DNA from: an uncultured virus (IMG/VR IMGVR_UViG_3300032069_000008)
Lineage: Duplodnaviria > Heunggongvirae > Uroviricota > Caudoviricetes
Virus record (IMG/VR): IMGVR_UViG_3300032069_000008
Strand: one strand, 5' to 3'
DNA length: 64,000 nt
The notes under the pieces: generated by a model
The model's input: the letters and a program-made list of their open reading frames with translations, nothing else
Told to the model about the DNA's origin: nothing
Database searches by the model: none
Part shown: in pieces, positions 1-64,000 of the stretch
Position numbering within the stretch: position 1 is the first letter of the stretch
Layout of the letters: each line of letters opens with the position of its first letter
Position numbers and translations under genes: made by a program

Positions 1-581
1 ATATTATGAGCAACCACAACTATGCAAAAGAGTACGTAGTATATGTAACCGTAGCTATCTGTTGTTATGTGGAGAGGGCTATGCTCTCCAAGATACCTCC
101 TGTTATAACATTTTTTAAATATCATATGTAGCCGTAACTGCAAGAAAGGTATCCTTTGAATAGTTGACTAAAGCAACTACGTACATAACTATATATCTTC
201 ATAGTATCCACTAATCAGAACTCCCATTTGCGACTGGGTTGCCAGCATCCTCATCATCTGGGTTCATAGGAGGTTTGCACTTTCTTTCATTTCTCAGAAC
301 GGGCTTTTGCTTCCTCTTGTGTTGTTCATTTAAAGACAACCAAGTTCCCGATATTGGATAAGTTCTTTGCCTAACTCCTCATCGAGATATGGATTGATGC
401 TGGTCAACGCCATCAGGGTGTTGTAATTCCTGCATGGGAAATCAGCAAAGGACAATTAATACAAACGTACATTATAAACTTTTTCCAGAAAAACCAAAAC
501 TAAACCTTTATGAATACTTCCCGTGATTCTTCCATGCGAGACTCTATTTAATACATCAATGTAACATTAACGTGAGGGAGA

Positions 582-1031
582 ATGGAACGAAAGGTTAGTA
601 CCCTGAAAAAGAGGAGATACGAAGTACTGCGATACCTTTACAACAATCCGCTTAGTAATAAAGAACTACTATCCATGGTGAACATGGAACAGAGAGAATT
701 GATAAGTGTAGAGAGCAATCTATTAAGGTATGGTGCAATAGAAAAAGAAACAATCGTTCAAGAAATAGAGCCAAGTGAGGAGACAAAAGTGGCGGCAGAG
801 GCCATGGGTGTCCCCCCTAAAGAAGAAAAGAAAGTAACAAGATATGTCATGACAGAACATGGTCTCAACCTACTGGCGTTTTACGAATATATTTCAGAAT
901 TAGGAAACTACATCTCATTCCCAAGCATCTTTGAGAGTGACGATTACCGCAAAGACATGTGGGGGCGAATACAAAAAAAAGAATACTTCAGAAGCCTCTA
1001 CAACTATTACCATCCAGACCATCCCGCTTAG
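582..1031 (+). CDS. Winged-helix DNA-binding protein (MarR/ArsR-like)
   Basis: Helical N-terminus and a YVMTEHG wing motif; lies between the iteron clusters. Confidence 0.55.
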   Translation: MERKVSTLKKRRYEVLRYLYNNPLSNKELLSMVNMEQRELISVESNLLRYGAIEKETIVQEIEPSEETKVAAEAMGVPPKEEKKVTRYVMTEHGLNLLAFYEYISELGNYISFPSIFESDDYRKDMWGRIQKKEYFRSLYNYYHPDHPA

Positions 1032-1372
1032 TCTCAAAATCTCATAAAATAAAAAAGTGATATTATGGAATACATTACTGAAAAAGAAAATCTCACAATC
1101 AGTATCTTTTTGCTATATATACACATTTTACTATACTTAGAGCGAGTTTTTGAAAAAATAAGAGGGATTTGATGACCAAAACAGAATTACAGAAATGGGA
1201 ATCGTTTTTAGATGGTCTCAGACTACTTGCTGGTTTGTTGAAACAGTAATCTCAGATATCATATGTAGCCGTAAAGAGACTGACGGGAGAAAACACAATT
1301 ACGGTTACATACTAAAATGTCTCAAAATCGCAGTTTTTTACTATAAACATACGTAATCGTAAACTCAAAGTC

Positions 1373-2671
1373 TCAAATTATTTTATAATTCTTCATAAAA
1401 TGTGAATGAGCATCTTCGATTCCCCAATCGTTCTTTATGATTTCTGAAATTGCAGTATATATTTTATCAAAATCCTTTTCCTCTATATGAAAATATTTAA
1501 GTTGCCCACTTGCACGACCGCATCCCTTGATGCCCGTACTGAACAAACCCTGGGCTTCTAACTTTTTCATTACCGTCTCTAATATGTGTCGTTGTGTCCT
1601 CTCTTCTAATGTTTTTGCACCCTTTCCGCCATTTGCATTTATCTCATCTTTAAATGATTCATAGCCACACCACACAGCATCAGTTGTAACTGCAAATCTA
1701 TCTCTTGGTTTCTTCTTTTGAATTTGCGCAATTACATACAATAAAATCTTTTGTATGTCATTCAAACTATTAATTATTTCAACAGTCCCTTCCATCTCAG
1801 TGATTCTTAACACGGCCGACAAATCTTCTTTTGTGATTTTATGCCTGCCATGATTCGTTACATATGAACCAACCGCGGAAAAAACCTTAAACACGGTGCG
1901 TAAATCATGCGAACAATCAGATACTTCATTGGCAAATTTTGCAACAGTTTCCAACTCTACAACATTTGGTTGAAAACCTGCACAGCATCGTTCCCATAAA
2001 ATATCACAAATCTCTCCTGCGGCATAATCCTTGAAACAAATACGTGTAGGTATAAATGAAGAACGTGTAGACGGGTCTATATTTGAATCTAAATTTGGCT
2101 TATTTGCAATGACAACACAACCAACCGTTTGCTTAATTCCCCATCGTTCATGTAATCTTGAAAAATCACCAAACAAACAATCATGCGGGTTGGTGTAGGG
2201 GACGCTTGGCAATATCTTATCAATTTCATCGAAAATGAAACAGGTATTTGTTCCCTTCAGGCCATTTACAATATATGGGAAAATCTCACCCGGCTTCTTT
2301 TTCCCAACTTTTAATTCAGGAACATATTTTTGTGCAAGTACCCCTATTACACCAGGGTATGTTAATTTTTGGCAGTTTATCATGACAAAATTGAATGGCA
2401 ATGCATCTTGTTTTGCATGTTCATTGAAACCCTCAATGAGCTTACAAACCATGTGGGTCTTTCCTGTTCCAGGTGGTCCAGAGATGTAGACGTGTATGTT
2501 GGTTTTATCATAGAAACTTGAAAATATGTTGCCAATTAAATTCCATTCCTTCTCTCTAAACCTAAAAACATCAGGGATATAAGACGGTGAAAAAACAGAA
2601 GCATCCCTATAAATCGCACCCTTTTTCATAAAAAATTCATCAAATGTCAATAATTTTGTTTTCCCCATCAT
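1373..2671 (-). CDS. cdc6: Cdc6/Orc1 replication initiator (AAA+ plus winged helix)
   Basis: N-terminal FSPSYIPD..RE motif, Walker A GPPGTGKT, Walker B FIFDEID, F..Y...EI..IL..R motif, HDLR (GDxR-like), C-terminal wHTH. Confidence 0.92.
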   Translation of the reverse strand: MMGKTKLLTFDEFFMKKGAIYRDASVFSPSYIPDVFRFREKEWNLIGNIFSSFYDKTNIHVYISGPPGTGKTHMVCKLIEGFNEHAKQDALPFNFVMINCQKLTYPGVIGVLAQKYVPELKVGKKKPGEIFPYIVNGLKGTNTCFIFDEIDKILPSVPYTNPHDCLFGDFSRLHERWGIKQTVGCVVIANKPNLDSNIDPSTRSSFIPTRICFKDYAAGEICDILWERCCAGFQPNVVELETVAKFANEVSDCSHDLRTVFKVFSAVGSYVTNHGRHKITKEDLSAVLRITEMEGTVEIINSLNDIQKILLYVIAQIQKKKPRDRFAVTTDAVWCGYESFKDEINANGGKGAKTLEERTQRHILETVMKKLEAQGLFSTGIKGCGRASGQLKYFHIEEKDFDKIYTAISEIIKNDWGIEDAHSHFMKNYKII

Positions 2672-2792
2672 TCACCAAACAGCAAATAAGTAGCCAATTA
2701 ATAAAGTTTACGAATACATTTGCTGTGCGTTGATATGTATATGAATTATACGTAGTCGTAATAGTTAAATACTCAAAACACGTTTCTATTTT

Positions 2793-3416
2793 ATGAAAAA
2801 CAACGAACTACAGGAACTTGGAGAACGGCTTAGAGCAAGCGACATCAAGACCATATCAACAACAGACTTTTTTAAGCTACTCAGAAAAGCTACAAACACC
2901 ATGGGTGAGAAACAACTAAAGAACTACCTAAGAATGTTAAGAGATGACGGGTATGTGCGTTTTAGCAGCATGGGCGTATGGGAAGTCATCCACGAAGAGA
3001 AGAAGGAAAAACTGATAATTGAAAAAAAAGACAAACCGATACAAACAAATAAGCAACTAGACCAGCAGTTACAAGCAGTTAAAAAAGCAACGATACTAAA
3101 TCCGATGGACGAGCGAAACAAGATGGTACTTATTAAAGACGAAAAGCAGTACAAACAACAGATATACCAACTTGTCGATAAACTAGAGGATGAAAAAGAA
3201 CGGCACAACCATGTCTCAAAGCAGAAAGGCATACGAATCCTTTGGGCAGACCCTTTCGAATACCATATTGTCTGCGAGGCGTGTTACCAACAATCACCAG
3301 AGCTTCATGGACGAACGGGACGTGTGCCAATGGAACAAATATTGGCTTACAAACCAACCGTCTGTGAGTATTGTGGTGCAAAACTGGAGAAAGACAATGA
3401 CACCACCAAAGAGTAA
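2793..3416 (+). CDS. Hypothetical protein with N-terminal wHTH-like region and C-terminal Zn ribbon
   Basis: CEAC...CEYC pairs; divergent from cdc6 with a TATA-like TTAAATA upstream. Confidence 0.6.
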   Translation: MKNNELQELGERLRASDIKTISTTDFFKLLRKATNTMGEKQLKNYLRMLRDDGYVRFSSMGVWEVIHEEKKEKLIIEKKDKPIQTNKQLDQQLQAVKKATILNPMDERNKMVLIKDEKQYKQQIYQLVDKLEDEKERHNHVSKQKGIRILWADPFEYHIVCEACYQQSPELHGRTGRVPMEQILAYKPTVCEYCGAKLEKDNDTTKE

Positions 3417-3612
3417 AACAACATCAGAGGCAATCCTAACTTACTGCAAGGAAAACGACAAGAAATATTTTACTACAAAATATGATGCAAAACACATAAT
3501 CAACAAGGAAACAAATCTACCGTATGCCGTGCATGAAATTGGATGTGGCATACGATATTTGCTCAAAAATAGAGCGATAAAACGCATCAGTAGAAACAGA
3601 TATGAGATGTGA
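3397..3612 (+). CDS. Small wHTH-like hypothetical protein
   Basis: Internal ATG of track ORF 3190-3612, overlapping the upstream stop. Confidence 0.5.
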   Translation: MTPPKSKTTSEAILTYCKENDKKYFTTKYDAKHIINKETNLPYAVHEIGCGIRYLLKNRAIKRISRNRYEM

Positions 3613-3905
3613 TTATGGAGGAACTAAAGATACTTGGCGAGAAAATAACAATACTTGGCAAAGAATACGATGTGAAATTCCCAAAGGAGTTCCCGATAAA
3701 AGATTTTAAAATGTTCCTCAAGATGCACAAGGACGACCCGTTTGACGACTATTTTGAAATGATGGACCACTTTCAAGCCGTCCTTTTCATGAAATATAAC
3801 AAGGATTTATTCATCAAGATGATGGTAGAGGAAGCGGTCAAACTAAATAAACTATATTTGTTAGGAATCAAAAACTGGTTTGGCAGGAACATACCATTAG
3901 TTTAA
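3609..3905 (+). CDS. Hypothetical protein
   Basis: ORF coupled to the upstream gene. Confidence 0.55.
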   Translation: MIMEELKILGEKITILGKEYDVKFPKEFPIKDFKMFLKMHKDDPFDDYFEMMDHFQAVLFMKYNKDLFIKMMVEEAVKLNKLYLLGIKNWFGRNIPLV

Positions 3906-4118
3906 CTTCAAGTTAGATAAGACGTGAGACAGGTGAGAGCATATCGTTGGAAAATGGCGGGTATCTACCAGCATTTGGAAACAGATAGGGATTAGATTTT
4001 CGTCCTGATTCTTTTGAGAAATGCGTATATCCGCCCACCTGCACGGTATCTTATGCGAAAGAATGCGAATTAATGCATTGTTAATGCGCATTAGCAATTG
4101 TTAATAAAAGGTCAGTAA

Positions 4119-4499
4119 ATGCGTGAAGAATTAAAAAAGATACGAGAAACAAGGAAGACATTCATCGCAACTTTCAAGAGATTTGGCAAAAAGAAGAGGT
4201 ACAAACCAAAATTATTGAACGGTGAATGGGTCGATTATGATGAAACAATATTGCTGATTGATGTAAAAAAATCAATGGGTACACATGTTGCCGACCATTT
4301 GTGGATTAACCATACCAAAGAATTTGATGAGTTGGGCGAAATAGAGGAAGGAGAAAAGATAAGTTTTCAGGCAAGAGTTAAACCATATGTTAAAGGATAT
4401 TTCGCCGCAAGAGAAGGGATAGATGACCTTACCGTTGATTATACTTTGAGATATCCAACAAAATTCAGAAAAATAAAAGAAAAAATCACAAAACTTTAA
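4119..4499 (+). CDS. Virus-type hypothetical protein (possible OB fold)
   Basis: DHLWI...F.ARV..Y.KGY pattern. Confidence 0.6.
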   Translation: MREELKKIRETRKTFIATFKRFGKKKRYKPKLLNGEWVDYDETILLIDVKKSMGTHVADHLWINHTKEFDELGEIEEGEKISFQARVKPYVKGYFAAREGIDDLTVDYTLRYPTKFRKIKEKITKL

Positions 4500-4523
4500 C
4501 ACCTTTTAAAGTATTACAGAGTG

Positions 4524-5361
4524 ATGCCTGATTTAAAAACAAAGACGCAAATAGATATTAATGGAGTATACTACGACTTTGAGTTATACCAGATGGATGC
4601 TGGCGTTATTAATGGTTTTAAATTTGACAATAGAATATTTTTAGATGTCGAGAAGGTCAAAGAGTCGATTGAATTGTTTATCCAGATGTCAAAGTCGAAT
4701 TTCTTTGATAAACAAGACGAAAAGGTTACTGAAGAAGAAAAGCCAATAGAAAAACCAAACGACGTTTGGACTAAAGAGGCGGACAACACACTCAGGAAAG
4801 TCTATCCCAACATGTCGGCCCCAGACATTGTAAAGAGTGGAGTACTCCCAAATCGCTCTGAGCAAGCAATCTATGACCGGGGCAAACTTTCTTGGGGTAC
4901 AAAAAGCAAAACCCATTTTCATCCCCTCATCTGAAAAAGTTTGTTCCCGATGCGGAATATCAAAACCCCTTTCTGGATTTAACAAATCTAAAAAAGACAA
5001 GTTAGGCGTTCAAAATACTTGCAGAACTTGTCAAGGGATATATTTCAAAGAACGTATAAAAAATATAAAACTTAAAAAAGCTAAACAAACCTTGCTGAAG
5101 AAGCAACTTTTTACTCCTGTCACTTCAATAGAAAAACCTGAACAAATAAAAGCCTTACCAACTAAAATAGGTACACCTGACAACACTTCATTGTTTTTAA
5201 ATTGGATTAACAAGGACAATAAAAAGCAATTTGACATACGTGATTTTATAAAAGAGTATCCTGATGTGATTACCATGGAATCCGCCAAAGCCATCATGTC
5301 GCATCAAATCACTAAGAATATGCTACAACAGTTATCAAATACAGCATTTAAAGTCGTGTAA
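4524..5361 (+). pseudogene. Frameshifted gene: Myb-like HTH, C4 Zn finger and wHTH
   Basis: ORFs 4521-4934 and 4837-5361 join if one G is removed from GGGG at 4879-4882, giving RSEQAIYDRANFLGVQK; CSRC...CRTC finger follows. Confidence 0.6.
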
Positions 5362-5694
5362 ACATTCAAAACCGATTTTGAACAAACTTATATAGAATGG
5401 ACACAAAAATTGCTTATTTTCAATCCTTTAAATACTGCATTCAAAATGGATTATCAATCAATTTAAATACTTGTTGTTAAACTACACGGCGTTCACTATC
5501 GCAGATACCCTACTGCGATTGTTCAATGATTGTGTTATAATGCACAACTAATGGCACATTTTTGTGTAGTATATAGCAACATTTAAAACAAACTAATCTA
5601 TTTTTGCTTGGGTGAGCTGAGGGACAATAAATCCCATAAAGATACTCCAGTATCATAAAATCACCTCCCTCAAACTCACCCCTCACGGATATAT

Positions 5695-5853
5695 ATGAGG
5701 CACAAGCATATTAGAAAGAACATGGCGAACAAGGGCAAATTTTGTTCCACACCCGGTTGCCACAAGAAAGCAAAAGTTAAAGGCATGTGCCAATCCTGTT
5801 ATGAGAACACCCGTAATCGAAAATCGAAGAGCAAATGTAATGAAAAAGATTAA
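5695..5853 (+). CDS. 52-aa Zn-finger protein (not in ORF track)
   Basis: Translates as MRHKHIRKNMANKGKFCSTPGCHKKAKVKGMCQSCYENTRNRKSKSKCNEKD. Confidence 0.55.
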   Translation: MRHKHIRKNMANKGKFCSTPGCHKKAKVKGMCQSCYENTRNRKSKSKCNEKD

Positions 5854-5989
5854 AAACTCCAAATCTATTATTTTTTTGAGGCAATTGCCTTGCCTCACAG
5901 TTATCCCATTCCCTCCTATGTGAGGAAGAGGGGCTGGAGAGTTGTCCTGTGAACTACGTTTCCAGCCCTTAGTATACTTCTTTTGTAGC

Positions 5990-6007
5990 AGTTTTTAAGT
6001 AGATAGA
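5990..6007 (+). promoter_or_regulatory. Archaeal TATA-containing promoter, AGTTTTTAAGTAGATAGA
   Basis: Identical 18-mer at 11024-11041; each copy lies about 40 nt upstream of an operon-leading ATG. Confidence 0.65.
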
Positions 6008-6032
6008 TATAGATTTAGTTTTGTGATAATAA

Positions 6033-6335
6033 ATGGAAGAAAAACTAAAATACAAAAAGTTACCCGATAGATACGTAACTACAACTACAATCACCAAGCA
6101 AATAGAAATAGAAGGCATTGTATTTGATGCCACTTCTAAATTATGCAATTTATTAGAAGAACTTGAAAGTTGTGATGGATATTTTGAACGGCTGAATATA
6201 ACTGGGGATGTGGGAAAAAAATTAGAAAAATTAGGGGTTGCTAGTAAAAGCAATCGTGGCAGTTATTCTCCACATAATAAAAAGAAACTTAAAGAATTTA
6301 AGGAACTTATATGTGACGTGGCATATACTGATTAA
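6033..6335 (+). CDS. Hypothetical protein
   Basis: ORF directly downstream of the promoter. Confidence 0.6.
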   Translation: MEEKLKYKKLPDRYVTTTTITKQIEIEGIVFDATSKLCNLLEELESCDGYFERLNITGDVGKKLEKLGVASKSNRGSYSPHNKKKLKEFKELICDVAYTD

Positions 6336-6345
6336 AAGGCGAATT

Positions 6346-6702
6346 ATGGTAAATGTGGAAGTATTGTGCAATCAGATAATTATCAAAAAAGATGGAACGA
6401 TTAGTTTTAGACCAGATAAACCAACGACAGACACAAAAATTGACGAACTCATTAAGAAATACCCTGAGAAGGCATTTCTCAGAAAATCTTATGAATACAA
6501 TCGCTGGTTTAAGCATTTTCAAGATATGAACCATGACCTGACGTATGCTTTTAAAAACCCAAATATCACTATTCATGGTCCAGAAATATTTACTAGACAT
6601 AGAGATTTTCCAGAGGAAATAAAATTGAATGGATTATGGCATTGCAACATCAATGGCAGAACCGAATGGGTGTATTGTACAAAGGCAAAGAAACTTTTTT
6701 GA
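6346..6702 (+). CDS. Hypothetical protein
   Basis: ATG chosen within track ORF 6238-6702. Confidence 0.55.
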   Translation: MVNVEVLCNQIIIKKDGTISFRPDKPTTDTKIDELIKKYPEKAFLRKSYEYNRWFKHFQDMNHDLTYAFKNPNITIHGPEIFTRHRDFPEEIKLNGLWHCNINGRTEWVYCTKAKKLF

Positions 6703-6721
6703 ATATTTAAAGAGGAAATAA

Positions 6722-7393
6722 ATGGGTCTAACTATTCAATGGGCTGTGAGATGCAATGATGAAAAATGCATACAGCGAGTGTTCGATAGTTTGAAAAAGT
6801 TGGACAATACTTTTTTTGTGCAAGAAACAAAGTTGTCTATTGTTGCATGTACCGGAAAACAAGGTGAGACGGGAGTTTGCGTACCTCTGATTTTTGAGCC
6901 ATGGGAAAAGGCGTTGAAACAGTCTTATGTTATGCAGAGAGCAAGGTTTAAGTTATATGGTTTCGATGACCCCGTGTTTGAAGGAGAAGGTCCTTTCGGC
7001 CACCGGATGCCCGATAATATGATGAAACTGATTGATGGGCGGGAAGGAACATGCTCATGGGAAACACTCAAAGGTGAACCAGTTTTGGGCAAGGAAGGAT
7101 ACCAGACAGGAAATCATTCAAAAACACAATATGCGGGTATCGAACATCATTTGAGGACATGTAAGATATTAGATACAATCAGGGAAAATGCAGACAAAAC
7201 GGTAATCGGCGATGATGGTCATTACTGTGGCGAAGGCGACAAGCACAATATGGCTGAACTTATGGATAATTTTGAAGAGTATACTGAGTTAATGATAACT
7301 ATAGGCGGTAAACTAAGAAAGGCAGGATGGAACGACAAAGGCATATCCGGTAAAGGTGAAGAGACCTACCAGAGGACAAAGGCAGGCAAATAA
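6722..7393 (+). CDS. Hypothetical protein (mobile-element type)
   Basis: GAGG ribosome-binding site; KTQYA...H...LD...DDG.Y pattern. Confidence 0.6.
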   Translation: MGLTIQWAVRCNDEKCIQRVFDSLKKLDNTFFVQETKLSIVACTGKQGETGVCVPLIFEPWEKALKQSYVMQRARFKLYGFDDPVFEGEGPFGHRMPDNMMKLIDGREGTCSWETLKGEPVLGKEGYQTGNHSKTQYAGIEHHLRTCKILDTIRENADKTVIGDDGHYCGEGDKHNMAELMDNFEEYTELMITIGGKLRKAGWNDKGISGKGEETYQRTKAGK

Positions 7394-7412
7394 TAGTATT
7401 TTTGTGATAGAT

Positions 7413-7988
7413 ATGGAACTCGAACCCGGTCTTACAAACTATATAAAAGGCATAAAGTATCTCAAACGAGATAATCCTGAATATGTTGCGTATTATGATT
7501 TCATCCTAAATAATTCAAAGGAGAAAAAAAGAGGTCCACTAACTGAAGAAGCAGAAAAGGAACTTCAAAATCTGGGAAAATATCCGATTAAGGAATGCTA
7601 TCGAAACGCACAAACGCTTTCCATCTGCAATAAAGACATAAAATATATTGAAGGGTGGGTAGAACCAACAGACATTCCAATTCCTATAGAACATGCATGG
7701 AATGAATATAAAGGAAAAATAATAGATGTGACGTTGAAACAACGCAACGCAACGGACTTCTCCATTTGGGACGTCTCAGAACTGAGAAAAGAATTGGCAG
7801 AAAGAACTCACGAAGATGCAACATATCTTGGTGTTGAAATACCAACTATTTATGTTGCTAAATCAGTTTTAAAACTAAAAATGCACACAACATTGCTCCC
7901 CCACTTCTTTTTCAACTGTATCGTTCCAAAGAAGAGGAATGAATTAGTACCAGAAGAATGCGGCGACATGAAAAATTATAAATTTTGA
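7413..7988 (+). CDS. Putative transglutaminase/papain-like (Cys-His-Asp) protein
   Basis: ECYRNA...YIEGW...EHAWN...IIDVT motif order. Confidence 0.5.
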   Translation: MELEPGLTNYIKGIKYLKRDNPEYVAYYDFILNNSKEKKRGPLTEEAEKELQNLGKYPIKECYRNAQTLSICNKDIKYIEGWVEPTDIPIPIEHAWNEYKGKIIDVTLKQRNATDFSIWDVSELRKELAERTHEDATYLGVEIPTIYVAKSVLKLKMHTTLLPHFFFNCIVPKKRNELVPEECGDMKNYKF

Positions 7989-7994
7989 ATAAAA

Positions 7995-8069
7995 CGCATG
8001 GGAACGGATTTGAACCATTATCTTTCCGATTAACAGTCGGAAGCATTAGCCAGGTTATGCTACCCATGC
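7995..8069 (-). tRNA. tRNA-Asn(GTT)
   Basis: Acceptor GCATGGG/CCCATGC, loop CTGTTAA, T-loop TTCAAAT, G73. Confidence 0.92.
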
Positions 8070-8070
8070 A

Positions 8071-8142
8071 TGTAGATGTAGGGATTTGAACCCTAACATA
8101 TGGCTCCACAGACCATAATGCTACCATTACATCACATCTACC
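8071..8142 (-). tRNA. tRNA-His(GTG), possible encoded G-1
   Basis: Acceptor GTAGATG/CATCTAC, loop CTGTGGA. Confidence 0.9.
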
Positions 8143-8145
8143 ATA

Positions 8146-8217
8146 TGCCCCTGAAGGGAGTCGAACCCTCATCTTTGGATTAGAAGTCCATGATACTATC
8201 CACTATACTACAAGGGC
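8146..8217 (-). tRNA. tRNA-Arg(TCT)
   Basis: Acceptor GCCCTTG/CAGGGGC, loop CTTCTAA. Confidence 0.88.
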
Positions 8218-8218
8218 A

Positions 8219-8292
8219 TGGGTCTGTCAAGATTTGAACTTGAGTATCCGAGTTCCAGGCTCGGGAGGATAACCAGACTACCTCACAGACCC
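8219..8292 (-). tRNA. tRNA-Pro(TGG)
   Basis: Acceptor GGGTCTG/CAGACCC, arm CCGAG-CCTGGAA-CTCGG (C33). Confidence 0.88.
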
Positions 8293-8295
8293 AAG

Positions 8296-8366
8296 TGGAA
8301 GTAATAGGAATTGGACCCATATCTCTGGTTTTGGAGACCAGCATGTTACCACTACACCATACCTCC
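8296..8366 (-). tRNA. tRNA-Trp(CCA), intronless
   Basis: Arm CTGGT-CTCCAAA-ACCAG; atypical T-loop TCCAATT. Confidence 0.82.
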
Positions 8367-8367
8367 A

Positions 8368-8442
8368 CGAGCGTGGTGAGATTTGAACTCACGACCTCTT
8401 AGTTCGAAGCCAAGCCATCTGTCCAAGCTGATATACACGCCC
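8368..8442 (-). tRNA. tRNA-Arg(TCG)
   Basis: Arm CTTGG-CTTCGAA-CTAAG. Confidence 0.9.
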
Positions 8443-8443
8443 A

Positions 8444-8516
8444 CGGACCCGATGGGACTTGAACCCACTTCTTCTCCTTCGCACGGAGAAAGACTATCCA
8501 GCTATCCTACGAGTCC
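8444..8516 (-). tRNA. tRNA-Arg(GCG)
   Basis: Arm TCTCC-GTGCGAA-GGAGA. Confidence 0.87.
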
Positions 8517-8520
8517 AAAA

Positions 8521-8592
8521 TCTGGATGAACGGACTCGAACCGATATTTATTCGGTCTACAGCCGAACGCATAACCTTTCTGCCACATCCAG
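8521..8592 (-). tRNA. tRNA-Tyr(GTA), archaeal type
   Basis: C1:G72, A73, short variable loop, loop CTGTAGA. Confidence 0.9.
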
Positions 8593-8594
8593 AG

Positions 8595-8692
8595 TGCGAG
8601 TGGGAGGATTTGAACCTCCGTTCTCAGCTTTATCAGAGCTGTGCGGTGCCAGATTATAAGTCTGGTGCGAAACCAAGCTACGCCACACTCGC
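8595..8692 (-). tRNA. tRNA-Ile with two tandem anticodon arms (TAT and GAT)
   Basis: 98 nt: GCGAGTG TG GCG-TAGCTTGGTTT-CGC A CCAGA-CTTATAA-TCTGG CACCGCA CAGCT-CTGATAA-AGCTG AGAAC GGAGG-TTCAAAT-CCTCC CACTCGC A. Confidence 0.85.
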
Positions 8693-8694
8693 AA

Positions 8695-8769
8695 CGAACC
8701 TGGGGAGATTTGAACTCCCGACAACCTGCTTAAAAGGCAGGCGTGTTGACCTAGCTACACTACAGGTTC
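8695..8769 (-). tRNA. tRNA-Lys(TTT)
   Basis: Arm CCTGC-CTTTTAA-GCAGG. Confidence 0.92.
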
Positions 8770-8772
8770 ATA

Positions 8773-8846
8773 CGGACCTAAAGGGATTCGAACCCTTGAC
8801 TTCTGGATTAAGAGTCCAGCACGCTACCTAGCTACGTTATAGGTCC
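8773..8846 (-). tRNA. tRNA-Lys(CTT)
   Basis: Arm CTGGA-CTCTTAA-TCCAG. Confidence 0.92.
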
Positions 8847-8848
8847 AG

Positions 8849-8922
8849 AGACTCTCCCCTGATTTGAACAGGGAATCACCTGATTTGCAGTCAAGGGCGT
8901 TGCCAGATTCCGCCAGAGAGTC
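8849..8922 (-). tRNA. tRNA-Cys(GCA)
   Basis: Loop CTGCAAA, U73 discriminator. Confidence 0.92.
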
Positions 8923-8923
8923 A

Positions 8924-8997
8924 TAGGCGTGGAATGATTTGAACATTCAACCGATGCGTTGTAAACGCATTGCACCACCAGATTGTGCTACACGCCT
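8924..8997 (-). tRNA. tRNA-Val(TAC)
   Basis: Arm ATGCG-TTTACAA-CGCAT. Confidence 0.9.
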
Positions 8998-8998
8998 A

Positions 8999-9072
8999 TG
9001 GACTTGGTAGGATTTGAACCTACAACGTCTGCCTCTTCAGGACAGCGAACTCCCAGATTGTTCTACAAGTCC
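8999..9072 (-). tRNA. tRNA-Phe(GAA)
   Basis: Arm CTGTC-CTGAAGA-GGCAG. Confidence 0.92.
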
Positions 9073-9075
9073 TTA

Positions 9076-9147
9076 TGTTCCCATCGGGACTCGAACCCAA
9101 GTTTCCAGGCCGAGAACCTAGCGTGATTGCCTCTACACCATGGGAAC
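9076..9147 (-). tRNA. tRNA-Glu(CTC)
   Basis: Acceptor GTTCCCA/TGGGAAC, loop TTCTCGG. Confidence 0.88.
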
Positions 9148-9164
9148 GAAGTAGAAGTTTCCCT

Positions 9165-9488
9165 CTACTCTTTTATTTGTTCTGCAAGACTTGTTGGCAG
9201 ATTCAACTTTTTCAGCAATCTTCCTGTTACAACTATTCTTGCTTGTGAATAATTGAAAGGTTCATCCGTCCAGCATTTTGCTTCATCTTCAGCAAATGAT
9301 TTTCCATCACTTGCCTCAGCTTTCGTATATCCGACCCAGATTGGTAATCCTGTGTAAGTGCTTCTAGGTCCTACATGATTTGGTCTGTGATGATATTCGA
9401 TTACCATCTTATGTCCACTGGTTTCTATCACTCGCTTCTCATCCTTATCTTGAAGGATGGCATCATATATTTTTTGTTTATTTTTCAT
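9165..9488 (-). CDS. 107-aa virus-type hypothetical protein embedded in the tRNA array
   Basis: ATG at 9488 preceded by GGTGA; fills the gap between the two tRNA-Glu genes; AKC..D.FN....R motif. Confidence 0.7.
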   Translation of the reverse strand: MKNKQKIYDAILQDKDEKRVIETSGHKMVIEYHHRPNHVGPRSTYTGLPIWVGYTKAEASDGKSFAEDEAKCWTDEPFNYSQARIVVTGRLLKKLNLPTSLAEQIKE

Positions 9489-9502
9489 GGCTCTTTCACC
9501 AG

Positions 9503-9577
9503 TGTTCCCAATGGGATTTGAACCCATGACTGTGGGTCGAAAGCCCACTATCTTTGTCCGACCTAGACTATGGGAAC
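9503..9577 (-). tRNA. tRNA-Glu(TTC)
   Basis: Arm GTGGG-CTTTCGA-CCCAC. Confidence 0.9.
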
Positions 9578-9580
9578 GGA

Positions 9581-9653
9581 CGGTCTCATCGGGATTTGAA
9601 CCCAAATCGTCTGATAGACAGTCAGATATGATACCTGATTACACCATGAGACC
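9581..9653 (-). tRNA. tRNA-Asp(GTC)
   Basis: Arm TCTGA-CTGTCTA-TCAGA, G73. Confidence 0.9.
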
Positions 9654-9655
9654 TA

Positions 9656-9729
9656 TGGAGTTAGAGGGATTTGAACCCTCAGTCAACGATTTGCAAAACC
9701 GTTATCTTCCCTGGTTAGACCATAACCCC
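9656..9729 (-). tRNA. tRNA-Ala(TGC)
   Basis: G3:U70 in GGGGTTA/TAACTCC; loop TTTGCAA. Confidence 0.88.
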
Positions 9730-9730
9730 A

Positions 9731-9806
9731 TTACGGTGGGAGGATTTGAACCTCCATACTTTAGCTTATGAGGCTAATGGACATCCAAGTTGTCCGTCAC
9801 ACCGTA
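9731..9806 (-). tRNA. tRNA with CAT anticodon (elongator Met or Ile2)
   Basis: Arm TTAGC-CTCATAA-GCTAA; 4-nt acceptor/D linker (2 nt longer than usual). Confidence 0.8.
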
Positions 9807-9877
9807 TAATCCCGCCCGGGTTCGAACCGAGGTTTGCGGGTTCAAAGCCCTGTCATTGACCACTAGACTACGGGATT
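9807..9877 (-). tRNA. tRNA-Gln(TTG)
   Basis: A1:U72 (archaeal Gln identity), loop CTTTGAA. Confidence 0.85.
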
Positions 9878-9883
9878 TTATGA

Positions 9884-9949
9884 TAGTTCCGAACGGATTC
9901 GAACCGTTGTCACCGCCTTCAGGGGGCAGTATCGTTGGAACACGGAATA
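9884..9949 (-). pseudogene. Degenerate tRNA-Gln(CTG)
   Basis: Intact anticodon arm (loop CCCTGAA) and T arm; truncated D arm and only a 5-bp acceptor stem. Confidence 0.65.
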
Positions 9950-9950
9950 T

Positions 9951-10055
9951 GTCCCGACAGGTTTCGCTGTGAGAGGAGCGTACGCCTTCCCACACGCTTT
10001 AGTTGTTCTTTTGATTAAAGAACTTATAACCAGGGTCATCAGCCTTGCTGTCGGA
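9951..10055 (-). ncRNA. Candidate structured RNA within the tRNA array
   Basis: Closing helix TCCGACAG/CTGTCGGG with two internal hairpins. Confidence 0.45.
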
Positions 10056-10126
10056 TGCACCCAACGGGAATCGAACCCGTATATTTGCGTTGGAAGCGCA
10101 ACTCCCTACCATTGGGATATGGATGC
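10056..10126 (-). tRNA. tRNA-Gly(TCC)
   Basis: Arm TTGCG-CTTCCAA-CGCAA. Confidence 0.9.
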
Positions 10127-10184
10127 AGGCAAAGCGTCCCACGTCAAGAATAATCTTCTTTTCTGTTATTCTTCCATTTTTATA

Positions 10185-10255
10185 TGCGGATGCCGGGAGT
10201 TGAACCCAGACTGTCTGATTGGCAACCAGAAGTCATGCCGTTAGACCACAACCGC
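10185..10255 (-). tRNA. tRNA-Gly(GCC)
   Basis: Arm TCTGG-TTGCCAA-TCAGA. Confidence 0.87.
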
Positions 10256-10263
10256 TTAAAAAA

Positions 10264-10337
10264 AGCCACCGACCGGAATCGAACCGATATTTCGTTCCCT
10301 TACAGGGGGAGTGCAAGCCAATTTTTGCTACGGTGGC
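10264..10337 (-). tRNA. tRNA-Thr(TGT)
   Basis: Acceptor GCCACCG/CGGTGGC, U73, loop CCTGTAA. Confidence 0.87.
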
Positions 10338-10527
10338 ACTAAAAAGGGGAACTAATATTCCGTCGGTGTCTCGACACTATCTATATGTCTACCCCAGGCT
10401 ATCCCACTAAAAATCGCATTACACTTCTGAGACATACGTTGTCGAGACATTCTAAATCACTTTATTCCATCTCCAAAGAGTCTACTCATTAGTAAATGGA
10501 AATCATTTAAAAAGAAATAAAAAAGGG

Positions 10528-10570
10528 AGTATATAAAATTATTGACAGACCAAAACTCTTATAAATAAAA
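10528..10570. promoter_or_regulatory. Divergent TATA boxes for the two tRNA transcripts
   Basis: TTTTATATA on the minus strand (about 10530-10538); CAAAACT-CTTATAAATA on the plus strand (about 10552-10567). Confidence 0.55.
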
Positions 10571-10600
10571 ACAATATTTGCTTTTTAATGAAAAACAAAA

Positions 10601-10665
10601 TCTTATCCAGTTTGCTAGAGTCGTTACGGCTCAGTCCCTTACGGGACTAATTACATTGGATAAGA
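10601..10665 (+). ncRNA. Candidate structured RNA (multi-way junction) ahead of tRNA-Leu
   Basis: TCTTATCCA/TGGATAAGA stem enclosing GAGTCG-TTA-CGGCTC and AGTCCC-TTAC-GGGACT. Confidence 0.45.
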
Positions 10666-10673
10666 CTATTTTT

Positions 10674-10820
10674 GCCGACGTAGCCAAGTCTGACGAAGGC
10701 GCTAGACAGAATTTTTGGGCGAAGCTTAAAAACTTTGGGCGATGCTCAAACAATCGCCAACTTGGAGAGACCTAGTCCCGTAGGGGTTAAAACCCGTAGG
10801 TTCAAATCCTGCCGTCGGCA
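10674..10820 (+). tRNA. Intron-containing tRNA-Leu with alternative anticodon exons (TAA or CAA)
   Basis: Acceptor GCCGACG/CGTCGGC plus A73; archaeal Leu variable arm TCCCGTAGGGGTT. Exons 10674-10705, then 10724-10730 or 10744-10750, then 10770-10820, with BHB motifs at 30/31 and 37/38. Confidence 0.8.
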
Positions 10821-10824
10821 CTAG

Positions 10825-10910
10825 GCAGGAATGGCCGAGTGGTTAAAGGCGATAGGTTGCTAACCTATTGGTTGAAATATACCACGTAAGTTCAAATCTT
10901 ACTTCCTGCG
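10825..10910 (+). tRNA. tRNA-Ser(GCT)
   Basis: Arm ATAGG-TTGCTAA-CCTAT, long variable arm, G73. Confidence 0.92.
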
Positions 10911-10913
10911 TAG

Positions 10914-10995
10914 GGTGAGATGACAGAATCAGGGATTGTACCCCGCTTGAGACGGGTGCTTACTGGTGACAGTATTGAAGGTTCAAATCTCACCG
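10914..10995 (+). pseudogene. Degenerate tRNA-Ser(TGA)
   Basis: Acceptor GGTGAGA/TCTCACC, loop CTTGAGA and long variable arm present; 3' strand of the T stem missing. Confidence 0.7.
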
Positions 10996-11023
10996 CTTCA
11001 AAATTGTATGCCGTTGTTGACAT

Positions 11024-11041
11024 AGTTTTTAAGTAGATAGA
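11024..11041 (+). promoter_or_regulatory. Archaeal promoter, second copy of AGTTTTTAAGTAGATAGA
   Basis: Identical to 5990-6007. Confidence 0.65.
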
Positions 11042-11063
11042 AGTTGATTTCTTTTTGGTCACT

Positions 11064-11753
11064 ATGCTTGAAAATGCACAAGTTTGTAAAAAGATAGGAG
11101 GCACCATAAACGGTGATTTCTGTTACATCAACGATAGCTATCTGAAAGAAGCAGATTTGGAATGCCCGCAAGTTCATGGAACGCGTGTACCTGTTTTAGC
11201 AGAGAGCAATCTCTTATTATGTGAAATACCTCTTGCTGAATTGTCACTAATGTCGGAATGTACGTTCAAGATGCTGGAAAGACGGGAGTTGGAAAGGATT
11301 AATCCACCAACCAAACCAATCGGTTTTGTTGAAACTAAAGATGGTGTTCCAATGATAAGTATGTCAACGACAGAACACAGACCCCTAACCCCAGAAACGC
11401 TTACAGATGCAATAAACCGTACGTTGCTTCAAAAAAATAAATTCAGAGCTGATGTTGGAGATAACTGGTTCCCATGTGGCTTTGTGAACCTGCATGTAGA
11501 TGGTCGTGACCCTTTGGTTACGTTCTTGAAAAAATACGGTATAAAAGATGAAAGTTCAGACTACATAAAATTTGATAAAATTGAAATCAAAAGGGATGAA
11601 TACGCCGGTGGATACAGAATATACCTTAGATATGGTGGGCGAGATGCAGTTGAACAGCAATCAATGAATTTTAAGAATCTACTATATAGCGAATTGCAAA
11701 AACAACTTGCGTTGCTTGGTATAAGAACAACTGTAGACAGCATGATTGATTAG
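11064..11753 (+). CDS. Virus-type hypothetical protein
   Basis: CGF...G...LKK.G...QSM..K...L...GI...S.ID pattern resembling phage hypothetical proteins. Confidence 0.65.
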   Translation: MLENAQVCKKIGGTINGDFCYINDSYLKEADLECPQVHGTRVPVLAESNLLLCEIPLAELSLMSECTFKMLERRELERINPPTKPIGFVETKDGVPMISMSTTEHRPLTPETLTDAINRTLLQKNKFRADVGDNWFPCGFVNLHVDGRDPLVTFLKKYGIKDESSDYIKFDKIEIKRDEYAGGYRIYLRYGGRDAVEQQSMNFKNLLYSELQKQLALLGIRTTVDSMID

Positions 11754-11763
11754 AAGAGGAAAG

Positions 11764-12063
11764 ATGGTAGAGATTGAAGAAGCAATAAAACTATGCGATA
11801 GCAAGTCAAACAAAGAAACAATTATCGCCTGTAAATTTAATTTGCTTCACAAAATTACTGAAAAACAAGACATAGTAAACCTTGACCTTATTAAAACACT
11901 TGATGATGACACAGATGAACGGTGGGTTCCGCTTCATATGGTGAATAATGCAAATGCTATAATTCTTGGTGTGTCACGTAATAAGGTCGGCCTAAGTCGA
12001 TACTCCATGAACTGTATGTCAAAGAAAAGGTTGGATATCTTAATGATATGTGGGACCGGATAA
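11764..12063 (+). CDS. Hypothetical protein
   Basis: GAGG ribosome-binding site; in operon. Confidence 0.6.
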   Translation: MVEIEEAIKLCDSKSNKETIIACKFNLLHKITEKQDIVNLDLIKTLDDDTDERWVPLHMVNNANAIILGVSRNKVGLSRYSMNCMSKKRLDILMICGTG

Positions 12064-12072
12064 GGTGGACGT

Positions 12073-12606
12073 ATGGAGATTGACCTGGTAAACTACTTTA
12101 AAAAGTCAAATACACTGCAATATCGTGAGTTTATGAAAGCGTGTGAGAGCTACAATGGGAAAATGACCGATGATGGTGCATGCCACCTTAAAAAAGATAA
12201 GGTAAAAGTTCTCATACGAGATTGGCGTGATAACAGCGTTGAAAGGCCAGACCATAATTTAAAAGGCATATTCGCACGGAATGATTTATTCTTTTTATGC
12301 TATGCTCAAAATACACATGTAGAGATACGCAGTGACCTCAATACACACCCCACAAACGAATTATTTGACGATGTTTATAAAAGATGGCTTGAAGCAGTTG
12401 ATGATGAATCTGTTTTTCCCGATTGGCTTGTTCACAGGGATGACTGGCGTTTAAGTATATCCAATTACGGATACGCTGTTAGTGCAAGAAAAAAGAAATG
12501 CAATGAAGTAGAAGAATTGCGTGTCAGCGGACTTATTGATGAGGTAATGCTTGGTCATAGAACAATTACAGATGTGATGATGGGCGAATTGGAGGCAAAA
12601 AAATGA
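12073..12606 (+). CDS. Hypothetical protein
   Basis: AGGTG ribosome-binding site; in operon. Confidence 0.65.
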   Translation: MEIDLVNYFKKSNTLQYREFMKACESYNGKMTDDGACHLKKDKVKVLIRDWRDNSVERPDHNLKGIFARNDLFFLCYAQNTHVEIRSDLNTHPTNELFDDVYKRWLEAVDDESVFPDWLVHRDDWRLSISNYGYAVSARKKKCNEVEELRVSGLIDEVMLGHRTITDVMMGELEAKK

Positions 12607-13007
12607 TAAAATGGAAATTAGATGAGGAAACAGCAAGAAACGACAGAGTATCAGGTTGGGTCAGTGAGGTGTGCGAAGGAATAGCAAAAGAGATAGACCT
12701 ACCATGCAAAGACCATATTCTAATTTGCTCTGGTGGGCCATATCGCGGTCAAGATGTAAGCGTTGAATATAATGTTGATAAAAAAGAACTGAAAGTAGAT
12801 TTTTACTCACCAATACGATTTGATGGCAGGGAAAAAGATGCAGTAAATTATGCAATAGGGTTGCTGAAAGAAGGGTGCATCACTCGTGCACATCTTGAAA
12901 AGGAATACCCTGAAAATTGGAAAGAAAAATGGCACGAATGGCGAAAAGGGATGCTAGAGCTCTCAGCCCAAGAGCAAATGGATATATTAAAGGAACTTAG
13001 AAAATGA
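12603..13007 (+). CDS. Hypothetical protein
   Basis: ATGA overlap with the upstream gene. Confidence 0.65.
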   Translation: MIKWKLDEETARNDRVSGWVSEVCEGIAKEIDLPCKDHILICSGGPYRGQDVSVEYNVDKKELKVDFYSPIRFDGREKDAVNYAIGLLKEGCITRAHLEKEYPENWKEKWHEWRKGMLELSAQEQMDILKELRK

Positions 13008-13108
13008 ACTTTGATGAGATGACTAAAGAGCAACAGGACGCATGGAAGGAATTAGTTATAGCAAGACTAAAAGTAATGCCCGATAACATAAGAATTTCTA
13101 TAGGTTGA
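13004..13108 (+). CDS. 34-aa small protein
   Basis: ATGA overlap; MNFDEMTKEQQDAWKELVIARLKVMPDNIRISIG fills the gap in the operon. Confidence 0.45.
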   Translation: MNFDEMTKEQQDAWKELVIARLKVMPDNIRISIG

Positions 13109-13124
13109 GTGAAGGAATTAGAAA

Positions 13125-13511
13125 ATGAAGTTATACCACGGAACGGCAAGGGCTTTAGGAATTATCGCAGAAAACGATGGCTTGAACCCAACTGGATGCG
13201 AATCTGTCTCAGAGGAGTTCAGAAAAAGCCGTTGTTCCGAACCAGGTTATGTTTATTTTTTTGAGGACAAGGAAGATGCGGTAACTTTTGCATGTGGAAC
13301 TGCATTCAAAGTAGGATTAGGAATGCAAGGAGAAATTTTTGAAATCAATTCAGAAGACGTCTCAGTAGAAAAAGACCCGTTACTTCCATATGGTAGCTGG
13401 AGGCACGAGGGAAGTGTAGCTCATGACAAACTCAAGACTGCTGAAACCATCGACTGCGAAAAAATAGGGCAGGGTAGGAAATTCTGGGAAAAGAGATTTA
13501 AAAATTGGTGA
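13125..13511 (+). CDS. ADP-ribosyltransferase-fold protein (Tpt1/KptA-like)
   Basis: LYHGT...GL...GYVYF...A..FA...IFEI motif order. Confidence 0.6.
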   Translation: MKLYHGTARALGIIAENDGLNPTGCESVSEEFRKSRCSEPGYVYFFEDKEDAVTFACGTAFKVGLGMQGEIFEINSEDVSVEKDPLLPYGSWRHEGSVAHDKLKTAETIDCEKIGQGRKFWEKRFKNW

Positions 13512-13514
13512 AAA

Positions 13515-14639
13515 ATGAAGGAAATGCGTATCGCATGCTGGACAAAAACAGTTTACTCTGACGACCCCAGTATTAACGATTCATTGAGGGGGAGAGATTT
13601 CAGCCCAGGAAAACATTATGTAAGAGCCAACAATGAGATGCATGAGATAGATGTTAACGCCCCGAACGTGGATGAATCAGAGTTCTGCAAATTCAATGTA
13701 TGTCCTATCGGTACAATAGGGGTTGAGGAAGCGTGTCTTGAAAATGCAACAACTATGAAACCAATAGATAAAATAAGAAAAAAAGAAGTAATGCGAACCG
13801 ATGAACGTGGACATCCTGTGAAAGCGGATAGAATGGTTGGAAAAGAGATGGTTGATTTTCTTGGCAGGCCCGTAACAAAGATAGTTGAAGAGAAAATAAA
13901 AGGTTGCCCAAGTGAATATGTGATGGGTGAACGAACAGACCGTATCAACTGGCTTGGAAGGAAGAAACCGATGCCAACCGCAGGTATATTCCCAAGGGAG
14001 ATGGACGTAGGAGTGGATGTGCTTGAACCAAAACAAGCAGAAGGGGCTGAACTTGAAATATCTACTACCCCTGTTTGTGTAAAGATACAGCCGATGCCGA
14101 TGGAGAAAAAATGGGTGGAGATGATTACGGACAGCATCATCGGTTGGGGTGGTTATTCAGAATTTCCATTCTGGGATTTGAACTGGGATTTGATGATTGC
14201 TATTGCGGAAAAGCGAGGTCGTTGGACAGGCGATTACATGGCACATAACGCTGAAATCGAAGAAGGACACCGCATCTGCTGGAGCGAATACAATGAATAT
14301 CCTTGTGCATGTTTCAAAAATAAAGAAGATGCCGAAAACTTCAAAAAAAGCATAAAATATTACGATTACTCAAAAGAGTTCCAGAAGGATACCGAGGAAC
14401 AGCTGAAAGATGATAAACGAGAAGGTGTCTTTGATGGGAAAATCACAGAGGAGGCAATCCAAGAGAAAATGGAAATCGAACGGCAATTCTTTTTTGAAGA
14501 CCTACAAAACGAATTCGAGTCATTCCTTGGTACAGGTGAAAAATCATTCCGTGAGGAGCCCGTGCAATTCTGCTGGAAACGTGAAGGTAAAAAAGATATA
14601 AATACTATAGTCCTTGTCAAAGAGGATGAGAGGATATGA
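13515..14639 (+). CDS. Hypothetical protein (374 aa)
   Basis: Long ORF with GGTGA ribosome-binding site. Confidence 0.7.
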   Translation: MKEMRIACWTKTVYSDDPSINDSLRGRDFSPGKHYVRANNEMHEIDVNAPNVDESEFCKFNVCPIGTIGVEEACLENATTMKPIDKIRKKEVMRTDERGHPVKADRMVGKEMVDFLGRPVTKIVEEKIKGCPSEYVMGERTDRINWLGRKKPMPTAGIFPREMDVGVDVLEPKQAEGAELEISTTPVCVKIQPMPMEKKWVEMITDSIIGWGGYSEFPFWDLNWDLMIAIAEKRGRWTGDYMAHNAEIEEGHRICWSEYNEYPCACFKNKEDAENFKKSIKYYDYSKEFQKDTEEQLKDDKREGVFDGKITEEAIQEKMEIERQFFFEDLQNEFESFLGTGEKSFREEPVQFCWKREGKKDINTIVLVKEDERI

Positions 14640-14865
14640 AAAGTTATAAAGAACTTCTAAACAAAAGAGACCCCTTCGACAGGCAACTCCTGAAGTCAGT
14701 TAAAGATGGCACGTTAAAGATTGGTGTAGTTGGAATTAAGGAGAAAACGAAACATGGCTGAAATTAAATATAATATTACACTAAACCAAGAGAAATGTCT
14801 ATTAATGAATACAACGAATTTGTCTCGTGAATTAAAAAAACGTTTTAAAAAATAATTCATTTCTT

Positions 14866-15120
14866 CTAAGATTTATAGCTCGGCTCTCTGCAACCACATC
14901 TCTTTGCCTTATCCTTTAATATGACTTTTTTAAATCTCAAATCATTTATTTTGCTGTCTATCTGTTCCTCAACTTCAGGCGAAATCTGACCTTTTCTCAA
15001 GTTCTCAAGTGTACTCTGATATTTATCAAGCTCATCAATAGTGGTACTGAGAACATCACAGCACTCGGTATGCTTCTTGTTTTTGACGTCTATTTCAATG
15101 AATTTTGGCATATTGACCAA
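14866..15120 (-). CDS. Small coiled-coil hypothetical protein
   Basis: Minus-strand ORF occupying a gap between + strand operons. Confidence 0.5.
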   Translation of the reverse strand: MVNMPKFIEIDVKNKKHTECCDVLSTTIDELDKYQSTLENLRKGQISPEVEEQIDSKINDLRFKKVILKDKAKRCGCREPSYKS

Positions 15121-15190
15121 TAACCAAATCTAATTTAAAAAGTATGCGTTTTGTGAACTAAACTTTTTATAGCAACCAAATCATTCATAA

Positions 15191-15571
15191 TTGATGGAAG
15201 GAACATTCTCACCGCTATGGAAAAAGTTAATGGACGTAGGCAGGACGATAGAGAAAGCAAGCGATACCATAGCGAATACTATGACAGCTGACCAAATGCA
15301 AACAATAAAGGAATCAATAGATTACATCGTGCCACAAGGCATACCTGACCCGATGCTATTTAACCAACAGTTTAATTTTGACATGAGAGGTGCGAGATAC
15401 CGTTTATACGATGCACTTGGTATGGCTATGGGTGGTCGATGGGGAGAAGATGGAGATACTCTAGCGTGGGTAGATAAACTTGTAAAAACATACATAGGGT
15501 GCGTAGAGGAAAAAGGCGTTAAAACAAGAAGCGAACTATATGATTGTGTCGGAGAAGAGGTTTATAAATAA
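15191..15571 (+). CDS. Hypothetical protein
   Basis: Preceded by AAACTTTTTATA (BRE/TATA-like). Confidence 0.6.
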   Translation: MMEGTFSPLWKKLMDVGRTIEKASDTIANTMTADQMQTIKESIDYIVPQGIPDPMLFNQQFNFDMRGARYRLYDALGMAMGGRWGEDGDTLAWVDKLVKTYIGCVEEKGVKTRSELYDCVGEEVYK

Positions 15572-15807
15572 TGACTACAGAACCATTGAAAAAGGAAGAT
15601 ATACGGTATAAAGAGACTAATTGGTCATACAAACCTTATGGTAATTATACCCAGCCAAACATAAAGTTAGAGAAACTCAAATCTGCTGTCGGGTGTCTTA
15701 AAGAAAAAGTAAAGAAAGACCAAACAGAAAAGGGAAGTTTCAGTGATAATAGAGATGTGATGAACTGGATTGATTATTGTTTTGGAGATGTGATAGATAT
15801 AAAATGA
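15571..15807 (+). CDS. Hypothetical protein
   Basis: Coupled ORF. Confidence 0.55.
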   Translation: MTTEPLKKEDIRYKETNWSYKPYGNYTQPNIKLEKLKSAVGCLKEKVKKDQTEKGSFSDNRDVMNWIDYCFGDVIDIK

Positions 15808-15817
15808 GGGGAAATAT

Positions 15818-16153
15818 ATGAGAAAATTACCAGAAGTTGATGGATATACGATGGATGAGCGTTTAAGGGAGTTTAGAAAATTACAATTGGGAAGCCAAGA
15901 GTTCATACCATTTGAAAGCCCCGAGGGCAAAAAACTGATTGAAAAATTCAACTGCTGCCAGGAATTCTGCAAAAAACTAGATGAATGGATTGCAGACGAG
16001 GAGATGTCAACGAAAGTATACGAAAGGTATTCCAAGATGGCATCAGACCATAATGAGAAACAAATCGAAATTATACTTGGTATGCTTTCGATGGATGAAC
16101 ACAAACACGGAAAGGCTTTAACCTCTTTAGTTGCTTTAGTATGCAAAAGTTAA
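15818..16153 (+). CDS. Ferritin/rubrerythrin-like helical protein
   Basis: DE.....Y...DEHKH di-iron-type half motif. Confidence 0.45.
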   Translation: MRKLPEVDGYTMDERLREFRKLQLGSQEFIPFESPEGKKLIEKFNCCQEFCKKLDEWIADEEMSTKVYERYSKMASDHNEKQIEIILGMLSMDEHKHGKALTSLVALVCKS

Positions 16154-16192
16154 ACTATTACGATGGAAAAATAAAGTAAAAAATGAGGAATA

Positions 16193-16375
16193 TTGATGAA
16201 AGAAGATTGTTGGCTTTCGATATTAGACTATGCTGAAGCTCATGATGCTTTAGCCATAGCCAGACACAACTGTAAAGAGCACGATATCTCTAGCGAATGC
16301 AGAAATGTGAGAATAGTATTAAACGATAAACTATCAGATGCCAATTCAAAGGTATTAAAGGCTTGCGAGGAATAA
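16193..16375 (+). CDS. Hypothetical protein
   Basis: GAGG ribosome-binding site. Confidence 0.45.
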   Translation: MMKEDCWLSILDYAEAHDALAIARHNCKEHDISSECRNVRIVLNDKLSDANSKVLKACEE

Positions 16376-16392
16376 AGAGAAGGAATCTTGAT

Positions 16393-16710
16393 ATGGATAT
16401 AAAAACATGTAAAGATTTAAGTGGGGAATACGACCCGGAAACAAATAAATGCTATGCAAAAATAGTATTCTCTTTTGATTTAAATCGGACGATAGACAGA
16501 ACCAAACAGGAACACCCTATGGGGCATATCGATGTTGATTTCAAAGACCCAAAAGCAGATAATCCATTGGCAAGGAACTGGGTATATGGCGGCTCAACAA
16601 AAACCATTGATAAAGCAAAGAGAGAAGTTGGGAAGATGAAGGCAATAAAGACGGCCATTGAATGCCGTATAGTTGATGCAAAAACAGGGGAAATATTGGA
16701 GAAGATATAA
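16393..16710 (+). CDS. Hypothetical protein
   Basis: ATG chosen within track ORF 16363-16710. Confidence 0.55.
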   Translation: MDIKTCKDLSGEYDPETNKCYAKIVFSFDLNRTIDRTKQEHPMGHIDVDFKDPKADNPLARNWVYGGSTKTIDKAKREVGKMKAIKTAIECRIVDAKTGEILEKI

Positions 16711-16715
16711 AAGAG

Positions 16716-16943
16716 GTGAAGAGTATGGAAGAAAAATATACTACATTTTGCTCTGATACATACGTTCTGAATGAAGACATTGATAGTGAGGTAAAAAAAG
16801 GATGGATACCAATAACAATAGCCATTGCGCGGATAAGCGAACACAGTATTCTTGGTTGCGTTCTGATGAAGAAAACCTTCGTCAGTAGAGATGAGAGCTG
16901 GCTACCAGAGCCAATAGATATTTTAAAAAAGATTAGAAGATAA
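16716..16943 (+). CDS. Hypothetical protein
   Basis: GAGGTGA ribosome-binding site; true start may be ATG 16725. Confidence 0.5.
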   Translation: MKSMEEKYTTFCSDTYVLNEDIDSEVKKGWIPITIAIARISEHSILGCVLMKKTFVSRDESWLPEPIDILKKIRR

Positions 16944-16952
16944 AATTGATAA

Positions 16953-17369
16953 TTGATTAATATGTCGCTACTACATGTGCGTATAGCTGGTTATGAATTG
17001 GATGATGCTTTTGTCTTGAAAATTATAATTGGTGTCGTTTGTGGTGCAATCCTTTTGATATTAATCGGTCAAACTGGTTTCTCAGACTGGGTTGCAAAGT
17101 CCCTTGTGATATGGATAGGAGTTACATTAATTGTCATACCCGTGACATTTATTTTTATAGAAGAACAGTTGGAGATAACGCATATAGGTATGATTTTAGT
17201 CGGAGTGGTCCTATTAGTATTTTTCAGTATCACTTCCAGCATACCATTAATAATACTATTAACGTCCGTACTGCAAGTAATGGTCTGGATGTCAATCTTT
17301 AGTATAGTCCTTGATTTTTTTAAAGATACAATAAAAAACAGAGCTTGGACGAAAAGAAGAAAAAGATAA
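16953..17369 (+). CDS. Membrane protein (about 4 TM helices)
   Basis: Hydrophobic segments and basic C-terminal tail. Confidence 0.65.
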   Translation: MINMSLLHVRIAGYELDDAFVLKIIIGVVCGAILLILIGQTGFSDWVAKSLVIWIGVTLIVIPVTFIFIEEQLEITHIGMILVGVVLLVFFSITSSIPLIILLTSVLQVMVWMSIFSIVLDFFKDTIKNRAWTKRRKR

Positions 17370-17584
17370 GGAGACAATAATGTCGGATAATGAAAAAATA
17401 GAGGAACTTGAAAGAAAAAACAAGAAAATAATTGCATGTATTTCTACAAGCGACACTTATAATGAATTCAAAGAATGCATGGAGCGAAGAGTATCACATT
17501 ATGAAGTACACAAAAAAATTGCTGAAGCAGCGAAACGGAGATAAAATAAACAGTCTCAAAATCTCAAACTTTATATAGCTTGCA

Positions 17585-18685
17585 ATGTTTTGTTTTTTGA
17601 TTTTTATGGCACAAGATGAATTGGATGTATCTGACCTTTTAGATGAGGAGCAATTGAAGAAAGAAGATGAAACTGAGACCGAGAGTGCGGTTGAACCTTC
17701 TGAAAAAAAGAAAACCAGAGAGGAAATAAAACTAGAGAAGATACATAACGCAAAAGCAAAAGAAGAAGAAGTAGATAAACAACTAAGAGACTCTAAAATA
17801 GAAAACCTCGATAGTAGCTGTTACATGGAAATGGACAATTATGTGGGGATGGTAAAAACAGGTGCAGCATACGGGTGTGTAATTGAAGGCCCTGGCGGCA
17901 TAGGAAAAACATGGCGTATAATCAACCTTTTGCAAGATGTAGAATATGCATATACCGATAGCTTTACTACACCACAAGCACTATATTGCTGGCTTTACGC
18001 TAACAGACGCAAAGAAGTGCTAATTGTTGACGATGTAATTGGTATACTTGATAACGCCAAAGCACTTGGTTTTTTGAAAGGAGGTCTGTGGCCCGTTGGT
18101 GAGGACAATAACCGCATAATCCATTACATGACAACAAAGCCGATGCAGGATGCGAATGGAAACTATGTCCCAAATGCTTTTGTTCTTAACGCCAGAATGA
18201 TTATTATAACAAACAAACTAAACAGGAAAAACCTACATCTGAATGCAATATTGACAAGGATTAATTCATGCAGAGTCGAGATAGATTATGAGGAAATGAT
18301 AAATATCATGGAACAGGTCAGTAAAAAAGACTACCGTGGTTTATCACTTGAGGATAGAATGGAGGTCCTAAAATTCATACAAGATAACACATCTGAGGCA
18401 AATGATGACCTTAACATACGGACTTTGATTAAATGCTTCCAACAGAAGGTTTATTCAAAAAGAATTAATAAACCAGACCTTTGGAAGCAACTGGCCATGA
18501 TGAGCATTTTGCAGAAAAACCCAGCGTTCATAGTTGTAGAAGAGATTGTTAACGACCCAAGCTACCAGACAGAAGATGAACGCATAGCAGAGTTTAAAAG
18601 GAAAACTGGAAGAAGTCGCGCTACATGGTTTAGATATAAGGAATCAATGCGGACATCTGGAGACAAACTAAAAGGCAACACATGA
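17585..18685 (+). CDS. AAA+ ATPase with C-terminal HTH
   Basis: Walker A GPGGIGKT, Walker B LIVDD, IIITN sensor, C-terminal GRSRATWFRY HTH; start may be ATG 17606. Confidence 0.8.
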   Translation: MFCFLIFMAQDELDVSDLLDEEQLKKEDETETESAVEPSEKKKTREEIKLEKIHNAKAKEEEVDKQLRDSKIENLDSSCYMEMDNYVGMVKTGAAYGCVIEGPGGIGKTWRIINLLQDVEYAYTDSFTTPQALYCWLYANRRKEVLIVDDVIGILDNAKALGFLKGGLWPVGEDNNRIIHYMTTKPMQDANGNYVPNAFVLNARMIIITNKLNRKNLHLNAILTRINSCRVEIDYEEMINIMEQVSKKDYRGLSLEDRMEVLKFIQDNTSEANDDLNIRTLIKCFQQKVYSKRINKPDLWKQLAMMSILQKNPAFIVVEEIVNDPSYQTEDERIAEFKRKTGRSRATWFRYKESMRTSGDKLKGNT

Positions 18686-19529
18686 TTGAAAAAATCTGTC
18701 CTGTCTGCGACTTTTCTTTTCCAACTCATAATATAGACCAACAAACTTGTAGCAAAAGTTGTGCTGGTAAATTAAATGCTAAAAAACGTAACATAATAAC
18801 TAGATTTGAGAGAGTTTGTCCGATTTGTGGCGTATCTTTTATAACATGCCAAGTATAGACCAACAAACATGTAGTGCTAGCTGTGGTATGAAACTGAGAA
18901 TAAGGCAACAAGGTCATCCCCGTGGTTATCTAGGAAAAAAAGGAGCTTGGGCAGGAAAAAAAAGACCTAAAGAAACAAATGAAAAAGTTAGCAAAACTAA
19001 AAAAGAATATTATGAAAACCATGATATTTGGAATAAAGGCATCCATAGAAAATATAATAATGCATTGGAAGACTATTATAAAAACAATCCAGAGAAAAAA
19101 CTAAAAATGGCACGCAAGGGCGGGCAATGGCATAAAGAACATCCAGGCCCCCTTTCCCCCTGTTGGAAAGGTGGCTATTTTCCACACTATGGTGAAAACT
19201 GGTTTATACAAAAAAGAAAAATTATAAACCATGCAAATGCAGTATCGGAGATAAGTGGTAATAATGGTGGAAAGATGGCAGTACACCATATAATTCCTCA
19301 GAGAGTATTTGTCCAAAGGTATATTGATTTGTGTTTGTCCGATATCTCTTCAATTGATTTGCTGTCTTTTAGAGTTTTGCCTTATGATTTAATCCCTACA
19401 TTAATATTTGAAGAAGCCAACTCAGAAGATAATTTGATATACCTGACGCAGCCAGAACATATGGAATTTGAGGGTATGCCACCCACTTTCTTTGAGGCGA
19501 TTAAAAATGCAAATTATGAAAAGCAATAA
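18682..19529 (+). pseudogene. Frameshifted NUMOD3/HNH homing endonuclease
   Basis: ORF 18682-18858 (CPVC...TCSKSC, CPIC) continues in the 18816-19529 frame (IDQQTCSASC, WNKG, WKGG, VHHIIP...N...NL..L...H). Confidence 0.7.
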
Positions 19530-19701
19530 ATTAAAAAACCTCCCTTGTATACACAATTGTAAGCAATCTTTAAAACCATTGTAAACTATCTAGTTTTGAA
19601 GGGCTTGAAACTTAAACGTTCCAACCCTGACATTCATGAGACTAGGGAGCAAACCAATCTTGGTAGCTCCCAACCCCTCTGGGGTAAAAAAAAGGCGAAA
19701 C

Positions 19702-19941
19702 ATGAGAATAATAAAAGATGTTGAGCGGATTGGAGTATTCTTAGATAATATCAGAATTATATCAAAACATGAAGAACCAGTGGTATTACCAAGAGATAGA
19801 TACGAGTTGGTTGCATATAATACGGAACAAGTAAAAGACCAATATGTTGCACGTGAACACGGAACAACTATAGAATTCGAAAAAGGTGCAATCTGTCGCA
19901 TATCAGAAGATAGAATCCAGTGCGGTAAGAATCTGCGGTAA
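19702..19941 (+). CDS. Hypothetical protein, tandem paralog 1
   Basis: Aligns end to end with 19963-20205. Confidence 0.7.
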   Translation: MRIIKDVERIGVFLDNIRIISKHEEPVVLPRDRYELVAYNTEQVKDQYVAREHGTTIEFEKGAICRISEDRIQCGKNLR

Positions 19942-19962
19942 TATTTATTAGATGTGAAAAAT

Positions 19963-20205
19963 ATGAGAACGATACAAAATGTCCAAGCAGTAGGTTTGTA
20001 TGCAGACGAAATTAGAATTGTACCGAAATACGAAGTACCAATAAACCTAAAGCGAGATGATTATTATCCAATAATTTTAGAAAACATTGAACGTGTGAAA
20101 GACGTAAGATTAGGTGTTGAATGCAGGATTGTTATTGAATTTGAGACGGGGGCCGTCTGTATCATCCAAAAAGATAAAATCTATTGTGGGAAAAACCCAT
20201 CATAA
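19963..20205 (+). CDS. Hypothetical protein, tandem paralog 2
   Basis: Shares IRI..K.E.P..L.RD.Y...N.E.VKD...IEFE.GA.C.I..D.I.CGKN with paralog 1. Confidence 0.7.
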   Translation: MRTIQNVQAVGLYADEIRIVPKYEVPINLKRDDYYPIILENIERVKDVRLGVECRIVIEFETGAVCIIQKDKIYCGKNPS

Positions 20206-20337
20206 ATCATAAGTCCATAAATACTCCTCAGGGGGTGCATCTCCTAGTCGTCCATCCTTGGTGTATGCACCCCTAAATATAATAATAGATGAGCAATGAA
20301 CTAAAACTTTTTTAACTAAAACGGTATTAACCCCTTC

Positions 20338-20538
20338 ATGCCTGAGCCACAACAACAAAAAAATAAACAAATTGATTTTAACGAACTGTTCAACACAGAA
20401 AGTTTGAAAGAGATACCTGTCGGAAAATGTTTGCCAAGTCCTGATGGTAAAATCTTAGCTTGCAGAATAAATGAGACTGAATGGGATATAAAGGCAGACA
20501 CGACGAGACTTAAAGGGAAAGTCAAAATCGAGATTTAG
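20338..20538 (+). CDS. Hypothetical protein
   Basis: Short ORF downstream of an AAAACTTTTTTAA promoter-like motif. Confidence 0.5.
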   Translation: MPEPQQQKNKQIDFNELFNTESLKEIPVGKCLPSPDGKILACRINETEWDIKADTTRLKGKVKIEI

Positions 20539-20588
20539 TAGATTTTTGAAGTATACTCTATTAGCCAAATCATTTATATAATTTACAA

Positions 20589-23500
20589 ATGATTAGTTCT
20601 AATATGCAAAAGTTGGTAGTCTTTATTTGTCTGTTAGTTCTTTTCAGCTATCTACCAATTCATGTTCATGCAGACCCACTTGTGAATGTCGTAACAAACC
20701 TCCGCACAAGTTTGACTTATTCATCAATACAAGATGCAATCGATGATGCAAGTGCTGGAGACACTCTTTCTGTTGGTGCTGGTACATATAATGAGAATGT
20801 TGTTGTCGATATAGAAGTCAATATCTATGGAGTATCAGCTTCAACTGTTACAGTGGACGGAGGCGGTTCTGGTATTGTTTTTGAAATAACTGCTGATTAT
20901 GTAAATCTTAGCAAATTAACAATTACAAATAATGGCGGGGATGGCGTATATCTAAACAATGCAGACCATGGAGTAATAACACGAAATATATTTTTACATA
21001 ACAATGGTACAAATGCAGGTATATTTTTTGACCATTCCTCTTACTGGCAAATCTATGAAAACGATTTTGAGGACAGTTCCATCTGCCTTTATAATGATGA
21101 TGACAGCGATTACAATCTTGCATACCATAATAATTTTTTAAACTGTTCTGCGATAGACGATGTACCGACTCCACCATCTACAAATCTATGGAACTTGACG
21201 TATCCCAATGGTGGGAACTATTGGTATGACCATTTCGATTTCACCGATGACTTTTCAGGTCCCAACCAAGACATCCTGGGAAGTGATGGCATTGTTGATA
21301 CACCGTATTCCTGCGGTCGTTCAGGGGTGGATTATTATCCCTCAATGACACCTATTGATTATACGAGTTTGCCACCGATATTATCAGACCCATCTCCAGT
21401 AAGCGGGACAACAGACATCAGCTTAACACAATCAATGGTAAGCGTTAGAATAGAAGATGCAAGCAATACGTTTGATTATACGATAGAGGGAACATATATT
21501 ACTGCAAAAAGTGAAACAGGGGCCCATAATGGCATTAAAACAACAAGCATAGTTTCAACTCTCCCATATTACACAACTGTAGTTTGGTATGTAAATGCGA
21601 CAAACGGCTTGAAATCCGTAAGTGCTGTTTATTCATTCATAACAATAAAATTTACTGCACCTGTAAATAATTATGTAGCCCCATCTTACGGTCCGTCTGA
21701 CCCGCAATGGAGAAAAACGCGTTGGAACGACGTACAAGATGCCATAGATACAATACAAACGGGAGGCACAATTCATATCTCGGCTGGAACATACGATGTC
21801 GGCATCGATAAGTTGGACAACCTCTGGATAAATCGCTCTATGACACTTCAAGGGGAAAACCGTGATACGACAATAATACACGGTGAATCAATGCATGGTG
21901 GTGTTGTTGATTTTACAATAGAGATTTCGGATGTAAAATATCCTTGGGGTCCAATATCAAATACTGTTAATGTTTTTATCAAAGATTTAACAATAGAAAA
22001 TGAGTATATTTCTGCCCAAAGCGCCTGTATGCAATTCCGTCAAACTCAAAACTGCAAAATAGATAATTGTAGGGTTAGTGGCGGATTTTACGGTATAGTC
22101 TTAGAACCTGATGCATATTATACCACCATCAGTTCTTGTCTTGTAGAGGATATGGAGAACACTGGAATATTAGGTATCGGAAGTTATACTACCATTGAAT
22201 ATAGCGAAATAATGAATAACCAAGAAGGACTTGCCCTCGCAGGTACTATCTATGAAGGCAACATGTGGATTATAGGCAATAATATACATGACAATAGTCA
22301 TAACGGTGTAGATATAGATTTTGCAAATAATGTAACTGTCATTGAGAATACAATCGAAGACAATGGCGATATAGGTGGTTCAGGATGTTATGTCTTCCAT
22401 TCAAGAAATGTTTCTATTTATCATAATAATTTCATAAGTAATCGTGTCCAAGCTGATGATGATGGGCTCAATACAAACCTAAAATGGAATGACACTTATC
22501 CATCTGGCGGAAATTACTGGGATGATTTTGATGAGCCATCTGAAGGTGCATATGACAACTATAAAGGTTCAGCTCAGAGCATTCCCGGTATCGATGGCAT
22601 AGTTGATGAGAACTCAATGAACCCATATACTATCCCAGGTGGTGGGAATGACTGGTATCCATTGATATATCCCTATTCAGGTGGACACTGTATGGGTGCT
22701 GATTTCTATTGGACACCATATTATCCATCAGTCAACGATACAGTAACTTTTTCTGAAGATGTATGCTCAATGAATGTTATTTCATGGAAATGGAATTTTG
22801 GCGATGGTACGACTAAAACGGCAACAGGTTCTACAACACATATCTATAAAAAAGCAGGGTATTATGATGTCACATTGACTATCGAAGATAAATGGGGAGC
22901 AAAAGACCACTCAACCAAACGCATTTATGTCGGCAATATGCCACACATTCCACCAATACAGCCACCAAAATATCCAGGTTATACCGTTCCGGAGATGTAT
23001 CAATTATTAAGGGCAGATAAACTAGATGTGACAACCAATACCGTCAAGATAATGGTTTTGGACACTGGCGTAACACAAAGAGAATACAATGGTATAAATC
23101 TCAAAAAAATCACGGTAGAATACAATCATGCCTATCCAAGCGGTACAGACGAAAACGGTCATGGTACGTGGTGCGCATATGCTGTTGCATATCTCCTTCA
23201 GACAAAAGCCCCGAATGCAAAGCAGATTTCATACAGAATGCTTGACAAGGCGGGTGGTTGTACCACGCAAATCTTTTTAGATGCACTTGACCAGGCGATG
23301 AAAGAAGGCGTAGATGTAGTTTCGATAAGTGCGGGCACAGATTTCGGTAAACCAGGCGACCCGTTGACAAAAAAATGTGATGAATTAAAACGTGCAGGCA
23401 TTATTATCATAGTAGCAGCGGGCAACAAGGGACCGGTATCATCATCGGTTGCGTCGCCCGGCGTATCCGATTCAGTGATAACGATTGGTGCTGAAGACCC

Positions 23501-24020
23501 GCAATGGTATGTTCAAGACAAACTTGCAGGAATTTTAAATTTGAAAGATGATACAATTGCGTATTGGAGCAGTCGTGGTCCAGTAGGTGGCATGAACTAT
23601 TACAAACCAGACGTAGTAGCACCAGGGGAGAGCATCTGGGGACCATGGCTCTCTGAGGAAAGAAAAGTGAGTGGAACAAGCATGGCAACCCCTCTTGTGG
23701 CTGCCGGAGTGGCACTCATAGTTGCGGAGAACCGAGGATTGATAGACCAGGCAAAACAAGCACTATTCTGGGACAAATCAGCAATATCTAATGCAATGGA
23801 AGAGGCACTGAAAGAGAGTTGCTATCCAAAAGGTGACAAGAATACGTGGGGAGCCGGCATCGTACAGTTTGATAAAGTTAACATACTATTCAAACAAAAG
23901 TTAAGCGGAATGATATTTACAGGATGTGCGAGTATTATCATATTGTTAGTGATACTAATAATAGTTATCTTACTATATATTTACAAAAAGAAAAAAACTA
24001 AAAAGTGGTGGGCAAAATAA
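20589..24020 (+). CDS. Membrane-anchored S8 subtilisin-like protease with two NosD/pectin-lyase-like beta-helix domains and a PKD domain
   Basis: Signal peptide; IQDAID and YHNNF...GGNYW repeats; WNFGDG (PKD); catalytic DTG, HGT, GTSMA; C-terminal TM with basic tail. Confidence 0.88.
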   Translation: MISSNMQKLVVFICLLVLFSYLPIHVHADPLVNVVTNLRTSLTYSSIQDAIDDASAGDTLSVGAGTYNENVVVDIEVNIYGVSASTVTVDGGGSGIVFEITADYVNLSKLTITNNGGDGVYLNNADHGVITRNIFLHNNGTNAGIFFDHSSYWQIYENDFEDSSICLYNDDDSDYNLAYHNNFLNCSAIDDVPTPPSTNLWNLTYPNGGNYWYDHFDFTDDFSGPNQDILGSDGIVDTPYSCGRSGVDYYPSMTPIDYTSLPPILSDPSPVSGTTDISLTQSMVSVRIEDASNTFDYTIEGTYITAKSETGAHNGIKTTSIVSTLPYYTTVVWYVNATNGLKSVSAVYSFITIKFTAPVNNYVAPSYGPSDPQWRKTRWNDVQDAIDTIQTGGTIHISAGTYDVGIDKLDNLWINRSMTLQGENRDTTIIHGESMHGGVVDFTIEISDVKYPWGPISNTVNVFIKDLTIENEYISAQSACMQFRQTQNCKIDNCRVSGGFYGIVLEPDAYYTTISSCLVEDMENTGILGIGSYTTIEYSEIMNNQEGLALAGTIYEGNMWIIGNNIHDNSHNGVDIDFANNVTVIENTIEDNGDIGGSGCYVFHSRNVSIYHNNFISNRVQADDDGLNTNLKWNDTYPSGGNYWDDFDEPSEGAYDNYKGSAQSIPGIDGIVDENSMNPYTIPGGGNDWYPLIYPYSGGHCMGADFYWTPYYPSVNDTVTFSEDVCSMNVISWKWNFGDGTTKTATGSTTHIYKKAGYYDVTLTIEDKWGAKDHSTKRIYVGNMPHIPPIQPPKYPGYTVPEMYQLLRADKLDVTTNTVKIMVLDTGVTQREYNGINLKKITVEYNHAYPSGTDENGHGTWCAYAVAYLLQTKAPNAKQISYRMLDKAGGCTTQIFLDALDQAMKEGVDVVSISAGTDFGKPGDPLTKKCDELKRAGIIIIVAAGNKGPVSSSVASPGVSDSVITIGAEDPQWYVQDKLAGILNLKDDTIAYWSSRGPVGGMNYYKPDVVAPGESIWGPWLSEERKVSGTSMATPLVAAGVALIVAENRGLIDQAKQALFWDKSAISNAMEEALKESCYPKGDKNTWGAGIVQFDKVNILFKQKLSGMIFTGCASIIILLVILIIVILLYIYKKKKTKKWWAK

Positions 24021-24123
24021 TGATAACGGAAATGGCATTTGCAGTTTTCAGCTTTGCTGCACTAAGCTATCTGTTTTTTAACAAGCATACTCTTGATTAT
24101 TTTAAGAGGAGAATGAGACTAGC

Positions 24124-24840
24124 ATGAGCTTTTGTGAAGAGCAAAAGAGAAACTTCGCACGGCTCAAATGCAACGTGTGGATAGTTCCAGAACCATATAA
24201 GACACCAGCAACAGATTATCCTCTCGAAAAGGTCGGTTCGGCAGAGTTGAAACGGTCATATGACCATCAAAACGTCTACGTCATGGAAGGGGTAAACAAC
24301 AGTGATTTTTGTTGCGTTGAAAACAAGATACCAATCACCTCTCTTAAAATTAATAAAACGACCTGGATGGTCGATATACCTTCTCATTGGGAAGGAATGA
24401 AAAGACTTGCAGAAAAAAGCAGAGGAAACGTTCTCGTCGGCGGTCTTGGTCTTGGATTGGTTTTACATGCCTTACGAAAGAATCCCAAAGTCAAAAAGAT
24501 AGATGTTTATGAACGTAATAAAGACGTAATAAAACTGATGAAGGACAAGATACCAAAAGACATCACAATCCATAATGAAAATGTATTTTCTTTTGCAGAT
24601 GAACGAATGTGGAAAAAAATAAAAGGGGAGGAAGTCACTGATTGCCCAGATACAATAATACTGGATACGTGGGTCGGTAAACCAGATAAAAAAATGTTTT
24701 ACGAAATGGTTGCAGCACATGGGAGTTTTTTGTTTGCTTGTCCTAATTCAAAAGTCTATATTTGGGGAACTAGAGACCCAGAATTGAACCCAGCTATTGA
24801 GAAAGAACCATGTGAAGTATTAAAGGAGATGAGAGTTTGA
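24124..24840 (+). CDS. Class I SAM-dependent methyltransferase-like protein
   Basis: VLVGGLGLG motif I, VYE acidic motif, IILD.W. Confidence 0.75.
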   Translation: MSFCEEQKRNFARLKCNVWIVPEPYKTPATDYPLEKVGSAELKRSYDHQNVYVMEGVNNSDFCCVENKIPITSLKINKTTWMVDIPSHWEGMKRLAEKSRGNVLVGGLGLGLVLHALRKNPKVKKIDVYERNKDVIKLMKDKIPKDITIHNENVFSFADERMWKKIKGEEVTDCPDTIILDTWVGKPDKKMFYEMVAAHGSFLFACPNSKVYIWGTRDPELNPAIEKEPCEVLKEMRV

Positions 24841-26219
24841 AAAAAGAAACTAAAAAAATATTAGCAATAACGTTAGTCCTTTTGCTGCTTCTCATAAGTT
24901 CGTTCTATGTATTATTTTTAAAGCCAGAACCTATGCAGACTACAGTAGATACACAAGGTGCTTGGTGGATAACACAAGCTTGGTTAGGATGGCGAAACCA
25001 GGATAATGTATATCAAAAATACGCCACGTTTTATGATGGTGAATCAATACAAGGCTGTGATTATACGCTTACATATAAACAGAGTGAAGGTTATGGGAAT
25101 CCTACGAAATGGAAGGTGACTGTAGAGATACAAGATAAAAACCATAATCGGGTTAAAGGAACTACTGTAACAGGCGGTGCATTGGCTGTTGGACAGACGG
25201 TTACTGCTGTGTGCGATTTCAGTCCTATAGAGTTATCATCAACTAATCGCCTTCATGGTGACGTCTGGATAGAAATATACAATACTAATGTGGGTTGGGA
25301 GGGTGGTCAATGTGTATCGAATCTTCCAATTAATGTTCAACCAAATTTACCTAGTTTTACATTAGATTATTATCAGGTGTCTGCAACAACTGCTAAGGCG
25401 GGTGACACTCTTACTGTTTCATATCAGTATACAAATACTGGCAGGGCATCCGGAACATTATACGTTGCCTTGTGGGCTGATAAATGGAAAAGAGGAGAAA
25501 ACTATGGGGACATGGAACTTTATACTAAAAAATCAGAGCAAATAGCGGTCGGCGGTACCCTTTCTGATACTATGTCGGTTCAAATTTTAGATAATTATGC
25601 GTCAGATGATAATATTATAAGATTGGGTCTGAACAATGAAATAAAGCAAATAACATACACACCGCCGATATACTCACTGACCATCGTGACTGTACCAGCA
25701 CAATGCCTTGTAACTACCTCTGGTAAATCAGTCAATTCAGGCACGGCTGGTGCGGTATTCAGCCTGGGAAAGGGAACATATAGTGTTACTGTCACAAAGG
25801 ATAAATATTCCCCGAAAACAGAGACAGTTGCACTTGACCAATCAAAAACAGTAATAGTAACACTATCACAAATAATATACGATTTAGAGATTAATACAAC
25901 GCCACTCAGCACGGTTGAAGTTAAAAATGTGGATACGAAATACGCAGATGAAAATGGAACTGTGACCTTCAAATTAATACCAAACACATATGCTATTGTA
26001 ATCTCAAAATCAGGATATACTGCAAAGTCACTATCAATAACTGTTGATAAAAACATGATTTATACACAAGCATTGGAAAAAAGCACAGTACCAACGCCAC
26101 CACCATCTACACCACCACCTACAACACCACCCACCAAAAAGACACCGGGATTTGAAACCGCGATATCGCTAATCGCCTTAGCACTTGTTGTTATTGCATG
26201 GAGGAAACGCCGTGAGTGA
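24837..26219 (+). CDS. Cell-surface protein with PEGA-like repeats and PGF-CTERM
   Basis: N-terminal TM, Pro/Thr linker, TPGFE plus TM plus RKRR. Confidence 0.85.
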   Translation: MKKETKKILAITLVLLLLLISSFYVLFLKPEPMQTTVDTQGAWWITQAWLGWRNQDNVYQKYATFYDGESIQGCDYTLTYKQSEGYGNPTKWKVTVEIQDKNHNRVKGTTVTGGALAVGQTVTAVCDFSPIELSSTNRLHGDVWIEIYNTNVGWEGGQCVSNLPINVQPNLPSFTLDYYQVSATTAKAGDTLTVSYQYTNTGRASGTLYVALWADKWKRGENYGDMELYTKKSEQIAVGGTLSDTMSVQILDNYASDDNIIRLGLNNEIKQITYTPPIYSLTIVTVPAQCLVTTSGKSVNSGTAGAVFSLGKGTYSVTVTKDKYSPKTETVALDQSKTVIVTLSQIIYDLEINTTPLSTVEVKNVDTKYADENGTVTFKLIPNTYAIVISKSGYTAKSLSITVDKNMIYTQALEKSTVPTPPPSTPPPTTPPTKKTPGFETAISLIALALVVIAWRKRRE

Positions 26220-26604
26220 AAATACCTTAAAATGGAATATACTACATCCTCAGCCAAGGATTATTCCAAATAAAGTTACAGAGGTAGAAAGCTTTATCAT
26301 ATCCCATCCAAAGGGGAAACATATCCACATCGAAATCGTTGACGTCTCATATGGTGGCACTCACGATTATTGGATTATGGGGGACGTCGCTATACAAAAA
26401 GATAAAATAAAAGATGCGAAAGACTTTTTAAAAGGAATAGAAGGGTGTTCAATATATAGCGAACATGAACATGCCCTGAGTATCGACCTACACCCCATCT
26501 GCAAATTCCATACGTCACGAGAGGCTGATAAGGGAATACCAAAACTTTGGGAATGGGCTAATGAATATGGCGGTAGAGATGAGAAAAATCCATCCAGCAT
26601 TTAA
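26212..26604 (+). CDS. Hypothetical protein
   Basis: GTG start after GGAGG, overlapping the upstream stop. Confidence 0.55.
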   Translation: MSENTLKWNILHPQPRIIPNKVTEVESFIISHPKGKHIHIEIVDVSYGGTHDYWIMGDVAIQKDKIKDAKDFLKGIEGCSIYSEHEHALSIDLHPICKFHTSREADKGIPKLWEWANEYGGRDEKNPSSI

Positions 26605-27253
26605 ACAATTTATCCTCAATGATGCAGTAAAAAAATGGGACAGGATACTAAAAGAAGAGGGATGCCCAGAGGGTATTAAAGGGGGGGTTTGTTTTTCGAC
26701 AAGTAATGCATTTTGCAAAATATTAGACAGAGATTTTGAGATACCTTGTACTCTGGAGATGGTAGAGACACTTGCAGGAAACAAAAAGGCAATAGGGCTA
26801 TTCGACTATTATTACAGAGAAGGGGACTTGGGGGCATTTTTCATTCACCTTGAACATATAAATATGGAGAAAGGTAAAGAAAACCTGACGTCAGATGACC
26901 CTGTTGTAGTTGGGATGGGGGCAGGTGGACAGCCAGACCAATTTCATTTTGTGATGAACCTATATCGTCATGGCGAAGCCGTAGATTTGACATTGGATAG
27001 AGTAAAGCGACCACAGTGGGGAATAGACTGTAACAATTATTGGGCTAAATACGATAATGAGTTTTATAAGGAAGATGCAATAATAAGTGATTCAATACGA
27101 AACGCATCTAATTGTGTAGTTATGACAACAAAGAAAAAGTCGTTGGGGCGTGTGGGAGTAGAACCAGAAAGGTATCAAAGGCAGGAACTTAGATTGAGAG
27201 ATTATATCCATGGAGAATTACGAAGAAGAAAGATACCTATATTTTTTAGGTGA
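26579..27253 (+). CDS. Hypothetical protein, possible Cys-His-Asp fold
   Basis: GVCF...FHFV...VDLT motif order. Confidence 0.5.
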   Translation: MRKIHPAFKQFILNDAVKKWDRILKEEGCPEGIKGGVCFSTSNAFCKILDRDFEIPCTLEMVETLAGNKKAIGLFDYYYREGDLGAFFIHLEHINMEKGKENLTSDDPVVVGMGAGGQPDQFHFVMNLYRHGEAVDLTLDRVKRPQWGIDCNNYWAKYDNEFYKEDAIISDSIRNASNCVVMTTKKKSLGRVGVEPERYQRQELRLRDYIHGELRRRKIPIFFR

Positions 27254-27394
27254 TAATTTAGATTATCGTGGAAGCGATTACTAAGGTAAAACTTTTTAAA
27301 GATATATCTAATTCAAGATGTATGGAAAAAAGAGAGAAGCCTTTTAAAGAACAAGAACCAATAATAAAAGGTAAAAAATGCTATCGTACGAAAG

Positions 27395-27682
27395 ATGGGG
27401 AATTGGTCTGTGAGTAGAATAAAACGTGTTGAATTTATCACAGTAGATAGCAAAAAAATAAAAGGGCATGGATGTGAAGCGTGCACACTTGCTTTGAATG
27501 AGTTACGTCCAATAGTTGATAAGTTGGGAGTGCCTCTAAAAATCATAGAAACAGATAGTGCACTTGCGTACCCAAGAACCTGTATTGTAAAAGAGGAGGA
27601 CAACGGCGAGGAAACAGCTAATTGTATCCTTGGTTGGGATGAAACCTATGCTGCTGAAGTGGAAGATTTATCAAAAAAATAA
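27395..27682 (+). CDS. Glutaredoxin/thioredoxin-like protein
   Basis: CEAC motif, YP (cis-Pro position), GWD. Confidence 0.6.
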   Translation: MGNWSVSRIKRVEFITVDSKKIKGHGCEACTLALNELRPIVDKLGVPLKIIETDSALAYPRTCIVKEEDNGEETANCILGWDETYAAEVEDLSKK

Positions 27683-27732
27683 GTATACCTCTTGTGAACA
27701 AAATCTTAAATAATTACTATCAATTCTTTTAA

Positions 27733-27948
27733 TTGATGGCAAAAAGAAAATCAAGAACCGGTGCAGTCATACTATTTTTCATCATAGCGACAGTCATACT
27801 CTATTCAATATATCAGAAGCAGCTGTTACCGATGCCCCTGCTCATATTTTTGATAGGTTTTGCTGTAATCATTCTAATTTGTGTTGGCGTTCTCTTTTTC
27901 CCCCTATCCGGTGAATATAAGGTCATCCCAATAAAAAAAAGGAGATGA
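27733..27948 (+). CDS. Small 2-TM membrane protein
   Basis: Two hydrophobic helices. Confidence 0.6.
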   Translation: MMAKRKSRTGAVILFFIIATVILYSIYQKQLLPMPLLIFLIGFAVIILICVGVLFFPLSGEYKVIPIKKRR

Positions 27949-27952
27949 TGAA

Positions 27953-28312
27953 TTGGTTTCGATGGATGAAGTCATAAAGAAAAACAAAGAAGTAGGTCAA
28001 TTTTTCTTTAGCGAAGATACAATGCGTTTCTTTAGTTCAATAGTTGAAACAAAAGGTGAGCTGATAGGAGACAAATATTTTGTTACAAGCGAACAGAGAG
28101 AGGAGGATTTGCCACGTCTTTATTCTGTGAGAGATTTCAATAAAGATAATGGTCACATTAGAACTGTAGGCAATTTTCAGGAGTTTCAAAATAAGATTGA
28201 AGCAGAGGAATTTGCCTATTGCATGACCGAAACAAATAATATTGAAGAATGCAGGAAGGAAGTAAAAAGATTATTTAGGTTTCACATTCCACCTCCAGCT
28301 AGGGATAAATAG
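27953..28312 (+). CDS. Virus-type hypothetical protein
   Basis: FFS..TMRFF.S...YFVTSE...R.Y.VR pattern resembling phage hypothetical proteins. Confidence 0.65.
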   Translation: MVSMDEVIKKNKEVGQFFFSEDTMRFFSSIVETKGELIGDKYFVTSEQREEDLPRLYSVRDFNKDNGHIRTVGNFQEFQNKIEAEEFAYCMTETNNIEECRKEVKRLFRFHIPPPARDK

Positions 28313-28364
28313 CTTTTTAAATAAAACTAAAACTTTAATAATTAATAACATATTACGATTTCCG

Positions 28365-28691
28365 ATGGAACAAAAAGTTGATAAAGTGTTTTTTGTGGCA
28401 ATAATTACTGATAAGTTCCTTGCAAATTCAGTTACTTTTATCAAGATATGTGCTGATGTCGAACAAGCAAATGAAGAGGCAACAATAAATAACCAATTTG
28501 AAAAACTTAAACCAATGTATGCCATAATCAGAGACGACGTGGACTGGAGTGAATTTCAGCGTTTCAGTTGGCGTAAAAAATGGTTTTTTAGCGATGAACA
28601 AGGGTTTGATAAGGCTTGGGATGAAATGAATAAGGATGTGGACCTGTGGAAGCAGATGGAAAAAATAGCGAATTGGGCACTAAAAAAATAA
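28365..28691 (+). CDS. Hypothetical protein
   Basis: ORF downstream of a TATA-like motif. Confidence 0.55.
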   Translation: MEQKVDKVFFVAIITDKFLANSVTFIKICADVEQANEEATINNQFEKLKPMYAIIRDDVDWSEFQRFSWRKKWFFSDEQGFDKAWDEMNKDVDLWKQMEKIANWALKK

Positions 28692-29356
28692 TACAAGCAA
28701 TCAAGAAAGGTATGCCTGTAAAGGAAATTGCCAAAAAATTCGATGTACCCGAAAGAACAATAACAAAATTAAGTATACTAGATGCAGTAGAAAACGGGAT
28801 GTCATTCAGGCAAGCATCAATAAAATTCAATACATACATATCCACAGTGAACTTCTGGTGCAAAAATGCAGGCATACAATCAGGATTTGAAAAACAAATT
28901 ATGAAGGCTACTGACAAGCAGATACTAGACGAAGTGAAAAAAAATAAGGTTATGACTGTTAGGATGTTAGAGCAGATATTCAGTTACCAGACAAACACAG
29001 CCAGGAAACGATTGAAAAGACTTGCTAGCGAGGGTAAATTGGAATACATCGTACTTGGTGGTGGCGGGAAAGCGGCCTATCTGTTCAAGGACTACATAGC
29101 TAGACGAATATATTACGTTGCCAAAGAAGATTTGCACAAATGGCTCAAAACCAAATTTTTAATAAACATGCCTAGGGGATTGAAAGTAGCTATTACGCAA
29201 AAATTGCATAGGGATAGTGGTATAGACCTAAAATTTGATGAAGAACCCAAAAAAAAGGCATTGATGCTCAATCCAAACATATATGAAAAGATAAAACAAA
29301 AGGCGAGTAAGAGTGGAATAAGTGTGGCAGAATATATTGAAAAGGTGGGCTGTTAA
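28646..29356 (+). CDS. Multi-HTH and ribbon-helix-helix-like DNA-binding protein (start uncertain)
   Basis: G...KEIAKKFDV, GMSFRQAS.KF...STV..W, C-terminal A...GISVAEYI. Confidence 0.65.
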   Translation: MEADGKNSELGTKKIIQAIKKGMPVKEIAKKFDVPERTITKLSILDAVENGMSFRQASIKFNTYISTVNFWCKNAGIQSGFEKQIMKATDKQILDEVKKNKVMTVRMLEQIFSYQTNTARKRLKRLASEGKLEYIVLGGGGKAAYLFKDYIARRIYYVAKEDLHKWLKTKFLINMPRGLKVAITQKLHRDSGIDLKFDEEPKKKALMLNPNIYEKIKQKASKSGISVAEYIEKVGC

Positions 29357-29435
29357 AACTTATGTGGGCTTGTGAGAACTGTCGCAGTAAAAATTCTGAC
29401 AAACGCAGAACCTGTGGTTGTTGCGGGATGTATAA

Positions 29436-30503
29436 ATGATAGAACTAACTGTCAGACCAAGAAAATATACTCTTGACGAACTGCGTGAGCTATATAGCAA
29501 ATATTCTACTGATGAGAGGGACTTTGAAGAGTGGGTATCAGCTATGCAGGTAACTGGGCAACTTGCAAGGCGGGCAGGTCAATACATACCGTCGAAGATA
29601 GGCACGGAAAAAAAGGTTACAAAACCCTATTACAAAACCTATGAGGCAGTGTTGGCCGGAGGCCGTTCTGACGTTGAATTACCACGACTTGGTATAAAGA
29701 CTTTAATAAGCGAAAGGACACGCATAGACCCCACTGAGATGATTCTGATGCAATATATGGACAGTAAGGGCAAATGGATAGACATCCCTGAAAGACCCAA
29801 ATTGTCATTACAGGTGCCAAGAGAAGGCGAGAAATGGCGTGCAGAAGTAGTAGGTTTCCCTGTGTCAATACGCAGAAAATACAAAATAAAAGTAGGAACA
29901 GCTGGCAAAAAAGGAACACAGTTGAAAGTAAGAGTAGGCGGCACCATAACAAGGTATTTCTCAAGATTGAAACTATGGGGCTACAATGTTGAAGGTATGG
30001 TAACTTTCGGCATAACGGGCAAAGGAGTGAACCCAAGGGACTTAGAAATACACGGCTATGAGTTTCCGTTTGAAACGAAAGGGAACATCACAAAAGAGAT
30101 TGAAAACATCGGCACCAAATCAACAAATGTGATGAAGGCATGGCTCGATACGTACAATAGCGAATACTACAATCTGCTTACGTCATCTGTCAGTGAAGTA
30201 AGCGAAGGTGTGTCATCAGAGCCGTTGGTAGAAGCACCAGAACGGAGAACAAAGATTCATTTTTTAGACCACGATGCAAAGACGGTCAGCGAAACAAGAG
30301 CAAGAGCATCAGCTATGTTGCCAAGAAAGTGGTACGACATGAGTGTAACTGAAGTTGCGTCACGTTTTGAGCTTGTTTCTGATGACATAAAAGGGGCAGA
30401 AGGATACCATGGCAGAAGTACAAGTTACCGCAAACTAAGAACCGGTCAAACCACGTTAGAAGAGGTACTGAAAAAAGGCAAAGAGGGGGAAGGATTTGGT
30501 TAA
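29436..30503 (+). CDS. Hypothetical protein (355 aa)
   Basis: Long ORF. Confidence 0.7.
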   Translation: MIELTVRPRKYTLDELRELYSKYSTDERDFEEWVSAMQVTGQLARRAGQYIPSKIGTEKKVTKPYYKTYEAVLAGGRSDVELPRLGIKTLISERTRIDPTEMILMQYMDSKGKWIDIPERPKLSLQVPREGEKWRAEVVGFPVSIRRKYKIKVGTAGKKGTQLKVRVGGTITRYFSRLKLWGYNVEGMVTFGITGKGVNPRDLEIHGYEFPFETKGNITKEIENIGTKSTNVMKAWLDTYNSEYYNLLTSSVSEVSEGVSSEPLVEAPERRTKIHFLDHDAKTVSETRARASAMLPRKWYDMSVTEVASRFELVSDDIKGAEGYHGRSTSYRKLRTGQTTLEEVLKKGKEGEGFG

Positions 30504-30684
30504 ATGTGAGAAATGCAAAGAAAAAGAAGGAACAGAATGCATCTATTATGTAGAACATGAAGGTTATTTATGCAAACCTTGTTACAAAAGATGGTTGAAG
30601 ATTGCTAAGGCAACTCCAGAAGACTCTCTAGTAAAAAGGTGTAGACTTCTTGAAAAAAAATATTTGGAATGGTTAGAAATATGA
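30496..30684 (+). CDS. Small Zn-finger protein
   Basis: CEKC...CKPC. Confidence 0.55.
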   Translation: MVKCEKCKEKEGTECIYYVEHEGYLCKPCYKRWLKIAKATPEDSLVKRCRLLEKKYLEWLEI

Positions 30685-30964
30685 ACTACAGGTTAACCCA
30701 GGCAAAAGAGGACGGGCAGGGAGTTTCCATAAATAATAACTCCTCCTCAAAGATAAATAGGAAAAATATACTCCTTTCCTATCATGAATCTGCTGTCCTT
30801 CCTCTGCTTTATGGGTAAAAAAAGATAAGGATGGTGAAGGTTTTGGAAGAAGAAAGAAGTGAAATCATTAGAACCGAAATATACGTCACAAACATGGAAA
30901 ATAAAGAAAAGATAGATATGGTACTTGAGAAACATGAACAAAAACTCGGAGAAATTAAGATACT

Positions 30965-31969
30965 GTGATGACGATGAAACAAACAGTCTGCAATTACTGT
31001 AAAAAAAAAATTAAGCGTTTTCCTTGTAAAATACGTAAAATTAATTTTTGTAACAAAAAATGTTTATCTAGTTGGTATAAATTAAAAAGAAAGTCAATTA
31101 CTTGTAACAATTGCGGTAAAAAGATTGATATTATTCACGCAAAAATAAAAAATCACAACTATTGTTCAAATGCTTGTTATCATTTATCACGAAGAAATAA
31201 TCGAATAATCAATAAAATTCCAACAAAAGGAGAATTAATCGAACAATATGTAAAACAAAATAGAACATTAAAAGAAATAGGAAAATGCTACGGTTTGGCA
31301 AGGGAAACTACATATTTTTATATCAAAAAATATAATATTAGTTACGAAAAAAAATGGTCTCTTACAAAAATAAATAAAAGACAAACATTTTTCTTAGGGT
31401 ATGTAGTCGGTGCTATTTTTGGTGATGGATGGTTTTATAAAAAGGCATATAGAACATATTTTTGTTCTACAGAGTTATCTTCAATATCAGTATTTATGAG
31501 TATGCTGTCAGAGATATATCCAGGTTGTTTCAGGATACGAACTCAAGAAAGACCAAATGTAAAAATATTATATACCATAGAAATTCCATGCAAAGCATTA
31601 TATGAGTTTCTTTCACCATATAAAGAAAAATCACGATTTTTTATACCAGATTTTTTAAATACAAAGGAAAGCAAAGCAGGATTTTTATCGGGCTTTTTTG
31701 ATGCTGAAGGCTGCATACAAATTTATAACAATAGATTAGCATCATTATATATCAGTTCTAAATATTATGAAAATCTTATTCCAATTCAAAAAATGTTAAC
31801 CGAATTTGGAATAGAATCTAAATTGAATAGAGTAAAAACACGCATGGAAAGCAGAATATATTTAGGACAAAACTACGAAAATCTAAAAAAAATTAAGAAA
31901 AATATAAACTTTCATTCTTTCAAAAAAATGAAAACACTGGAGGATGCAATATGCTTAAAACAACAATAG
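30965..31969 (+). CDS. Free-standing LAGLIDADG homing endonuclease with N-terminal Zn-finger repeats and HTH
   Basis: YVVGAIFGDG and FLSGFFDAEG motifs; CxxC..FC...C repeats. Confidence 0.88.
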   Translation: MMTMKQTVCNYCKKKIKRFPCKIRKINFCNKKCLSSWYKLKRKSITCNNCGKKIDIIHAKIKNHNYCSNACYHLSRRNNRIINKIPTKGELIEQYVKQNRTLKEIGKCYGLARETTYFYIKKYNISYEKKWSLTKINKRQTFFLGYVVGAIFGDGWFYKKAYRTYFCSTELSSISVFMSMLSEIYPGCFRIRTQERPNVKILYTIEIPCKALYEFLSPYKEKSRFFIPDFLNTKESKAGFLSGFFDAEGCIQIYNNRLASLYISSKYYENLIPIQKMLTEFGIESKLNRVKTRMESRIYLGQNYENLKKIKKNINFHSFKKMKTLEDAICLKQQ

Positions 31970-32256
31970 GATTAGATTGGGATTATGTACCTATAAAAAC
32001 AGCAAAAAAACGTATGAAGCAAATTGAAAAAGAACTTAATTGCCAAAGTATATTGTATAAAACTAAAAGGGGAGTGCACCTCATTCTCATATTTAACAAA
32101 TTTATCTCAAAGGAGAAGAACTTTGAACTACGTGAGAAATACCAAGATTGTCCTGAAAGAATCAGACGTAGTTTGCTTAGAAGCGAAACGCCAGGCGTGC
32201 CTCACGATATTTTATTCTCAATAAAAAATGGTCATTGGAGGGAAAGAATCTGGTAA
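31951..32256 (+). CDS. Minimal AEP (primase-polymerase)-like protein
   Basis: LDWD (DxD), TKRGVH (motif II-like), downstream D..R. Confidence 0.45.
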   Translation: MLKTTIGLDWDYVPIKTAKKRMKQIEKELNCQSILYKTKRGVHLILIFNKFISKEKNFELREKYQDCPERIRRSLLRSETPGVPHDILFSIKNGHWRERIW

Positions 32257-32489
32257 ATCAGCAGAAGTTGTTTGAGGATGAGCCAAAAAAAGAGGAGCCA
32301 GAGATAAAGCAAGTTACATCCAAACCAGAACTTATTGTGACAATTAAAGAGGACGAAGGCGACTTAGAACATTACTGTGTCGACTGCAAAAAAAACTTCA
32401 AATACTCATCAAATGACATAAGACCATATGTCTACTGTAAGTGCGATAGAGGGTATAAAAATCCAAATCTAAAAAATACCAAAAATTAA
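32235..32489 (+). CDS. Small Zn-ribbon protein
   Basis: CVDC...CKC. Confidence 0.5.
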   Translation: MEGKNLVNQQKLFEDEPKKEEPEIKQVTSKPELIVTIKEDEGDLEHYCVDCKKNFKYSSNDIRPYVYCKCDRGYKNPNLKNTKN

Positions 32490-32578
32490 TAAATTGACAA
32501 ACTATTACAATCTCAGAAAGGTTGGGGGGAAAGGTCTTCACCGGACACTTCTCCTTTTTCCTTTCTAAGAGTCGTCTC

Positions 32579-32974
32579 ATGAACTTGTCATTTACGTTAA
32601 TCGATGGCAAACCATACGATAAACTTTTACCAGGACATTTTAAAGAGGGAGCAACACTAACGACTTTTAGGGCATATTCTCCAAGGAAAGATAAATATTA
32701 CGATGGTTGCGTCGGCAAAGAGTTTTATGTAATTCTTGACAATAGGGCGATAGGAAAAGCCAAGCTTGTAAAACGGGAGTACCGGTGGAGCTATGACCTG
32801 ACTGAGGAAGAAATAAAAAATGACACATATTCATATTGGGGACGTGCAGAGTTTAATGACCTGATGAATAAGTTTTATGAGAACTCAAAGATTTTTGGCT
32901 TTTGGCTAATATTTCAAATCACAAAAGCAGGTCAATTGACAACATTGGAGAGGTTTGAGAATGGGAGTACCTGA
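32579..32974 (+). CDS. ASCH/PUA-like domain protein
   Basis: TTFR...IGKAKLV...DLTEE.I..D.....EF pattern. Confidence 0.5.
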   Translation: MNLSFTLIDGKPYDKLLPGHFKEGATLTTFRAYSPRKDKYYDGCVGKEFYVILDNRAIGKAKLVKREYRWSYDLTEEEIKNDTYSYWGRAEFNDLMNKFYENSKIFGFWLIFQITKAGQLTTLERFENGST

Positions 32975-33200
32975 AGAAATAACTAGCACCTTGGAAGCGA
33001 TGTACGCTAAAAAGGGCAGAGATTTCACGTTCAAATGCAGACTACTAGCAAAAAAACTGAAGTATCCGGGACAAAAAGTATCACGCAATATGCCAAACTT
33101 GGAAAAAAAAGGCATAATAGTTAAGAAAGAAAAATCAAGAAAAAGTATAGTCTATAAAACGTGTTTCAAGGGAGGGGGCAAGGATACAAGCCATATGTAA
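32961..33200 (+). CDS. Small wHTH protein
   Basis: LAKKL....KVSR....LEKKGII. Confidence 0.55.
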   Translation: MGVPEEITSTLEAMYAKKGRDFTFKCRLLAKKLKYPGQKVSRNMPNLEKKGIIVKKEKSRKSIVYKTCFKGGGKDTSHM

Positions 33201-33403
33201 CTATTGTGGAAAAACCCGCAAGGTAAATCCATCGGATGTAAAGGATGTCAACGACTACCACTGTAAGGAGTGCCACCCATTGTATCTCAAAGAAAAAAAG
33301 GACAGAGGCGAAATGTTCTGGGACTGGTCAGCAATAAGAAAACTAAATAAAATCGCAATGAATAATGGACACAAAAATATCTTCTCAAACGGGGTAAGAA
33401 AAA

Positions 33404-33664
33404 ATGGTAACTGACCCAATAACTGACCTATTTAGTGGAACTGGCACAGAACAGGAAAAAAAGAAAGCTGAAGCATATTGGTCTGCAAGCCTGAATGTAA
33501 AATGTCCATATTGCGGGCACATTGTCGATATCCTTGATACAGATGAATGGAGCAATGACTGGGCATATAAATTCGGCAGATTGGAAACCAGAGCAAAGAT
33601 AGATGCAGAAGTGCAGTGCCCAAAATGCAAATTAATCTTTGATGTGGAGACTGTGATATGGTAG
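33404..33664 (+). CDS. Zn-ribbon protein
   Basis: CPYC...CPKC. Confidence 0.6.
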   Translation: MVTDPITDLFSGTGTEQEKKKAEAYWSASLNVKCPYCGHIVDILDTDEWSNDWAYKFGRLETRAKIDAEVQCPKCKLIFDVETVIW

Positions 33665-34986
33665 AGACAATATGCGATAACTGTGGAAAAAAAATTGAAC
33701 GAAATAAATACGAAATAGAAACATGTGAGCGTCATTTTTGCAACAGAAAATGCTATGGGAAATGGCGTTCCCAAAATAGAATTTGTGCCAACCATCCTAA
33801 TTGGATAGATGTACCAAAAAACGAAATAATTGATTTGTATAAATCAGGTTGCACAATTACTAAGATTAGCAAAATGCATCATATATCACAAGGAACCATA
33901 TACAGTAGATTTAAAAAATGGGACATACTCTTAATTAATAAAAATGCTGAGATAAAATGCGACAATTGTGGAGAAAAAACCAAAAGAAGAAATTGTTTAA
34001 TAAAAGCATGGAAGCACCATTTTTGTAACAAGAAATGCTATGATGAATGGAGGATGTACCCAATAAAATTAGAACCAACTTATTCCCTTGGCTATTTAAT
34101 TGGTGTTATTTTTGGAGACGGACATATAAATTTATCTCAAAATAGGATAATTATAACAACTGCGGATATAGACTGGATTGGAACGCTTATAACGATAATT
34201 AATGAAATTTGTCCCCAAATATCAACAGTCGGCATCCAATCATATGAATATTGGGGCAAAGCCGTCCAAGTGGGTATTTACTCTAAAAAATTATGTAAAG
34301 TTCTCAAACCCTTTAAACTAGAACCACACAGATATAATATCCCGCCCTTTCTAAATACGCCAGAATCATTAGCAGGTTTAGTAGCAGGCTTGATAGATAC
34401 AGATGGATGCATACAAATCCATAGACAAAATATTAATATTGAACTGACTTCAAAATATGTTGAAAATCTAATTCCAATTGAAAAAATATTAAAAAATATT
34501 TTTGAGATAAACTCAAAAATTTACTCTCCCCCGTCTCGTGAATCTTCGGTTTTAAGGATTGCCGGCTATGCAAATTTGTTTAGATTTGAACAGAAGATAG
34601 GGCTAATAATGACAAGGAGACAAAATCTACTGCAACAAGCAATTACCGAAGCAGAAAAAAAATATAAACGAAGAGAGTACAGTAAGCAAAGAATAGAAGA
34701 AATGGTACATCTTTATAAAAATAAAAATCTTTCTTTGAGACAAATAGCAAATAAATTAGATGTAAGTAAAGACTATGTTTGTATAGTTGCAAGAAGAAAC
34801 AACCTTTCAAGAAGAACAATACATACGCCAGAGCAATATAATGACGTAATTAATTTACGAAAAATGGGGCATACTATCGAAGAGATATCATTTCTCACAA
34901 GTATTAGTATTCATGCTATCCGAGAATGGATTTATAGAAACAGAAAACCGCTATCAGTGCACATGCTGGAGGCTGAAAATGGTTGA
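33658..34986 (+). CDS. Free-standing LAGLIDADG homing endonuclease with Zn fingers and HTH domains
   Basis: YLIGVIFGDG and LVAGLIDTDG motifs; similar to 30965-31969. Confidence 0.9.
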   Translation: MVETICDNCGKKIERNKYEIETCERHFCNRKCYGKWRSQNRICANHPNWIDVPKNEIIDLYKSGCTITKISKMHHISQGTIYSRFKKWDILLINKNAEIKCDNCGEKTKRRNCLIKAWKHHFCNKKCYDEWRMYPIKLEPTYSLGYLIGVIFGDGHINLSQNRIIITTADIDWIGTLITIINEICPQISTVGIQSYEYWGKAVQVGIYSKKLCKVLKPFKLEPHRYNIPPFLNTPESLAGLVAGLIDTDGCIQIHRQNINIELTSKYVENLIPIEKILKNIFEINSKIYSPPSRESSVLRIAGYANLFRFEQKIGLIMTRRQNLLQQAITEAEKKYKRREYSKQRIEEMVHLYKNKNLSLRQIANKLDVSKDYVCIVARRNNLSRRTIHTPEQYNDVINLRKMGHTIEEISFLTSISIHAIREWIYRNRKPLSVHMLEAENG

Positions 34987-35716
34987 TATGGACTTTTGGA
35001 GAGAATACTACTCGGACAATAAAAATCTTGAAAAAATAAGCTACTACAGCAAATATAGAGAAATTGTTATAATGAGGGAAACCAAAGGACACAAATTGGT
35101 TTTGCGTCCCTGCAAAATATTTAAACCTGAACATTTAGACTATTATATCAAACGCCTAAACTTGACAGAAAACCTATTTGACATCTACCATTCGGTTGCA
35201 TCAGTAAAAATACCTTTCCCGATTTCATCTAATTTCAAGAAAATAAAAGAGGATAGAGAGCAACTTAATCTCAATTTTATGAAATGGATTACGGGCTTTG
35301 ATTTATTTATAGATACAGATATTGAAACAGATGCAGATAGACCCAAAGCCAGAGAATATGCAATTTCACTTACTTTAGAATTAAGAAAAAAAGGATATGA
35401 AAAAACAGAGCTATGGGACACATCAAGAGGATTCCACTGTTGGAATCGTGGTAGATGGGACGTATTATTTATCAAAAACCTTGTAATGGATACATGCTGT
35501 GAACTAGGTATACCGATGAGTATGCCGATAAAAGAAATAAATGGGAAACGATACAAAACACAAGACAAAAAATGGGTTGAGATGAAACCCAATGAAGCAG
35601 TACCTGTTGGTTCTAAACCCTGGGTTGATGTTTCAATTTACGATTATCGCAGAATAAAACGTATTCCTTTTTCATTGCATTCAAAGACGGGTAAACCGAT
35701 GGTGAAGGTGCAATGA
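34979..35716 (+). CDS. priS: Archaeo-eukaryotic primase catalytic subunit (PriS-like)
   Basis: FDLFIDTD, SRGFH, D....D.RRI.RIPFSLH.KTG. Confidence 0.8.
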   Translation: MVDMDFWREYYSDNKNLEKISYYSKYREIVIMRETKGHKLVLRPCKIFKPEHLDYYIKRLNLTENLFDIYHSVASVKIPFPISSNFKKIKEDREQLNLNFMKWITGFDLFIDTDIETDADRPKAREYAISLTLELRKKGYEKTELWDTSRGFHCWNRGRWDVLFIKNLVMDTCCELGIPMSMPIKEINGKRYKTQDKKWVEMKPNEAVPVGSKPWVDVSIYDYRRIKRIPFSLHSKTGKPMVKVQ

Positions 35717-35916
35717 AATTTCCTGAAAGATGCCGGAAATGCGAAATAGGGGATAAGAAGATGCTGAGATTAATTAAACCGAAGCCGAGATGTCCGAAAT
35801 GCAATTGTCAGATGACAGAGAAAGATGGTCGATTGGAATGCATCTGCGGTTTCTATTGCCATTTGAAAGCAGACCGTTGTTGTACCTGTGGAGTGATACT
35901 TGATGAACAACACTGA
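35713..35916 (+). CDS. Cys-rich Zn-binding small protein
   Basis: Multiple CxxC motifs; ATGA overlap. Confidence 0.55.
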   Translation: MKFPERCRKCEIGDKKMLRLIKPKPRCPKCNCQMTEKDGRLECICGFYCHLKADRCCTCGVILDEQH

Positions 35917-36130
35917 CGAAAAAAGAGTAATAATGATGCTAAATGGAGAATTTATATATGAAATACATAAGGAAGTTTGTTCCATCTGCAAAAAAGACAA
36001 TGATGGAAAATTCTTGATTATCCCATTGCCCACGTATAAAAAATATGTAGCGATATGTGACCCTTGTTTGAATAAAAAAAATATGGGTGCACCAGAAAAC
36101 TATAACAGCAATATTGCAAATCAGGAGTGA
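35900..36130 (+). CDS. Small Zn-finger protein
   Basis: CSIC...CDPC. Confidence 0.5.
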   Translation: MMNNTDEKRVIMMLNGEFIYEIHKEVCSICKKDNDGKFLIIPLPTYKKYVAICDPCLNKKNMGAPENYNSNIANQE

Positions 36131-36288
36131 AAGCAGGGCATGAAACTTTCAATTAAAAAATAGGAACTAAAAAATGAAGAAATGTAAAACCTGTATTTAC
36201 AACGATGACGGATTATGTATCCATCCAAAAGTTTTCAAACCAATAGTATACGTTTCATCATGCAAATACTATACGAAGGCGGGGAAAA

Positions 36289-36495
36289 ATGAAACTCTCA
36301 ATTAAAAGAATCAAACGACTTGCAGACGAAGAAAAACCGAAGGCGATTGCACGCTACCTGAAGAACTTCGTTCCCTCTGAAAAAAAGAATCAATTGGAAG
36401 TTAGGCTTGACGAATATGCACACTCGCTTGAAAAGAATGTTGCCAATTTAAATCGTAGGGATATTGAAAAAAAACTTGAGGAGTTGAGTAAATGA
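36289..36495 (+). CDS. Hypothetical protein
   Basis: Coupled to the yopX-like gene. Confidence 0.55.
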   Translation: MKLSIKRIKRLADEEKPKAIARYLKNFVPSEKKNQLEVRLDEYAHSLEKNVANLNRRDIEKKLEELSK

Positions 36496-36845
36496 GAGAA
36501 ATCAAAATCCGCTATATTTTCAGAACCAGATGGACTAAAAAAGTTCGTGCAACCTTCCGAACAATAGATGAACTTGAGAACGGTGGCTTCTTTTTGGGTT
36601 GGGGATACAAACTTCTTTCCAAAAATGAATTTACTGGTGCTTATGATAAGGATGGCAAAGAGATATATGCAGAAGATGTTGTTAAAGCTGATGTTATCGG
36701 TCTCGTATCGTGGGATGAAAAATTGTTGCAGTATACTATCTTTTGGAGTGATAAAGTATCTTGTAGTCTTGTAAGTATGAAAGATTGCATCGAAGTTATT
36801 GGAAACTTTGCTGAAAATCCAGGATTGTTGAAGGAGTTTGCATGA
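36492..36845 (+). CDS. YopX-family phage protein
   Basis: MREIKIR, FTG..DK.GKEIY..D, EVIGN..ENP.LL. Confidence 0.85.
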   Translation: MREIKIRYIFRTRWTKKVRATFRTIDELENGGFFLGWGYKLLSKNEFTGAYDKDGKEIYAEDVVKADVIGLVSWDEKLLQYTIFWSDKVSCSLVSMKDCIEVIGNFAENPGLLKEFA

Positions 36846-36951
36846 AGATAACAATAGACCTTCCAGATGAATATGCAAAAGCATTATTCGATGAGCTGAA
36901 AGCCACTTTGAAAAGAATAGATGTTGACATAGATTGGGAGCGAAGTGAGAA

Positions 36952-37248
36952 ATGAAAGAGCAAGAATTTAAGGAGATTCGGGTACTAATTAACAAAATCG
37001 AGAACTGTCTTAATACTTTGAAAGGTAGAATTAATGATTATAAATTGGAGAAGCAAGAGGTTTTTTCTCCAGATGAAACGAGGCCAAAAGATTTCAGAGA
37101 GCCAACATACGGACAAAAGAAGAAGATAGATTGGAACATCGTAAGAGCAAGGAGAGCATATAACTATAGCTGGAGGAAAATAGCAGGCGAAATGGGTGTA
37201 TCACATACTACTTTGATAAAAAGGGCAAAAAAGATGCAAATAAATTGA
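36952..37248 (+). CDS. HTH DNA-binding protein
   Basis: SWRKIAGEMGVSHTTL. Confidence 0.7.
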   Translation: MKEQEFKEIRVLINKIENCLNTLKGRINDYKLEKQEVFSPDETRPKDFREPTYGQKKKIDWNIVRARRAYNYSWRKIAGEMGVSHTTLIKRAKKMQIN

Positions 37249-37375
37249 TGGAGAATGAAATGAAGCAAAAATTTATTGTAGAAACAGAGAACGATAAGCG
37301 GATTTCTCATTCATCTGTTGAAACTGCAATTATAAAGGAGATTGCACCTTGGAACATTGCAGTTCGGGAGGAATC

Positions 37376-37720
37376 ATGAAGACGTTAGTATTCAGCATTG
37401 ATGAATTTATCGAATACATGAAAAAAGCAAAAGCAGAAGGTCTTAACTATGTAGTATTCGGGACTAACAACCTCCTGCAAGCTACAGCACCATCTGATAA
37501 AAAACCATCGTTTAAACTTCGTTTTGACATAGCTGGTGATGCTTTTGCCGAAAGAGATGTAAGACCTTTGATGGACAACAAAAATGTTTCTTTTTGCGGT
37601 GTATTGCTGACTGACGAACAACACCTCAATCAGGAACTGATAAAAAAACTAAAGAAAAACAAGGCAAAAGGAATAGAGTTCAAATTTATCCCCAAAAATA
37701 TTGAGAAGGTCAATGGATGA
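37376..37720 (+). CDS. Hypothetical protein
   Basis: GGAGG ribosome-binding site before ATG 37376. Confidence 0.6.
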   Translation: MKTLVFSIDEFIEYMKKAKAEGLNYVVFGTNNLLQATAPSDKKPSFKLRFDIAGDAFAERDVRPLMDNKNVSFCGVLLTDEQHLNQELIKKLKKNKAKGIEFKFIPKNIEKVNG

Positions 37721-37825
37721 GCTTTTTTGCAAGGATGTTCATAGATTGTATTTGGCGGGGCTTACTTGCTGGCGAAGTAATTTTATTGGAAGGTCTTGTG
37801 ATATTATATTTTATAAGGTAAAAAC

Positions 37826-38194
37826 ATGAAATATAAAAAAGCATTGGAAACTATCGAACAATGGCTTGACAAGAAGCACATTCGACAGTTCTGTAGAAGT
37901 TCATGCGGCGGTAAATGTTGCGAGGCTTTCTGCAAGACAGAATGCAAGCGTCCTCCATTGCCATGTGCGATGTTTCTATGTGACGAAATGAGAAAAATAC
38001 TATTTGGTTTTCATAATGGGGAAAAATACAAGGATTTACGAAATGAGATTACCGGTATAATTGTTTATGCTGGATACCCAAACCCGCCAGAACCCACTGA
38101 TGTCAACATTGATTTGGAGATACCAGACAGATTGATTGAAACGCTGATAAGCATAAACTATGAGAGAGATATTCATAAATGGGGGAAAACATGA
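37826..38194 (+). CDS. Cys-cluster protein (possible Fe-S or Zn binding)
   Basis: C...C.G.CC...C...C..PP..C....C pattern. Confidence 0.55.
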   Translation: MKYKKALETIEQWLDKKHIRQFCRSSCGGKCCEAFCKTECKRPPLPCAMFLCDEMRKILFGFHNGEKYKDLRNEITGIIVYAGYPNPPEPTDVNIDLEIPDRLIETLISINYERDIHKWGKT

Positions 38195-38520
38195 CTGATG
38201 TTTTGATTAGAACGGGCGAAGAAATAGTAAAGCGATGTGCGGTTGAACCAAAAGCAATGATAGCACCTTTTGTTGATGAAAAATGGGTTCTTTTATGTGA
38301 TGCGGGTGGTATGGGTGGTTTACGGGAGAAAGTAAAAATATACAAGGAATGCAAAGAAAATATATTTAAACTTGAATTAAACCACAACAAAATATACAAA
38401 AAATGGGAAGAATTTTATGTAAAACTTTATGGATATTACCGTGGAAAATACGATGTAACAGAGCAGTATAGAGATTGGCTCTTAAACGAATTATTTTTTC
38501 ATCTCTTGGAGGAAAAATGA
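38191..38520 (+). CDS. Hypothetical protein
   Basis: ATGA overlap; begins MTDVLIRT like 42389-42739. Confidence 0.55.
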   Translation: MTDVLIRTGEEIVKRCAVEPKAMIAPFVDEKWVLLCDAGGMGGLREKVKIYKECKENIFKLELNHNKIYKKWEEFYVKLYGYYRGKYDVTEQYRDWLLNELFFHLLEEK

Positions 38521-38629
38521 ATTGGTCAAAACGCAAGGAACGTTACATATATTCAATGTTAAAACTGAGAGGAGAACTATTTTACAAAAAATATAATTGT
38601 TGTTATAACAACAAGTTGAAGAGGCTTAC

Positions 38630-38875
38630 ATGATGATTTCAAAATTAGTGCAGAAATCTCTCGAAGATAAATACAATAGGCTGAAAAGAGAGTATACATT
38701 TACAATATCTCAGATTGCAAGAAAAATGAATATGAATCCGCAATCGATGAGAGAATCAATTCTTACATTGGAAAAAGAAGGTTTAGTTGAAAGGACAGAG
38801 TTTACAACTAGCTGGATAACCTGGAGGACTAAGTTTGGAAGAAACAAAACGGAGATTAAAATTGAAAAACATTGA
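38630..38875 (+). CDS. Small wHTH protein
   Basis: TISQIARKM....MRESI..LEKEGLV. Confidence 0.6.
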   Translation: MMISKLVQKSLEDKYNRLKREYTFTISQIARKMNMNPQSMRESILTLEKEGLVERTEFTTSWITWRTKFGRNKTEIKIEKH

Positions 38876-39206
38876 CAAAAGAAGCAACGTAATATGCAAA
38901 CTGGACGATGGAAAGCAATTCCGGGTTGACAGTTGCATACGTGATATGATTTACCTATTGAACGTTAACGGCATACAAACGGCTGGTTCATGTGTGGGGC
39001 ACGGCAGATACCCGCTTTCAATTATTTACAGAACTTCACATATGGGTGTTGAAACATTTCACGAATTGATTTCAGGTGTAACGATACCAAGGAAACGAAA
39101 CTTTTATGTGAAAGACAAAGACGGTTTCTACTATATCCCAGAGGCGTTGGCGATACTTTATGCAGATAAAAGACTTAACAGAAAAGAACGAGGAGTAGAC
39201 CTATGA
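38835..39206 (+). CDS. Tyw3-like-fold phage protein
   Basis: VD.CI...I..LN..G..T.GSC.GH resembles the Tyw3/Taw3 N-terminal motif. Confidence 0.45.
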   Translation: MEETKRRLKLKNIDKRSNVICKLDDGKQFRVDSCIRDMIYLLNVNGIQTAGSCVGHGRYPLSIIYRTSHMGVETFHELISGVTIPRKRNFYVKDKDGFYYIPEALAILYADKRLNRKERGVDL

Positions 39207-39793
39207 GAAAATTAATATTAAAAAAAGATGGATTATTCATTGATGATGGAAAAAAATTAAGCTGCATTTCAGTCATGGCTTTTCATCCAACCGGTGCAGC
39301 TATAGCAGGAATTGGTATAGTAACTGCACCAGAGGACGAAAAAAATATCACAAAAAATGTATTCAGTTTTAGTACAGTTGACGATGATGGTTTTTCAGAT
39401 GCCCCATTCTATATATTTTCTATTGAAGAATTGATTTTCTATCCAGAAATATTATCATCTTTAATAAAGGAAATCGAAAATGACCAATGCAGTATTGCTA
39501 CTAAAATACCGAAAGAAATCATTTTAAATGAAATTCATCAAATTGCAAAAGAAAGAGGCATCAAACGTCAAACTATAAATGAAGTAGAAATATGGACGGT
39601 CTACGACCACCCAAGTGATTATCCAAATAAGATTGTAGCAAGGAAATTCCTCAATGATAAACCTACGGAAGAAAAAATAATAGAGGATACTGTAGAGGAA
39701 GTAAGAAAACAGTTGCTTTCACGTAATCCAAATCTAACTCGTTTTGAGCCAGACCCAACAGATGATATCGTCATTTTGGAGACATGGTTATGA
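39203..39793 (+). CDS. Hypothetical protein
   Basis: C-terminal WTVYDHPSDYP..VAR...DD..I.E.WL domain. Confidence 0.6.
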   Translation: MRKLILKKDGLFIDDGKKLSCISVMAFHPTGAAIAGIGIVTAPEDEKNITKNVFSFSTVDDDGFSDAPFYIFSIEELIFYPEILSSLIKEIENDQCSIATKIPKEIILNEIHQIAKERGIKRQTINEVEIWTVYDHPSDYPNKIVARKFLNDKPTEEKIIEDTVEEVRKQLLSRNPNLTRFEPDPTDDIVILETWL

Positions 39794-39953
39794 TGTCAAA
39801 TGTTGTTTATAACTACAGACCATGCAAATGCTCAATTTGCAAGAAACCTTTCACTTCAATAAATGATGGAAAAAGGCACGTTGTACTTACACACGGAAAA
39901 ACGTTTAGCAAAGCAAGGGAGTTTATTGAATTAATTATTGGAGGAAAATAAAA

Positions 39954-40328
39954 ATGGCGTATGAAGATGTAGATATTGACGTAACCCTTGACGATTTCGT
40001 CAAAAAAATGATGAACGATACCATTTCAATCGAATTTAAAATCAAACATGTAAAACACAAGGAACTGCCATTTTTCGATGATATGCGCGAACAACTTAAA
40101 GAAAATGAGAGCTGGCAAGAATTACAAGACCTTGATTACAGCGGGAAACTGCCAACTTTACGCTATAAAGACGATACGGCGTTGGTCAATGAAATAATCA
40201 ATGCAGTTAGAGAAGAATGCTTAGAATTGGATAAAACAGAGATACGATATCTAAGAGAGCATAGGGGCGAATATTATTCAGGCAAAGGCAGTAATTTAAA
40301 AATGGTAATGAAATACACAGGAGACTAA
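39954..40328 (+). CDS. Hypothetical protein
   Basis: GGAGG ribosome-binding site. Confidence 0.6.
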   Translation: MAYEDVDIDVTLDDFVKKMMNDTISIEFKIKHVKHKELPFFDDMREQLKENESWQELQDLDYSGKLPTLRYKDDTALVNEIINAVREECLELDKTEIRYLREHRGEYYSGKGSNLKMVMKYTGD

Positions 40329-40330
40329 AC

Positions 40331-40627
40331 ATGACACACGCAAGCGTTGTTGGAATAACATTCTGTGAAATTAAAAATCACATGGATATTTGGAAAAGTA
40401 TCAAAGCTGGTACTGAATTGATTATGGAGCGAGAGCCAACAAACCCAAGGGACAGGAATGCCGTAAAGGTATCATTTGGCACAATACACATCGGCTATAT
40501 CGAAAGAGAAGAGGCAGGCCGATTGTCAATGAGGATGAAGGAAAACGATATATCACACTTGACGTGCAAGGTACTCGGCATAAACGGAACGCCTTTAGAC
40601 CGACCGGTACTGGTGGTGGAGTTTTGA
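40331..40627 (+). CDS. HIRAN domain protein
   Basis: VVG...L..EREP.NP.D.NAVKV....IGYI.R..A. Confidence 0.85.
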   Translation: MTHASVVGITFCEIKNHMDIWKSIKAGTELIMEREPTNPRDRNAVKVSFGTIHIGYIEREEAGRLSMRMKENDISHLTCKVLGINGTPLDRPVLVVEF

Positions 40628-41037
40628 AAGCAAAGAAACCAAGGTTCTGCTATCACGGGAGGATACTCATAAAAGATAAGCTATTCGGTAGCACCATGAT
40701 GATGAACACGAGTGCACATGCATCGACAATGAACATGCTTATAAACAATTTCAATGTAAAATCAAAAGAAATGATGCGTGGTATGGACCAGCCACGCAAG
40801 ATAACACAGAAAGCAATAGAGGAACTTGTACAGAATATGAGAGACCAAAAATATAGCATTAAAAGAATTAAAAACCATTTTGCAAAATTCGACATAGATG
40901 TGTATCTGCCTGACGAAAAGAAGCCACCAAAACTTGAAAAATGGCAATCTACTTTGGAGGAAGCAATACCAGTAACCTGTGGCATATTGAAACCTGTTGG
41001 TCATCCAACTTTGCAAAAGAAAAAGAAAGTCAAATAA
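40624..41037 (+). CDS. Hypothetical protein
   Basis: TTGA overlap with the HIRAN gene. Confidence 0.55.
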   Translation: MKAKKPRFCYHGRILIKDKLFGSTMMMNTSAHASTMNMLINNFNVKSKEMMRGMDQPRKITQKAIEELVQNMRDQKYSIKRIKNHFAKFDIDVYLPDEKKPPKLEKWQSTLEEAIPVTCGILKPVGHPTLQKKKKVK

Positions 41038-41038
41038 C

Positions 41039-41111
41039 AGCGTGGTAGTGTAGCGGACAACACGTTTGCCTCATGAGCAAATAATCATTGGTTCAAATCC
41101 AATCCACGCTA
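41039..41111 (+). tRNA. tRNA-Met(CAT), isolated
   Basis: Acceptor AGCGTGG/CCACGCT (A1:U72), arm TTTGC-CTCATGA-GCAAA, T-loop TTCAAAT. Confidence 0.9.
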
Positions 41112-41112
41112 T

Positions 41113-41844
41113 ATGAATAGAACCAAGATAGAATGGGTTCAAAATCCAGATGGCTCAAGAGGCTATACTTGGAATGCCATCGTAGGCTGTGGAAAACAGT
41201 GCAAAGATGAGAGAGGTAAGATATGGTGTTATGCCTACTATCAAGCGAAAAGACAGAAGCAGAGATGTATTGATTGTTATAATTTCAAACCGCACATACA
41301 TATTGAAAGATTAGACCAACCAAAAAAAGTCAAAAAACCATCATTGATATTTGCAGATAGCATGTCTGATTTCTGGGATAAAGATGTCAAGCAGGAATGG
41401 AGAGACAAAGTATACAAGGTAATAAAAGAAACACCACAACATACTTACTTCCTTCTAACCAAACAGCCTCAGAGGATTAAAGACACCAAAAAAATACCTA
41501 AAAACTGTTTTGTGGGTGTTTCTGTAACTTGCTTTAATGACCGATGGAGGATAATGAAATTAATCTCAAAACCATACGTTGAACATACTTTCGTATCCCT
41601 TGAGCCGCTACTTGATGATAATGTTTCAAATTACATCTATTGTGTTGATTGGGTCATAGTCGGTTTCCTCACAGGTTCAAAAAAAGGCTTCAAGCCAGCA
41701 AAGAAGACGATAAAAGAAATAATAAAAGGATGCAAATTCTTAAATGTGCCATTATTTCTAAAAAATAATGTTGAATGGGGAAGTGAGATAAAACAATATC
41801 CAAAGTTTAGAGATGAAAAGTATGACAATGACAATATTTGTTAA
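41113..41844 (+). CDS. Phage Gp37/Gp68 (DUF5131) family protein
   Basis: TKIEW...TWN...GC...CYA, F..SMSD, TPQH.Y.LLTK, FVSLEPLL. Confidence 0.88.
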   Translation: MNRTKIEWVQNPDGSRGYTWNAIVGCGKQCKDERGKIWCYAYYQAKRQKQRCIDCYNFKPHIHIERLDQPKKVKKPSLIFADSMSDFWDKDVKQEWRDKVYKVIKETPQHTYFLLTKQPQRIKDTKKIPKNCFVGVSVTCFNDRWRIMKLISKPYVEHTFVSLEPLLDDNVSNYIYCVDWVIVGFLTGSKKGFKPAKKTIKEIIKGCKFLNVPLFLKNNVEWGSEIKQYPKFRDEKYDNDNIC

Positions 41845-41911
41845 ATGTGATAAATGCGGGGAATTACTTGATAAAGATGGTAAATGCCCTAACTGTAATA
41901 AGAGGTGAATT

Positions 41912-42388
41912 ATGAATAGCGAAGAAATTCAAAAACAGATGGAAGCTATTGAAAAACAAAAAGAACAATTGGAGAAGCAACGGCAAGAGCTGATGATTAA
42001 AGAAGGAAAAGCGTACAGCTGTAAAAAGTGTAAAACGTTTGTAGATAAAGAAAAAGCCGCACCGTCTCCATTGGAACAAGGTCTTTGTAGTAATTGTTGG
42101 AATAAGAATTGGCGTATAGAGCAATATAACGAGATTTTAAAGAAATTGAAATACGCCAGGATTATCGACATAAAAATTGAAAGAAGCACCGAGATAACCA
42201 AAATCACAGTTTACAAGAACGGCATGATTTATGACTTGAAAGCCGGATACGACCGTGATTTAGATGAAGAGGCGAGCATAGTCATCGACAGTGAAGAGAG
42301 GGATGGAGGACAGCTTGAACTGGACGAAGATGAGCTGAAGCCATGGATGAAGGAACGCCAAGAGAAACCGCTGGTTAAGGTTGATTAG
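41912..42388 (+). CDS. Coiled-coil plus Zn-finger hypothetical protein
   Basis: GAGGTGA ribosome-binding site; CKKC...CSNC. Confidence 0.6.
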   Translation: MNSEEIQKQMEAIEKQKEQLEKQRQELMIKEGKAYSCKKCKTFVDKEKAAPSPLEQGLCSNCWNKNWRIEQYNEILKKLKYARIIDIKIERSTEITKITVYKNGMIYDLKAGYDRDLDEEASIVIDSEERDGGQLELDEDELKPWMKERQEKPLVKVD

Positions 42389-42739
42389 ATGACTGACGTT
42401 TTGATAAGAACGACAAGGGAAAAAATTGAACATAAATTTGCTGATAAAGTCGGTAAAGACGAATACTGTTTCTGGACGATGTTGCGACCACCCAAACAAA
42501 CACTCTGGCTTGGCTCTGAAAAAAATATAGATGGCAACAAAATAATGTTCACAGACGGAAAAAATGTGTTCGCTGAAGGAACTATTATCGAGGTCATACC
42601 AACGAAAAGTAGCGGCAAATTCAATCGAAATACAGAAGATGTCACCAAAGGCGAAATACGATTTACTCCATTGAAAAGAGTTAACTACCCACAGCCAAAG
42701 ATAGCACCGACAAGGGGATTTACGTATGTAGGTATGTAG
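42389..42739 (+). CDS. Hypothetical protein (possible PUA/ASCH-like)
   Basis: Abuts the upstream stop; C-terminal RGFTYV. Confidence 0.55.
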   Translation: MTDVLIRTTREKIEHKFADKVGKDEYCFWTMLRPPKQTLWLGSEKNIDGNKIMFTDGKNVFAEGTIIEVIPTKSSGKFNRNTEDVTKGEIRFTPLKRVNYPQPKIAPTRGFTYVGM

Positions 42740-42914
42740 GTAAATAAATATGAAAATGCCAAGAAATGCCCCTGTTGAAAAAAGATTCTTAGTACGGCCA
42801 TGGAATGAAAAGATGTTCTGCACTGTACATAGAAGACCAGTTACAATTGAAGATTACTTCTTTGATGATTGTGCAGTTTGCGACAGTTGCATAATCAGGT
42901 ATGCAAGGTGACAG

Positions 42915-43802
42915 ATGGGAGAAACTAAAAAAGTATACAAGTTCAAAGACGATATAATGACTGTGGAAGATAAAGAGTGTCATCCACGAAAGTTACCGTT
43001 GACCAGTACCTACATAGCTCCATATTGGTTTCAGGCAATACAGAACGTCTTCAAATATGAAAAGGCAAGAGAACTGCGGGAAGTTCATAAATTGGTTTCA
43101 GATGACAGGATTAAACGTGGTCATGAGCTCTATAAAAACAAACACATCAAAGCAGCAGTCACAACGGTACATGGTGGCGATGTGCATGCAACCGTATTGT
43201 CCTCTAATAAAAAAGATGAATACACGGTTATAGTAAAGAACTATTTGCCTGAGAAGTTGCCACAACACTTGCATGAGCGTGAAGAGTATTGGGCGAATTT
43301 ATTCATAGATTGCTCTTGCAAGGATTTTTCTATGGGCAAATTCAGAGATAATTCTTCCATAATATGCATCCATGTAGCTAGTGTGTTGTGGTTCCTGATA
43401 GATAAATTCAACATGCCCAAAATATTTGTTTTACCAGAGGAAAAGATGATGGGCTACCAAAAAAGCGATGTAGAAGAGCTTGAAATCGAAATCAAGGCGA
43501 TGCCTCTTGTCAAATTCACTCAGCACATTAATCTACTGCTTCTAAAGAGCTATCGAGGAATGCACCCGGCCCTTGGGATATCGGTGCATAGAGTAAGCAA
43601 TACCGACTTTAAGGAAATCGGCACACCGCAATGGATGACATACTTGGAGACAAAATCAATAGAGCGCCTGTTGAAAGGCATCAGCACTGGCTACAGGGAG
43701 ATATCCAGAGCATATTCTTTTACAGATGAGGAGATAAACAAAAAGCTATTAGGAGCAATCGGGGTCAAAAAGAAAAGGTGGTGGAAATTTGGACGAACTT
43801 GA
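42915..43802 (+). CDS. SWIM Zn-finger protein
   Basis: CSCKD...CIH; RG..LY upstream. Confidence 0.75.
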   Translation: MGETKKVYKFKDDIMTVEDKECHPRKLPLTSTYIAPYWFQAIQNVFKYEKARELREVHKLVSDDRIKRGHELYKNKHIKAAVTTVHGGDVHATVLSSNKKDEYTVIVKNYLPEKLPQHLHEREEYWANLFIDCSCKDFSMGKFRDNSSIICIHVASVLWFLIDKFNMPKIFVLPEEKMMGYQKSDVEELEIEIKAMPLVKFTQHINLLLLKSYRGMHPALGISVHRVSNTDFKEIGTPQWMTYLETKSIERLLKGISTGYREISRAYSFTDEEINKKLLGAIGVKKKRWWKFGRT

Positions 43803-43945
43803 TGAAGAATTTAAAAGCTGTACTTTTGATGAACTCCGCCAATGGCGTGACCAGGAAAAGGCAAGATTGAGTGCTTTACCTAAGGATTCGGATATCTATA
43901 ATTATACTGAGGGCTTAGTCTACAAGCTTACTGCCATCTTACAAG

Positions 43946-44323
43946 ATGATGAAGATGAATAAAAAAATAGTTCTATACCATTGTACATCTAGGAAAAACT
44001 TAAAAGAAATATTGAAAAAAGGTCTTGTTCCAAAAATGCCAAAGAATATCACAAATGCGGTTGAAGGGATATATCTATCTAAATTACCGTTCGATTGGAT
44101 GCATTATGCCACAAATGAGACAACAGAGGCAGGATTAATGGTAACTGTTGATGCAACAGGTCTAACTCTAATGCCCGATAATGGCATATTTGAACCAGAG
44201 ACTTATTTACAGCACCCTGCGTACGTCTGCAAAGAAACAATACCTGTGAAGCGTTTCATACGTGTTTCAGTATCAACCGATAAAAATCCATGCAAATTCA
44301 GAGAAATGAAACAAAAAATATAA
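43946..44323 (+). CDS. ADP-ribosyltransferase-fold protein (Tpt1/KptA-like)
   Basis: LYHCT...L..IL..GL.P...IYLS...VD...IP motif order. Confidence 0.65.
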   Translation: MMKMNKKIVLYHCTSRKNLKEILKKGLVPKMPKNITNAVEGIYLSKLPFDWMHYATNETTEAGLMVTVDATGLTLMPDNGIFEPETYLQHPAYVCKETIPVKRFIRVSVSTDKNPCKFREMKQKI

Positions 44324-44587
44324 AAATAAACAAATCATTTCGAGATTGTTGATGGCTGAGGTGGTGAGAGCCGGCTATATTCCACCCACACATCAACAAT
44401 AGAATTATGAGTAACATTTCTAATTCGCTAAAAGCCAGAGAAGTGTTGTCGCAATGCTAATAACGTCAATCACTCACTTCTTTGGTTGGCGACAAGTTAG
44501 ATATGTCTACTTAAAATTTTAAATTTTATGTATACGACTGTCAACGCAAAACTTTAATCCTTATAAAGAGATACAAGACTGATATCT

Positions 44588-45163
44588 ATGGCTGACCAAT
44601 TGAAGAAATTGCTCTTTAATAAGCATTTTACCGACTCTCCCGAAGGCGGGCATTTAGCTACCTGGCAAATAGCACCATTTAAGGTATTTTTTCTGTTCTT
44701 GGCTCTATCCATCCTTTCAATCATAGTATATGCATACTTCTTTACTAAAGACCCTCATACATTCCTTGGCAATGCAATGTTCTATGCAATCGTTCTAATC
44801 CTTGCTATTGTTGCTCTTTGGCTTGTTGGCAACAAAGCATGGAGCTTAAAAAATCGCATTGCATATTTCCTTTTGACATTCATAATTCTCTGGGTTACTT
44901 ATTTTGGCATGTCTCTGGTATTTGGCTATCTTGGTCTGAAGTTCTATATCGGAGGATACGCACTGTGGACCATTCTAATTATTTTGGCAGGCTGGGGAAG
45001 CAAAAATCTATTCGATGATGAAATTAATAGGAAAGATTTATTCTTTATGCTGGTAATTTTTTTAGTTTATACCGGAATGAATCTGCCAATGAATAGTACG
45101 GGTGGTTTCTTAGCAAATTTTGATAAACTTCTTACGACCATCTTCCATTTTCTCAAAATATAG
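44588..45163 (+). CDS. Multi-pass membrane protein
   Basis: About five hydrophobic segments. Confidence 0.7.
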   Translation: MADQLKKLLFNKHFTDSPEGGHLATWQIAPFKVFFLFLALSILSIIVYAYFFTKDPHTFLGNAMFYAIVLILAIVALWLVGNKAWSLKNRIAYFLLTFIILWVTYFGMSLVFGYLGLKFYIGGYALWTILIILAGWGSKNLFDDEINRKDLFFMLVIFLVYTGMNLPMNSTGGFLANFDKLLTTIFHFLKI

Positions 45164-45245
45164 ATGGATAATGGATGGATAGCAATATTTATATAATCCA
45201 CTGCATATATATTTTGTGTTGAAAACAAATAGAGTAAAAATAAAT

Positions 45246-46466
45246 ATGCAAATAACAACAAAACGTGTTGAACGGATATGGTTGAAACCATCCGATGAAC
45301 TGAATCGGATGTGCCACATTGCAAAAAACCTATACAATGAAGCAACATATCTGATACGCCAGGAATTATTCAACACGGGCCGGCGGATTAGATACAATGA
45401 ACTAGCCAAAGTGTTGAAGGATTCAGAGAACTATAAGATTCTTCCTGCAAAGACGGGCCAACAAATTCTTAAATATGTTGATTGGAACTGGAAAAGTTTT
45501 TTCAATGCCATGAAACAGTACAAAAAAATTCCCAGTGCTTTCTTTGGGCGTCCTGGCATTCCGAAATACAAACATAAAGATGGAGTATTCATGCTGATTT
45601 TCACTAATCAGCAAGTGAGCATCAAAAACAACGTACTAATATTCCCTAAAAAGATGGATGAAGTTCTGCCAAAGGTCAGAGTGAGACCTATTATAGAAAA
45701 ACTGAGGGAAGTACGTCTTATTCCACGTGCAGTTGGCTATATTCTTGAGATTGTTTACGATAAAATAATTAATGCACCGAAGCGAGACAAACGTATTGTG
45801 GCTGGTATCGATTTGGGTGTTCGCAACCTTGCAACTATCGTAGATAACACAGGTGGTAAGCCTATTGTTATCAAAGGCGGGACTGTGAAGTCAATCATCC
45901 AATTCTACCAGAAAGAAAGGGCACGACTGCAAAGCATCTATGATTTGCAGAAGCAAGACAAACAAGGCATGAAGATGAAACGATTGTCGGACAAGTATAA
46001 AAAGAAGATGCACGATTATCTGCACAAGGTTAGCAACGCCATTATAAAGCATCTGGACAGACGTGGTATCGGTCTCTTGGTCATCGGGTACAATGATGAC
46101 TGGCAACACAAAGCAACTCTTGGTAGACGAAATAATCAAACATTCTCATCAATACCGTATAGACAGCTCATCAACATGCTTCAATATAAAGCAGAGGAAC
46201 AGGGAATTAATACTATGATGCCAGACGAGAGCCATACTTCTGTGTGTTCATTTTTCGATAACGAAACGATAGAACATCATGATGAGTATGTTGGAAAACG
46301 GAAAGGCGGATTGTTCAGAACAGCAAAAGGGCATGTTGTGAATGCAGACGTGAACGGTGGATTTGACATCATGAAGAAAGCAGTCCCAAATGCCTTCCAG
46401 AAATGGATGGCGGACGGGATAGAGGGTGCCGTGGGTCATCCATTGAGATTGAAGGTCGTGCGATGA
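45246..46466 (+). mobile_element. tnpB: Stand-alone TnpB (IS200/IS605 family, IS1341-like) RNA-guided nuclease
   Basis: AKNLYN helix, RuvC-I GIDLG, ESHTS, RuvC-III NADVNG; no adjacent tnpA. Confidence 0.9.
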
Positions 46467-46535
46467 GTATAAACCTCAATCTGATAAACATATAATTTGC
46501 GAACTCATGCAAAAAGGAAATAACGAGAGTAAAAG

Positions 46536-47147
46536 ATGGTTGAGTGTGAAACCTGTAAGATGTCACTTATTCTATTGGATGACCATTATTGGGCGGTATG
46601 GCAGGAGACTTTCTGGCGATGCCCATCATGTAATCAGACGTTTGCAACCTATCGACAGAAACAGGTCTCCATTCTGAAAAGAGCAATACTTGGTGTGTTC
46701 CGTATTGTGCAGCATAACAAAGAACATTATATACTAATCAATCTTTTTGGAGAAAACGTTTATGCCTGTTCACGATGTCTTGGAGCCTACGTCACCGGTT
46801 TAGTCTGTTACTTCATTTTTGGTTTGCTTTATCTACTGAATATTTCTTTTCCGTTTTACCCTGTGTTCATCACAAGTTTTGCTTTAGGCTCAGTAACGAT
46901 GATGGATTTTATAACGGTAGATTTATTTCACCTTAGAAAAGGAAGCAATAATGTACGCATATTTGCTGGTGTACTGTTGGGAATAGCGGCAATGCTTTAC
47001 TTTTGGCTATTGCCTGAAAGCTGGATGTTTAGAATACTAACCCTTATTATTTACAATCTCATTGCTATATTCATAGCGTGGATGGCGATAAGGAGAAACA
47101 AACGTGAGACACAAGCTAGTCATGGTACCGGAGGACAAATTACATAA
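46536..47147 (+). CDS. DUF2085-like membrane protein with N-terminal Zn ribbon
   Basis: CSRCLGAY.G followed by TM helices and SNN.R...G. Confidence 0.7.
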   Translation: MVECETCKMSLILLDDHYWAVWQETFWRCPSCNQTFATYRQKQVSILKRAILGVFRIVQHNKEHYILINLFGENVYACSRCLGAYVTGLVCYFIFGLLYLLNISFPFYPVFITSFALGSVTMMDFITVDLFHLRKGSNNVRIFAGVLLGIAAMLYFWLLPESWMFRILTLIIYNLIAIFIAWMAIRRNKRETQASHGTGGQIT

Positions 47148-47556
47148 AGACGCAAAGACGGACATAGTTGATTTCGTCAAAACACGTTTTGCCCATGTAA
47201 GAAGTGCCCAATTACAAGAGATACAGGAACATTTTCAGAAAGCACCATATGGACTTTCAGAAGGAACCATAATAAACTATCTGAATGAACTTGTTGATGG
47301 AAGAAAATTATCGACATGGAAATCAAAAAATCTTAGGTACTATGGCCCTCCAAAGATACCATTGCCGATAAAATTCGGCATAGCTGTTTGCACTATACTC
47401 ATCGTATCTGGTGTTTTAATAGATACTTTCTCTCCGGGGATTGTCAATTACATCTATTTTGCACATACGATGTTGCCCTTTATCACTTATTCAATTGTTT
47501 TATCATTGATTTTTACGGCAACTTGGTATGTCTCTCAGCGAAAACTATTTAAATGA
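47104..47556 (+). CDS. wHTH plus 2-TM protein
   Basis: SEGTI.NYLNELV helix followed by two TM segments. Confidence 0.65.
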   Translation: MRHKLVMVPEDKLHKDAKTDIVDFVKTRFAHVRSAQLQEIQEHFQKAPYGLSEGTIINYLNELVDGRKLSTWKSKNLRYYGPPKIPLPIKFGIAVCTILIVSGVLIDTFSPGIVNYIYFAHTMLPFITYSIVLSLIFTATWYVSQRKLFK

Positions 47557-47708
47557 TTTCATTTGAGAACCTCACACACAATCGTTTTCCTATCCTATGA
47601 GTATCTCATTTGATAACTGTATATAAACCCAATGAAGTATTATCTTCAAAGGCGGAACACTTGCGTAGCAAGATGCCCGTCATAAAAAACCTATTTGGAG
47701 GAAAAAAA

Positions 47709-48323
47709 ATGGCAGACAAAGCAATAGGAGCATTTATATTAGTCGCTTTAGTAGCGGCAGCAATAGGAGCTGGCGGAATGTATTACTACGACCAAGGAAC
47801 TACTGTACCGGCTGCATACCAAGCAGGTATGTCAGTAGCACCACAAGCAGTATACCAAGTAGCTGAACTTGATTTCACATGGGACACATCAGAAATATTT
47901 GACCACACTGCAACCGTAAACGCATCCGGTAACGTTGCAACCGATACAGATGTATCGCAAGACGTGACCATCGAAAACACAGATGAAACAATTGATGCAA
48001 TGGGCCTAATTGTTACCCTCAGAAACCCGAAGACAGGCGCATCCGGTATTGATGAAGACCTTGATGACGCACTTGATGATGTAATCATAACCATTGATTA
48101 CGGTACGTTAACTGGCGTTACCTTGCTAAAGGACAGCGTATTCCACGACAGACTCATTGGAGATATACCAGCTGGTGCTAGTGTAGTAGTAACAGTCACA
48201 GTGACATTCTTAGAGCACAACAATGAGGACTTCCCAGATGGGGCAACCCTTGACTGTGAATTGTACGTCTGGCAGCCTGGTGCTGACAACGTAGACTCAG
48301 TTGATTTCACAATCACAACCTAA
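47709..48323 (+). CDS. Acidic secreted or membrane-anchored beta-rich protein (candidate major structural protein)
   Basis: GGAGG ribosome-binding site, N-terminal hydrophobic helix, own terminator. Confidence 0.7.
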   Translation: MADKAIGAFILVALVAAAIGAGGMYYYDQGTTVPAAYQAGMSVAPQAVYQVAELDFTWDTSEIFDHTATVNASGNVATDTDVSQDVTIENTDETIDAMGLIVTLRNPKTGASGIDEDLDDALDDVIITIDYGTLTGVTLLKDSVFHDRLIGDIPAGASVVVTVTVTFLEHNNEDFPDGATLDCELYVWQPGADNVDSVDFTITT

Positions 48324-48343
48324 ACACAAAATAACTAAAAACG

Positions 48344-48387
48344 AAGGGGTTTTACCCCTTATCTCTTTTTTTCTTTTTTTATTTTTC
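48344..48387 (+). terminator. Hairpin plus T-tract terminator
   Basis: AAGGGGT-TTT-ACCCCTT followed by long T runs. Confidence 0.7.
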
Positions 48388-48450
48388 TGTATACTCGTTT
48401 TGTCCTAAAGTATAAAACATTCTAGCTTGATGTTGTTTTTGAGGTTAATT

Positions 48451-49608
48451 ATGAAAAAACAAAGTATAATGATATTAGTTTTTGCAGGAGCTTTTATATT
48501 ACTCCTGTCGATGGTGCCATCGACCACAGCTATACCCACCACAGACGACCGGGTAACAGTGACAGCGGTTTCAGGGACTTTAGACTTCGACTATTATATT
48601 AATGACAGTGGTGCACTGTATTATAACAATACCATCTACCTGCCATGTGAATTCGTTGAACTCTACAGTGCCGCTAATGTGTTGCTTAACATCACAGCGA
48701 CAAATGCAACTTACGGACTGAATTATTCCGTAGTTTGCAACGGTGGAGCCATCATAACTTATGCGGAAATTAATGGAATGGGTTCTCATGCCAGAACTTA
48801 CGACACTTTCATTGACAATGTGCCAGACAATACAACGGCGATAATTTGGATAAACATCTCTTGCAATGTAACCAACAATACAATAGTTCTACATTTCTGG
48901 GGTTCTGATGTTCCCATCGCAGACCAATGGTTAGCCGCAGTAACAACTCATATAAATGAGACGGATAACGACATACCGGATGTTGGTGGGCTTTGGAGCG
49001 TTACTGATAACGTCACTGTCTCACTCAACCAATATAACGTGACAGACGTTGATGTACTGTTTAACTATCCCAGTTCGTGTCATTTTACAGCAGACAATGT
49101 TTGGGTGAATGATACAGACATAACTGTTGGCGTCCTATCATATACTGAAATTACATACCAAAAAATGGGACCGGCACACGACCTCGACCCCAATGATGTC
49201 GATGAGGATATAACTGGAACATCGCATAAAGTGACTGTGGACTTTAATTCGGTTGACGAACTCACTGAAGCAAAGTGGACAATCAACCCAACTAATGCCA
49301 TCTGGGACGGAGCATTTGACACGCTCGATGAATCAACACTTGCCATTGAAATCAATAATCATGACCTTGGTGACAGCGATTGGTCAATTGGCAGCATTGA
49401 CATGGAAAATGTCGATATCGATGTCTCCGATAACACCGCCATCTTTACTTGGACTACCGCAGGTGCAGGGGCAGGGACAACAACACCGCCAGCACCAACT
49501 AATATCTTGACACAAGAAGCAATAGCAGGTGTTCCTAACTGGATACCTATAGGAATTGTCATTGTTGCTGTAATCGTAGGCTTTATCTTCTTGACGAAAA
49601 AGAAATAA
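48451..49608 (+). CDS. Acidic surface glycoprotein with C-terminal TM anchor
   Basis: Signal peptide, many NxS/T sequons, TM plus KKK. Confidence 0.8.
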   Translation: MKKQSIMILVFAGAFILLLSMVPSTTAIPTTDDRVTVTAVSGTLDFDYYINDSGALYYNNTIYLPCEFVELYSAANVLLNITATNATYGLNYSVVCNGGAIITYAEINGMGSHARTYDTFIDNVPDNTTAIIWINISCNVTNNTIVLHFWGSDVPIADQWLAAVTTHINETDNDIPDVGGLWSVTDNVTVSLNQYNVTDVDVLFNYPSSCHFTADNVWVNDTDITVGVLSYTEITYQKMGPAHDLDPNDVDEDITGTSHKVTVDFNSVDELTEAKWTINPTNAIWDGAFDTLDESTLAIEINNHDLGDSDWSIGSIDMENVDIDVSDNTAIFTWTTAGAGAGTTTPPAPTNILTQEAIAGVPNWIPIGIVIVAVIVGFIFLTKKK

Positions 49609-49691
49609 AACCTCTCTCTTTTCTCTTTTTTTGTATACTTCTATTGACATAATTGTTTTATAGTTTTGAAGCATTAACTTATTTGATATAT

Positions 49692-51149
49692 ATGCAAGAA
49701 AAGAGCAAATTCGTGTTAATCATAGCTGTAGTTGTAGTAGCCATATTACTTTTCAGTACAAATCCAAACCTTTTTAACCCTCTTGCAGCAGACCCAACAT
49801 ATCATACAGGTATTCCTTTGGCTGATGTAAACAACTTGAAAACTTTGCATTATGTTGAAGATGTATGGCATGGTAACGATATTCCAGGTACTGTTGATTG
49901 GCCGGATAAAGAACTGATGGCTGATACGGTATATGTGACATCTTTTTCAGGTGCTACACTTACAGGTGCATTGAGCGAAAGAATAGCAATCCAGGGAAAT
50001 GTATATGAAAATTCAGGGATAGAAACAAATATCCCAGAAACAGCATATTACAAAGTAGAGCTGAAAGAAGCAGGTAGAGATTGGATTACTATAGTAGATT
50101 TGAATGTAGTAGACACAAGATACGCAAAAGTTACTGGCGGTGTGGGTTCTAAAACACTTAACTATAATCCCGTTACGCCACCATGGGGCGACAGTTATCA
50201 ACGAATGGACTGTCCGGCAATACAAGTACAGATAGTTGGTGCGCATGTTGGTGCATTGAGGATATCCTTTGTGGTTTATTTCCGTGGCTTTCTTGGAATT
50301 GAGCATTGGTATAAAACGATGTCAAGAGATTATTGTTATTTGATTTCTGGTCAAGGGGCAATCAATATCGCTGGGCATGCAAGAACAGATGTTGTGATGT
50401 TTGAAAACGGAGAAACAGTACCGATACAAGTGACTGCTGATTACAGTGGTCCAGCCATAGGAGAATCAGGGAAATGGCAATTATGGGCATTCCCACAAGA
50501 TGGTCGCCCAGGCATGATGCTGAAAGAATGGACTTACGATTACTTCCGTGAAACATACAATTGGAAACTGCCAGATAATGCATGGGTCAGAGGTACAAGT
50601 GACAGCAAATGGAGGATAGAACTTAGAAATACGTTATTCTCAACAGATGCAATAATGGTCAATACGATTGATGTTAGGGCAAATGCTCCACCAACACCAA
50701 AGGTTACTGCATCGGTCACACAATTGAGTTTGAACAACCAAGTCACAATCACTATGTCGGGTGAAATAAATAGTCTTACCAATGAATCCATATCTTATTT
50801 CTGGGTTCGATGTGTATACTTTTCCGATAATGATAATTATCAATTCTTATATCAAAAAGTCACGGTATCCCCAGGAACTTTAACGTTTACTCCACCCAAA
50901 GCAGGTAAATTTAAAGTACAGGTATGGTCACATGACGTAGCAGGAAGGGAATCAGAGAAACCGGCGGAAATAACTATAGAAGTCCTTCCTTCTGGAGCAA
51001 TCCTTCCAACGCCTATAATTCCTGGTGGTTGGGAGATTTGGCTTCTGTTTGCAATTATAATAATTGTCATTATCGGAGTAGTTATGTATTTCTATCAAAA
51101 AAGAGGCATGTGGAAAACGCCCAAATTGTTTAGGAGGAAGAAACGATGA
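49692..51149 (+). CDS. Surface protein with N- and C-terminal TM helices and Ig-like domain
   Basis: Hydrophobic termini, beta-rich body. Confidence 0.78.
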   Translation: MQEKSKFVLIIAVVVVAILLFSTNPNLFNPLAADPTYHTGIPLADVNNLKTLHYVEDVWHGNDIPGTVDWPDKELMADTVYVTSFSGATLTGALSERIAIQGNVYENSGIETNIPETAYYKVELKEAGRDWITIVDLNVVDTRYAKVTGGVGSKTLNYNPVTPPWGDSYQRMDCPAIQVQIVGAHVGALRISFVVYFRGFLGIEHWYKTMSRDYCYLISGQGAINIAGHARTDVVMFENGETVPIQVTADYSGPAIGESGKWQLWAFPQDGRPGMMLKEWTYDYFRETYNWKLPDNAWVRGTSDSKWRIELRNTLFSTDAIMVNTIDVRANAPPTPKVTASVTQLSLNNQVTITMSGEINSLTNESISYFWVRCVYFSDNDNYQFLYQKVTVSPGTLTFTPPKAGKFKVQVWSHDVAGRESEKPAEITIEVLPSGAILPTPIIPGGWEIWLLFAIIIIVIIGVVMYFYQKRGMWKTPKLFRRKKR

Positions 51150-53659
51150 ATAAGAATACAAAAATAATAGGAATAATTGCAATTCTTATCGTAGTGGCTT
51201 TGTTATTTACCAGTTCGCCTACGTTGATACAAATATTATCAAATCCATCTACCGCTACAGTGGATTATTCTGCCGTCGGAACGCATTTTAATCACTGGAC
51301 TGGTGGAACACAGGGTAAAACACTGGTTGCTGGAACAACTGGTGTTGAGCTATTTGACCAGCAAACTTATGTAACAGCATGGTACAGCAGTACAAAGCGC
51401 AGTGAAAAGATTGGACTGCATGGCTCGTTAGATTATTATCAGCAATGGGAAACTGGGGCTGTGGGGCGTTATCCAATGGTCCTCCTCAACAATTACTGGT
51501 GGGATATAAAATATGTTGATACATCGGGCGTTTCTCACAAGTTAGCATGGGATGGCGGTTACGATAGCAATTACATAGATTTTGTTAGTGAACCAGGATT
51601 TATTACGAATTTTAACAGGCAGAAGTTCCCAGGTATTGCTGGTCAATACCAGCCAAACGGTGCTAGTTGGACCGCTGGGCAGAACTTAGTGGGCGACTGG
51701 TGGGTATATAATAGAAATTCGGCAGGAAATGAAGTTAAAGCATATACAAAATATCCATCTGCATTGCCAACAGAAACCTCTTTATTTTATTTAAAAGGAC
51801 CATTAGATGGATACATGACGGCAGATTTATATGTACGTTGGGCAGATTACAATTCGTGGTTTGGAGGTTTTCTGGGGTTAGTATTTTATTGGCAATATTA
51901 TCCAACAAATACTAAAATCGCATCAGATACCGCATTGCTAAACTCTGGTGATGGGCAAGTTGATGTCGATGGATACAATAAAGTAGGTACTAGTGGTGGA
52001 GCAAATGCTGAAGGTACAGGCGAATATTACGCAAAATATCTTTACCAAGAAGGTCAGACTGTCAAATTCAATTTGAAGTTAGGTGCGGCTGGTATTACAT
52101 CACCCGTAGCAGCAAATACAGATAAATCAAAACAATGGAAACTAGAAATCATCAAACCAGACGGCACTTCATATACGGATACCGCACAAGGCTATCCTAA
52201 ATATTTCACCACAGAGAAGACTACAACAACTGCAACATGGAAGATACCGATGGATGCAGTTGCAAGCGGTGGAACGGATGCTGGATGGAAGATTAGACTT
52301 ACTAATGGTCTGATGGTGCAATCCGAAGTAAAAGTATTTGTCGTTAAAGATTTGAGTGTAGTGCCCGGCAAAGCAAAGATAACATCTCCAATTGGCGGAA
52401 CTAAATTCATACTGGGGAACGCAATATCCGTGTATTGTACGGCGTCGCCAAATCCAATAACTAACAGTCCTATAGCAAAATTCGATGGGTGGGCCAAATA
52501 CTATAGCACGACAAGTGCCTCTTATGCTTTTTCATCGTCATCAATCACTACAAAAGACAGCCAGGGTCAGTTTTACTTTACATTCACTCCAGACCGTGTT
52601 GGAAACATCTACCTGATGGTTCATGCAATCGACAGTGCAGGTCAACCAGGCGGAGAATCAGACGTGGTAACAATTTCTGTTGTTGCAACGCCTAAATATC
52701 TGGTTACTGTATTAGTATCTGATAGTGTCACAAATGCGGCAATCGATAGTGCTACGGTAATCTTTGGTTCCTATTCACAACCAACAGTAAATGGTGTGAC
52801 ACAATTCACAATCGAATCTGGCAATTATGCTCTTATCGTCTCTAAATCAGGATATAACACATATTACGGCGGAACAATTGTCATAACCGCAGCTAAGAAC
52901 ATACCCGTATCTCTTGTTTCAAGCACGCCAATACCTCCCCCACCTCCAACAGATACCGATAGTGACGGGATACTCGACACAGTGGATAATTGTCCCAATG
53001 CGTTCAATCCATATCAAGAGGATGCCGATGGAGACGGAATTGGTGATGTATGTGAAGGCGTACCAATGCCACCGTCAAAATACACGATAACGTTCACTAT
53101 TTCTACAGATGCAGGTAAATTGGCAGGTGCCACAGTCACATTAGGAAATGTCAGCGGAACAGTAGATGAAGGAACAACAGATGCAAATGGATTAGTGGCC
53201 TTGCAAGTCCCTACTGGAATTTATTCATTGACAGTCACGGCAACAGACTATCACGACCATGAAGAATCAATGGTCATAACGGCAGATGAACCAAAAGAAG
53301 TGTTGATGATATCAGATAACATAATAACATATGATTTATCAATAACTGTAGTTGCAGCAGGGCAGACCCAAGTGCCAATTGCAGGTGCATTAGTTGATGT
53401 AGATGGTACAACAGACACTACTGATACATACGGCATAGCCCGATTTAATTTACAACCTGGTTCAAAAACAATAAAAGTTACAAAGGCAGGATATTCAGAT
53501 GCTACGTCAACAGTCCAATTAGATTCTTCAAGCCAAACAGCAACAATTACAATGACAAGTAAAGGTATACCCGGATTTGAACTAATAAGTTTAATCGTTG
53601 CAGTTGGAGTTACACTAGCACTGTTAAGAAGAAGAGACAAAAAGGAAAAGAAAGAATGA
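51146..53659 (+). CDS. Surface protein with TSP type-3 Ca-binding repeat, carboxypeptidase-regulatory-like domains and PGF-CTERM
   Basis: DTDSDGILDTVDNCP..NP.QED.DGDGIGDVC; IPGFE plus TM plus RRR. Confidence 0.85.
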   Translation: MNKNTKIIGIIAILIVVALLFTSSPTLIQILSNPSTATVDYSAVGTHFNHWTGGTQGKTLVAGTTGVELFDQQTYVTAWYSSTKRSEKIGLHGSLDYYQQWETGAVGRYPMVLLNNYWWDIKYVDTSGVSHKLAWDGGYDSNYIDFVSEPGFITNFNRQKFPGIAGQYQPNGASWTAGQNLVGDWWVYNRNSAGNEVKAYTKYPSALPTETSLFYLKGPLDGYMTADLYVRWADYNSWFGGFLGLVFYWQYYPTNTKIASDTALLNSGDGQVDVDGYNKVGTSGGANAEGTGEYYAKYLYQEGQTVKFNLKLGAAGITSPVAANTDKSKQWKLEIIKPDGTSYTDTAQGYPKYFTTEKTTTTATWKIPMDAVASGGTDAGWKIRLTNGLMVQSEVKVFVVKDLSVVPGKAKITSPIGGTKFILGNAISVYCTASPNPITNSPIAKFDGWAKYYSTTSASYAFSSSSITTKDSQGQFYFTFTPDRVGNIYLMVHAIDSAGQPGGESDVVTISVVATPKYLVTVLVSDSVTNAAIDSATVIFGSYSQPTVNGVTQFTIESGNYALIVSKSGYNTYYGGTIVITAAKNIPVSLVSSTPIPPPPPTDTDSDGILDTVDNCPNAFNPYQEDADGDGIGDVCEGVPMPPSKYTITFTISTDAGKLAGATVTLGNVSGTVDEGTTDANGLVALQVPTGIYSLTVTATDYHDHEESMVITADEPKEVLMISDNIITYDLSITVVAAGQTQVPIAGALVDVDGTTDTTDTYGIARFNLQPGSKTIKVTKAGYSDATSTVQLDSSSQTATITMTSKGIPGFELISLIVAVGVTLALLRRRDKKEKKE

Positions 53660-54216
53660 AAAAATTCATAATAGTTATAATCCTCATGCTGACAGCGGTA
53701 TCGATATTTAGCGGATGCACTACAACTAATATTACAGAGAAAGGAACATATAATGAAAAGTTAAGTGAACAATACATAAAAGCTACTCAATACAGTGTGT
53801 CGCAAAGCATGTTAGAGCCAAAACTTGGCTATACTTACAAAATTTATATTTTGCCCAATTCAAGTGATGTGAACATATACGGTCAAGGTGTTTATCCTGA
53901 TGCTAAAGAAGAATACGTAGACAATAGTACGATTGATGCAAACGGTGTCATTGATATTGGATGGAAATATGATTCAACAGGAAATCTATCACGTATTGTT
54001 TTTAAAGATGTTCCTGTGCCATTAGATGGTACACAATATTATGTATACAGCGGTCCTTTTGAAAAAGGATACAATATAATAGTCTACAAAAAAAACAAAC
54101 TTGATATGATGGAAGATAAACCCAATTCACAATACGCAGAAGTAAAATATCTTGGCATATACGATTATGAGAACGACACAGCCACATTATATCATTTTAT
54201 GGAGCCAATACCATGA
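53656..54216 (+). CDS. Lipoprotein
   Basis: Signal peptide with FSGC lipobox. Confidence 0.75.
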   Translation: MKKFIIVIILMLTAVSIFSGCTTTNITEKGTYNEKLSEQYIKATQYSVSQSMLEPKLGYTYKIYILPNSSDVNIYGQGVYPDAKEEYVDNSTIDANGVIDIGWKYDSTGNLSRIVFKDVPVPLDGTQYYVYSGPFEKGYNIIVYKKNKLDMMEDKPNSQYAEVKYLGIYDYENDTATLYHFMEPIP

Positions 54217-54836
54217 AAACAAAAATAATCATACTAGCGATAATCTTTCTTTCTTTATTTTCAACATTAGCGTCAGCACAGGAAGAAGCAAGACCAGGGG
54301 ATTACGTAAATATCAAAGTCACGAATCTTGAACTATCGACGAAAGGTTGGCCAGTAATCGGTATTGTTACAGGCGGTTGGACACCTGCTTATGTCAAATG
54401 GTACCTCATAGACCCATATGGAAACACAGTATATATGATAGATAAATCAATTAATAGTGTTAACAAAATGTCTGGTGCGGGGATAGGTGAATCGAAGTTT
54501 CAGATTTCAGATGATGCTGGTCTTATAGAAATACCTGCTTTTGCAACATACGGGATGTGGACTGTGAAAGCAAAATTCTATGACGTAAATAAAATCGGTT
54601 TCATAACATGGAGCAACAGTCAAGGTACAACAATTTTAGCACCAATCTATGTTGGGGACAGTGGTTGGATGGACAGCCTGGGTGCACCAATGTATGTATA
54701 TTGGAACATCATGGGTTTTGAGATTTCATTTGCAACGCCTGATGTATTATTTTTGATTGCAATAATAGTTGTTGTAATAATAGTTCTTATAAATATAATG
54801 GCCTTCTTAGGCAGGAGAAAAAGAAAACATGCTTAG
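54213..54836 (+). CDS. Secreted protein with C-terminal TM
   Basis: ASA cleavage site; TM plus RRKRK. Confidence 0.75.
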   Translation: MKTKIIILAIIFLSLFSTLASAQEEARPGDYVNIKVTNLELSTKGWPVIGIVTGGWTPAYVKWYLIDPYGNTVYMIDKSINSVNKMSGAGIGESKFQISDDAGLIEIPAFATYGMWTVKAKFYDVNKIGFITWSNSQGTTILAPIYVGDSGWMDSLGAPMYVYWNIMGFEISFATPDVLFLIAIIVVVIIVLINIMAFLGRRKRKHA

Positions 54837-55053
54837 AAAATTGAGAAAAGAAACATATGCGCAATTTGGAATAATGTGCGTAGTAATGTTTTTTGTGATG
54901 CTGTTGGGCGGTGGAATATCCCTCTGGTTCTTGATGCCACTGGTCGAAAAGATGGGCCAATGCCTGTTGATATATATCGTAATACCTTTGGTCGTGATGG
55001 TCATTCTAGCCATTCTTGTTAAACGCTATTTATTGGGAGGCAAGAAAAAATGA
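54829..55053 (+). CDS. Small 2-TM protein
   Basis: Two hydrophobic helices. Confidence 0.65.
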   Translation: MLRKLRKETYAQFGIMCVVMFFVMLLGGGISLWFLMPLVEKMGQCLLIYIVIPLVVMVILAILVKRYLLGGKKK

Positions 55054-56243
55054 TAGAAATGGAAGTAATGTTATTTGGAATGTTGGGTATGCTCACATCG
55101 TTGATAATCGGTTTTGTCGTAACAGAAGGAAGGTCATTAAAACTTAATGCATTATTAGTACTACAAGGTGCTTTGACCGGTTGGATTGGTGGGATGATAT
55201 GGGTCGTCATTACAGGCGGACTGCAAGTAACGTTGTTCGCTCTAATCATTCCGGTGTTTGTTTCAGCTCTGTTCTCATTCCTGATACTTGACAGGTCTTC
55301 ATCACGAATATTAGGCAACAAGCATGTCGATAAAAGGGTTACAACGCTTGCACTGGTATCATTGTTCATCCTTGCATTCGGCGTCGCTTATACTGGCATA
55401 CCAACAATATACAAATCAACGCCTAATGCACAGCAATTCTCAGTCGCACCGCTTTCGTTTACGCCAGGCGAACAGGTAGTTACAACATTAAGTTACACCA
55501 CGTCTTCAAATGCGATACCGATGACAATAGATTATACAAGTAGCAGTGCAACGTTCAATACAATGGCTGAAAATCCAGCGAAAGGCATGTACTATAATTT
55601 CAAGATATATTTCACACCAAATATTGCATGGCCGGAACCATATATAAAAATGGCAATATACAAGGACACTGATGGAAACGGAAAACTTAGCCCAGGCGAT
55701 GTGCTATGGTCCGATTCTGATTACAAAATATCGACAGAAAATACAAATTGGAAAATAAACTGCCTGTGGAAGAACAACGTACCACAATACGGCGTATTCA
55801 CCTCCAACGGAAAGATGCTTCCGATTTTCCATGCAAGCCAGATAACAAAAGTATCTGATGAGACAAATATAAAGTTCTTGAACACGCCAGAGGGTTTCGC
55901 ACCGCAGGTTGACATGCTCTCATGGAATGAAAAAGGATTGCAAGAGCAAGTGGTATCATACGCAACAGTGTCCGCCGGTGAGACAACGACAATACAAGGC
56001 AGGGCATTTTGTAACGCTGACAACCTTGGGAAAAACATCATCGTGGTAAGGGCATACTGTGCCTGCATCTCAGACCCGTTCACAGAATCACAGCCGATGC
56101 AAGAAAAAGTAATCCCGTTCACAGTAACGCCAACCGCACAGGACACAACCATCGCAGGAATGCCTATGCCCGGGGTAGCGTTAATCCTTGGCTTCATGGT
56201 TCTGATTGCTTTTCTTATAGCTAGAAAGGAGGGAGACATATAG
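55050..56243 (+). CDS. Multi-TM protein with extracellular domain
   Basis: Four N-terminal TMs, DTDGNGKL Ca-loop-like motif, C-terminal TM. Confidence 0.75.
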   Translation: MIEMEVMLFGMLGMLTSLIIGFVVTEGRSLKLNALLVLQGALTGWIGGMIWVVITGGLQVTLFALIIPVFVSALFSFLILDRSSSRILGNKHVDKRVTTLALVSLFILAFGVAYTGIPTIYKSTPNAQQFSVAPLSFTPGEQVVTTLSYTTSSNAIPMTIDYTSSSATFNTMAENPAKGMYYNFKIYFTPNIAWPEPYIKMAIYKDTDGNGKLSPGDVLWSDSDYKISTENTNWKINCLWKNNVPQYGVFTSNGKMLPIFHASQITKVSDETNIKFLNTPEGFAPQVDMLSWNEKGLQEQVVSYATVSAGETTTIQGRAFCNADNLGKNIIVVRAYCACISDPFTESQPMQEKVIPFTVTPTAQDTTIAGMPMPGVALILGFMVLIAFLIARKEGDI

Positions 56244-56272
56244 CTGATTTAGGCTCCCTTTCCTGCCTATCC

Positions 56273-56449
56273 ATGCCGCTAAAATGCCTGTTGCTCATGA
56301 TGATGATAGGCGGGATAATGATTTCGCCCATACTTGCAATGTTCGGTCCTGTCGGATGGGTTGCTGATGCAGGAGTGCTTATAACAGCATTTATTGGGCT
56401 CTTTATTACAACAGGCGGAAACCTATTAAAAATATTTGATAAATTCTAG
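56273..56449 (+). CDS. Small 2-TM protein (not in ORF track; possible ATA start at 56240)
   Basis: Hydrophobic 58-aa frame filling the operon gap. Confidence 0.55.
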   Translation: MPLKCLLLMMMIGGIMISPILAMFGPVGWVADAGVLITAFIGLFITTGGNLLKIFDKF

Positions 56450-56457
56450 GCAGCACT

Positions 56458-57885
56458 ATGGAAAAAAATACATACCGTATAATAGGCGTAGCTGTCATCA
56501 TTCTGGCTTTAGTTGCATTAGCTTTTAGCACGGGCACTGTTAAGATGCCCGGTGTTACTACTGTTGCAATAATGGATGCGTCGCTGGTCAACCAGACGGG
56601 GCTGGTAGATGTGATAATAGAACTTCAAACACCCCCAGGCACAATGGCTACTATCCAAGCCCAAGATGTCTTCACTCAAAGTGTAGAAGCGTTGAATGGT
56701 TTTGTTACTGATAGTATTATTTATTCAGACAATGCAGTAAGAGTAACAATAGATGCACGACAATTATCGGAACTTGCATCAAATCCAAATGTAAAACAGA
56801 TAGTCAGGAACATAGTAGTGTGGTATGCACCGCAGTCGGTTGAAAGCCAGACGGATTTAGGCTTGGCAGATACCAGATATTCCATGCTAGATGTATTGCC
56901 TTTGTGGGAGCAGGGATTGACAGGAAATGGCATAGTAGTCGCAGTCGTTGATACAGGCATCAATTCAGATTTAGATATCTTCCAGAGAAATGGAAAAAGC
57001 ATAGTGGTAGACAGCCTTCAGTTATACGGCGAATACGTCATGTGGCATGGTTCTGCTGTTGCAAGCTGTATAGCATCGCAGGATGAGACCATAAAGGGCA
57101 TTGCACCCGGAGTAGACCTATTAAACGTCGAAGTATTCATGTCAAGTGGAGGGGCACAGCTATTCGACATAAAAAAAGGCTGGGACTGGGTTGCAAAATG
57201 GAAGATAGACCACCCCGATAAATATGTCATTTGCTGTAATTCCATAGGGGCATCCCCGATTGGACTTACTGGTGGCTGGCTTGCACCAGGTATTTTAGAT
57301 AGCCAGGCAAACAATATGGTTCTAAAATATAACATACCAATGATTGTGGCTGCCGGAAACGGTCATCCAGAAGTACCAAGCACGATGAAAGTGAATTGCC
57401 CAGGTCAGGCTCAGTATGTTCTTACAGTTGGTGCAGTCGATTTTGATGGCAAAATTGCTTATTTTTCCTGTAGAGCTGGTACTGTTGATGGGAAACCAAA
57501 ACCTGATGTTGTCGCACCAGGCGTTAACGTAAGAATGTTCAACGATGAAGGTAATGAAATTGTTGCAAGTGGTACAAGTTTCTCAACACCGCTCACAGTG
57601 GGCGTAGCTGCGTTGATAGCTGAAAATCACAAGAATTATTCTGCTTGGCAATTAGAAAATGCAATAAAGAAAGGAGCAGACCGCAAGATACTGCCAACTG
57701 CCCAATATGACACAACATACGGATACGGTTTAGTTGATGCTAAAGCGGGATTGGAATCATTGGGAACGGAAACACCTGCTGTTACACCGACTATTCAAAT
57801 CTCAAGTGAATATATTATTCTGTTTCTTGTAATAATAGGAATCATACTGTTTTTGTATCCAACCCTTAAAAAGATGAAAAAGTGA
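56458..57885 (+). CDS. Membrane-anchored S8 subtilisin-like protease with I9-like propeptide
   Basis: VVDTG, HGS, AAGN, GTSF, KPDVVAPG; C-terminal TM. Confidence 0.9.
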   Translation: MEKNTYRIIGVAVIILALVALAFSTGTVKMPGVTTVAIMDASLVNQTGLVDVIIELQTPPGTMATIQAQDVFTQSVEALNGFVTDSIIYSDNAVRVTIDARQLSELASNPNVKQIVRNIVVWYAPQSVESQTDLGLADTRYSMLDVLPLWEQGLTGNGIVVAVVDTGINSDLDIFQRNGKSIVVDSLQLYGEYVMWHGSAVASCIASQDETIKGIAPGVDLLNVEVFMSSGGAQLFDIKKGWDWVAKWKIDHPDKYVICCNSIGASPIGLTGGWLAPGILDSQANNMVLKYNIPMIVAAGNGHPEVPSTMKVNCPGQAQYVLTVGAVDFDGKIAYFSCRAGTVDGKPKPDVVAPGVNVRMFNDEGNEIVASGTSFSTPLTVGVAALIAENHKNYSAWQLENAIKKGADRKILPTAQYDTTYGYGLVDAKAGLESLGTETPAVTPTIQISSEYIILFLVIIGIILFLYPTLKKMKK

Positions 57886-57943
57886 TGTATACGCATTTTG
57901 CCATAATCCTTATAATAACTGAAAGCATTTCTTAGTTGATAAT

Positions 57944-58417
57944 ATGGAAACAATACTAGAAACCAAAAGACCGTGGATTTTGCTAATCTTTGCCGTAGTG
58001 GTAATTAGCGTCATCGGCGCCCTCGCAGGTGTCGCTGGTGTAAACAATCCACTAAGCCCCGTTACAATGGGACCATCTCTGATAACGCCAAATGTACCAG
58101 CAACCCCCAGTGCAGTGCCTGGAACTTATGTACTAAATGGTGCAGCAGTTCTGAGCCTAGCCCTATGGGCCATAATAGCCTATGGTGTCGCTAAGGGACA
58201 AACGTGGACATGGTGGTTATTAGCGTTCCAGTCAATTCTGGCGCTAGTTAATGCCGTGTTCGGCTTTTTGACAGCACAGCCATTATCGCTAGTAGCGGTA
58301 ATTGTCTATGTAGTACTGTTCGCTGCACTGTTCAAAAAGGAAACCATCGAAGCTTTCCAACCAAACCTAAAGATAATACCGGCATTAAGAAAAGGCGGAG
58401 AAGAATATCTCTGGTAA
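57944..58417 (+). CDS. 4-TM membrane protein
   Basis: Hydrophobic segments. Confidence 0.7.
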   Translation: METILETKRPWILLIFAVVVISVIGALAGVAGVNNPLSPVTMGPSLITPNVPATPSAVPGTYVLNGAAVLSLALWAIIAYGVAKGQTWTWWLLAFQSILALVNAVFGFLTAQPLSLVAVIVYVVLFAALFKKETIEAFQPNLKIIPALRKGGEEYLW

Positions 58418-58508
58418 TAGGGCGAAAACTAAAGTCTGGGGGCGTATCGCCCCAATTTGCTTTATTTGGTGTCCTAAATTGAGATTTCATATTAAAAGGT
58501 GAATAATA

Positions 58509-60461
58509 ATGAAGACAATAAAAGTAATAGTAATATTATTGATGCTGGTCTTTTCGTTAGTGCCAACAACCATGATTGTCTCTGCTGATGGTGGATACGA
58601 ACCATTAAATGGTGGACCAAACTACATGGGTTTTACGGAACCAAGTAAGAACGTCACAGTTGGTGCTACTTTCTACAGTTACATTTATGGTGATATCAGT
58701 TCAGAGATAGACACAATAGCTGTAGATAATTTAACTTATCTTCCTGCGGGGATTCTAACTTACAGTTCATTAAGCCCCACACTGTCTAAGGGAACATTGT
58801 TGAATGCCTCGAATGATGAAAACTATACAGTCACTTTTCTACGTCCCACTACTAATGTGTCAAACAGTGCTGGGTATGCGAATCCTTGGTTATGGGCGTG
58901 GCAAACAATAACTGTTAACAATACAAATGCGACAGCATTCAATACACGGTGGGTTGCAGCTAGTTGTGGTATTGCAACTTTTACAATAACTGCTGGTGGA
59001 ACAGCACTTGGTGGCATTGACCCAGGAACAACAAAATATACGCAGACCGTTTATGTTCATCCAGATTCAACAGGATTATTTACCGCTACAGCTTATAATA
59101 CAACACAGATTAATCTTACTTGGAATAAAGGAACAGGCGCAGATAGAACAGTCATACGTTGTAGCACTGTTTCCAATCCAACAACTCCAACTGGTGGAAG
59201 TGGAGTGTATAATGATACTGGAACAACAACACCTCATCCTGGTTTAACTCCAGGCGAACACATATATTATTCTGCTTGGTCGTGGAATGCAACGGCAAAC
59301 CTATACAGCATTGCATATCAACAGGATGATGCAACGGCATTAGTTCCAAACAGTCCGCCAACATTTGGTACGCCAAGCCCGACAAACAGTTCAACCGGTC
59401 AGAATTTAGCATTGACTTGGAGCATACCAATAAACGACCCAGAGGGAGATACATTTGCATACTGGCTAAATTGTAGCAACGGTAACAATTTTAGTTCGGT
59501 TCTATCATCGAATGGAACAAAGTCCTTATCTTTATCTGGATTATCTTATAACACGACATATATAGTTTGGGTAAATGCCACGGACTCAGGCGGTAGCGGT
59601 CAGTGGACACGCGAATGGTATAATTTTACAACAAAAATTGACACAGCGCCAAATGTACCTACCAATCCATCACCAGCGAACGGTGCAACAAATGTTAAAC
59701 CAGATAAGAAAAAACTTACATGTACTGTTACAGACCCTGATGGAGACAGCATAACCGTACAATTCTATTGGGCGAATGGTACACTGATTGGAACTGACAC
59801 AATCGCAAGCGGTGGAACTGCGGAGGTCGCTATACCCACACTTGCTGAAACTACAATATACCGCTGGTATGTCAATGCGTCGGACGGAATACTGTCAACT
59901 TTAGGTCCGGCAGGAGCACCAGCAACCAACTGGTCTTTCATAACTGGAAAAATTACACATGGTGGTACAAGTCCAAGTCTACTCAATACCCTTTTAGTCA
60001 CAGCAATGTTCAAAGGTGTTCCTCTTCAAGGCGCTATAATCCTCATATATAAGGGAATTGGCACTCAAGCGGTTAATATCGTTGCAACAAGTGAAAACGG
60101 AATGGCAATTCTACTTGCAGACGGTATATATACCATACATGTAGCAAAGGCAGGCTATCAGGAGCAAACAAGGACAATAACATTGACGCAGAACATGGCG
60201 GTTGTATTCAATCTACAAACACTACAAGTTGTCGACTATCTACTGTTGGGCGGAACCATCCTCCTTCTTGTGATAGGGCTATACCTGGCATATACGGTCG
60301 TTAAAGGAAAAACATATCTAAATACCTCCTCGACACAGTTGATTGCAGTATTGCTTGATGTTGCAGTGATAGTTATAGGGTTGTACTATTTCTGGCTGAT
60401 GGCTATCGCGGGAGCCGCTTTGCTTATAGCCGAAATAATCTGGATGAGATGGACAAAATAA
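58509..60461 (+). CDS. Surface protein with FN3/Ig-like modules and C-terminal TMs
   Basis: INLTW (FN3), P.PxNG..DPDGD modules, WVNATD. Confidence 0.8.
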   Translation: MKTIKVIVILLMLVFSLVPTTMIVSADGGYEPLNGGPNYMGFTEPSKNVTVGATFYSYIYGDISSEIDTIAVDNLTYLPAGILTYSSLSPTLSKGTLLNASNDENYTVTFLRPTTNVSNSAGYANPWLWAWQTITVNNTNATAFNTRWVAASCGIATFTITAGGTALGGIDPGTTKYTQTVYVHPDSTGLFTATAYNTTQINLTWNKGTGADRTVIRCSTVSNPTTPTGGSGVYNDTGTTTPHPGLTPGEHIYYSAWSWNATANLYSIAYQQDDATALVPNSPPTFGTPSPTNSSTGQNLALTWSIPINDPEGDTFAYWLNCSNGNNFSSVLSSNGTKSLSLSGLSYNTTYIVWVNATDSGGSGQWTREWYNFTTKIDTAPNVPTNPSPANGATNVKPDKKKLTCTVTDPDGDSITVQFYWANGTLIGTDTIASGGTAEVAIPTLAETTIYRWYVNASDGILSTLGPAGAPATNWSFITGKITHGGTSPSLLNTLLVTAMFKGVPLQGAIILIYKGIGTQAVNIVATSENGMAILLADGIYTIHVAKAGYQEQTRTITLTQNMAVVFNLQTLQVVDYLLLGGTILLLVIGLYLAYTVVKGKTYLNTSSTQLIAVLLDVAVIVIGLYYFWLMAIAGAALLIAEIIWMRWTK

Positions 60462-60672
60462 TTAAAGAAATCTTTAATCGTTCAAAATTCATTAAAGAAT
60501 CCCACGATTTTCTTTAGTATGAGATAATCTTCAATCTGATAAATCTATAACTCATACGCTAGTTGTCATATCTTTGGGATGTATACCGTACTTGTCATTA
60601 CCTTTTTAATAATAAATATCATTATATCTTTGAAGGTATCGTTATGAAGTTAAACTTGGAAGGTGTTTAGAA

Positions 60673-62409
60673 ATGAAAAAAGCTATTTCAATCTTGATAA
60701 TGACGATTTTAATTATTTCAGGAATTCAACTGTTTTTCCCGATAGCATCTGCGGACGCCACCAATACATGGGTGGATGATGATGCTTCCCCTGGATGGTA
60801 TGATGCTACACATGTAAAAACCATAACCGAAGGTATTGCAAATGCATCAGCGGGTGGAACTTCAACAGTTTATCCAGGAACCTATACTGCGAGTCTGACG
60901 ATTCAAAAACAGTTGAGATTGGTTGCCTATAATGCGACAAAACCACAGATTAACGGTAAAATAACTATCAGTGGAAGTATTAGTGTTCCAGTGCATATTG
61001 AAGGATTTTCTATAAATGGTGCATCAAATAATGCTATTGCTATCAGCAGGGCTAATTATGTCAACGTTACAAAATGCAACTTAACAGCTACAGGAGCTAC
61101 TGTTGTTTCGATACAAGGCAGATACGGTAATATATCGTACTGTAATATCACTGGAGGAACTTTCGTACCTGTCAGATTAAGTACAATAAGTAGTTGGACT
61201 GAAGGGAATAATGTTTTGTGGTACAATAATATCTCAGGAGCTTCAATAGTTCCTGAATCTGGTGTTAGTATAGTTCAATTAAGTACTGAAGTTGGAGGAA
61301 ACACTGTTGTAGGGAACAGAATCCACGATTCAACAAATGAGACATACAGCTATGGAATATATGTTGACGATTCTGGAAACTGGATATATCATAACAACTT
61401 CATTAATAATGCACGGCATGCATGGGCTTCTGCTTCAGCCAACTACTGGAACTTATCTTATCCTGGGGGCGGTAATTACTGGGAAGGGCACGGTACTCAA
61501 GATATTTACTTTGGTGCAAATCAAGATTTAGTCGGCTACGACCTTATCTGTGATTTGAACTCGCCTGACCAATACAATATTAGTGAGAACAATGTCGACC
61601 ACTATCCATTCTTAAATCAATTTGACGGCACACTCCCATCGGATATAAATCGTGCTCCTGCTTTTGGAACACCGAATCCAGCAAACGGCTCGACAAACCA
61701 GTCTTTATCATTTGCATGGCAAATTGGCATTACGGATGCGAACAGCGACACGTTCAACTGGACGATTGAATGCAACAACAGCCAATCGAGCGGTGCCAAT
61801 GGAGAGATAGATGGAACAAAATCTCTTTCATTATCTGACTTGACAAACGATACAACTTATACAATCTGGGTGAATGCCACAGACGGCATCGATTGGACGA
61901 GAGAGTGGTACACATTCAATACAACTCTCAATTATCCACCCAGTCAGCCGACCAACGAGCACCCAGCAAACAACTCAGATTACGTTTTGATTAACGCCAA
62001 GATGAATGTAAAAGTCATTGACCAAAACAACGATAGCATGAATGTCACATTCTACTGGGGCAACAACTCGCTAATCAACAGCATCCATGGCGTGGCGAGC
62101 AACACCGTAGCCGAGTTCACAATCATCGATTTCATGATGATGAGCCACAACACCGAGTATACCTGGTACGTTACAGTCGATGACGGCGAAGCAAACATCA
62201 CAGGTCCCACATGGACATTCCACACCTGCCGTTCCTATGATTTGAACGGAGATGACACAGTGAATTATCTTGACATCAGTTCATTGGTATCGCATTATGG
62301 CGAATCTGTGTCGCCTTCAGGGTCTCAGCCCTGGGACATCAACAATGATGGTGCAACAAACTACCTCGATATTAGCGGTTTAGTTTCACATTATGGTGAG
62401 AGTTATTAA
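60673..62409 (+). CDS. Secreted NosD/beta-helix protein with Ig-like modules and C-terminal dockerin-like domain
   Basis: YHNNF...GGNYW; duplicated D(L/I)N.D...NYLDIS.LVSHYGE. Confidence 0.85.
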   Translation: MKKAISILIMTILIISGIQLFFPIASADATNTWVDDDASPGWYDATHVKTITEGIANASAGGTSTVYPGTYTASLTIQKQLRLVAYNATKPQINGKITISGSISVPVHIEGFSINGASNNAIAISRANYVNVTKCNLTATGATVVSIQGRYGNISYCNITGGTFVPVRLSTISSWTEGNNVLWYNNISGASIVPESGVSIVQLSTEVGGNTVVGNRIHDSTNETYSYGIYVDDSGNWIYHNNFINNARHAWASASANYWNLSYPGGGNYWEGHGTQDIYFGANQDLVGYDLICDLNSPDQYNISENNVDHYPFLNQFDGTLPSDINRAPAFGTPNPANGSTNQSLSFAWQIGITDANSDTFNWTIECNNSQSSGANGEIDGTKSLSLSDLTNDTTYTIWVNATDGIDWTREWYTFNTTLNYPPSQPTNEHPANNSDYVLINAKMNVKVIDQNNDSMNVTFYWGNNSLINSIHGVASNTVAEFTIIDFMMMSHNTEYTWYVTVDDGEANITGPTWTFHTCRSYDLNGDDTVNYLDISSLVSHYGESVSPSGSQPWDINNDGATNYLDISGLVSHYGESY

Positions 62410-62426
62410 AAATCGAGTTGATAAAA

Positions 62427-64000
62427 ATGAAAAAAATAATTTCGATTGTGATAATGTCGCTGTTAATTCTATCGGGGCTTCAACTGTTTTCTCAGTATAA
62501 ATTTTCTGATACTGCTATTGCCCTGAATACAAACATTTCCAGGGGTGGTTCCATATACGGCAACGCACGAACATTGGCAAGAACTTCCGACGGAACTTTG
62601 TATACTGTTTTTTCAAGAGAAGACACTGGTATAGATATATGGATTACTAATTCAACTGACAACGGAACTACTTGGGCTGAAGCAACGCAATTGACTTTTT
62701 TTGATGCTCCAGAATATAATCAACAAGCTCCATGTATAGTTGTCGATAGTTTGGATAGGATTTATGTATTTTGGTCAGGAGCCCCCGATATGACTGATAC
62801 ATATAGGTCAACTGTTAGATATAAGGTTTATGATGGGGGTTGGAGTGAAGCATTCAATTTAACATTAGATGAAAATAATTATAATTATCAGCCATATGTA
62901 GCAATAGACAGTACGGATACTGTGCATGTAGAGTGGCTAAATGATAGCTGGGGTAAAACAAGGTACACATATTCTACAGGTATACTGGAAACAGGAGAAT
63001 TGACATGGAGTACGTTCTATAATGTTTCATCACCAGACGGTAATTACGATGCATATTATTCTTTTGCTATAAATTCTACAGATGTTGTTCACTTCGTTTT
63101 AACAAAAGATTTTGATTATATCGGCTCAGATATAGACTTTTCTTATATTCAATACCGTACTTTTGATGGGACAGACTGGTCAGGTTATGTTAATCTGACA
63201 GTTCCAGATGATACCGTGACGTATTGTACTTACGCTCCATCGATAGTAATAGATAGTGAAGACAACGTACACATCATATGGATAAATTATACTATAGCCG
63301 TAGCTGGTCCTGGTTCAATAGAGTATACGATGTTTAATGGTTCTAGTTGGAGTGCTGTTACTACTCTTTATTCTGATGAAAAAGACTACGACAAAATTCA
63401 AACTACTTCGATGGCATTGTCAAATGATGGGATTGATGAAGCTGTTCATGTTGCTTGGAGAACGGAATTTTACAATGATATTGGAGATATACTTGGTCAT
63501 AATATTACCTACATCAATTATACGAATTCTTGGAATGCACTACTGAATCTATCATATGATGATTACGATGGTGAAACTTTTTTCTTTAATTTTTTATATG
63601 CATCTTATCCGAACATATCGTCCAATCGAACAAATATTCCAGCGACTGGTTATTGTTTTGCTTTTGAAAATGGACTAGATGTCGATTTTTTTGCAAGTGA
63701 TGATTTGTCGTTTTTATCTGGTGTGGGCGGAGAAGACAATCCTCCAGTAATATCAAACATTCAAGCAAATCCAAATCCACAGCTAAACAATAGCTATGTT
63801 AATATCACTTGTACCGTTACTGATGATACAAATCTCAGCACGGTAAAAATCAATATTTCTGGACCCGTTGGTTTTACGACAACAAACATATCGATGAACC
63901 AAGATGGTGGTAACAATTTCTATTATAACGATACGTATATTATCTTGGGAATCTATACTTATTTCATCTGGGCAAATGATACGACAAATCACACCAAAAA
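62427..64000 (+). CDS. Secreted BNR/sialidase-like beta-propeller protein (3' end outside window)
   Basis: Starts MKKIISIVIMSLLILSGLQLF; Asp-box STDNGTTW; appears to run off the window end. Confidence 0.7.
   Translation, partial: MKKIISIVIMSLLILSGLQLFSQYKFSDTAIALNTNISRGGSIYGNARTLARTSDGTLYTVFSREDTGIDIWITNSTDNGTTWAEATQLTFFDAPEYNQQAPCIVVDSLDRIYVFWSGAPDMTDTYRSTVRYKVYDGGWSEAFNLTLDENNYNYQPYVAIDSTDTVHVEWLNDSWGKTRYTYSTGILETGELTWSTFYNVSSPDGNYDAYYSFAINSTDVVHFVLTKDFDYIGSDIDFSYIQYRTFDGTDWSGYVNLTVPDDTVTYCTYAPSIVIDSEDNVHIIWINYTIAVAGPGSIEYTMFNGSSWSAVTTLYSDEKDYDKIQTTSMALSNDGIDEAVHVAWRTEFYNDIGDILGHNITYINYTNSWNALLNLSYDDYDGETFFFNFLYASYPNISSNRTNIPATGYCFAFENGLDVDFFASDDLSFLSGVGGEDNPPVISNIQANPNPQLNNSYVNITCTVTDDTNLSTVKINISGPVGFTTTNISMNQDGGNNFYYNDTYIILGIYTYFIWANDTTNHTK

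Follow-up and report, generated by a model that had tools for sequence, protein, structure and literature searches.

Composite Leu and Ile genes with several candidate anticodons in a dense, archaeal-type tRNA array of an uncultured virus

Results

A compact two-strand array of tRNA genes

The window analyzed here, a 64,000-nucleotide stretch of DNA from an uncultured virus (IMG/VR IMGVR_UViG_3300032069_000008), contains 27 tRNA-like genes between positions 7995 and 10995, 24 on the minus strand and 3 on the plus strand. This total from ARAGORN and Rfam matches the tally of an earlier sequence-only reading, whose observation of the array was confirmed. ARAGORN called 23 tRNAs within 7994 to 10910. 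Rfam in gathering mode returned 24 tRNA matches in the same interval, the extra one being a 98-nt Ile gene (8595 to 8692), and its permissive mode added three further genes: Leu and two copies, one Gln(CUG)-like and one Ser(UGA)-like. With the Rfam tRNA cut-off of 29 bits, 25 of the 27 genes scored at or above the threshold. To judge from their sequences, the Gln(CUG)-like and Ser(UGA)-like copies are probably degenerate or defective. The same array, together with both composite genes described below, was found in two related IMG/VR contigs (G001 and G002), in line with the survey of related elements that had been suggested; each has 23 Rfam tRNA matches in the gene order of the window.

All genes of the minus-strand row were called by both ARAGORN and Rfam unless stated otherwise. 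Its first gene, tRNA-Thr(UGU) (10264 to 10337; C33), followed by a run of seven Ts, was found by Rfam and by ARAGORN in mt mode. The Gly(ccc) call made for it by ARAGORN in default mode was rejected: mt mode gave Thr, and the G002 homologue, with the same loop, was called Thr. Because this gene is taken as Thr(UGU), coverage of all 20 amino acids, as previously proposed, is complete. It is succeeded by tRNA-Gly(GCC) (10185 to 10255), tRNA-Gly(UCC) (10056 to 10126), and a structured spacer of ∼100 nt (9950 to 10052) with an 8-bp closing helix and without match to any RNA family. The Gln(CUG)-like copy (66 nt, 9884 to 9949; 27.1 bits in Rfam permissive mode, below the cut-off) has a nearly missing D arm, two acceptor mismatches, and C33, and no counterpart in G001 or G002. 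Then tRNA-Gln(UUG) (9807 to 9877; A1:U72) directly adjoins tRNA-Met(CAU) (9731 to 9806; Rfam, 38.1 bits), an abutment seen in the earlier reading as well. After tRNA-Ala(UGC) (9656 to 9729), tRNA-Asp(GUC) (9581 to 9653), and tRNA-Glu(UUC) (9503 to 9577), the row is interrupted by a minus-strand open reading frame of 107 amino acids (9165 to 9488), located between the two Glu genes and preceded by a Shine-Dalgarno-like site (GGTGA). It matched no known family; its homologues are located within the G002 array and, for the C-terminal part, within that of G001. The row continues with tRNA-Glu(CUC) (9076 to 9147), tRNA-Phe(GAA) (8999 to 9072), tRNA-Val(UAC) (8924 to 8997), tRNA-Cys(GCA) (8849 to 8922), tRNA-Lys(CUU) (8773 to 8846), tRNA-Lys(UUU) (8695 to 8769), and the composite Ile gene (59.1 bits in Rfam). 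Downstream are tRNA-Tyr(GUA) (8521 to 8592), which has a short variable loop (class I) and C1:G72 of the archaeal/eukaryal type, tRNA-Arg(GCG) (8444 to 8516), tRNA-Arg(UCG) (8368 to 8442), tRNA-Trp(CCA) (8296 to 8366), tRNA-Pro(UGG) (8219 to 8292; C33), tRNA-Arg(UCU) (8146 to 8217), tRNA-His(GUG) (8071 to 8141; G at position -1, 8142), and, as the last gene, tRNA-Asn(GUU) (7995 to 8069), after which a T-rich tract follows.

The two rows are separated by an AT-rich divergent intergenic region (10338 to 10673) with TATA-like motifs and structured leaders on both sides. The minus-strand motif TTTATATA lies at 10530 to 10537, and the plus-strand motif TATAAATA, a candidate promoter element, at ∼10560 (about 10560 to 10567). 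TTTAWATA occurs 18 times in the window versus 16.1 expected, that is, without enrichment, and the TATA-like motifs are thus only putative promoters. The plus strand carries the Leu gene (10674 to 10820), the class II tRNA-Ser(GCU) (10825 to 10910; ARAGORN and Rfam), and the Ser(UGA)-like gene (10914 to 10995; 20.6 bits in Rfam permissive mode, below the cut-off), which lacks ∼6 nt corresponding to the T-stem 3' strand of the relatives' copies. This separate Leu-Ser-Ser unit, already recognized from the sequence, is the same in the relatives, behind its own AT-rich spacer.

The tight packing described earlier was borne out, spacers being mostly 0 to 3 nt: 18 of 23 minus-strand junctions do not exceed 3 nt (the remaining five measure 6, 8, 57, 103, and 354 nt), and both plus-strand junctions are 3 nt. 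As had also been noted, CCA is not encoded after any of the 27 genes. The proposed neighborhood of isoacceptors held for Lys, Arg (UCG/GCG), Gly, and Ser; Gln(UUG) stands beside the degenerate CUG-like copy, and the Glu pair is split by the small open reading frame.

With respect to codon use, AUA accounts for 49% of the element's Ile codons, GCA, CCA, and ACA make up 46 to 53% of their own families, and GC3 is 0.35. Array anticodons mostly have U34, including Ile(UAU), and U34 decoders alone serve five four-codon families. The dominance of A-ending codons in the element's own codon use, together with the mostly U34 array, supports the earlier idea that the array suits this usage. CUN codons constitute 55% of Leu codons, and the array of the window has no CUN decoder.

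A Leu gene with tandem anticodon cassettes

The Leu gene scored 35.3 bits in Rfam permissive mode, above the 29-bit cut-off, and was aligned with a 4-bp anticodon stem enclosing a 66-nt insert. It consists of a single 5' exon (tRNA positions 1 to 30) and a single 3' exon (from position 38), with tandem 7-nt anticodon-loop cassettes between them. The 5' exon (10674 to 10705, plus strand, as are all parts of this gene) comprises the acceptor strand, D arm, and anticodon-stem positions 27 to 30, with the 5' bulge of a bulge-helix-bulge (BHB) splice motif at its end. It is followed by intron 1 (short form, 18 nt, 10706 to 10723; class hBHBh'), cassette 1 (positions 31 to 37, anticodon UAA; 10724 to 10730), the second copy of the 3' splice-site element of a tandem 20-nt repeat (10731 to 10743), cassette 2 (positions 31 to 37, anticodon CAA; 10744 to 10750), and intron 2 at position 37/38 (short form, 19 nt, 10751 to 10769; relaxed, with 3 of 4 pairs in the BHB central helix). 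The 3' exon (10770 to 10820) contributes position 38, the anticodon-stem 3' strand, a long variable region, the T arm, and the acceptor strand. Both window cassettes sit in the 20-nt repeat, whose copies differ at 3 positions. G001 and G002 each have four cassettes in identical order (UAG, AAG, UAA, and CAA), so that all 10 cassettes of the three genes carry a Leu anticodon and none is repeated within a gene.

No single deletion of the window Leu gene yielded tRNA-Leu(UAA) or tRNA-Leu(CAA). Removal of two introns in silico gave products called Leu(taa) and Leu(caa), and for the three genes together, 10 of 10 products were called tRNA-Leu with the expected anticodon. Upstream junctions were canonical BHB motifs in 9 of 9 cases (8 hBHBh' and 1 hBH); as background, hBHBh' occurred in 4 of 5,559 deletion windows of the Leu gene and in 1 of 1,890 of the Ile gene. 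Since tandem-duplicated cassettes inherit their copy by descent, the upstream splice element is not independent proof of use. The 10 downstream junctions comprised 3 canonical motifs, 6 relaxed motifs, and 1 without a motif; both window junctions at 37/38 had 3 of 4 central pairs, and one in G002 had 2 of 4. Base 31, the first of the cassette, changes together with position 39, the pair being G:C in the window and in G002 and A:U in G001. Positions 28:42 also covary across the three genes, as does position 33 with the 3' element.

An Ile gene with two anticodon arms

In the Ile gene, a single acceptor/D/T body is combined with two complete anticodon arms, one for UAU and the other for GAU. Arm 1 (8649 to 8665, minus strand; anticodon UAU) and arm 2 (8625 to 8641, minus strand; anticodon GAU) both have a 5-bp stem and a 7-nt loop. 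The linker between them (8642 to 8648, minus strand) starts with CAC and ends with A, enclosing CGC, which repeats the D-stem 3' strand. Each arm is thereby preceded by its own D-stem 3' strand copy plus A26, and a standard tRNA of 74 nt would result from the body with just one of the two 24-nt modules. The two-arm gene is present in all three elements, with the order swapped (GAU first) in G001; in G002, it is adjoined by a separate ordinary tRNA-Ile(GAU). Thus, the two-in-one make-up that had been proposed for the Ile and Leu genes is real and kept in relatives.

In the Ile alignment, 74 of 75 pair cells were paired, with changes on both sides at 3 of 5 pairs in arm 1 and 5 of 5 in arm 2. 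D-stem position 12 pairs with both 3' strand copies, and in either pairing both partners change; pair 12:48, involving the second copy, is GC in two sequences and CG in one. A canonical BHB for excision of either 24-nt module was found in none of the three genes.

Identity of the element

The tRNA set is of archaeal type, as judged from the class I tRNA-Tyr with C1:G72, an Orc1/Cdc6 gene and a PGF-CTERM motif in the window, and introns at 37/38 in the Cys (79 nt) and Gly(UCC) (97 nt) genes of G002, both strict hBHBh'. Alongside the same array, G002, the relative whose protein genes were scanned, encodes head and packaging proteins of the tailed-virus kind, namely a large terminase (E value of 2e-23) and portal, head, and tail-fibre proteins. 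No Pfam family was found for 26 of the 43 window open reading frames, no ribosomal or other housekeeping genes were found in the 64 kb, and DNA similarity to phage and plasmid collections was limited to one 67-nt match. Three composite genes of each kind are known, two of them from one sample; both sequencing runs with DNA of the element are DNA runs, represented by contigs.

Discussion

We consider it reasonably probable that the locus is a viral or virus-like archaeal tRNA array whose composite Leu and Ile genes each supply several anticodons. The row of genes would be transcribed and cut by host RNase P and tRNase Z at the 0- to 3-nt spacers, with CCA added by the host; such cutting and CCA addition are general steps of tRNA maturation. 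The array may furnish the element's own decoders for its favored A-ending codons. Based on gene anatomy, conservation, covariation, and splice motifs, we infer alternative splicing of the Leu gene: the sequence before each cassette would pair with the 5' exon end and create a BHB splice site, and after each cassette, at the usual 37/38 position, a second BHB would form with one shared element before the 3' exon. Host splicing endonuclease and RNA ligase would then link a single cassette to the 5' exon on one side and to the 3' exon on the other, the cassette retained depending on which copy pairs. One gene could thus give tRNA-Leu(UAA) and tRNA-Leu(CAA), and in the relatives also the UAG and AAG forms. 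Both Ile arms may likewise be used, either by excision of one module through an unspecified route or by a D stem that alternates partner strands. We know of no precedent for a tRNA that switches its D-stem register.

It is rather unlikely that each composite gene makes just one tRNA and that the surplus parts are remnants of duplication. The window Leu gene would then be tRNA-Leu(CAA) interrupted by two ordinary introns, and the G001 gene tRNA-Leu(UAG) with one long intron, extra cassettes being recent tandem duplications within introns and the second Ile arm an inert variable-region insertion. This would suit the 20-nt repeat around the window cassettes, by which the splice element is carried along in duplication, the minimum-energy fold of the Leu gene, in which cassette 1 is buried in a long hairpin, the first G001 cassette, which is joined directly to the 5' exon and followed by an 82-nt, strict hBHBh' intron at 37/38, and the Rfam alignment, which treats the Ile gene as tRNA(UAU) carrying an insert in the variable region. 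However, every one of the 10 cassettes has a Leu anticodon, all distinct per gene, and the cassette order is shared by G001 and G002 at only 74 to 79% identity nearby. The covariation of base 31 with base 39, the compensatory changes in both Ile arms, the second D-stem copy that tracks the D-stem change, and the arms swapped in G001 speak against it as well.

For the Ile gene only, a recognition function of the second arm seems somewhat less likely still: tRNA-Ile(UAU) would read AUA, only one arm would ever decode, and the GAU arm would be a long variable arm resembling the major tRNA-Ile in its anticodon loop, thereby making the UAU tRNA acceptable to isoleucyl-tRNA synthetase or a modification enzyme. 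In an IMG/VR scan, many phage tRNA(UAU) genes had an extra variable-arm hairpin; the matches listed (at least 117 loci) included 82 distinct sequences whose anticodon stem is paired, and 58 of these had GAT in the hairpin loop, which was mostly the 7-nt CAGATTA. A literature search found no paper on such genes with a GAU-tipped extra arm. The separate tRNA-Ile(GAU) of G002 also fits this function. In G001, however, it is the GAU arm that sits where the anticodon normally is, with the UAU arm in the variable position, and a recognition arm would not need the covarying second copy of the D-stem 3' strand and the A26 that precede it, which are missing from the phage class. Moreover, the unpaired linkers of the Ile gene measure 7 and 5 nt, and those of class II tRNAs are typically shorter. 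That the array is simply the host's only tRNA set, as the sequence-only reading had considered, is unlikely, because in G002 it adjoins terminase, portal, and head genes and because so many window open reading frames lack a Pfam family. A stretch of cellular chromosome with the host's own clustered tRNA set would account for the Orc1/Cdc6 and cell-surface protein genes in the window; against the same viral neighbors, unassigned frames, and lack of housekeeping genes, and with no CUN Leu decoders and U34-only decoding in five families, we regard it as highly improbable.

For the design of one gene with several anticodons, no match was found in the literature searched. The tri-split tRNA-Gly of Caldivirga maquilingensis (Fujishima et al. 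2009; PMC4390854) similarly combines a common 5' part and 3' half with alternative short anticodon-loop pieces to make synonymous isoacceptors, BHB-joined by the archaeal splicing machinery; for the Leu gene, joining is predicted. There, the pieces come from separate transcripts and loci of a cellular genome and are joined in trans, whereas here, two to four alternative pieces are tandem in cis within one gene of 148 to 167 nt on viral contigs. Thermoproteales and Asgard tRNA genes can have several or non-canonical BHB introns, with 30/31 as a listed non-canonical site (PMC4090602; 10.64898/2026.10.13.758758). The Leu gene resembles them in its introns at 30/31 and 37/38 and its motif classes (hBHBh', hBH, and relaxed). 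As far as these accounts go, those genes give one product, whereas the Leu gene has repeated copies of the micro-exon that lies between the two introns, each with another anticodon.

As a dense cluster of at least 20 tRNA genes in a mobile or viral genome, the array has parallels in bacterial "tRNA array units" (PMC4758250), a haloarchaeal virus with many tRNA genes (PMC13532342), and Borgs with 5 to 23 tRNAs (PMC11208441). As far as these systems are described there, the window array differs from them in its archaeal type, 0- to 3-nt spacers, about 9 genes per kb, and composite genes. The Ile gene shares with the phage tRNA(UAU) genes a UAU anticodon and a further hairpin with a 7-nt loop and central GAU; in the phage genes among the matches listed, the arm is 4 bp long, the linkers are short, and a second D-stem strand is missing, and many of these genes encode CCA. 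Relative to these and to allo-tRNA(UAU), as far as the latter is covered in the available text (PMC5389517 and PMC7609411), the Ile gene is distinguished by a 7/5 acceptor/T architecture (not 8/4 or 9/3), two complete 5-bp arms, and an arm order that is swapped in one relative.

Gene content and layout of the tRNA array

Between positions 7994 and 10910, ARAGORN recognized 23 tRNA genes, whereas the Rfam covariance model RF00005 in gathering mode (cut-off, 29 bits) recognized 24, the extra one being a 98-nt gene at 8595 to 8692. Permissive Rfam filters added three further tRNA-like genes: a Leu gene of about 147 nt (10674 to 10820, plus strand; 35.3 bits, which exceeds the cut-off), a Gln(CUG)-like copy of 66 nt (9884 to 9949, minus strand; 27.1 bits), and a Ser(UGA)-like gene (10914 to 10995, plus strand; 20.6 bits). 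The total of 27 genes, 24 on the minus strand and 3 on the plus strand, exactly reproduced the count of the sequence-only reading. Its concern that most of them might score as pseudogenes was not borne out: 25 of the 27 reached the Rfam cut-off, the Gln(CUG)-like and Ser(UGA)-like copies being the two below it. The array was also as compact as had been described, with spacers of at most 3 nt at 18 of 23 minus-strand junctions (the others measuring 6, 8, 57, 103, and 354 nt) and of 3 nt at both plus-strand junctions, and, as stated there, CCA was not encoded after any of the 27 genes. With 27 tRNA-like genes in 3.0 kb, it falls within the definition of a tRNA array unit (at least 20 tRNA genes at a minimum of 2 per kb) in the accessible part of PMC4758250.

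The gene at 10264 to 10337 was called Gly(ccc) by ARAGORN with default settings and Thr(UGU) in its mt mode; the homologue in G002, one of two related contigs described below, has an identical loop and was called Thr. Read as Thr(UGU), it brings coverage to 20 of 20 amino acids, completing the decoding set that had been proposed.

An AT-rich region separates the diverging rows and contains TTTATATA at 10530 to 10537 (minus strand) and TATAAATA near 10560 (plus strand). Since TTTAWATA was no commoner in the window than expected by chance (18 observed versus 16.1 expected), these divergent TATA-like motifs are no more than candidate promoters. Directly behind the first gene of the minus row, Thr, a run of seven T's (10256 to 10263, minus strand) resembles an archaeal terminator, and a TATA-like ATATAAAAA follows Gly(GCC) at ∼10184; the row may comprise more than one transcription unit. 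Structured leaders precede the first tRNA of either row (10338 to 10520, minus strand; 10600 to 10673, plus strand). C33 replaces the near-universal U33 in the genes at 8219 to 8292, 10264 to 10337, and 9884 to 9949.

Two viral contigs share the array

When IMG/VR was scanned for the two Leu loops with a T loop downstream, 2 of the 6 loci obtained were true relatives: G001 (17,038 nt; coordinates prefixed L262) and G002 (20,937 nt; L263), both from one sample. Each had 23 Rfam tRNA matches. Gene order was common to all three elements, running Thr, Gly, Gly, Gln, ..., Lys, Lys, Ile, Tyr, followed by Arg, Arg, Trp, Pro, Arg, His, Asn, and, beyond the AT-rich gap, Leu, Ser(GCU), and Ser(UGA). The arrays of G001 and G002 lie entirely on one strand; in the window, the Leu-Ser-Ser unit is inverted. 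Upstream of the array, the two relatives were 74 to 79% identical. In G002, genes for a large terminase (E value, 2e-23) and for portal, major head, head-decoration, and tail-fibre proteins adjoin the array, identifying this contig as a tailed virus.

In G002, an intron of 79 nt interrupts Cys(GCA) (L263 12125) and one of 97 nt Gly(UCC) (L263 11284), each at position 37/38 and with the strict hBHBh' form of the bulge-helix-bulge (BHB) splice motif. The arrays would therefore rely on archaeal tRNA splicing. Both introns are canonical and unusually long, and their window homologues are intronless. The leader of the window Leu gene shares an ATCCAG...GAG element with those of the relatives (L262 14488 to 14957; L263 13953 to 14063), and C33 recurs in Gly(UCC) of G001 and in Thr, Asn, and two Leu cassettes of G002.

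The two copies below the Rfam cut-off are probably defective. The Ser(UGA)-like gene, as read against its counterparts in the relatives (48.0 and 57.6 bits), lacks ∼6 nt forming the 3' strand of the T stem. In the Gln(CUG)-like copy the D arm is nearly absent, and neither G001 nor G002 has a counterpart of it. Next to it, the ∼100-nt spacer that follows Gly(UCC) (9950 to 10052, minus strand) forms a folded domain with an 8-bp closing helix and a UGAUGA box; it had no Rfam match and no counterpart in either relative. No single BHB intron was found that would restore either gene or explain the spacer.

The Leu gene contains tandem anticodon cassettes

In its Rfam alignment, the Leu gene showed an acceptor, a D arm, a 4-bp anticodon stem, a variable region, and a T arm, with positions 31 to 39 replaced by 66 nt. 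Within this insert lies a 20-nt tandem repeat. Its copies are distinguished by 3 positions, among them the wobble base, which makes the anticodon UAA in one copy and CAA in the second. We refer to the 7-nt anticodon-loop piece of each copy (tRNA positions 31 to 37), which lies between a shared 5' exon and a shared 3' exon, as a cassette. No single deletion was found that yields tRNA-Leu(UAA) or tRNA-Leu(CAA) from this gene.

Exon-intron borders were tested for a BHB, taken as a 4-bp central helix, two 3-nt bulges, plus flanking helices no shorter than 2 bp, according to the definition in the accessible parts of PMC4090602 and of a preprint (10.64898/2026.10.13.758758). The end of the 5' exon at 10705 formed an hBHBh' motif with the sequence preceding either window cassette, which would place an intron at position 30/31. 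The predicted 3' cut at either cassette is followed by a G and then the loop, and this G pairs with the C with which the anticodon stem's 3' strand begins. At the canonical position 37/38, another intron is predicted that would extend from each cassette to 10769; these junctions had 3 of 4 central-helix pairs with h = 6 and belong to the relaxed class, the whole anticodon stem forming the outer helix. When both introns were removed in silico, the products were called tRNA-Leu(taa) and tRNA-Leu(caa), each of 91 nt. As background, hBHBh' motifs were rare, occurring in 4 of 5,559 deletion windows of the Leu gene and in 1 of 1,890 of the Ile gene.

In G001 and G002, the Leu gene has four cassettes each, whose order (UAG, AAG, UAA, and CAA) is identical. 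All 10 cassettes of the three genes carry a Leu anticodon, and all 10 in silico products were called tRNA-Leu with the expected anticodon. Upstream junctions were canonical BHBs in 9 of 9 cases (8 hBHBh' and 1 hBH), the tenth cassette being contiguous with the 5' exon. Among the 10 junctions downstream of a cassette, 3 were canonical, 6 were relaxed, and 1 had no motif; 3 of the 4 in G001 were canonical, and G002 had 3 relaxed and 1 without. In the window and G002, every cassette opens with a G that matches a C at position 39 of the same gene; in G001, the match is A with U. Positions 28 and 42 covary, as do position 33 and the shared 3' element. At the level of sequence comparison, the relatives thus settle that the cassette design is not a freak, and the two-in-one Leu gene proposed for the window, with its UAA and CAA cassettes, has four-cassette counterparts.

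The presence of a splice motif is by itself no argument for use, because a tandem duplication of the cassette takes its splice element with it. The argument for use lies instead in the retention, across diverged genomes, of copies that have four different anticodons, all of them for Leu. One viral gene appears to encode two to four isoacceptors through a choice among tandem 7-nt cassettes at archaeal splice motifs. The stretch itself was present as contigs in two sediment DNA runs, one of them perhaps its source and the other with identical fragments, and there was no RNA run among the sequencing-run matches. No array variants were seen in the contigs of these two runs; since contigs drop rare variants, cassettes might nevertheless switch at the DNA level.

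Both relatives have an AAG cassette (L262 15022 to 15028; L263 14130 to 14136). To our knowledge, archaeal tRNA genes with an encoded A34 are very rare, and this cassette would need deamination or else would read CUU alone.

The Ile gene carries two anticodon arms

The second composite gene, the 98-nt Ile gene at 8595 to 8692, has two complete anticodon arms on one tRNA body. A single acceptor stem, D arm, and T arm accompany two 17-nt arms with UAU and GAU loops. In the linker between them, CAC is followed by the D-stem 3' strand in a second copy and then by an A, so that each arm is preceded by a D-stem 3' strand plus A26, and deletion of either 24-nt module (one arm with its strand copy) would give a standard 74-nt tRNA. 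This gene, too, had been described as a two-in-one design, and a survey of related elements for fused genes had been suggested; in this comparison, G001 and G002 proved to have the array together with composite Leu and Ile genes. The layout in G002 equals that of the window, and in G001 the arms are reversed, with GAU first. In an alignment of the three sequences, 74 of 75 pair cells were paired, and both partners had changed in 3 of 5 pairs of arm 1 and in 5 of 5 of arm 2. D-stem position 12 pairs with either 3'-strand copy and shows a both-side change in each (GC in two sequences, CG in one).

A canonical BHB was absent from the borders of either 24-nt module in all three genes, and the sole hBHBh' motif in the window gene would remove 28 nt, including the D-stem 3' strand. 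Without a BHB for the 24-nt excision, two mechanisms come into consideration. One module might be excised by an unknown route; alternatively, the D stem might swap its partner strand, so that either arm would enter the anticodon position. In its furthest-reaching form, the latter would make the gene product a never-spliced, two-headed tRNA whose D-stem 5' strand pairs with either of the identical 3' strands, the idle arm projecting from the variable region or from the D loop, and one RNA would read AUA and AUY. We consider this unlikely, yet if true, the two-headed Ile gene and the mutually exclusive micro-exons of the Leu gene would mean that viruses compress their tRNA sets by placing several anticodons on one body.

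A different possibility is that the GAU arm serves as a recognition handle. When IMG/VR was scanned for a UAU loop followed by a long variable region, at least 117 loci were obtained (L135 to L251), which revealed that phage tRNA(UAU) genes having one more hairpin, with GAU in its 7-nt loop, form a large class. Among the matches listed, the anticodon stem was paired in 82 distinct sequences, and 58 of these had GAT in the extra-hairpin loop, mostly as CAGATTA. We found no publication on this class in the literature searched; its GAU hairpin may be an anticodon-loop mimic. The Ile genes of the window and G002 resemble these genes in having a UAU arm followed by a GAU-loop hairpin. However, the phage class lacks the duplicated D-stem strand, which makes membership of the Ile gene doubtful, and the reversed arm order in G001 argues against a mere handle. 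The Ile gene also differs from allo-tRNAs, which the accessible part of Mukai et al. (PMC5389517) defines by an 8/4 or 9/3 acceptor/T-stem structure: its acceptor has 7 bp and its T stem 5 bp.

Searches for further composite genes

A generic two-arm Ile pattern matched 5 loci in IMG/VR and a tandem-cassette pattern 26, and in either case only G001 and G002 were real, the other 24 tandem-cassette loci being coding repeats. An earlier two-arm scan of viral sequences gave 11 chance matches and used a pattern too strict for G001 or G002. The at least 120 stretches from a metagenome scan were nearly all ordinary tRNA-Ile(GAU) genes with an acceptor end resembling the UAU loop, and the single match in a genome-contig collection was due to chance. 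ARAGORN passed over both composite genes (Ile and Leu) and took Thr for Gly. As standard finders miss or mis-call genes such as these, similar ones may be hidden elsewhere.

Relation to known tRNA systems

In the literature that we know and searched, one tRNA gene corresponds to one anticodon. Neither tandem alternative anticodon cassettes within one tRNA gene nor the combination of two anticodon arms with a duplicated D-stem strand in such a gene was found there. The evidence for composite genes comes from the sequences, motifs, and covariation of three genomes. If confirmed, this design would be the first instance of programmed alternative cis-splicing of a tRNA, a new route by which small genomes compress their decoding set, and a model from nature for engineering tRNA genes with multiple anticodons. 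It would also touch on the old notion of tRNAs as assemblies of exchangeable parts and would offer a defined substrate for how splicing endonucleases choose among competing BHB sites.

Judging by the accessible parts of the sources, viral or extrachromosomal tRNA arrays (PMC4758250, PMC13532342, and PMC11208441) and multiple or noncanonical BHB introns (PMC4090602 and 10.64898/2026.10.13.758758) are well known. The nearest published system, again as far as the accessible part of PMC4390854 goes, is the tri-split tRNA-Gly of Caldivirga, in which a shared 5' quarter and 3' half are joined in trans with alternative anticodon-loop transcripts. The Leu gene likewise has common end pieces and alternative anticodon-loop pieces. 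In contrast to the tri-split tRNA with its separate loci, all pieces lie inside one gene.

Codon use, genome type, and other features of the elements

Codon usage was determined from 15,273 codons of the window ORFs (GC3, 0.35). AUA accounted for 49% of Ile codons, AGA for 41% of Arg codons, and GCA, CCA, and ACA for 46 to 53% of their families. The array provides U34 anticodons for Ala, Pro, Thr, Val, Ser, Gly, Arg, Leu, Lys, Glu, and Gln, and UAU for Ile, and this set agrees with the preference for A-ending codons, as anticipated by the suggestion that the array suits the element's codon use. The window array has no decoder of CUN Leu codons, though these make up 55% of Leu codons; UAG and AAG Leu cassettes are present in G001 and G002.

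The tRNA set is of archaeal type. The tRNA-Tyr at 8521 to 8592 is a 72-nt class I tRNA with C1 and G72, an archaeal-type feature; the BHB introns of the relatives also count toward this assignment. An Orc1/Cdc6 initiator (E value, 1e-41) had its nearest Atlas clusters in Bathyarchaeota and Asgard phyla, and proteins with PGF-CTERM tails were present, with weak Heimdall-CTERM-like matches below the cut-off. A Borg or Methanoperedens-plasmid origin was also considered; tandem repeats were few, and the nearest Orc1 clusters were those just named. DNA similarity to phage and plasmid collections was absent except for one 67-nt tRNA match, and flanking proteins gave only weak partial matches to potential relatives. 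The window has a GC content of ∼0.37 and almost all genes on one strand, and 26 of its 43 ORFs had no Pfam family.

Secreted or surface proteins encoded on this virus-like element are numerous, with S8 protease, NosD beta-helix, PKD, PEGA, fn3, and dockerin domains (20589 to 24020, 24837 to 26219, 51146 to 53659, 56458 to 57885, and 60673 to 62409). Two ORFs with LAGLIDADG domains and an IS605-type TnpB gene were found at 30965 to 31969, 33658 to 34986, and 45216 to 46466. A solitary tRNA-Met(CAU) with A1:U72 (41039 to 41111, plus strand; 68 bits) lies 30 kb off the array, directly upstream of a DUF5131 gene, and may be an initiator or an integration site.

Within the array, all three elements contain a small ORF of 81 to 113 aa at differing places: in the 354-nt gap of the window (107 aa; 9165 to 9488, minus strand), at L263 10843 to 11184, and at L262 12796 to 13041. 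Its product is the only protein common to the 64-kb window and the relatives, with 50% identity to the G002 copy (E value, 7e-32) and a weaker, C-terminal match to that of G001, and the same GGTGA-containing sequence lies upstream in all three. It had no Pfam, PHROG, or NCBIfam family and no PDB sequence match; in the Atlas it fell only into unnamed viral clusters, at 0.92, and just 5 clusters, including the window's own, were found in a set of 5.8 billion proteins. This protein may act on tRNAs. Just downstream of the G002 array, a 481-aa protein combines a ParB-HTH part with a DpdA/TGT-like domain (L263 14755 to 16200, minus strand).

Follow-up and report, generated by a model that had tools for sequence, protein, structure and literature searches.

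Why should a single tRNA gene carry two complete anticodon arms, and which of the two would serve decoding? The question is raised by a 98-nt tRNA-Ile gene in DNA of an uncultured virus assigned to Caudoviricetes (IMG/VR record IMGVR_UViG_3300032069_000008), of which a stretch of 64,000 nucleotides, referred to here as the window, was analysed; the parent contig of the window is ~77 kb long. In this gene, one acceptor stem, one D arm and one T arm enclose an arm with the anticodon UAU and, after it, an arm with GAU, both of them perfect 5-bp/7-nt arms (Table 1). Of all sense codons AUA is the hardest to decode, and cells read it either with a modified C34 (lysidine or agmatidine) or with a UAU tRNA in combination with an adapted IleRS. 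In the element under study, AUA is the commonest Ile codon (487 of 993, or 40 per 1000, in 36 ORFs with 12,078 codons), and the two-armed gene is the only Ile tRNA found in the window.

Table 1. Positions of the tRNA-Ile gene, its structural parts and other features of the window discussed in the text.
Feature	Position	Strand	Remarks
Whole tRNA-Ile(UAU) gene with extra GAU arm	8595..8692	-	98 nt; Rfam RF00005 and family model R1
Acceptor stem, 5' strand (RNA 1-7)	8686..8692	-	7/7 pairs with 8596-8602
Discriminator A (A73)	8595	-	same in 55/57 unique family members listed
D arm (RNA 10-26)	8667..8683	-	GCG:CGC, 3 bp; loop with GG; followed by A26
Anticodon arm (RNA 28-44)	8649..8665	-	CCAGA/CUUAUAA/UCUGG, 5/5 bp; anticodon UAU (reads AUA)
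Linker CACCGCA, 7 nt	8642..8648	-	second copy of the D-stem 3' strand and N26 (CGCA)
Extra arm in the variable region (RNA 52-68)	8625..8641	-	CAGCU/CUGAUAA/AGCUG, 5 bp; GAU in loop
T arm (RNA 74-90)	8603..8619	-	5 bp; loop UUCAAAU; 5-nt linker before the T arm
BHB-like motif (RNA 14-56)	8642-8679	-	with both copies of CGCA excised, the D arm becomes degenerate
tRNA array including the Ile gene	7994..10995	.	23 of the 24 ARAGORN calls of the window; further, the Ile gene, one interrupted Leu gene and one weak Ser-like match
Surface, LAGLIDADG-like and TnpB genes, jointly	24837-26219, 51146-53659, 30965-31969, 33658-34986, 45216-46466	+	

The original prediction, which had been made from the sequence alone, placed both arms in one tRNA, and its coordinates and anatomy proved exact. 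The Rfam tRNA model RF00005 scores the gene at 59.1 bits (gathering score 29) over model positions 1-71 of 71. In this alignment the UAU arm takes the anticodon position, and 26 nt, the GAU hairpin among them, are inserted into the variable region. The acceptor/T branch is of the 7/5 type with all pairs formed (7/7 and 5/5), and the variable region comprises 29 nt rather than the 4-5 nt of a short variable loop. The minimum free energy fold of the RNA is the five-helix cloverleaf (-34.1 kcal/mol, z = -2.44); 5 of 200 shuffled versions fold at least as well as the native sequence, and the predicted ensemble pair probabilities are 0.97 for the extra arm and ~0.80 for the D arm formed with the first CGC. 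The loop of the extra arm, CUGAUAA, is a perfect copy of a tRNA-Ile(GAU) anticodon loop, including U33, A37 and A38, and the CGCA that had been noticed before each arm is indeed present, in full as CGCAC. As had been claimed, in silico loss of either 24-nt block leaves a canonical 74-nt tRNA-Ile, with GAU or UAU, according to ARAGORN. The two 24-nt units (RNA 18-41 and 42-65) agree at 14 of their 24 positions. Because a letter-perfect CUGAUAA loop is combined with a copied D strand and this match between the units, the sequence suggests that the Ile gene arose by a tandem duplication spanning D strand and anticodon arm. It is thereby an extreme form of the design discussed below. ARAGORN in its default mode missed the gene, and a GAT or TAT anticodon occurs in 0 of its 24 calls across the window, which bears out the claim that there is no other such tRNA. 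When introns were allowed, the same program forced an Ile(UAU) with a 16-nt intron, rejected for its poor stem, and called a tRNA-Pro with a 1174-nt intron, rejected as spurious.

Relatives of this design were found by scanning IMG/VR. The first scan, for CUUAUAA followed by 20-45 nt and a T loop, did not demand GAU; it returned at least 117 loci, with gap lengths peaking at 31-32 nt. Among the matches listed, 94 loci had at least 4 of the 5 anticodon-stem pairs, and these contained 49 unique variable regions, 46 of which form hairpins. GAU or GAC is present in the loop of 34 of the 46 unique hairpins among the matches listed. The loops are mostly 7 nt long (CAGAUUA 15, UAGAUUU 4, CCGAUUA 2, CUGAUUA 1 and CAGAUAA 1 among the matches listed), and the discriminator base is A73 in 55 of the 57 unique full-length tRNAs listed in which 6 or 7 of the 7 acceptor pairs form. 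GAU and GAC are absent from 12 of the 46 unique hairpins listed; L035, L046, L087, L094 and others form a group of their own, long-armed UAU tRNAs with GUAG or UAG in the extra hairpin. The second scan was limited to long arms (gap of 34-45 nt) and returned at least 114 loci; 41 of the matches listed are tRNA-like, with 19 unique variable regions, and their hairpin loops contain GAU in 16 of the 19 and GAC in 2 of the 19. The original prediction had raised the case of homologues that keep the second stem and lose its GAU; in both scans, the relatives among the matches listed keep GAU. One relative, L215, nearly reproduces the geometry of the Ile gene: it is 98 nt long, with linkers of 8 nt before and 5 nt after a hairpin of 5 bp whose loop is CAGAUAA.

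An alignment of 52 unique members, chosen for GAT in the variable region, was folded with RNAalifold. The extra arm was predicted with strong covariation and without a broken cell in 3 of its pairs, and the middle pair is GC in 31 members, AU in 8, UA in 5, UG in 5 and CG in 3. The invariance of GAU in this alignment is circular, because the members were chosen for GAT; the figures to be read for its conservation are those of the two scans given above. A covariance model, R1, was built from the 52 members with the Ile gene of the window excluded. Its top match in the window is 8595-8692 (48.4 bits, E = 1e-8, model positions 1-89 of 89), the next one reaching 31 bits, and in the R1 alignment the UAU arm is the anticodon arm and the GAU hairpin is the extra arm of the family. 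The covariance search that had been proposed as a check thus reveals a conserved architecture whose stems covary, and since this is so in many viral contigs, the two-arm design is more than chance. The earlier argument that two unlike, fully paired stems argue for selection holds in its conclusion, which the comparative data support, and not in its reasoning, as the stems alone are not decisive. For the GAU loop, too, the comparison of homologues indicates that it is under selection.

The Ile gene has the CUUAUAA loop in a 5-bp arm, the GAU hairpin in the variable region, the 7/5 body, A73 and the R1 score that characterize these relatives. We conclude that it very probably belongs to a class of viral tRNA-Ile(UAU) genes with a GAU-displaying arm, which is defined here from IMG/VR and for which no published account was found in the openly searchable literature. 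The nearest class member is ~70% identical to it (in a gapped alignment, among the matches listed), so the Ile gene is a distant and possibly convergent member. The acceptor 5' strand is shared by one subgroup. As a member the gene is unusually complete, and it differs from the bulk of the class in its loop, which is CUGAUAA as opposed to mostly CAGAUUA (without U33 and A37), UAGAUUU or AGAUG, and in its 5' linker, which has 7 nt and contains the copy of the D-stem strand, whereas most class members have linkers of 2-5 nt. Its context, which is archaeal, would also set it apart. Each of the five class-member records examined has a tRNA array, with between 4 and 31 genes; Orc1/Cdc6 was found in 0 of these five records, all of which are fragments.

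The window has 37% G+C, consists for the most part of ORFans and carries nearly all of its genes on one strand. A gene for a 432-aa initiator of the Orc1/Cdc6 family (TIGR02928, E = 1e-41) is located at 1373-2671 on the minus strand; the atlas clusters closest to this protein are all archaeal, with Bathyarchaeota and two phyla of Asgard archaea, Promethearchaeota and Hodarchaeota, in the lead. Two surface proteins have ends resembling PGF-CTERM or Heimdall-CTERM signals, with sub-threshold scores of 20.1 and 21.7 bits (cut-off 24). Because of the Orc1/Cdc6 initiator, its archaeal atlas neighbours and the CTERM-like signals, the sequence indicates that the element is archaeal, either viral or extrachromosomal, with a host that possibly belongs to Asgard or Bathyarchaeia. 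Further genes encode two LAGLIDADG endonuclease-like proteins and one TnpB (RNA-guided endonuclease family); as a host marker, TnpB had no relative in the species genomes. The tRNA genes of the array are tightly packed and cover nearly all amino acids, with isoacceptor genes side by side (Lys UUU/CUU, Glu CUC/UUC and three Gly). The whole window yielded no tRNA for Thr, and the array gaps 9148-9501 and 10338-10673 contain no tRNA match at E up to 1.

The array includes another gene with a duplicated anticodon region, a 147-nt class II tRNA-Leu gene at 10674-10820 (+) that was missed by ARAGORN and by the default filters of Rfam and scores 35.3 bits in the sensitive mode of Rfam. Its anticodon region of 66 nt holds two tandem 20-nt modules that are alike at 16 of 20 positions, one with the anticodon loop CU-UAA-A and the other with CU-CAA-A. 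A scan for bulge-helix-bulge (BHB) motifs identified a single 5' site, which follows position 32, and two alternative 3' sites, which follow positions 50 and 70 and of which one precedes each module; both pairings of these sites have a central helix of 4/4 pairs, an H1 of 3 or 2 bp and an H2 of 4 bp. A second intron at 37/38 shows a relaxed BHB, with 3/4 central pairs and, once the first splice has taken place, a 6-bp H1, and both double-splice products are recognized by ARAGORN as clean 90-nt tRNA-Leu species, with UAA or CAA. UUA and UUG are the top Leu codons of the element. Going by its sequence, the Leu gene is a possible case of alternative tRNA splicing, or else of an intron grown by duplication; no description of anticodon choice by alternative tRNA splicing was found in the openly searchable literature.

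The Ile gene itself has no orthologue among the sequences searched, namely IMG/VR, GenBank phages and the syntenic place on the JGI contig L010. The exact two-arm pattern occurs at 0 loci in IMG/VR. A generic version of the pattern, in which the second loop had to be a perfect CUGAUAA, gave 5 IMG/VR loci, which were dismissed as chance occurrences in AT-rich coding DNA where there is no tRNA, and 3 loci in species genomes, none of them a tRNA by model R1. Comparison with GenBank phages (blastn, distant mode) yielded only short matches to single tRNAs, in 11 records; the Ile gene was left uncovered, and no close phage emerged. The flanking proteins have 1, 2, 1 and 0 relatives in IMG/VR, all remote; the loci of those scanned for tRNAs (L006-L008) contain none, and one parent record has 5 tRNAs, none of them Ile. 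The family of the downstream protein is represented in metagenomes by 7 loci, with 0 tRNAs. A 70%-identical relative of the downstream protein is encoded on L010, the only syntenic relative found. On this contig the genes neighbouring the array are kept, the segment corresponding to 7356-10910 (the tRNA array and one ORF) is absent, and in place of it L010:3216-3950 is a homologue of window 26561-27253. Because L010 keeps the flanks and swaps this segment, the tRNA array is a variable cassette. Among public contigs compared at 80% likeness, 8595-8692 was not covered at high identity, the matches being mostly tRNAs of other organisms, and fragments of ~99% identity from a second habitat correspond to neighbouring tRNAs only.

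We favour, with moderate confidence, the reading that the gene as a whole is a functional AUA tRNA-Ile(UAU) of an archaeal element, with an extra arm that presents the cognate GAU. Its parts are not equally secure. That the gene decodes AUA as Ile is likely, and the predicted isoleucine acceptance fits with A73 and the anticodon-type loops; that the GAU arm acts as a determinant for IleRS is put forward tentatively. The UAU arm, standing in the anticodon position, would decode AUA, and the GAU hairpin would provide IleRS with the anticodon identity element on which it depends, since the ordinary enzyme takes G34 (or lysidine or agmatidine) and charges U34 poorly. In the published descriptions on which we draw, the IleRS of E. 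coli charges tRNA-Ile(UAU) inefficiently, Mycoplasma mobile needed Arg865 in its IleRS (PMC3575796), and the strong Ile determinants are the anticodon and A73 (PMC9976931). A mobile element has to rely on the IleRS of its host, which it cannot change, and by such an arm it would gain a means of reading AUA that is independent both of TiaS/TilS modification and of an adapted IleRS. Two points count against the IleRS role. Most class loops are CAGAUUA, which lacks U33 and A37 and is thus an unfaithful anticodon loop. By tRNA geometry, a hairpin in the variable arm sits far from the usual position of the anticodon-binding domain of IleRS.

It was also considered that the RNA might toggle between two cloverleaves that share all helices but the D stem, which we regard as rather unlikely. 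With the second CGC closed, IleRS and the t6A37 enzymes would see a tRNA-Ile(GAU), and with the first CGC closed, UAU would decode AUA; in a stronger form of this explanation both arms would decode, and all three Ile codons would be read. The D stem can indeed close on either CGC, the sequence UGG-NNN-CGCAC being found twice in the Ile gene, once before each arm, and the perfect loop with U33, A37 and A38 is what a second anticodon arm would require. The fold with UAU in the anticodon position (fold A, -32.6 kcal/mol) is predicted to be favoured by 3.1 kcal/mol over the fold with GAU there (fold B, -29.5 kcal/mol), with D-stem ensemble probabilities of ~0.80 and ~0.14. For the class, the D stem was placed in each member, and the 114 parsed members were reduced to 35 unique combinations of D stem and linker. 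Where linkers have at least 5 nt, 7 of 16 combinations form at least 3 alternative D pairs (permutation mean 2.52, P = 0.0026), and where they have at least 6 nt, 5 of 8 do so, compared with 1.68 expected (P = 0.004); exact D-strand copies were found for three other D stems, AGC (L215), AGUC (L235) and AAAC (L152), in addition to CGC in the Ile gene. However, linkers are shorter than 5 nt, too short for a D-strand copy, in 19 of the 35 combinations, the large GGAGA subfamily has 0 alternative pairs, and an alternative pairing probability of at least 0.1 is reached in just 2 of the 52 aligned class members. The enrichment may moreover be partly compositional, since linkers rich in A readily form pairs with D strands reading GUUU, the copies may be relics of duplication, and the 17-nt hairpin that fold B places in the D loop would be expected to upset D-loop/T-loop contacts. 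We read the D-strand copies as traces of an origin by tandem duplication; they are a minority feature that the class does not require, and alternative D pairing may possibly be maintained by selection. The conformational switching put forward in the original prediction is thus weakly supported, by a predicted minor cloverleaf of the Ile RNA and by D-strand copies in some long-linker relatives, and does not extend to the class at large; its corollary, decoding of AUU and AUC by the second arm, found no support. A wider reading joins the two unusual genes of the array: the Ile RNA would toggle (charged by way of GAU and decoding by way of UAU, or decoding with both arms), the Leu precursor would be alternatively spliced at its duplicated BHB sites to a UAA or a CAA form, and the element would compress its isoacceptor set by two kinds of two-anticodon tRNA genes. 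We consider this joint reading quite unlikely.

Three further explanations were considered. One of the 24-nt blocks might be cut out, either in the manner of an archaeal intron or through some other nuclease together with a ligase, to yield a 74-nt Ile(GAU) and/or Ile(UAU); the canonical products of either deletion, the archaeal host and the neighbouring tRNA-Leu gene with its BHB-type introns speak for such processing, as does a report of numerous hidden intervening sequences in Asgard tRNA genes, located for the most part in the D arm (10.64898/2026.10.13.758758). Because the host is archaeal, every boundary pair in the Ile RNA was checked for BHB geometry. No BHB was found for any excision that gives a canonical tRNA, including both 24-nt blocks, in agreement with the earlier observation that neither excision has a strict motif, and the best 24-nt excision among the windows listed has 3/4 central pairs and no flanking helices. 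The sole full BHB geometry (cuts after RNA 23 and 51; an H1 of 4 bp, a central helix of 4 bp and an H2 of 2 bp) would ruin the D arm and is probably a chance occurrence; we estimate that ~0.4 such motifs are expected by chance. In class members, furthermore, the extra arm is kept as a covarying part of the tRNA. Since the excisions with canonical products lack a BHB, alternative processing by the splicing endonuclease, which had been part of the original prediction, is unsupported, and processing as an explanation of the gene is highly improbable. The gene might instead be non-functional, by a deletion that fused neighbouring UAU and GAU Ile genes, as a decaying duplication or as an assembly chimera. 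Adjoining isoacceptor genes and a degenerate Ser-like gene in the same array, together with the failure to find an orthologue or, among the contigs compared, one that covers the gene at high identity, would fit this; but all five helices are intact, the architecture fits an independently defined conserved class, and the gene is the sole Ile tRNA in a near-complete array of an element whose top Ile codon is AUA, which makes a non-functional gene very unlikely. Deletion fusion of two Ile genes had been the leading explanation and was dropped when the conserved class was found. It is also unlikely that the GAU arm has a role other than recognition by IleRS, be it as a handle for modification enzymes, protection from anticodon nucleases of the host, an antideterminant that wards off MetRS or other synthetases, or a site of ribosome or elongation factor binding. 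Such a role would agree with loops in which GAU is kept while the flanking letters, mostly CA-GAU-UA, are unlike those of a true anticodon loop; yet the triplet that is kept is exactly the cognate Ile anticodon.

Several known systems share single features with the Ile gene as it is understood under the favoured reading, an AUA-reading tRNA-Ile(UAU) with a GAU-displaying arm. Class I tRNA-Ile(UAU), or tRNA-Ile3, of M. mobile, Bifidobacterium, Neorickettsia, Nanoarchaeum equitans as well as Korarchaeum cryptofilum is described (PMC3575796, PMC8450103) as reading AUA with UAU and without lysidine or agmatidine, as having A73 and as having a 7/5 branch, in all of which the Ile gene would resemble it; it has, however, a variable loop of 4-5 nt and, in M. 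mobile, an adapted IleRS with Arg865, whereas the Ile gene has a 29-nt region with a GAU hairpin and resides on a mobile element. The (8/4) allo-tRNA(UAU) group (Mukai et al. 2017, PMC5389517) likewise combines a long extra arm with UAU and comes from metagenomes and phages. Allo-tRNAs are characterized there by an 8/4 or 9/3 branch and a Ser/Sec-like body, unlike the 7/5 branch and A73 of the Ile gene; two allo-tRNA(UAU) rows of the supplement have U73 and a V-arm loop without GAU, and the main text, as far as it was accessible to us, refers neither to GAU nor to IleRS. The nematode nev-tRNA-Ile(UAU) (PMC3333845, PMC4300185) also has a class II shape together with UAU, but it is eukaryotic, has a Leu-type V-arm and is charged with leucine in vitro, and the available parts of these papers describe no anticodon mimic in the arm. 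In class II tRNAs (Leu, Ser and bacterial Tyr), the variable arm is a synthetase identity element (PMC9976931), to which the GAU arm would be akin if it does address IleRS; class II arm loops have 3-5 nt and contain no anticodon copy, whereas the arm of the Ile gene copies a class I anticodon arm. The multi-intron and split tRNA genes of archaea (Thermoproteales, Nanoarchaeum, ARMAN and Asgard; PMC4090602, 10.64898/2026.10.13.758758) resemble the Ile gene in being archaeal and in containing extra internal sequence that hides the gene from standard finders; their insertions are described as located at BHB motifs and removed, whereas the Ile gene has no fitting BHB. In the openly searchable full-text literature, to which the search was confined, we found no description of a GAU-bearing extra arm.

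The Ile gene extends the viral class to an archaeal element, seems to preserve the duplication behind its extra arm and offers an RNA with two predicted folds. If the favoured reading is true, a second arm with the cognate anticodon would be a simple way round anticodon recognition by the synthetase, and it would provide a natural precedent for separating the anticodon that the synthetase reads from the one that decodes, which is of interest to genetic-code engineers. A toggling Ile RNA or an alternatively spliced Leu gene, if either is real, would amount to a new way to encode tRNAs.

Some further tRNA-like sequences of the window deserve mention. The weak Ser-like match at 10914-10995 (+) scores 20.6 bits, below gathering. 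Its loop is CUUGAGA (Ser UGA), its variable region is long and its T-stem 3' strand is seemingly missing; it is probably a degenerate gene. At 9884-9949 (-), there is a tRNA-like match of 66 nt with a score of 27.1 bits, just under gathering. The second-best R1 match in the window, at 31 bits, is a tRNA(CAU) at 9731-9806 (-), whose T arm is identical to that of the Ile gene over 17 nt and the following CAC; this tRNA might be a tRNA-Ile2(CAU) instead of a Met tRNA. Another CAU tRNA is located at 41039-41111 (+).

Follow-up and report, generated by a model that had tools for sequence, protein, structure and literature searches.

Candidate mutually exclusive anticodon cassettes in a tRNA-Leu gene of a virus-like element

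Can a single tRNA gene yield two isoacceptors by choosing between alternative anticodon exons carried in tandem on the same strand? The question is raised by positions 10674-10820 of a 64,000-nt stretch of DNA from an uncultured virus (IMG/VR record IMGVR_UViG_3300032069_000008; this whole stretch is referred to below as the window), where a leucine-type tRNA body is interrupted in its anticodon arm by an insert in which the anticodon region occurs twice. Based on the sequence of this locus and of its relatives, the gene is very likely functional and spliced at bulge-helix-bulge (BHB) motifs, and it probably yields both leucine isoacceptors through mutually exclusive anticodon cassettes, a reading to which we assign a probability of roughly 0.6.

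The locus is a real Leu-type tRNA body, interrupted by 64 nt. When 9850-11100 was scanned at high sensitivity, the Rfam tRNA model was found to match the whole of 10674-10820 with 35.3 bits (E 2.2e-05, the gathering score being 29), and the corresponding alignment places a 66-nt insertion in the anticodon arm. ARAGORN makes no call at 10674-10820, whether or not it is allowed one intron of 0-300 nt in the anticodon loop; the Rfam match combined with this null result indicates that the tRNA body is real and that the insert is not a single canonical intron. Exon 1 ends in GCGCTAG at 10705, exon 3 starts with ACCTAG at 10770, and the insert between them (10706-10769, 64 nt) contains a direct repeat of 17 nt, TTTGGGCGAAGCTTAAA (10714-10730) and TTTGGGCGATGCTCAAA (10734-10750), the copies of which are spaced by 20 nt, are identical at 15/17 positions (88%) and differ at anticodon position 34. 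The exon ends, the insert, the duplication with its 20-nt period and the cassettes had been described in a first-pass annotation of the window, and all of these statements held when rechecked. The pieces of the gene, all contiguous on the + strand within 147 nt, are as follows.

10674..10705, + strand: exon 1 of tRNA-Leu, comprising the acceptor 5' strand, the D arm, position 26 and anticodon-stem positions 27-30 (CTAG), as placed by the Rfam alignment and the sequence.
10700..10706, + strand: common splice donor, with the central-helix strand CGCT (10700-03) and the 3-nt bulge AG↓A (arrow, cut); the cut is predicted after 10705 from BHB geometry.
10706..10723, + strand: intron a, 18 nt, whose removal is predicted for the UAA path; within it lie a small inner hairpin, the first GGCG (10718-21) and the bulge AA↓G.
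10724..10730, + strand: cassette 1, GCTTAAA, positions 31-37 with anticodon UAA; the in-silico product is tRNA-Leu(taa), 90 nt, ARAGORN score 111.1.
10731..10743, + strand: spacer with the second GGCG (10738-41) and the bulge AT↓G, predicted to fall within intron 2 on the UAA path and within intron 1 on the CAA path.
10744..10750, + strand: cassette 2, GCTCAAA, positions 31-37 with anticodon CAA; the in-silico product is tRNA-Leu(caa), 90 nt, ARAGORN score 111.1.
10751..10769, + strand: intron c and shared acceptor, 19 nt, with the central-helix strand GGAG (10764-67) and the bulge AG↓A; the cut is predicted after 10769, with 3/4 central pairs.
10770..10820, + strand: exon 3, comprising A38, the 3' strand of the anticodon stem (CCTAG), a long variable arm, the T arm, the acceptor 3' strand and the discriminator A, from the Rfam alignment.
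10712..10732, + strand: hairpin UUUUGGGC-GAA-GCUUAAAA, which sequesters cassette 1 in the minimum-free-energy and constrained folds.

Exon 3 does not encode CCA. It contains a small internal repeat, CCCGTAGG, which occurs at 10777-10784 and again at 10793-10800. Runs of 5-6 T lie inside the insert, which counts against the cassette reading in so far as oligo-T can end archaeal transcription.

According to the mechanism that we propose, the locus would be an archaeal-type intron-bearing tRNA-Leu gene in which positions 31-37, that is, one base of the anticodon stem plus six bases of the loop including the anticodon, come from either of two 7-nt cassettes arranged in tandem. In front of each cassette stands GGGCGA(A/T), the GGCG of which would pair with the constant CGCT to form the 4-bp central helix of a BHB motif. 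The 3-nt bulges AG↓A and A(A/T)↓G would then be cut by the splicing endonuclease of the host, and its ligase would link exon 1 to the chosen cassette, thereby restoring the anticodon stem and leaving the sequence between cassette and exon 3 as an ordinary intron at 37/38. For removal of the latter, loop bases 32-35 (CU[U/C]A) would pair with the constant GGAG, in which the G opposite position 34 can take either U or C. Whether tRNA-Leu(UAA) or tRNA-Leu(CAA) is made would thus depend on the GGCG with which exon 1 pairs: the UAA fold would lock the second GGGCGAT with ATCGCC in a hairpin, while the CAA fold would lock cassette 1 within the inner-helix hairpin. Cutting and ligation in vivo, the order of splicing and the accumulation of both products are inferred here from the sequences.

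The first-pass annotation had itself pointed to the possibility that the duplication was created in assembly by the merging of two alleles, and another possibility is that a group I intron, able to splice itself, makes up the insert. Such an intron, with a length of a few hundred nt, occurs in tRNA-Leu(UAA) genes of bacteria and plastids, which resemble the present gene in having an intervening sequence in the anticodon region. A 12.9-kb contig from one public run, possibly the source of the window, covers the locus with 0 differences; none of the public runs in which the locus was found is an RNA run. In a second sample, from a second study and at a depth of only about 2, two contigs of 151 nt (10561-10711 and 10709-10859) match with 0 differences and 0 gaps, and the contig 10709-10859 spans both copies of the repeat; a merge of alleles is therefore unsupported, as read-length contigs from another study cross both copies without a difference. 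Furthermore, the four-cassette gene of a relative (L002, described below) is identical in L019 and in L020, the latter being a separately named contig that differs from L002 elsewhere. As to a group I intron, its ribozyme core occupies a few hundred nt whereas the insert has 64 nt in a BHB geometry, and the only Rfam family that matches, at E up to 10, is tRNA, without any group I match. Nothing was found in favour of an assembly artefact or of a group I intron, and both are in our view scarcely credible.

The Leu gene is positioned at the end of a dense array of at least 25 tRNA genes (7994-11000). In the entire window, Rfam detects 25 tRNAs at the gathering score and ARAGORN 24, the gene at 10674-10820 not being among those of ARAGORN. 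For a two-armed Ile gene in this array (8595-8692) no convincing BHB was found, and ARAGORN is too permissive on such products to discriminate. The Ser(UGA)-like gene next to the Leu gene (10914-10995) has a disrupted T arm and appears damaged, suggesting some decay in this tRNA cluster. The composition of the window is 35-44% G+C, and its ORFs are small and closely packed. Pfam matches among 55 of these ORFs include a PGF-CTERM archaeal sorting signal, S8 peptidases, LAGLIDADG endonuclease domains, an IS605 OrfB/TnpB-type transposase and DUF5131; no Pfam match to a splicing endonuclease (EndA) or to RtcB was obtained among the 55 scanned. PHROGs contributes a few phage-type matches, for example to a clamp-loader-like ATPase, an HNH protein and a methyltransferase. 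Since neither PHROGs nor Pfam gives a match to capsid, portal or terminase in the window, the label 'virus' derives from the IMG/VR origin of its relatives; no match to the window was found among GenBank phages. We infer that the window represents a virus-like element of an uncultured archaeon.

In 52 window ORFs, UUA accounts for 24.7% and UUG for 21.5% of 1121 Leu codons (15071 codons counted), and so both isoacceptors would be used. Across the 64 kb, neither ARAGORN nor Rfam finds another Leu tRNA gene, be it for Leu(UAG) or for any other anticodon.

Relatives of the locus were retrieved by means of a conserved 107-aa protein that is encoded within the array (9165-9488, minus strand) and that has 10 homologues in the protein collection. 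The alignment of these homologues led to 6 loci on viral contigs and 16 on metagenome contigs, while a search with the same alignment returned no relative from genome contigs. Most of the retrieved loci have the same tRNA array in the same gene order, the Leu gene being followed by Ser(GCU) and Ser(UGA), and many of the tRNAs are intron-bearing according to ARAGORN. Ten of its intron calls in related arrays were inspected: 7 have a strict BHB (4/4 central pairs, outer helix no shorter than 4 bp), 1 has 3/4 central pairs and 2 are evident mis-calls. Three genes of the relatives have introns that appear non-canonical. Strict BHB introns in these arrays imply that the hosts splice by BHB, which points to archaea. 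Exact patterns taken from the Leu gene of the window had no match in the viral, genome or metagenome contig collections, and a Phe D-arm pattern had none in viral contigs. In the latter collection the first cassette pattern returned only the L001 contig, and the second cassette pattern returned 112 matches in 108 stretches, with a T-loop motif downstream in only 2, both on the L002 contig. The Gln anticodon-arm pattern returned two known contigs and unrelated arrays with ordinary Leu genes.

The comparison set consists of four independent lineages only, namely the window, L001 (equal to L008), L017 (equal to L018) and L002 (equal to L019, with an identical gene in L020). In L001 and L017, ARAGORN reports a Leu(UAA) gene whose canonical intron, bounded by a strict BHB, measures 38 or 37 nt, and a separate Leu(UAG) gene follows. 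Here the UAA loop is contiguous with the body, and the 'canonical' intron contains a second cassette with anticodon CAA, ACTCAAG in L001 and ACTCAAA in L017, which is preceded by TTTTAAGGGTGAT or TTTTAAGGGTTAT, with the element GGGTGAT or GGGTTAT. For the L002 gene the ARAGORN call, 'Gly, intron 71 nt', is wrong, since the body is that of a Leu tRNA. Its four detached cassettes are GCCTAGA, GCCAAGA, GCTTAAA and GCTCAAA, the anticodons of which (UAG, AAG, UAA and CAA) are all specific for leucine, and GGG(C/T)GA(A/T) stands before each of them. No other Leu gene, Leu(UAG) included, is present in the 14,018 nt examined of the 20,937-nt L002 contig. The UAG and AAG cassettes of L002 carry C33, which does not disqualify them, as C33 is also found in 12/156 ARAGORN tRNAs of these arrays; in addition the AAG cassette has A34, which is uncommon in archaea.

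Between the four lineages the exons are only 61-69% identical (31-39% divergence), so the conserved elements inside the introns are under constraint. The CAA cassette and its upstream element are kept in 4/4 lineages, a small sample, and the anticodon is a leucine anticodon in 10/10 cassettes. When the cassettes were joined in silico to the common donor and acceptor, each of the interchangeable exons gave a valid product: all ten products (two from the window, two from L001, two from L017 and four from L002) were called tRNA-Leu with the expected anticodon, at 83-90 nt and with ARAGORN scores of 111-122, and those of the window are predicted to adopt the cloverleaf with a 7-nt anticodon loop. 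Unspliced, 0/4 of the genes were called by ARAGORN in the absence of the intron option.

At the upstream junction (30/31), four of four central pairs are present in 8/8 cassettes; the inner helix there spans 3-8 bp and the outer one 1-3 bp. Across the four lineages the donor bulge reads AG↓A and the acceptor bulge A(A/T)↓(G/A). For the window, the first-pass annotation had placed a BHB at 30/31 for both copies with a common donor, that is, CGCT paired with GGCG at 10718-21 or 10738-41 and bulges AG↓A plus AA↓G or AT↓G, and this geometry was recovered with 4/4 pairs in each case: both motifs have an inner helix of 4 bp and an outer helix of 2-3 bp (3 bp for the motif at the first GGCG), and across the relatives the donor strand CGCT covaries with the strand it pairs with. 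As to the downstream junction (37/38), both cassettes of L001 and of L017 have 4/4 central pairs, both of the window have 3/4, and L002 has 3/4 three times and 2/4 once (AAG). The shared acceptor GGAG-AG↓A (10764-70), for which a relaxed 37/38 motif had been claimed, is therefore as described, with 3/4 central pairs measured. The relaxed motif of the window and L002 contains an A.G mismatch beside the bulge, as compared with the strict motif in 7/10 of the control intron calls. After the first splice, its outer helix would be the anticodon stem of 5-6 bp (6 bp in the window). All four lineages have a G facing position 34, which would allow pairing with either U34 or C34.

Enumeration of every pair of cuts yielded 5, 7, 5 and 8 strict motifs per gene, all 8 of the predicted upstream motifs being included. 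The total number of strict BHB-like motifs was equalled or exceeded in 6/200 shuffles for the window, 4/200 for L002, 31/200 for L001 and 20/200 for L017; it is not clearly above shuffles in L001 and L017 and is not a useful statistic.

A search for covariation in homologous loci had been recommended at the outset. On a MAFFT alignment of the four genes, eight pairs were counted, comprising four of the upstream central helix (CAA path), three of the downstream helix and the pair 31-39, which exists only when a cassette is spliced in. Standard pairs occupy 32/32 cells, and both sides have changed in 3/8 pairs. In the upstream helix, CGCT/GGCG corresponds to GACC/GGTT, with compensatory changes from C-G to G-U and from G-C to A-U, and the pair 31-39 is G-C in the window and L002 and A-U in L001 and L017. 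Sliding the partners by 1-3 columns left 31-56% of cells paired and 0 compensatory changes, and the observed values were reached in 14/500 shuffles. The counts are small because only four independent lineages are available, and covariation across four sequences is accordingly suggestive, not conclusive, of cassette splicing.

Taken as a whole, the cassette-exon choice that the first-pass annotation had inferred is supported by the CAA cassette and upstream element conserved in three other lineages, by the four Leu cassettes of L002, by the compensatory changes and by the fact that 10/10 products are tRNA-Leu. These data also bear on the idea that the gene was broken when slippage during replication doubled 20 nt of its anticodon region, so that the cassettes and 'motifs' are functionless remnants. 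Such decay would be in keeping with other small internal repeats (the two copies of CCCGTAGG), with the disrupted T arm of the adjacent Ser(UGA)-like gene and with the failure of ARAGORN to call the unspliced gene. It would leave unexplained why the sequence is identical in two samples, why the in-silico products are perfect cloverleaves, why the modular design persists over 31-39% exon divergence together with compensatory changes, and why the sole Leu gene of the 64-kb window should be lost when 1121 of the 15071 codons in 52 ORFs are Leu codons. We consider decay to be improbable.

Folding of the RNA is relevant to the choice between cassettes. In the minimum-free-energy fold of the window's gene, cassette 1 lies in a hairpin (10712-10720 with 10724-10732) and GGGCGAU (10737-43) is paired with AUCGCC (10753-58, in intron c) around cassette 2, which is the hairpin that had been proposed to lock the CAA cassette. 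When CGCU pairs with the first GGCG this second hairpin stays intact; when it pairs with the second GGCG, the first hairpin becomes a long inner helix and the second hairpin is broken. Pairing with the first or with the second GGCG hence uses incompatible hairpins, so the two upstream motifs would be mutually exclusive, which agrees with the mutually exclusive folds put forward in the first-pass annotation. The upstream and downstream motifs of one path overlap at loop bases 32-34, and these shared bases imply that splicing would be sequential and that the 7-nt exon would be protected from release. In RNAfold, the four BHBs of the window are not favoured, with central-pair probabilities of about 0 and a cost of 6.8-11.3 kcal/mol when they are forced; the central-pair probability is likewise near 0 in L002, and only the upstream CAA-path motif in L001 (0.18) and L017 (0.28-0.53) is appreciably populated.

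The two upstream folds of the window are about 2 kcal/mol apart and neither beats the minimum-free-energy fold. This is compatible with a gene that is spliced to a single product only, in which one cassette alone ever reaches the mature tRNA (UAA in L001 and L017, one fixed choice in the window) and the other element only serves the structure of the intron, for example as a hairpin that aids folding or docking of the endonuclease; the calls for L001 and L017, ordinary Leu(UAA) genes in which a strict BHB flanks a single canonical intron, fit such a gene as well. A structural hairpin, however, needs no loop identical to an anticodon loop, no first base that covaries with position 39 (A-U versus G-C) and no BHB with 3-nt bulges sited exactly for an in-register swap. 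Moreover, L002 keeps four modules with four different Leu anticodons and, in the portion examined, lacks the separate Leu(UAG) gene of its relatives. A single product thus seems unlikely, though it deserves to be taken seriously, and two products from mutually exclusive cassettes is the reading that we prefer.

Under the preferred reading, the four genes may be placed in an order. L001 and L017 look like an older state with a contiguous UAA loop and one detached CAA module. In the window and L002, the pair 31-39 would have moved from A-U to G-C, the contiguous loop would have decayed (ACAGAAT in the window, which opens intron a and resembles a decayed copy of the contiguous cassette of L001 and L017, and ACTTTTTT in L002), and all cassettes would now be detached modules, multiplied by short tandem duplication; in L002 these modules apparently replace the separate Leu(UAG) gene. 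With odds only slightly better than even, a lineage of sediment-archaeal virus-like elements may have evolved a duplicable 'selector plus anticodon cassette' unit (GGG-Y-G-A-W plus 7 nt), by which one tRNA-Leu body gives two to four isoacceptors through mutually exclusive BHB choice.

Several known systems share features with this gene. Mutually exclusive cassette exons that are chosen by competing RNA pairings occur in eukaryotic pre-mRNA, for example at the docking and selector sites of Drosophila Dscam, and the likeness lies in a constant 'docking' strand, here CGCT, that pairs with only one of several repeated 'selectors', here GGCG; in our case a protein endonuclease and a ligase would act on a BHB in place of the spliceosome, and the product would be a tRNA.

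Split and tri-split tRNAs of Caldivirga maquilingensis and Nanoarchaeum equitans are assembled by trans-splicing, as PMC4033280 and PMC6582322 summarise from Fujishima et al. 2009 and Randau et al. 2005. According to PMC6582322, alternative splicing of pre-tRNA is held to be very rare, the only case cited being the trans-spliced tri-split tRNA-Gly of Caldivirga, while PMC4033280 describes for N. equitans a 3' half common to two 5' halves, in trans as in the Caldivirga case. As far as these summaries go, the likeness consists in constant pieces plus alternative anticodon pieces that give synonymous isoacceptors, with BHB joints cut by an endonuclease. In those systems the pieces are separate genes and transcripts, joined in trans via complementary leaders, whereas at 10674-10820 they do not lie at separate loci: they are found on one strand within 147 nt, presumably in one transcript, as tandem 7-nt cassettes with competing folds, and on a viral or mobile element instead of a cellular chromosome. 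Archaeal tRNA genes with several introns, found in Thermoproteales and elsewhere (Sugahara et al. 2007-2009, cited by PMC4033280), are alike in having two BHB introns, one at a non-canonical anticodon-stem site and one at 37/38, with a short internal exon in between. As portrayed there, they are spliced constitutively to one tRNA per gene, whereas the present gene has two copies of the internal exon (four in L002) with different anticodons and a common donor and acceptor. The gene therefore appears to share logic and machinery with split tRNAs while its pieces occupy a single locus, and to have the testable features of an archaeal multi-intron tRNA gene; mutually exclusive cassettes in cis would be new. 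The first-pass annotation knew of no described example in cis, and none was found here: alternative splicing within a single tRNA gene is not described in the full-text literature searched, outside of which subscription-only papers lie, nor in the accessible parts of PMC4033280, PMC6582322 and the preprint 10.64898/2026.10.13.758758.

Such genes are invisible in current catalogues, given that ARAGORN misses the gene of the window and calls its relatives single-intron Leu(UAA) or 'tRNA-Gly' with a 71-nt intron, which indicates an annotation gap for cassette-type tRNA genes. If the preferred reading is true, a tRNA would for the first time be known to undergo alternative splicing in cis, and exon choice by docking and selector sites would have a counterpart outside the spliceosome. 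It would also mean that archaeal splicing enzymes, made of protein only, allow a choice between mutually exclusive exons in which RNA pairing acts as the selector. Competition among RNA folds would then determine the ratio of isoacceptors, a ratio that could be tuned in the course of infection. Further isoacceptors would originate not by gene duplication but by short tandem duplication, inside the gene, of a module of 15-20 nt, as the four-cassette relative suggests, and mobile elements would by means of such cassettes compress their decoding capacity.

Within the tRNA gene array, one gene carries two anticodon-arm-like hairpins, and a counterpart of it is present on the related contig L002:

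Window 8595-8692, minus strand: tRNA with an Ile(UAU) anticodon arm, 98 nt (Rfam score 59.1 bits)
L002 5854-5949: counterpart of the two-armed Ile gene

The gene in the window, which was not called by ARAGORN, has the anticodon arm CCAGA-CTTATAA-TCTGG, being that of Ile(UAU), and its variable region contains a second, perfect anticodon-arm-like hairpin with a GAU loop (CAGCT-CTGATAA-AGCTG); a 24-nt unit in this tRNA is bordered by the direct repeat CGCAC. The window lacks a separate Ile(GAU) gene. The extra arm is likewise present in L002, where it is imperfect and where Ile(GAU) is also separately encoded. Among Ile codons, ATA accounts for 49%. No convincing bulge-helix-bulge motif, the structure cut by the archaeal splicing endonuclease, was found in the Ile gene for an exchange of its two arms.

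The tRNA-Leu gene with two anticodon cassettes (10674-10820) is associated with a 14-nt inverted repeat, the copies of which are 93% complementary. One copy (10636-10649, CCCTTACGGGACTA) is located in the Leu 5' leader and is also part of a hairpin, while the other (10773-10786, TAGTCCCGTAGGGG) covers the start of Leu exon 3 and the variable arm. This repeat may represent the leftover variable arm of another Leu gene, or may reflect pairing between leader and exon. The segment encompassing the Leu, Ser and Ser-like genes (10674-11000) is placed on the plus strand, whereas the remaining array (7994-10337) is on the minus strand; in the related loci L001, L002 and L017 these three genes share the strand of the array, a comparison which indicates that the Leu-Ser segment has been inverted in the window.

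Two tRNA genes of the window obtained low scores:

10914-10995, plus strand: Ser(UGA)-like gene (Rfam score 20.6 bits, below the gathering score)
9884-9949, minus strand: weak tRNA, Gln(CUG) (27.1 bits)

The Ser(UGA)-like gene comes after Ser(GCU), an order that is retained in the relatives. The 3' strand of its T-stem is apparently absent, with the T loop abutting the acceptor strand, and the gene is probably damaged. The second gene has a poor acceptor stem and the loop CCCUGAA, corresponding to Gln(CUG) with C33, and the same array position is occupied by a Gln(CUG) gene in L012 and L013. C33 replaces U33 in 12 of the 156 ARAGORN-called tRNAs from the window and the relatives' arrays; the window's Pro(UGG) is one such case, and the relatives provide others among their Met, Thr, Asn, Glu, Asp and Gly tRNAs.

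Several tRNA genes of related arrays contain long introns (79-111 nt):

L002 4380-4550
L002 5221-5373
L013 1238-1427
L014 2450-2631
L011 2934-3119

The 111-nt inserts of L013 (in a Lys gene) and L011 (Ser according to ARAGORN) are alike, with common stretches such as CAGCAAGATG and CCCGATGGAG, and this resemblance suggests an intron RNA that is either mobile or has a function.

Outside the array, Pfam domain matches were obtained for the ORFs at 30965-31969, 33658-34986, 45216-46466 and 24837-26219: two have a LAGLIDADG domain, one encodes a transposase of the IS605 OrfB/TnpB type, and one a PEGA/CarboxypepD_reg protein bearing a PGF-CTERM archaeal sorting signal. The array itself encodes a protein:

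Window 9165-9488, minus strand: conserved protein of approximately 107 aa (alignment A1)

This protein matches no Pfam or PHROG family, and in the alignment of its homologues (A1) 30 residues are invariant, among them those of the motif GLPIWVG and of a C-W pair. Its gene is flanked by the Glu and Phe genes in most array-bearing related loci, and such a fixed position within the array suggests a function connected with tRNA.
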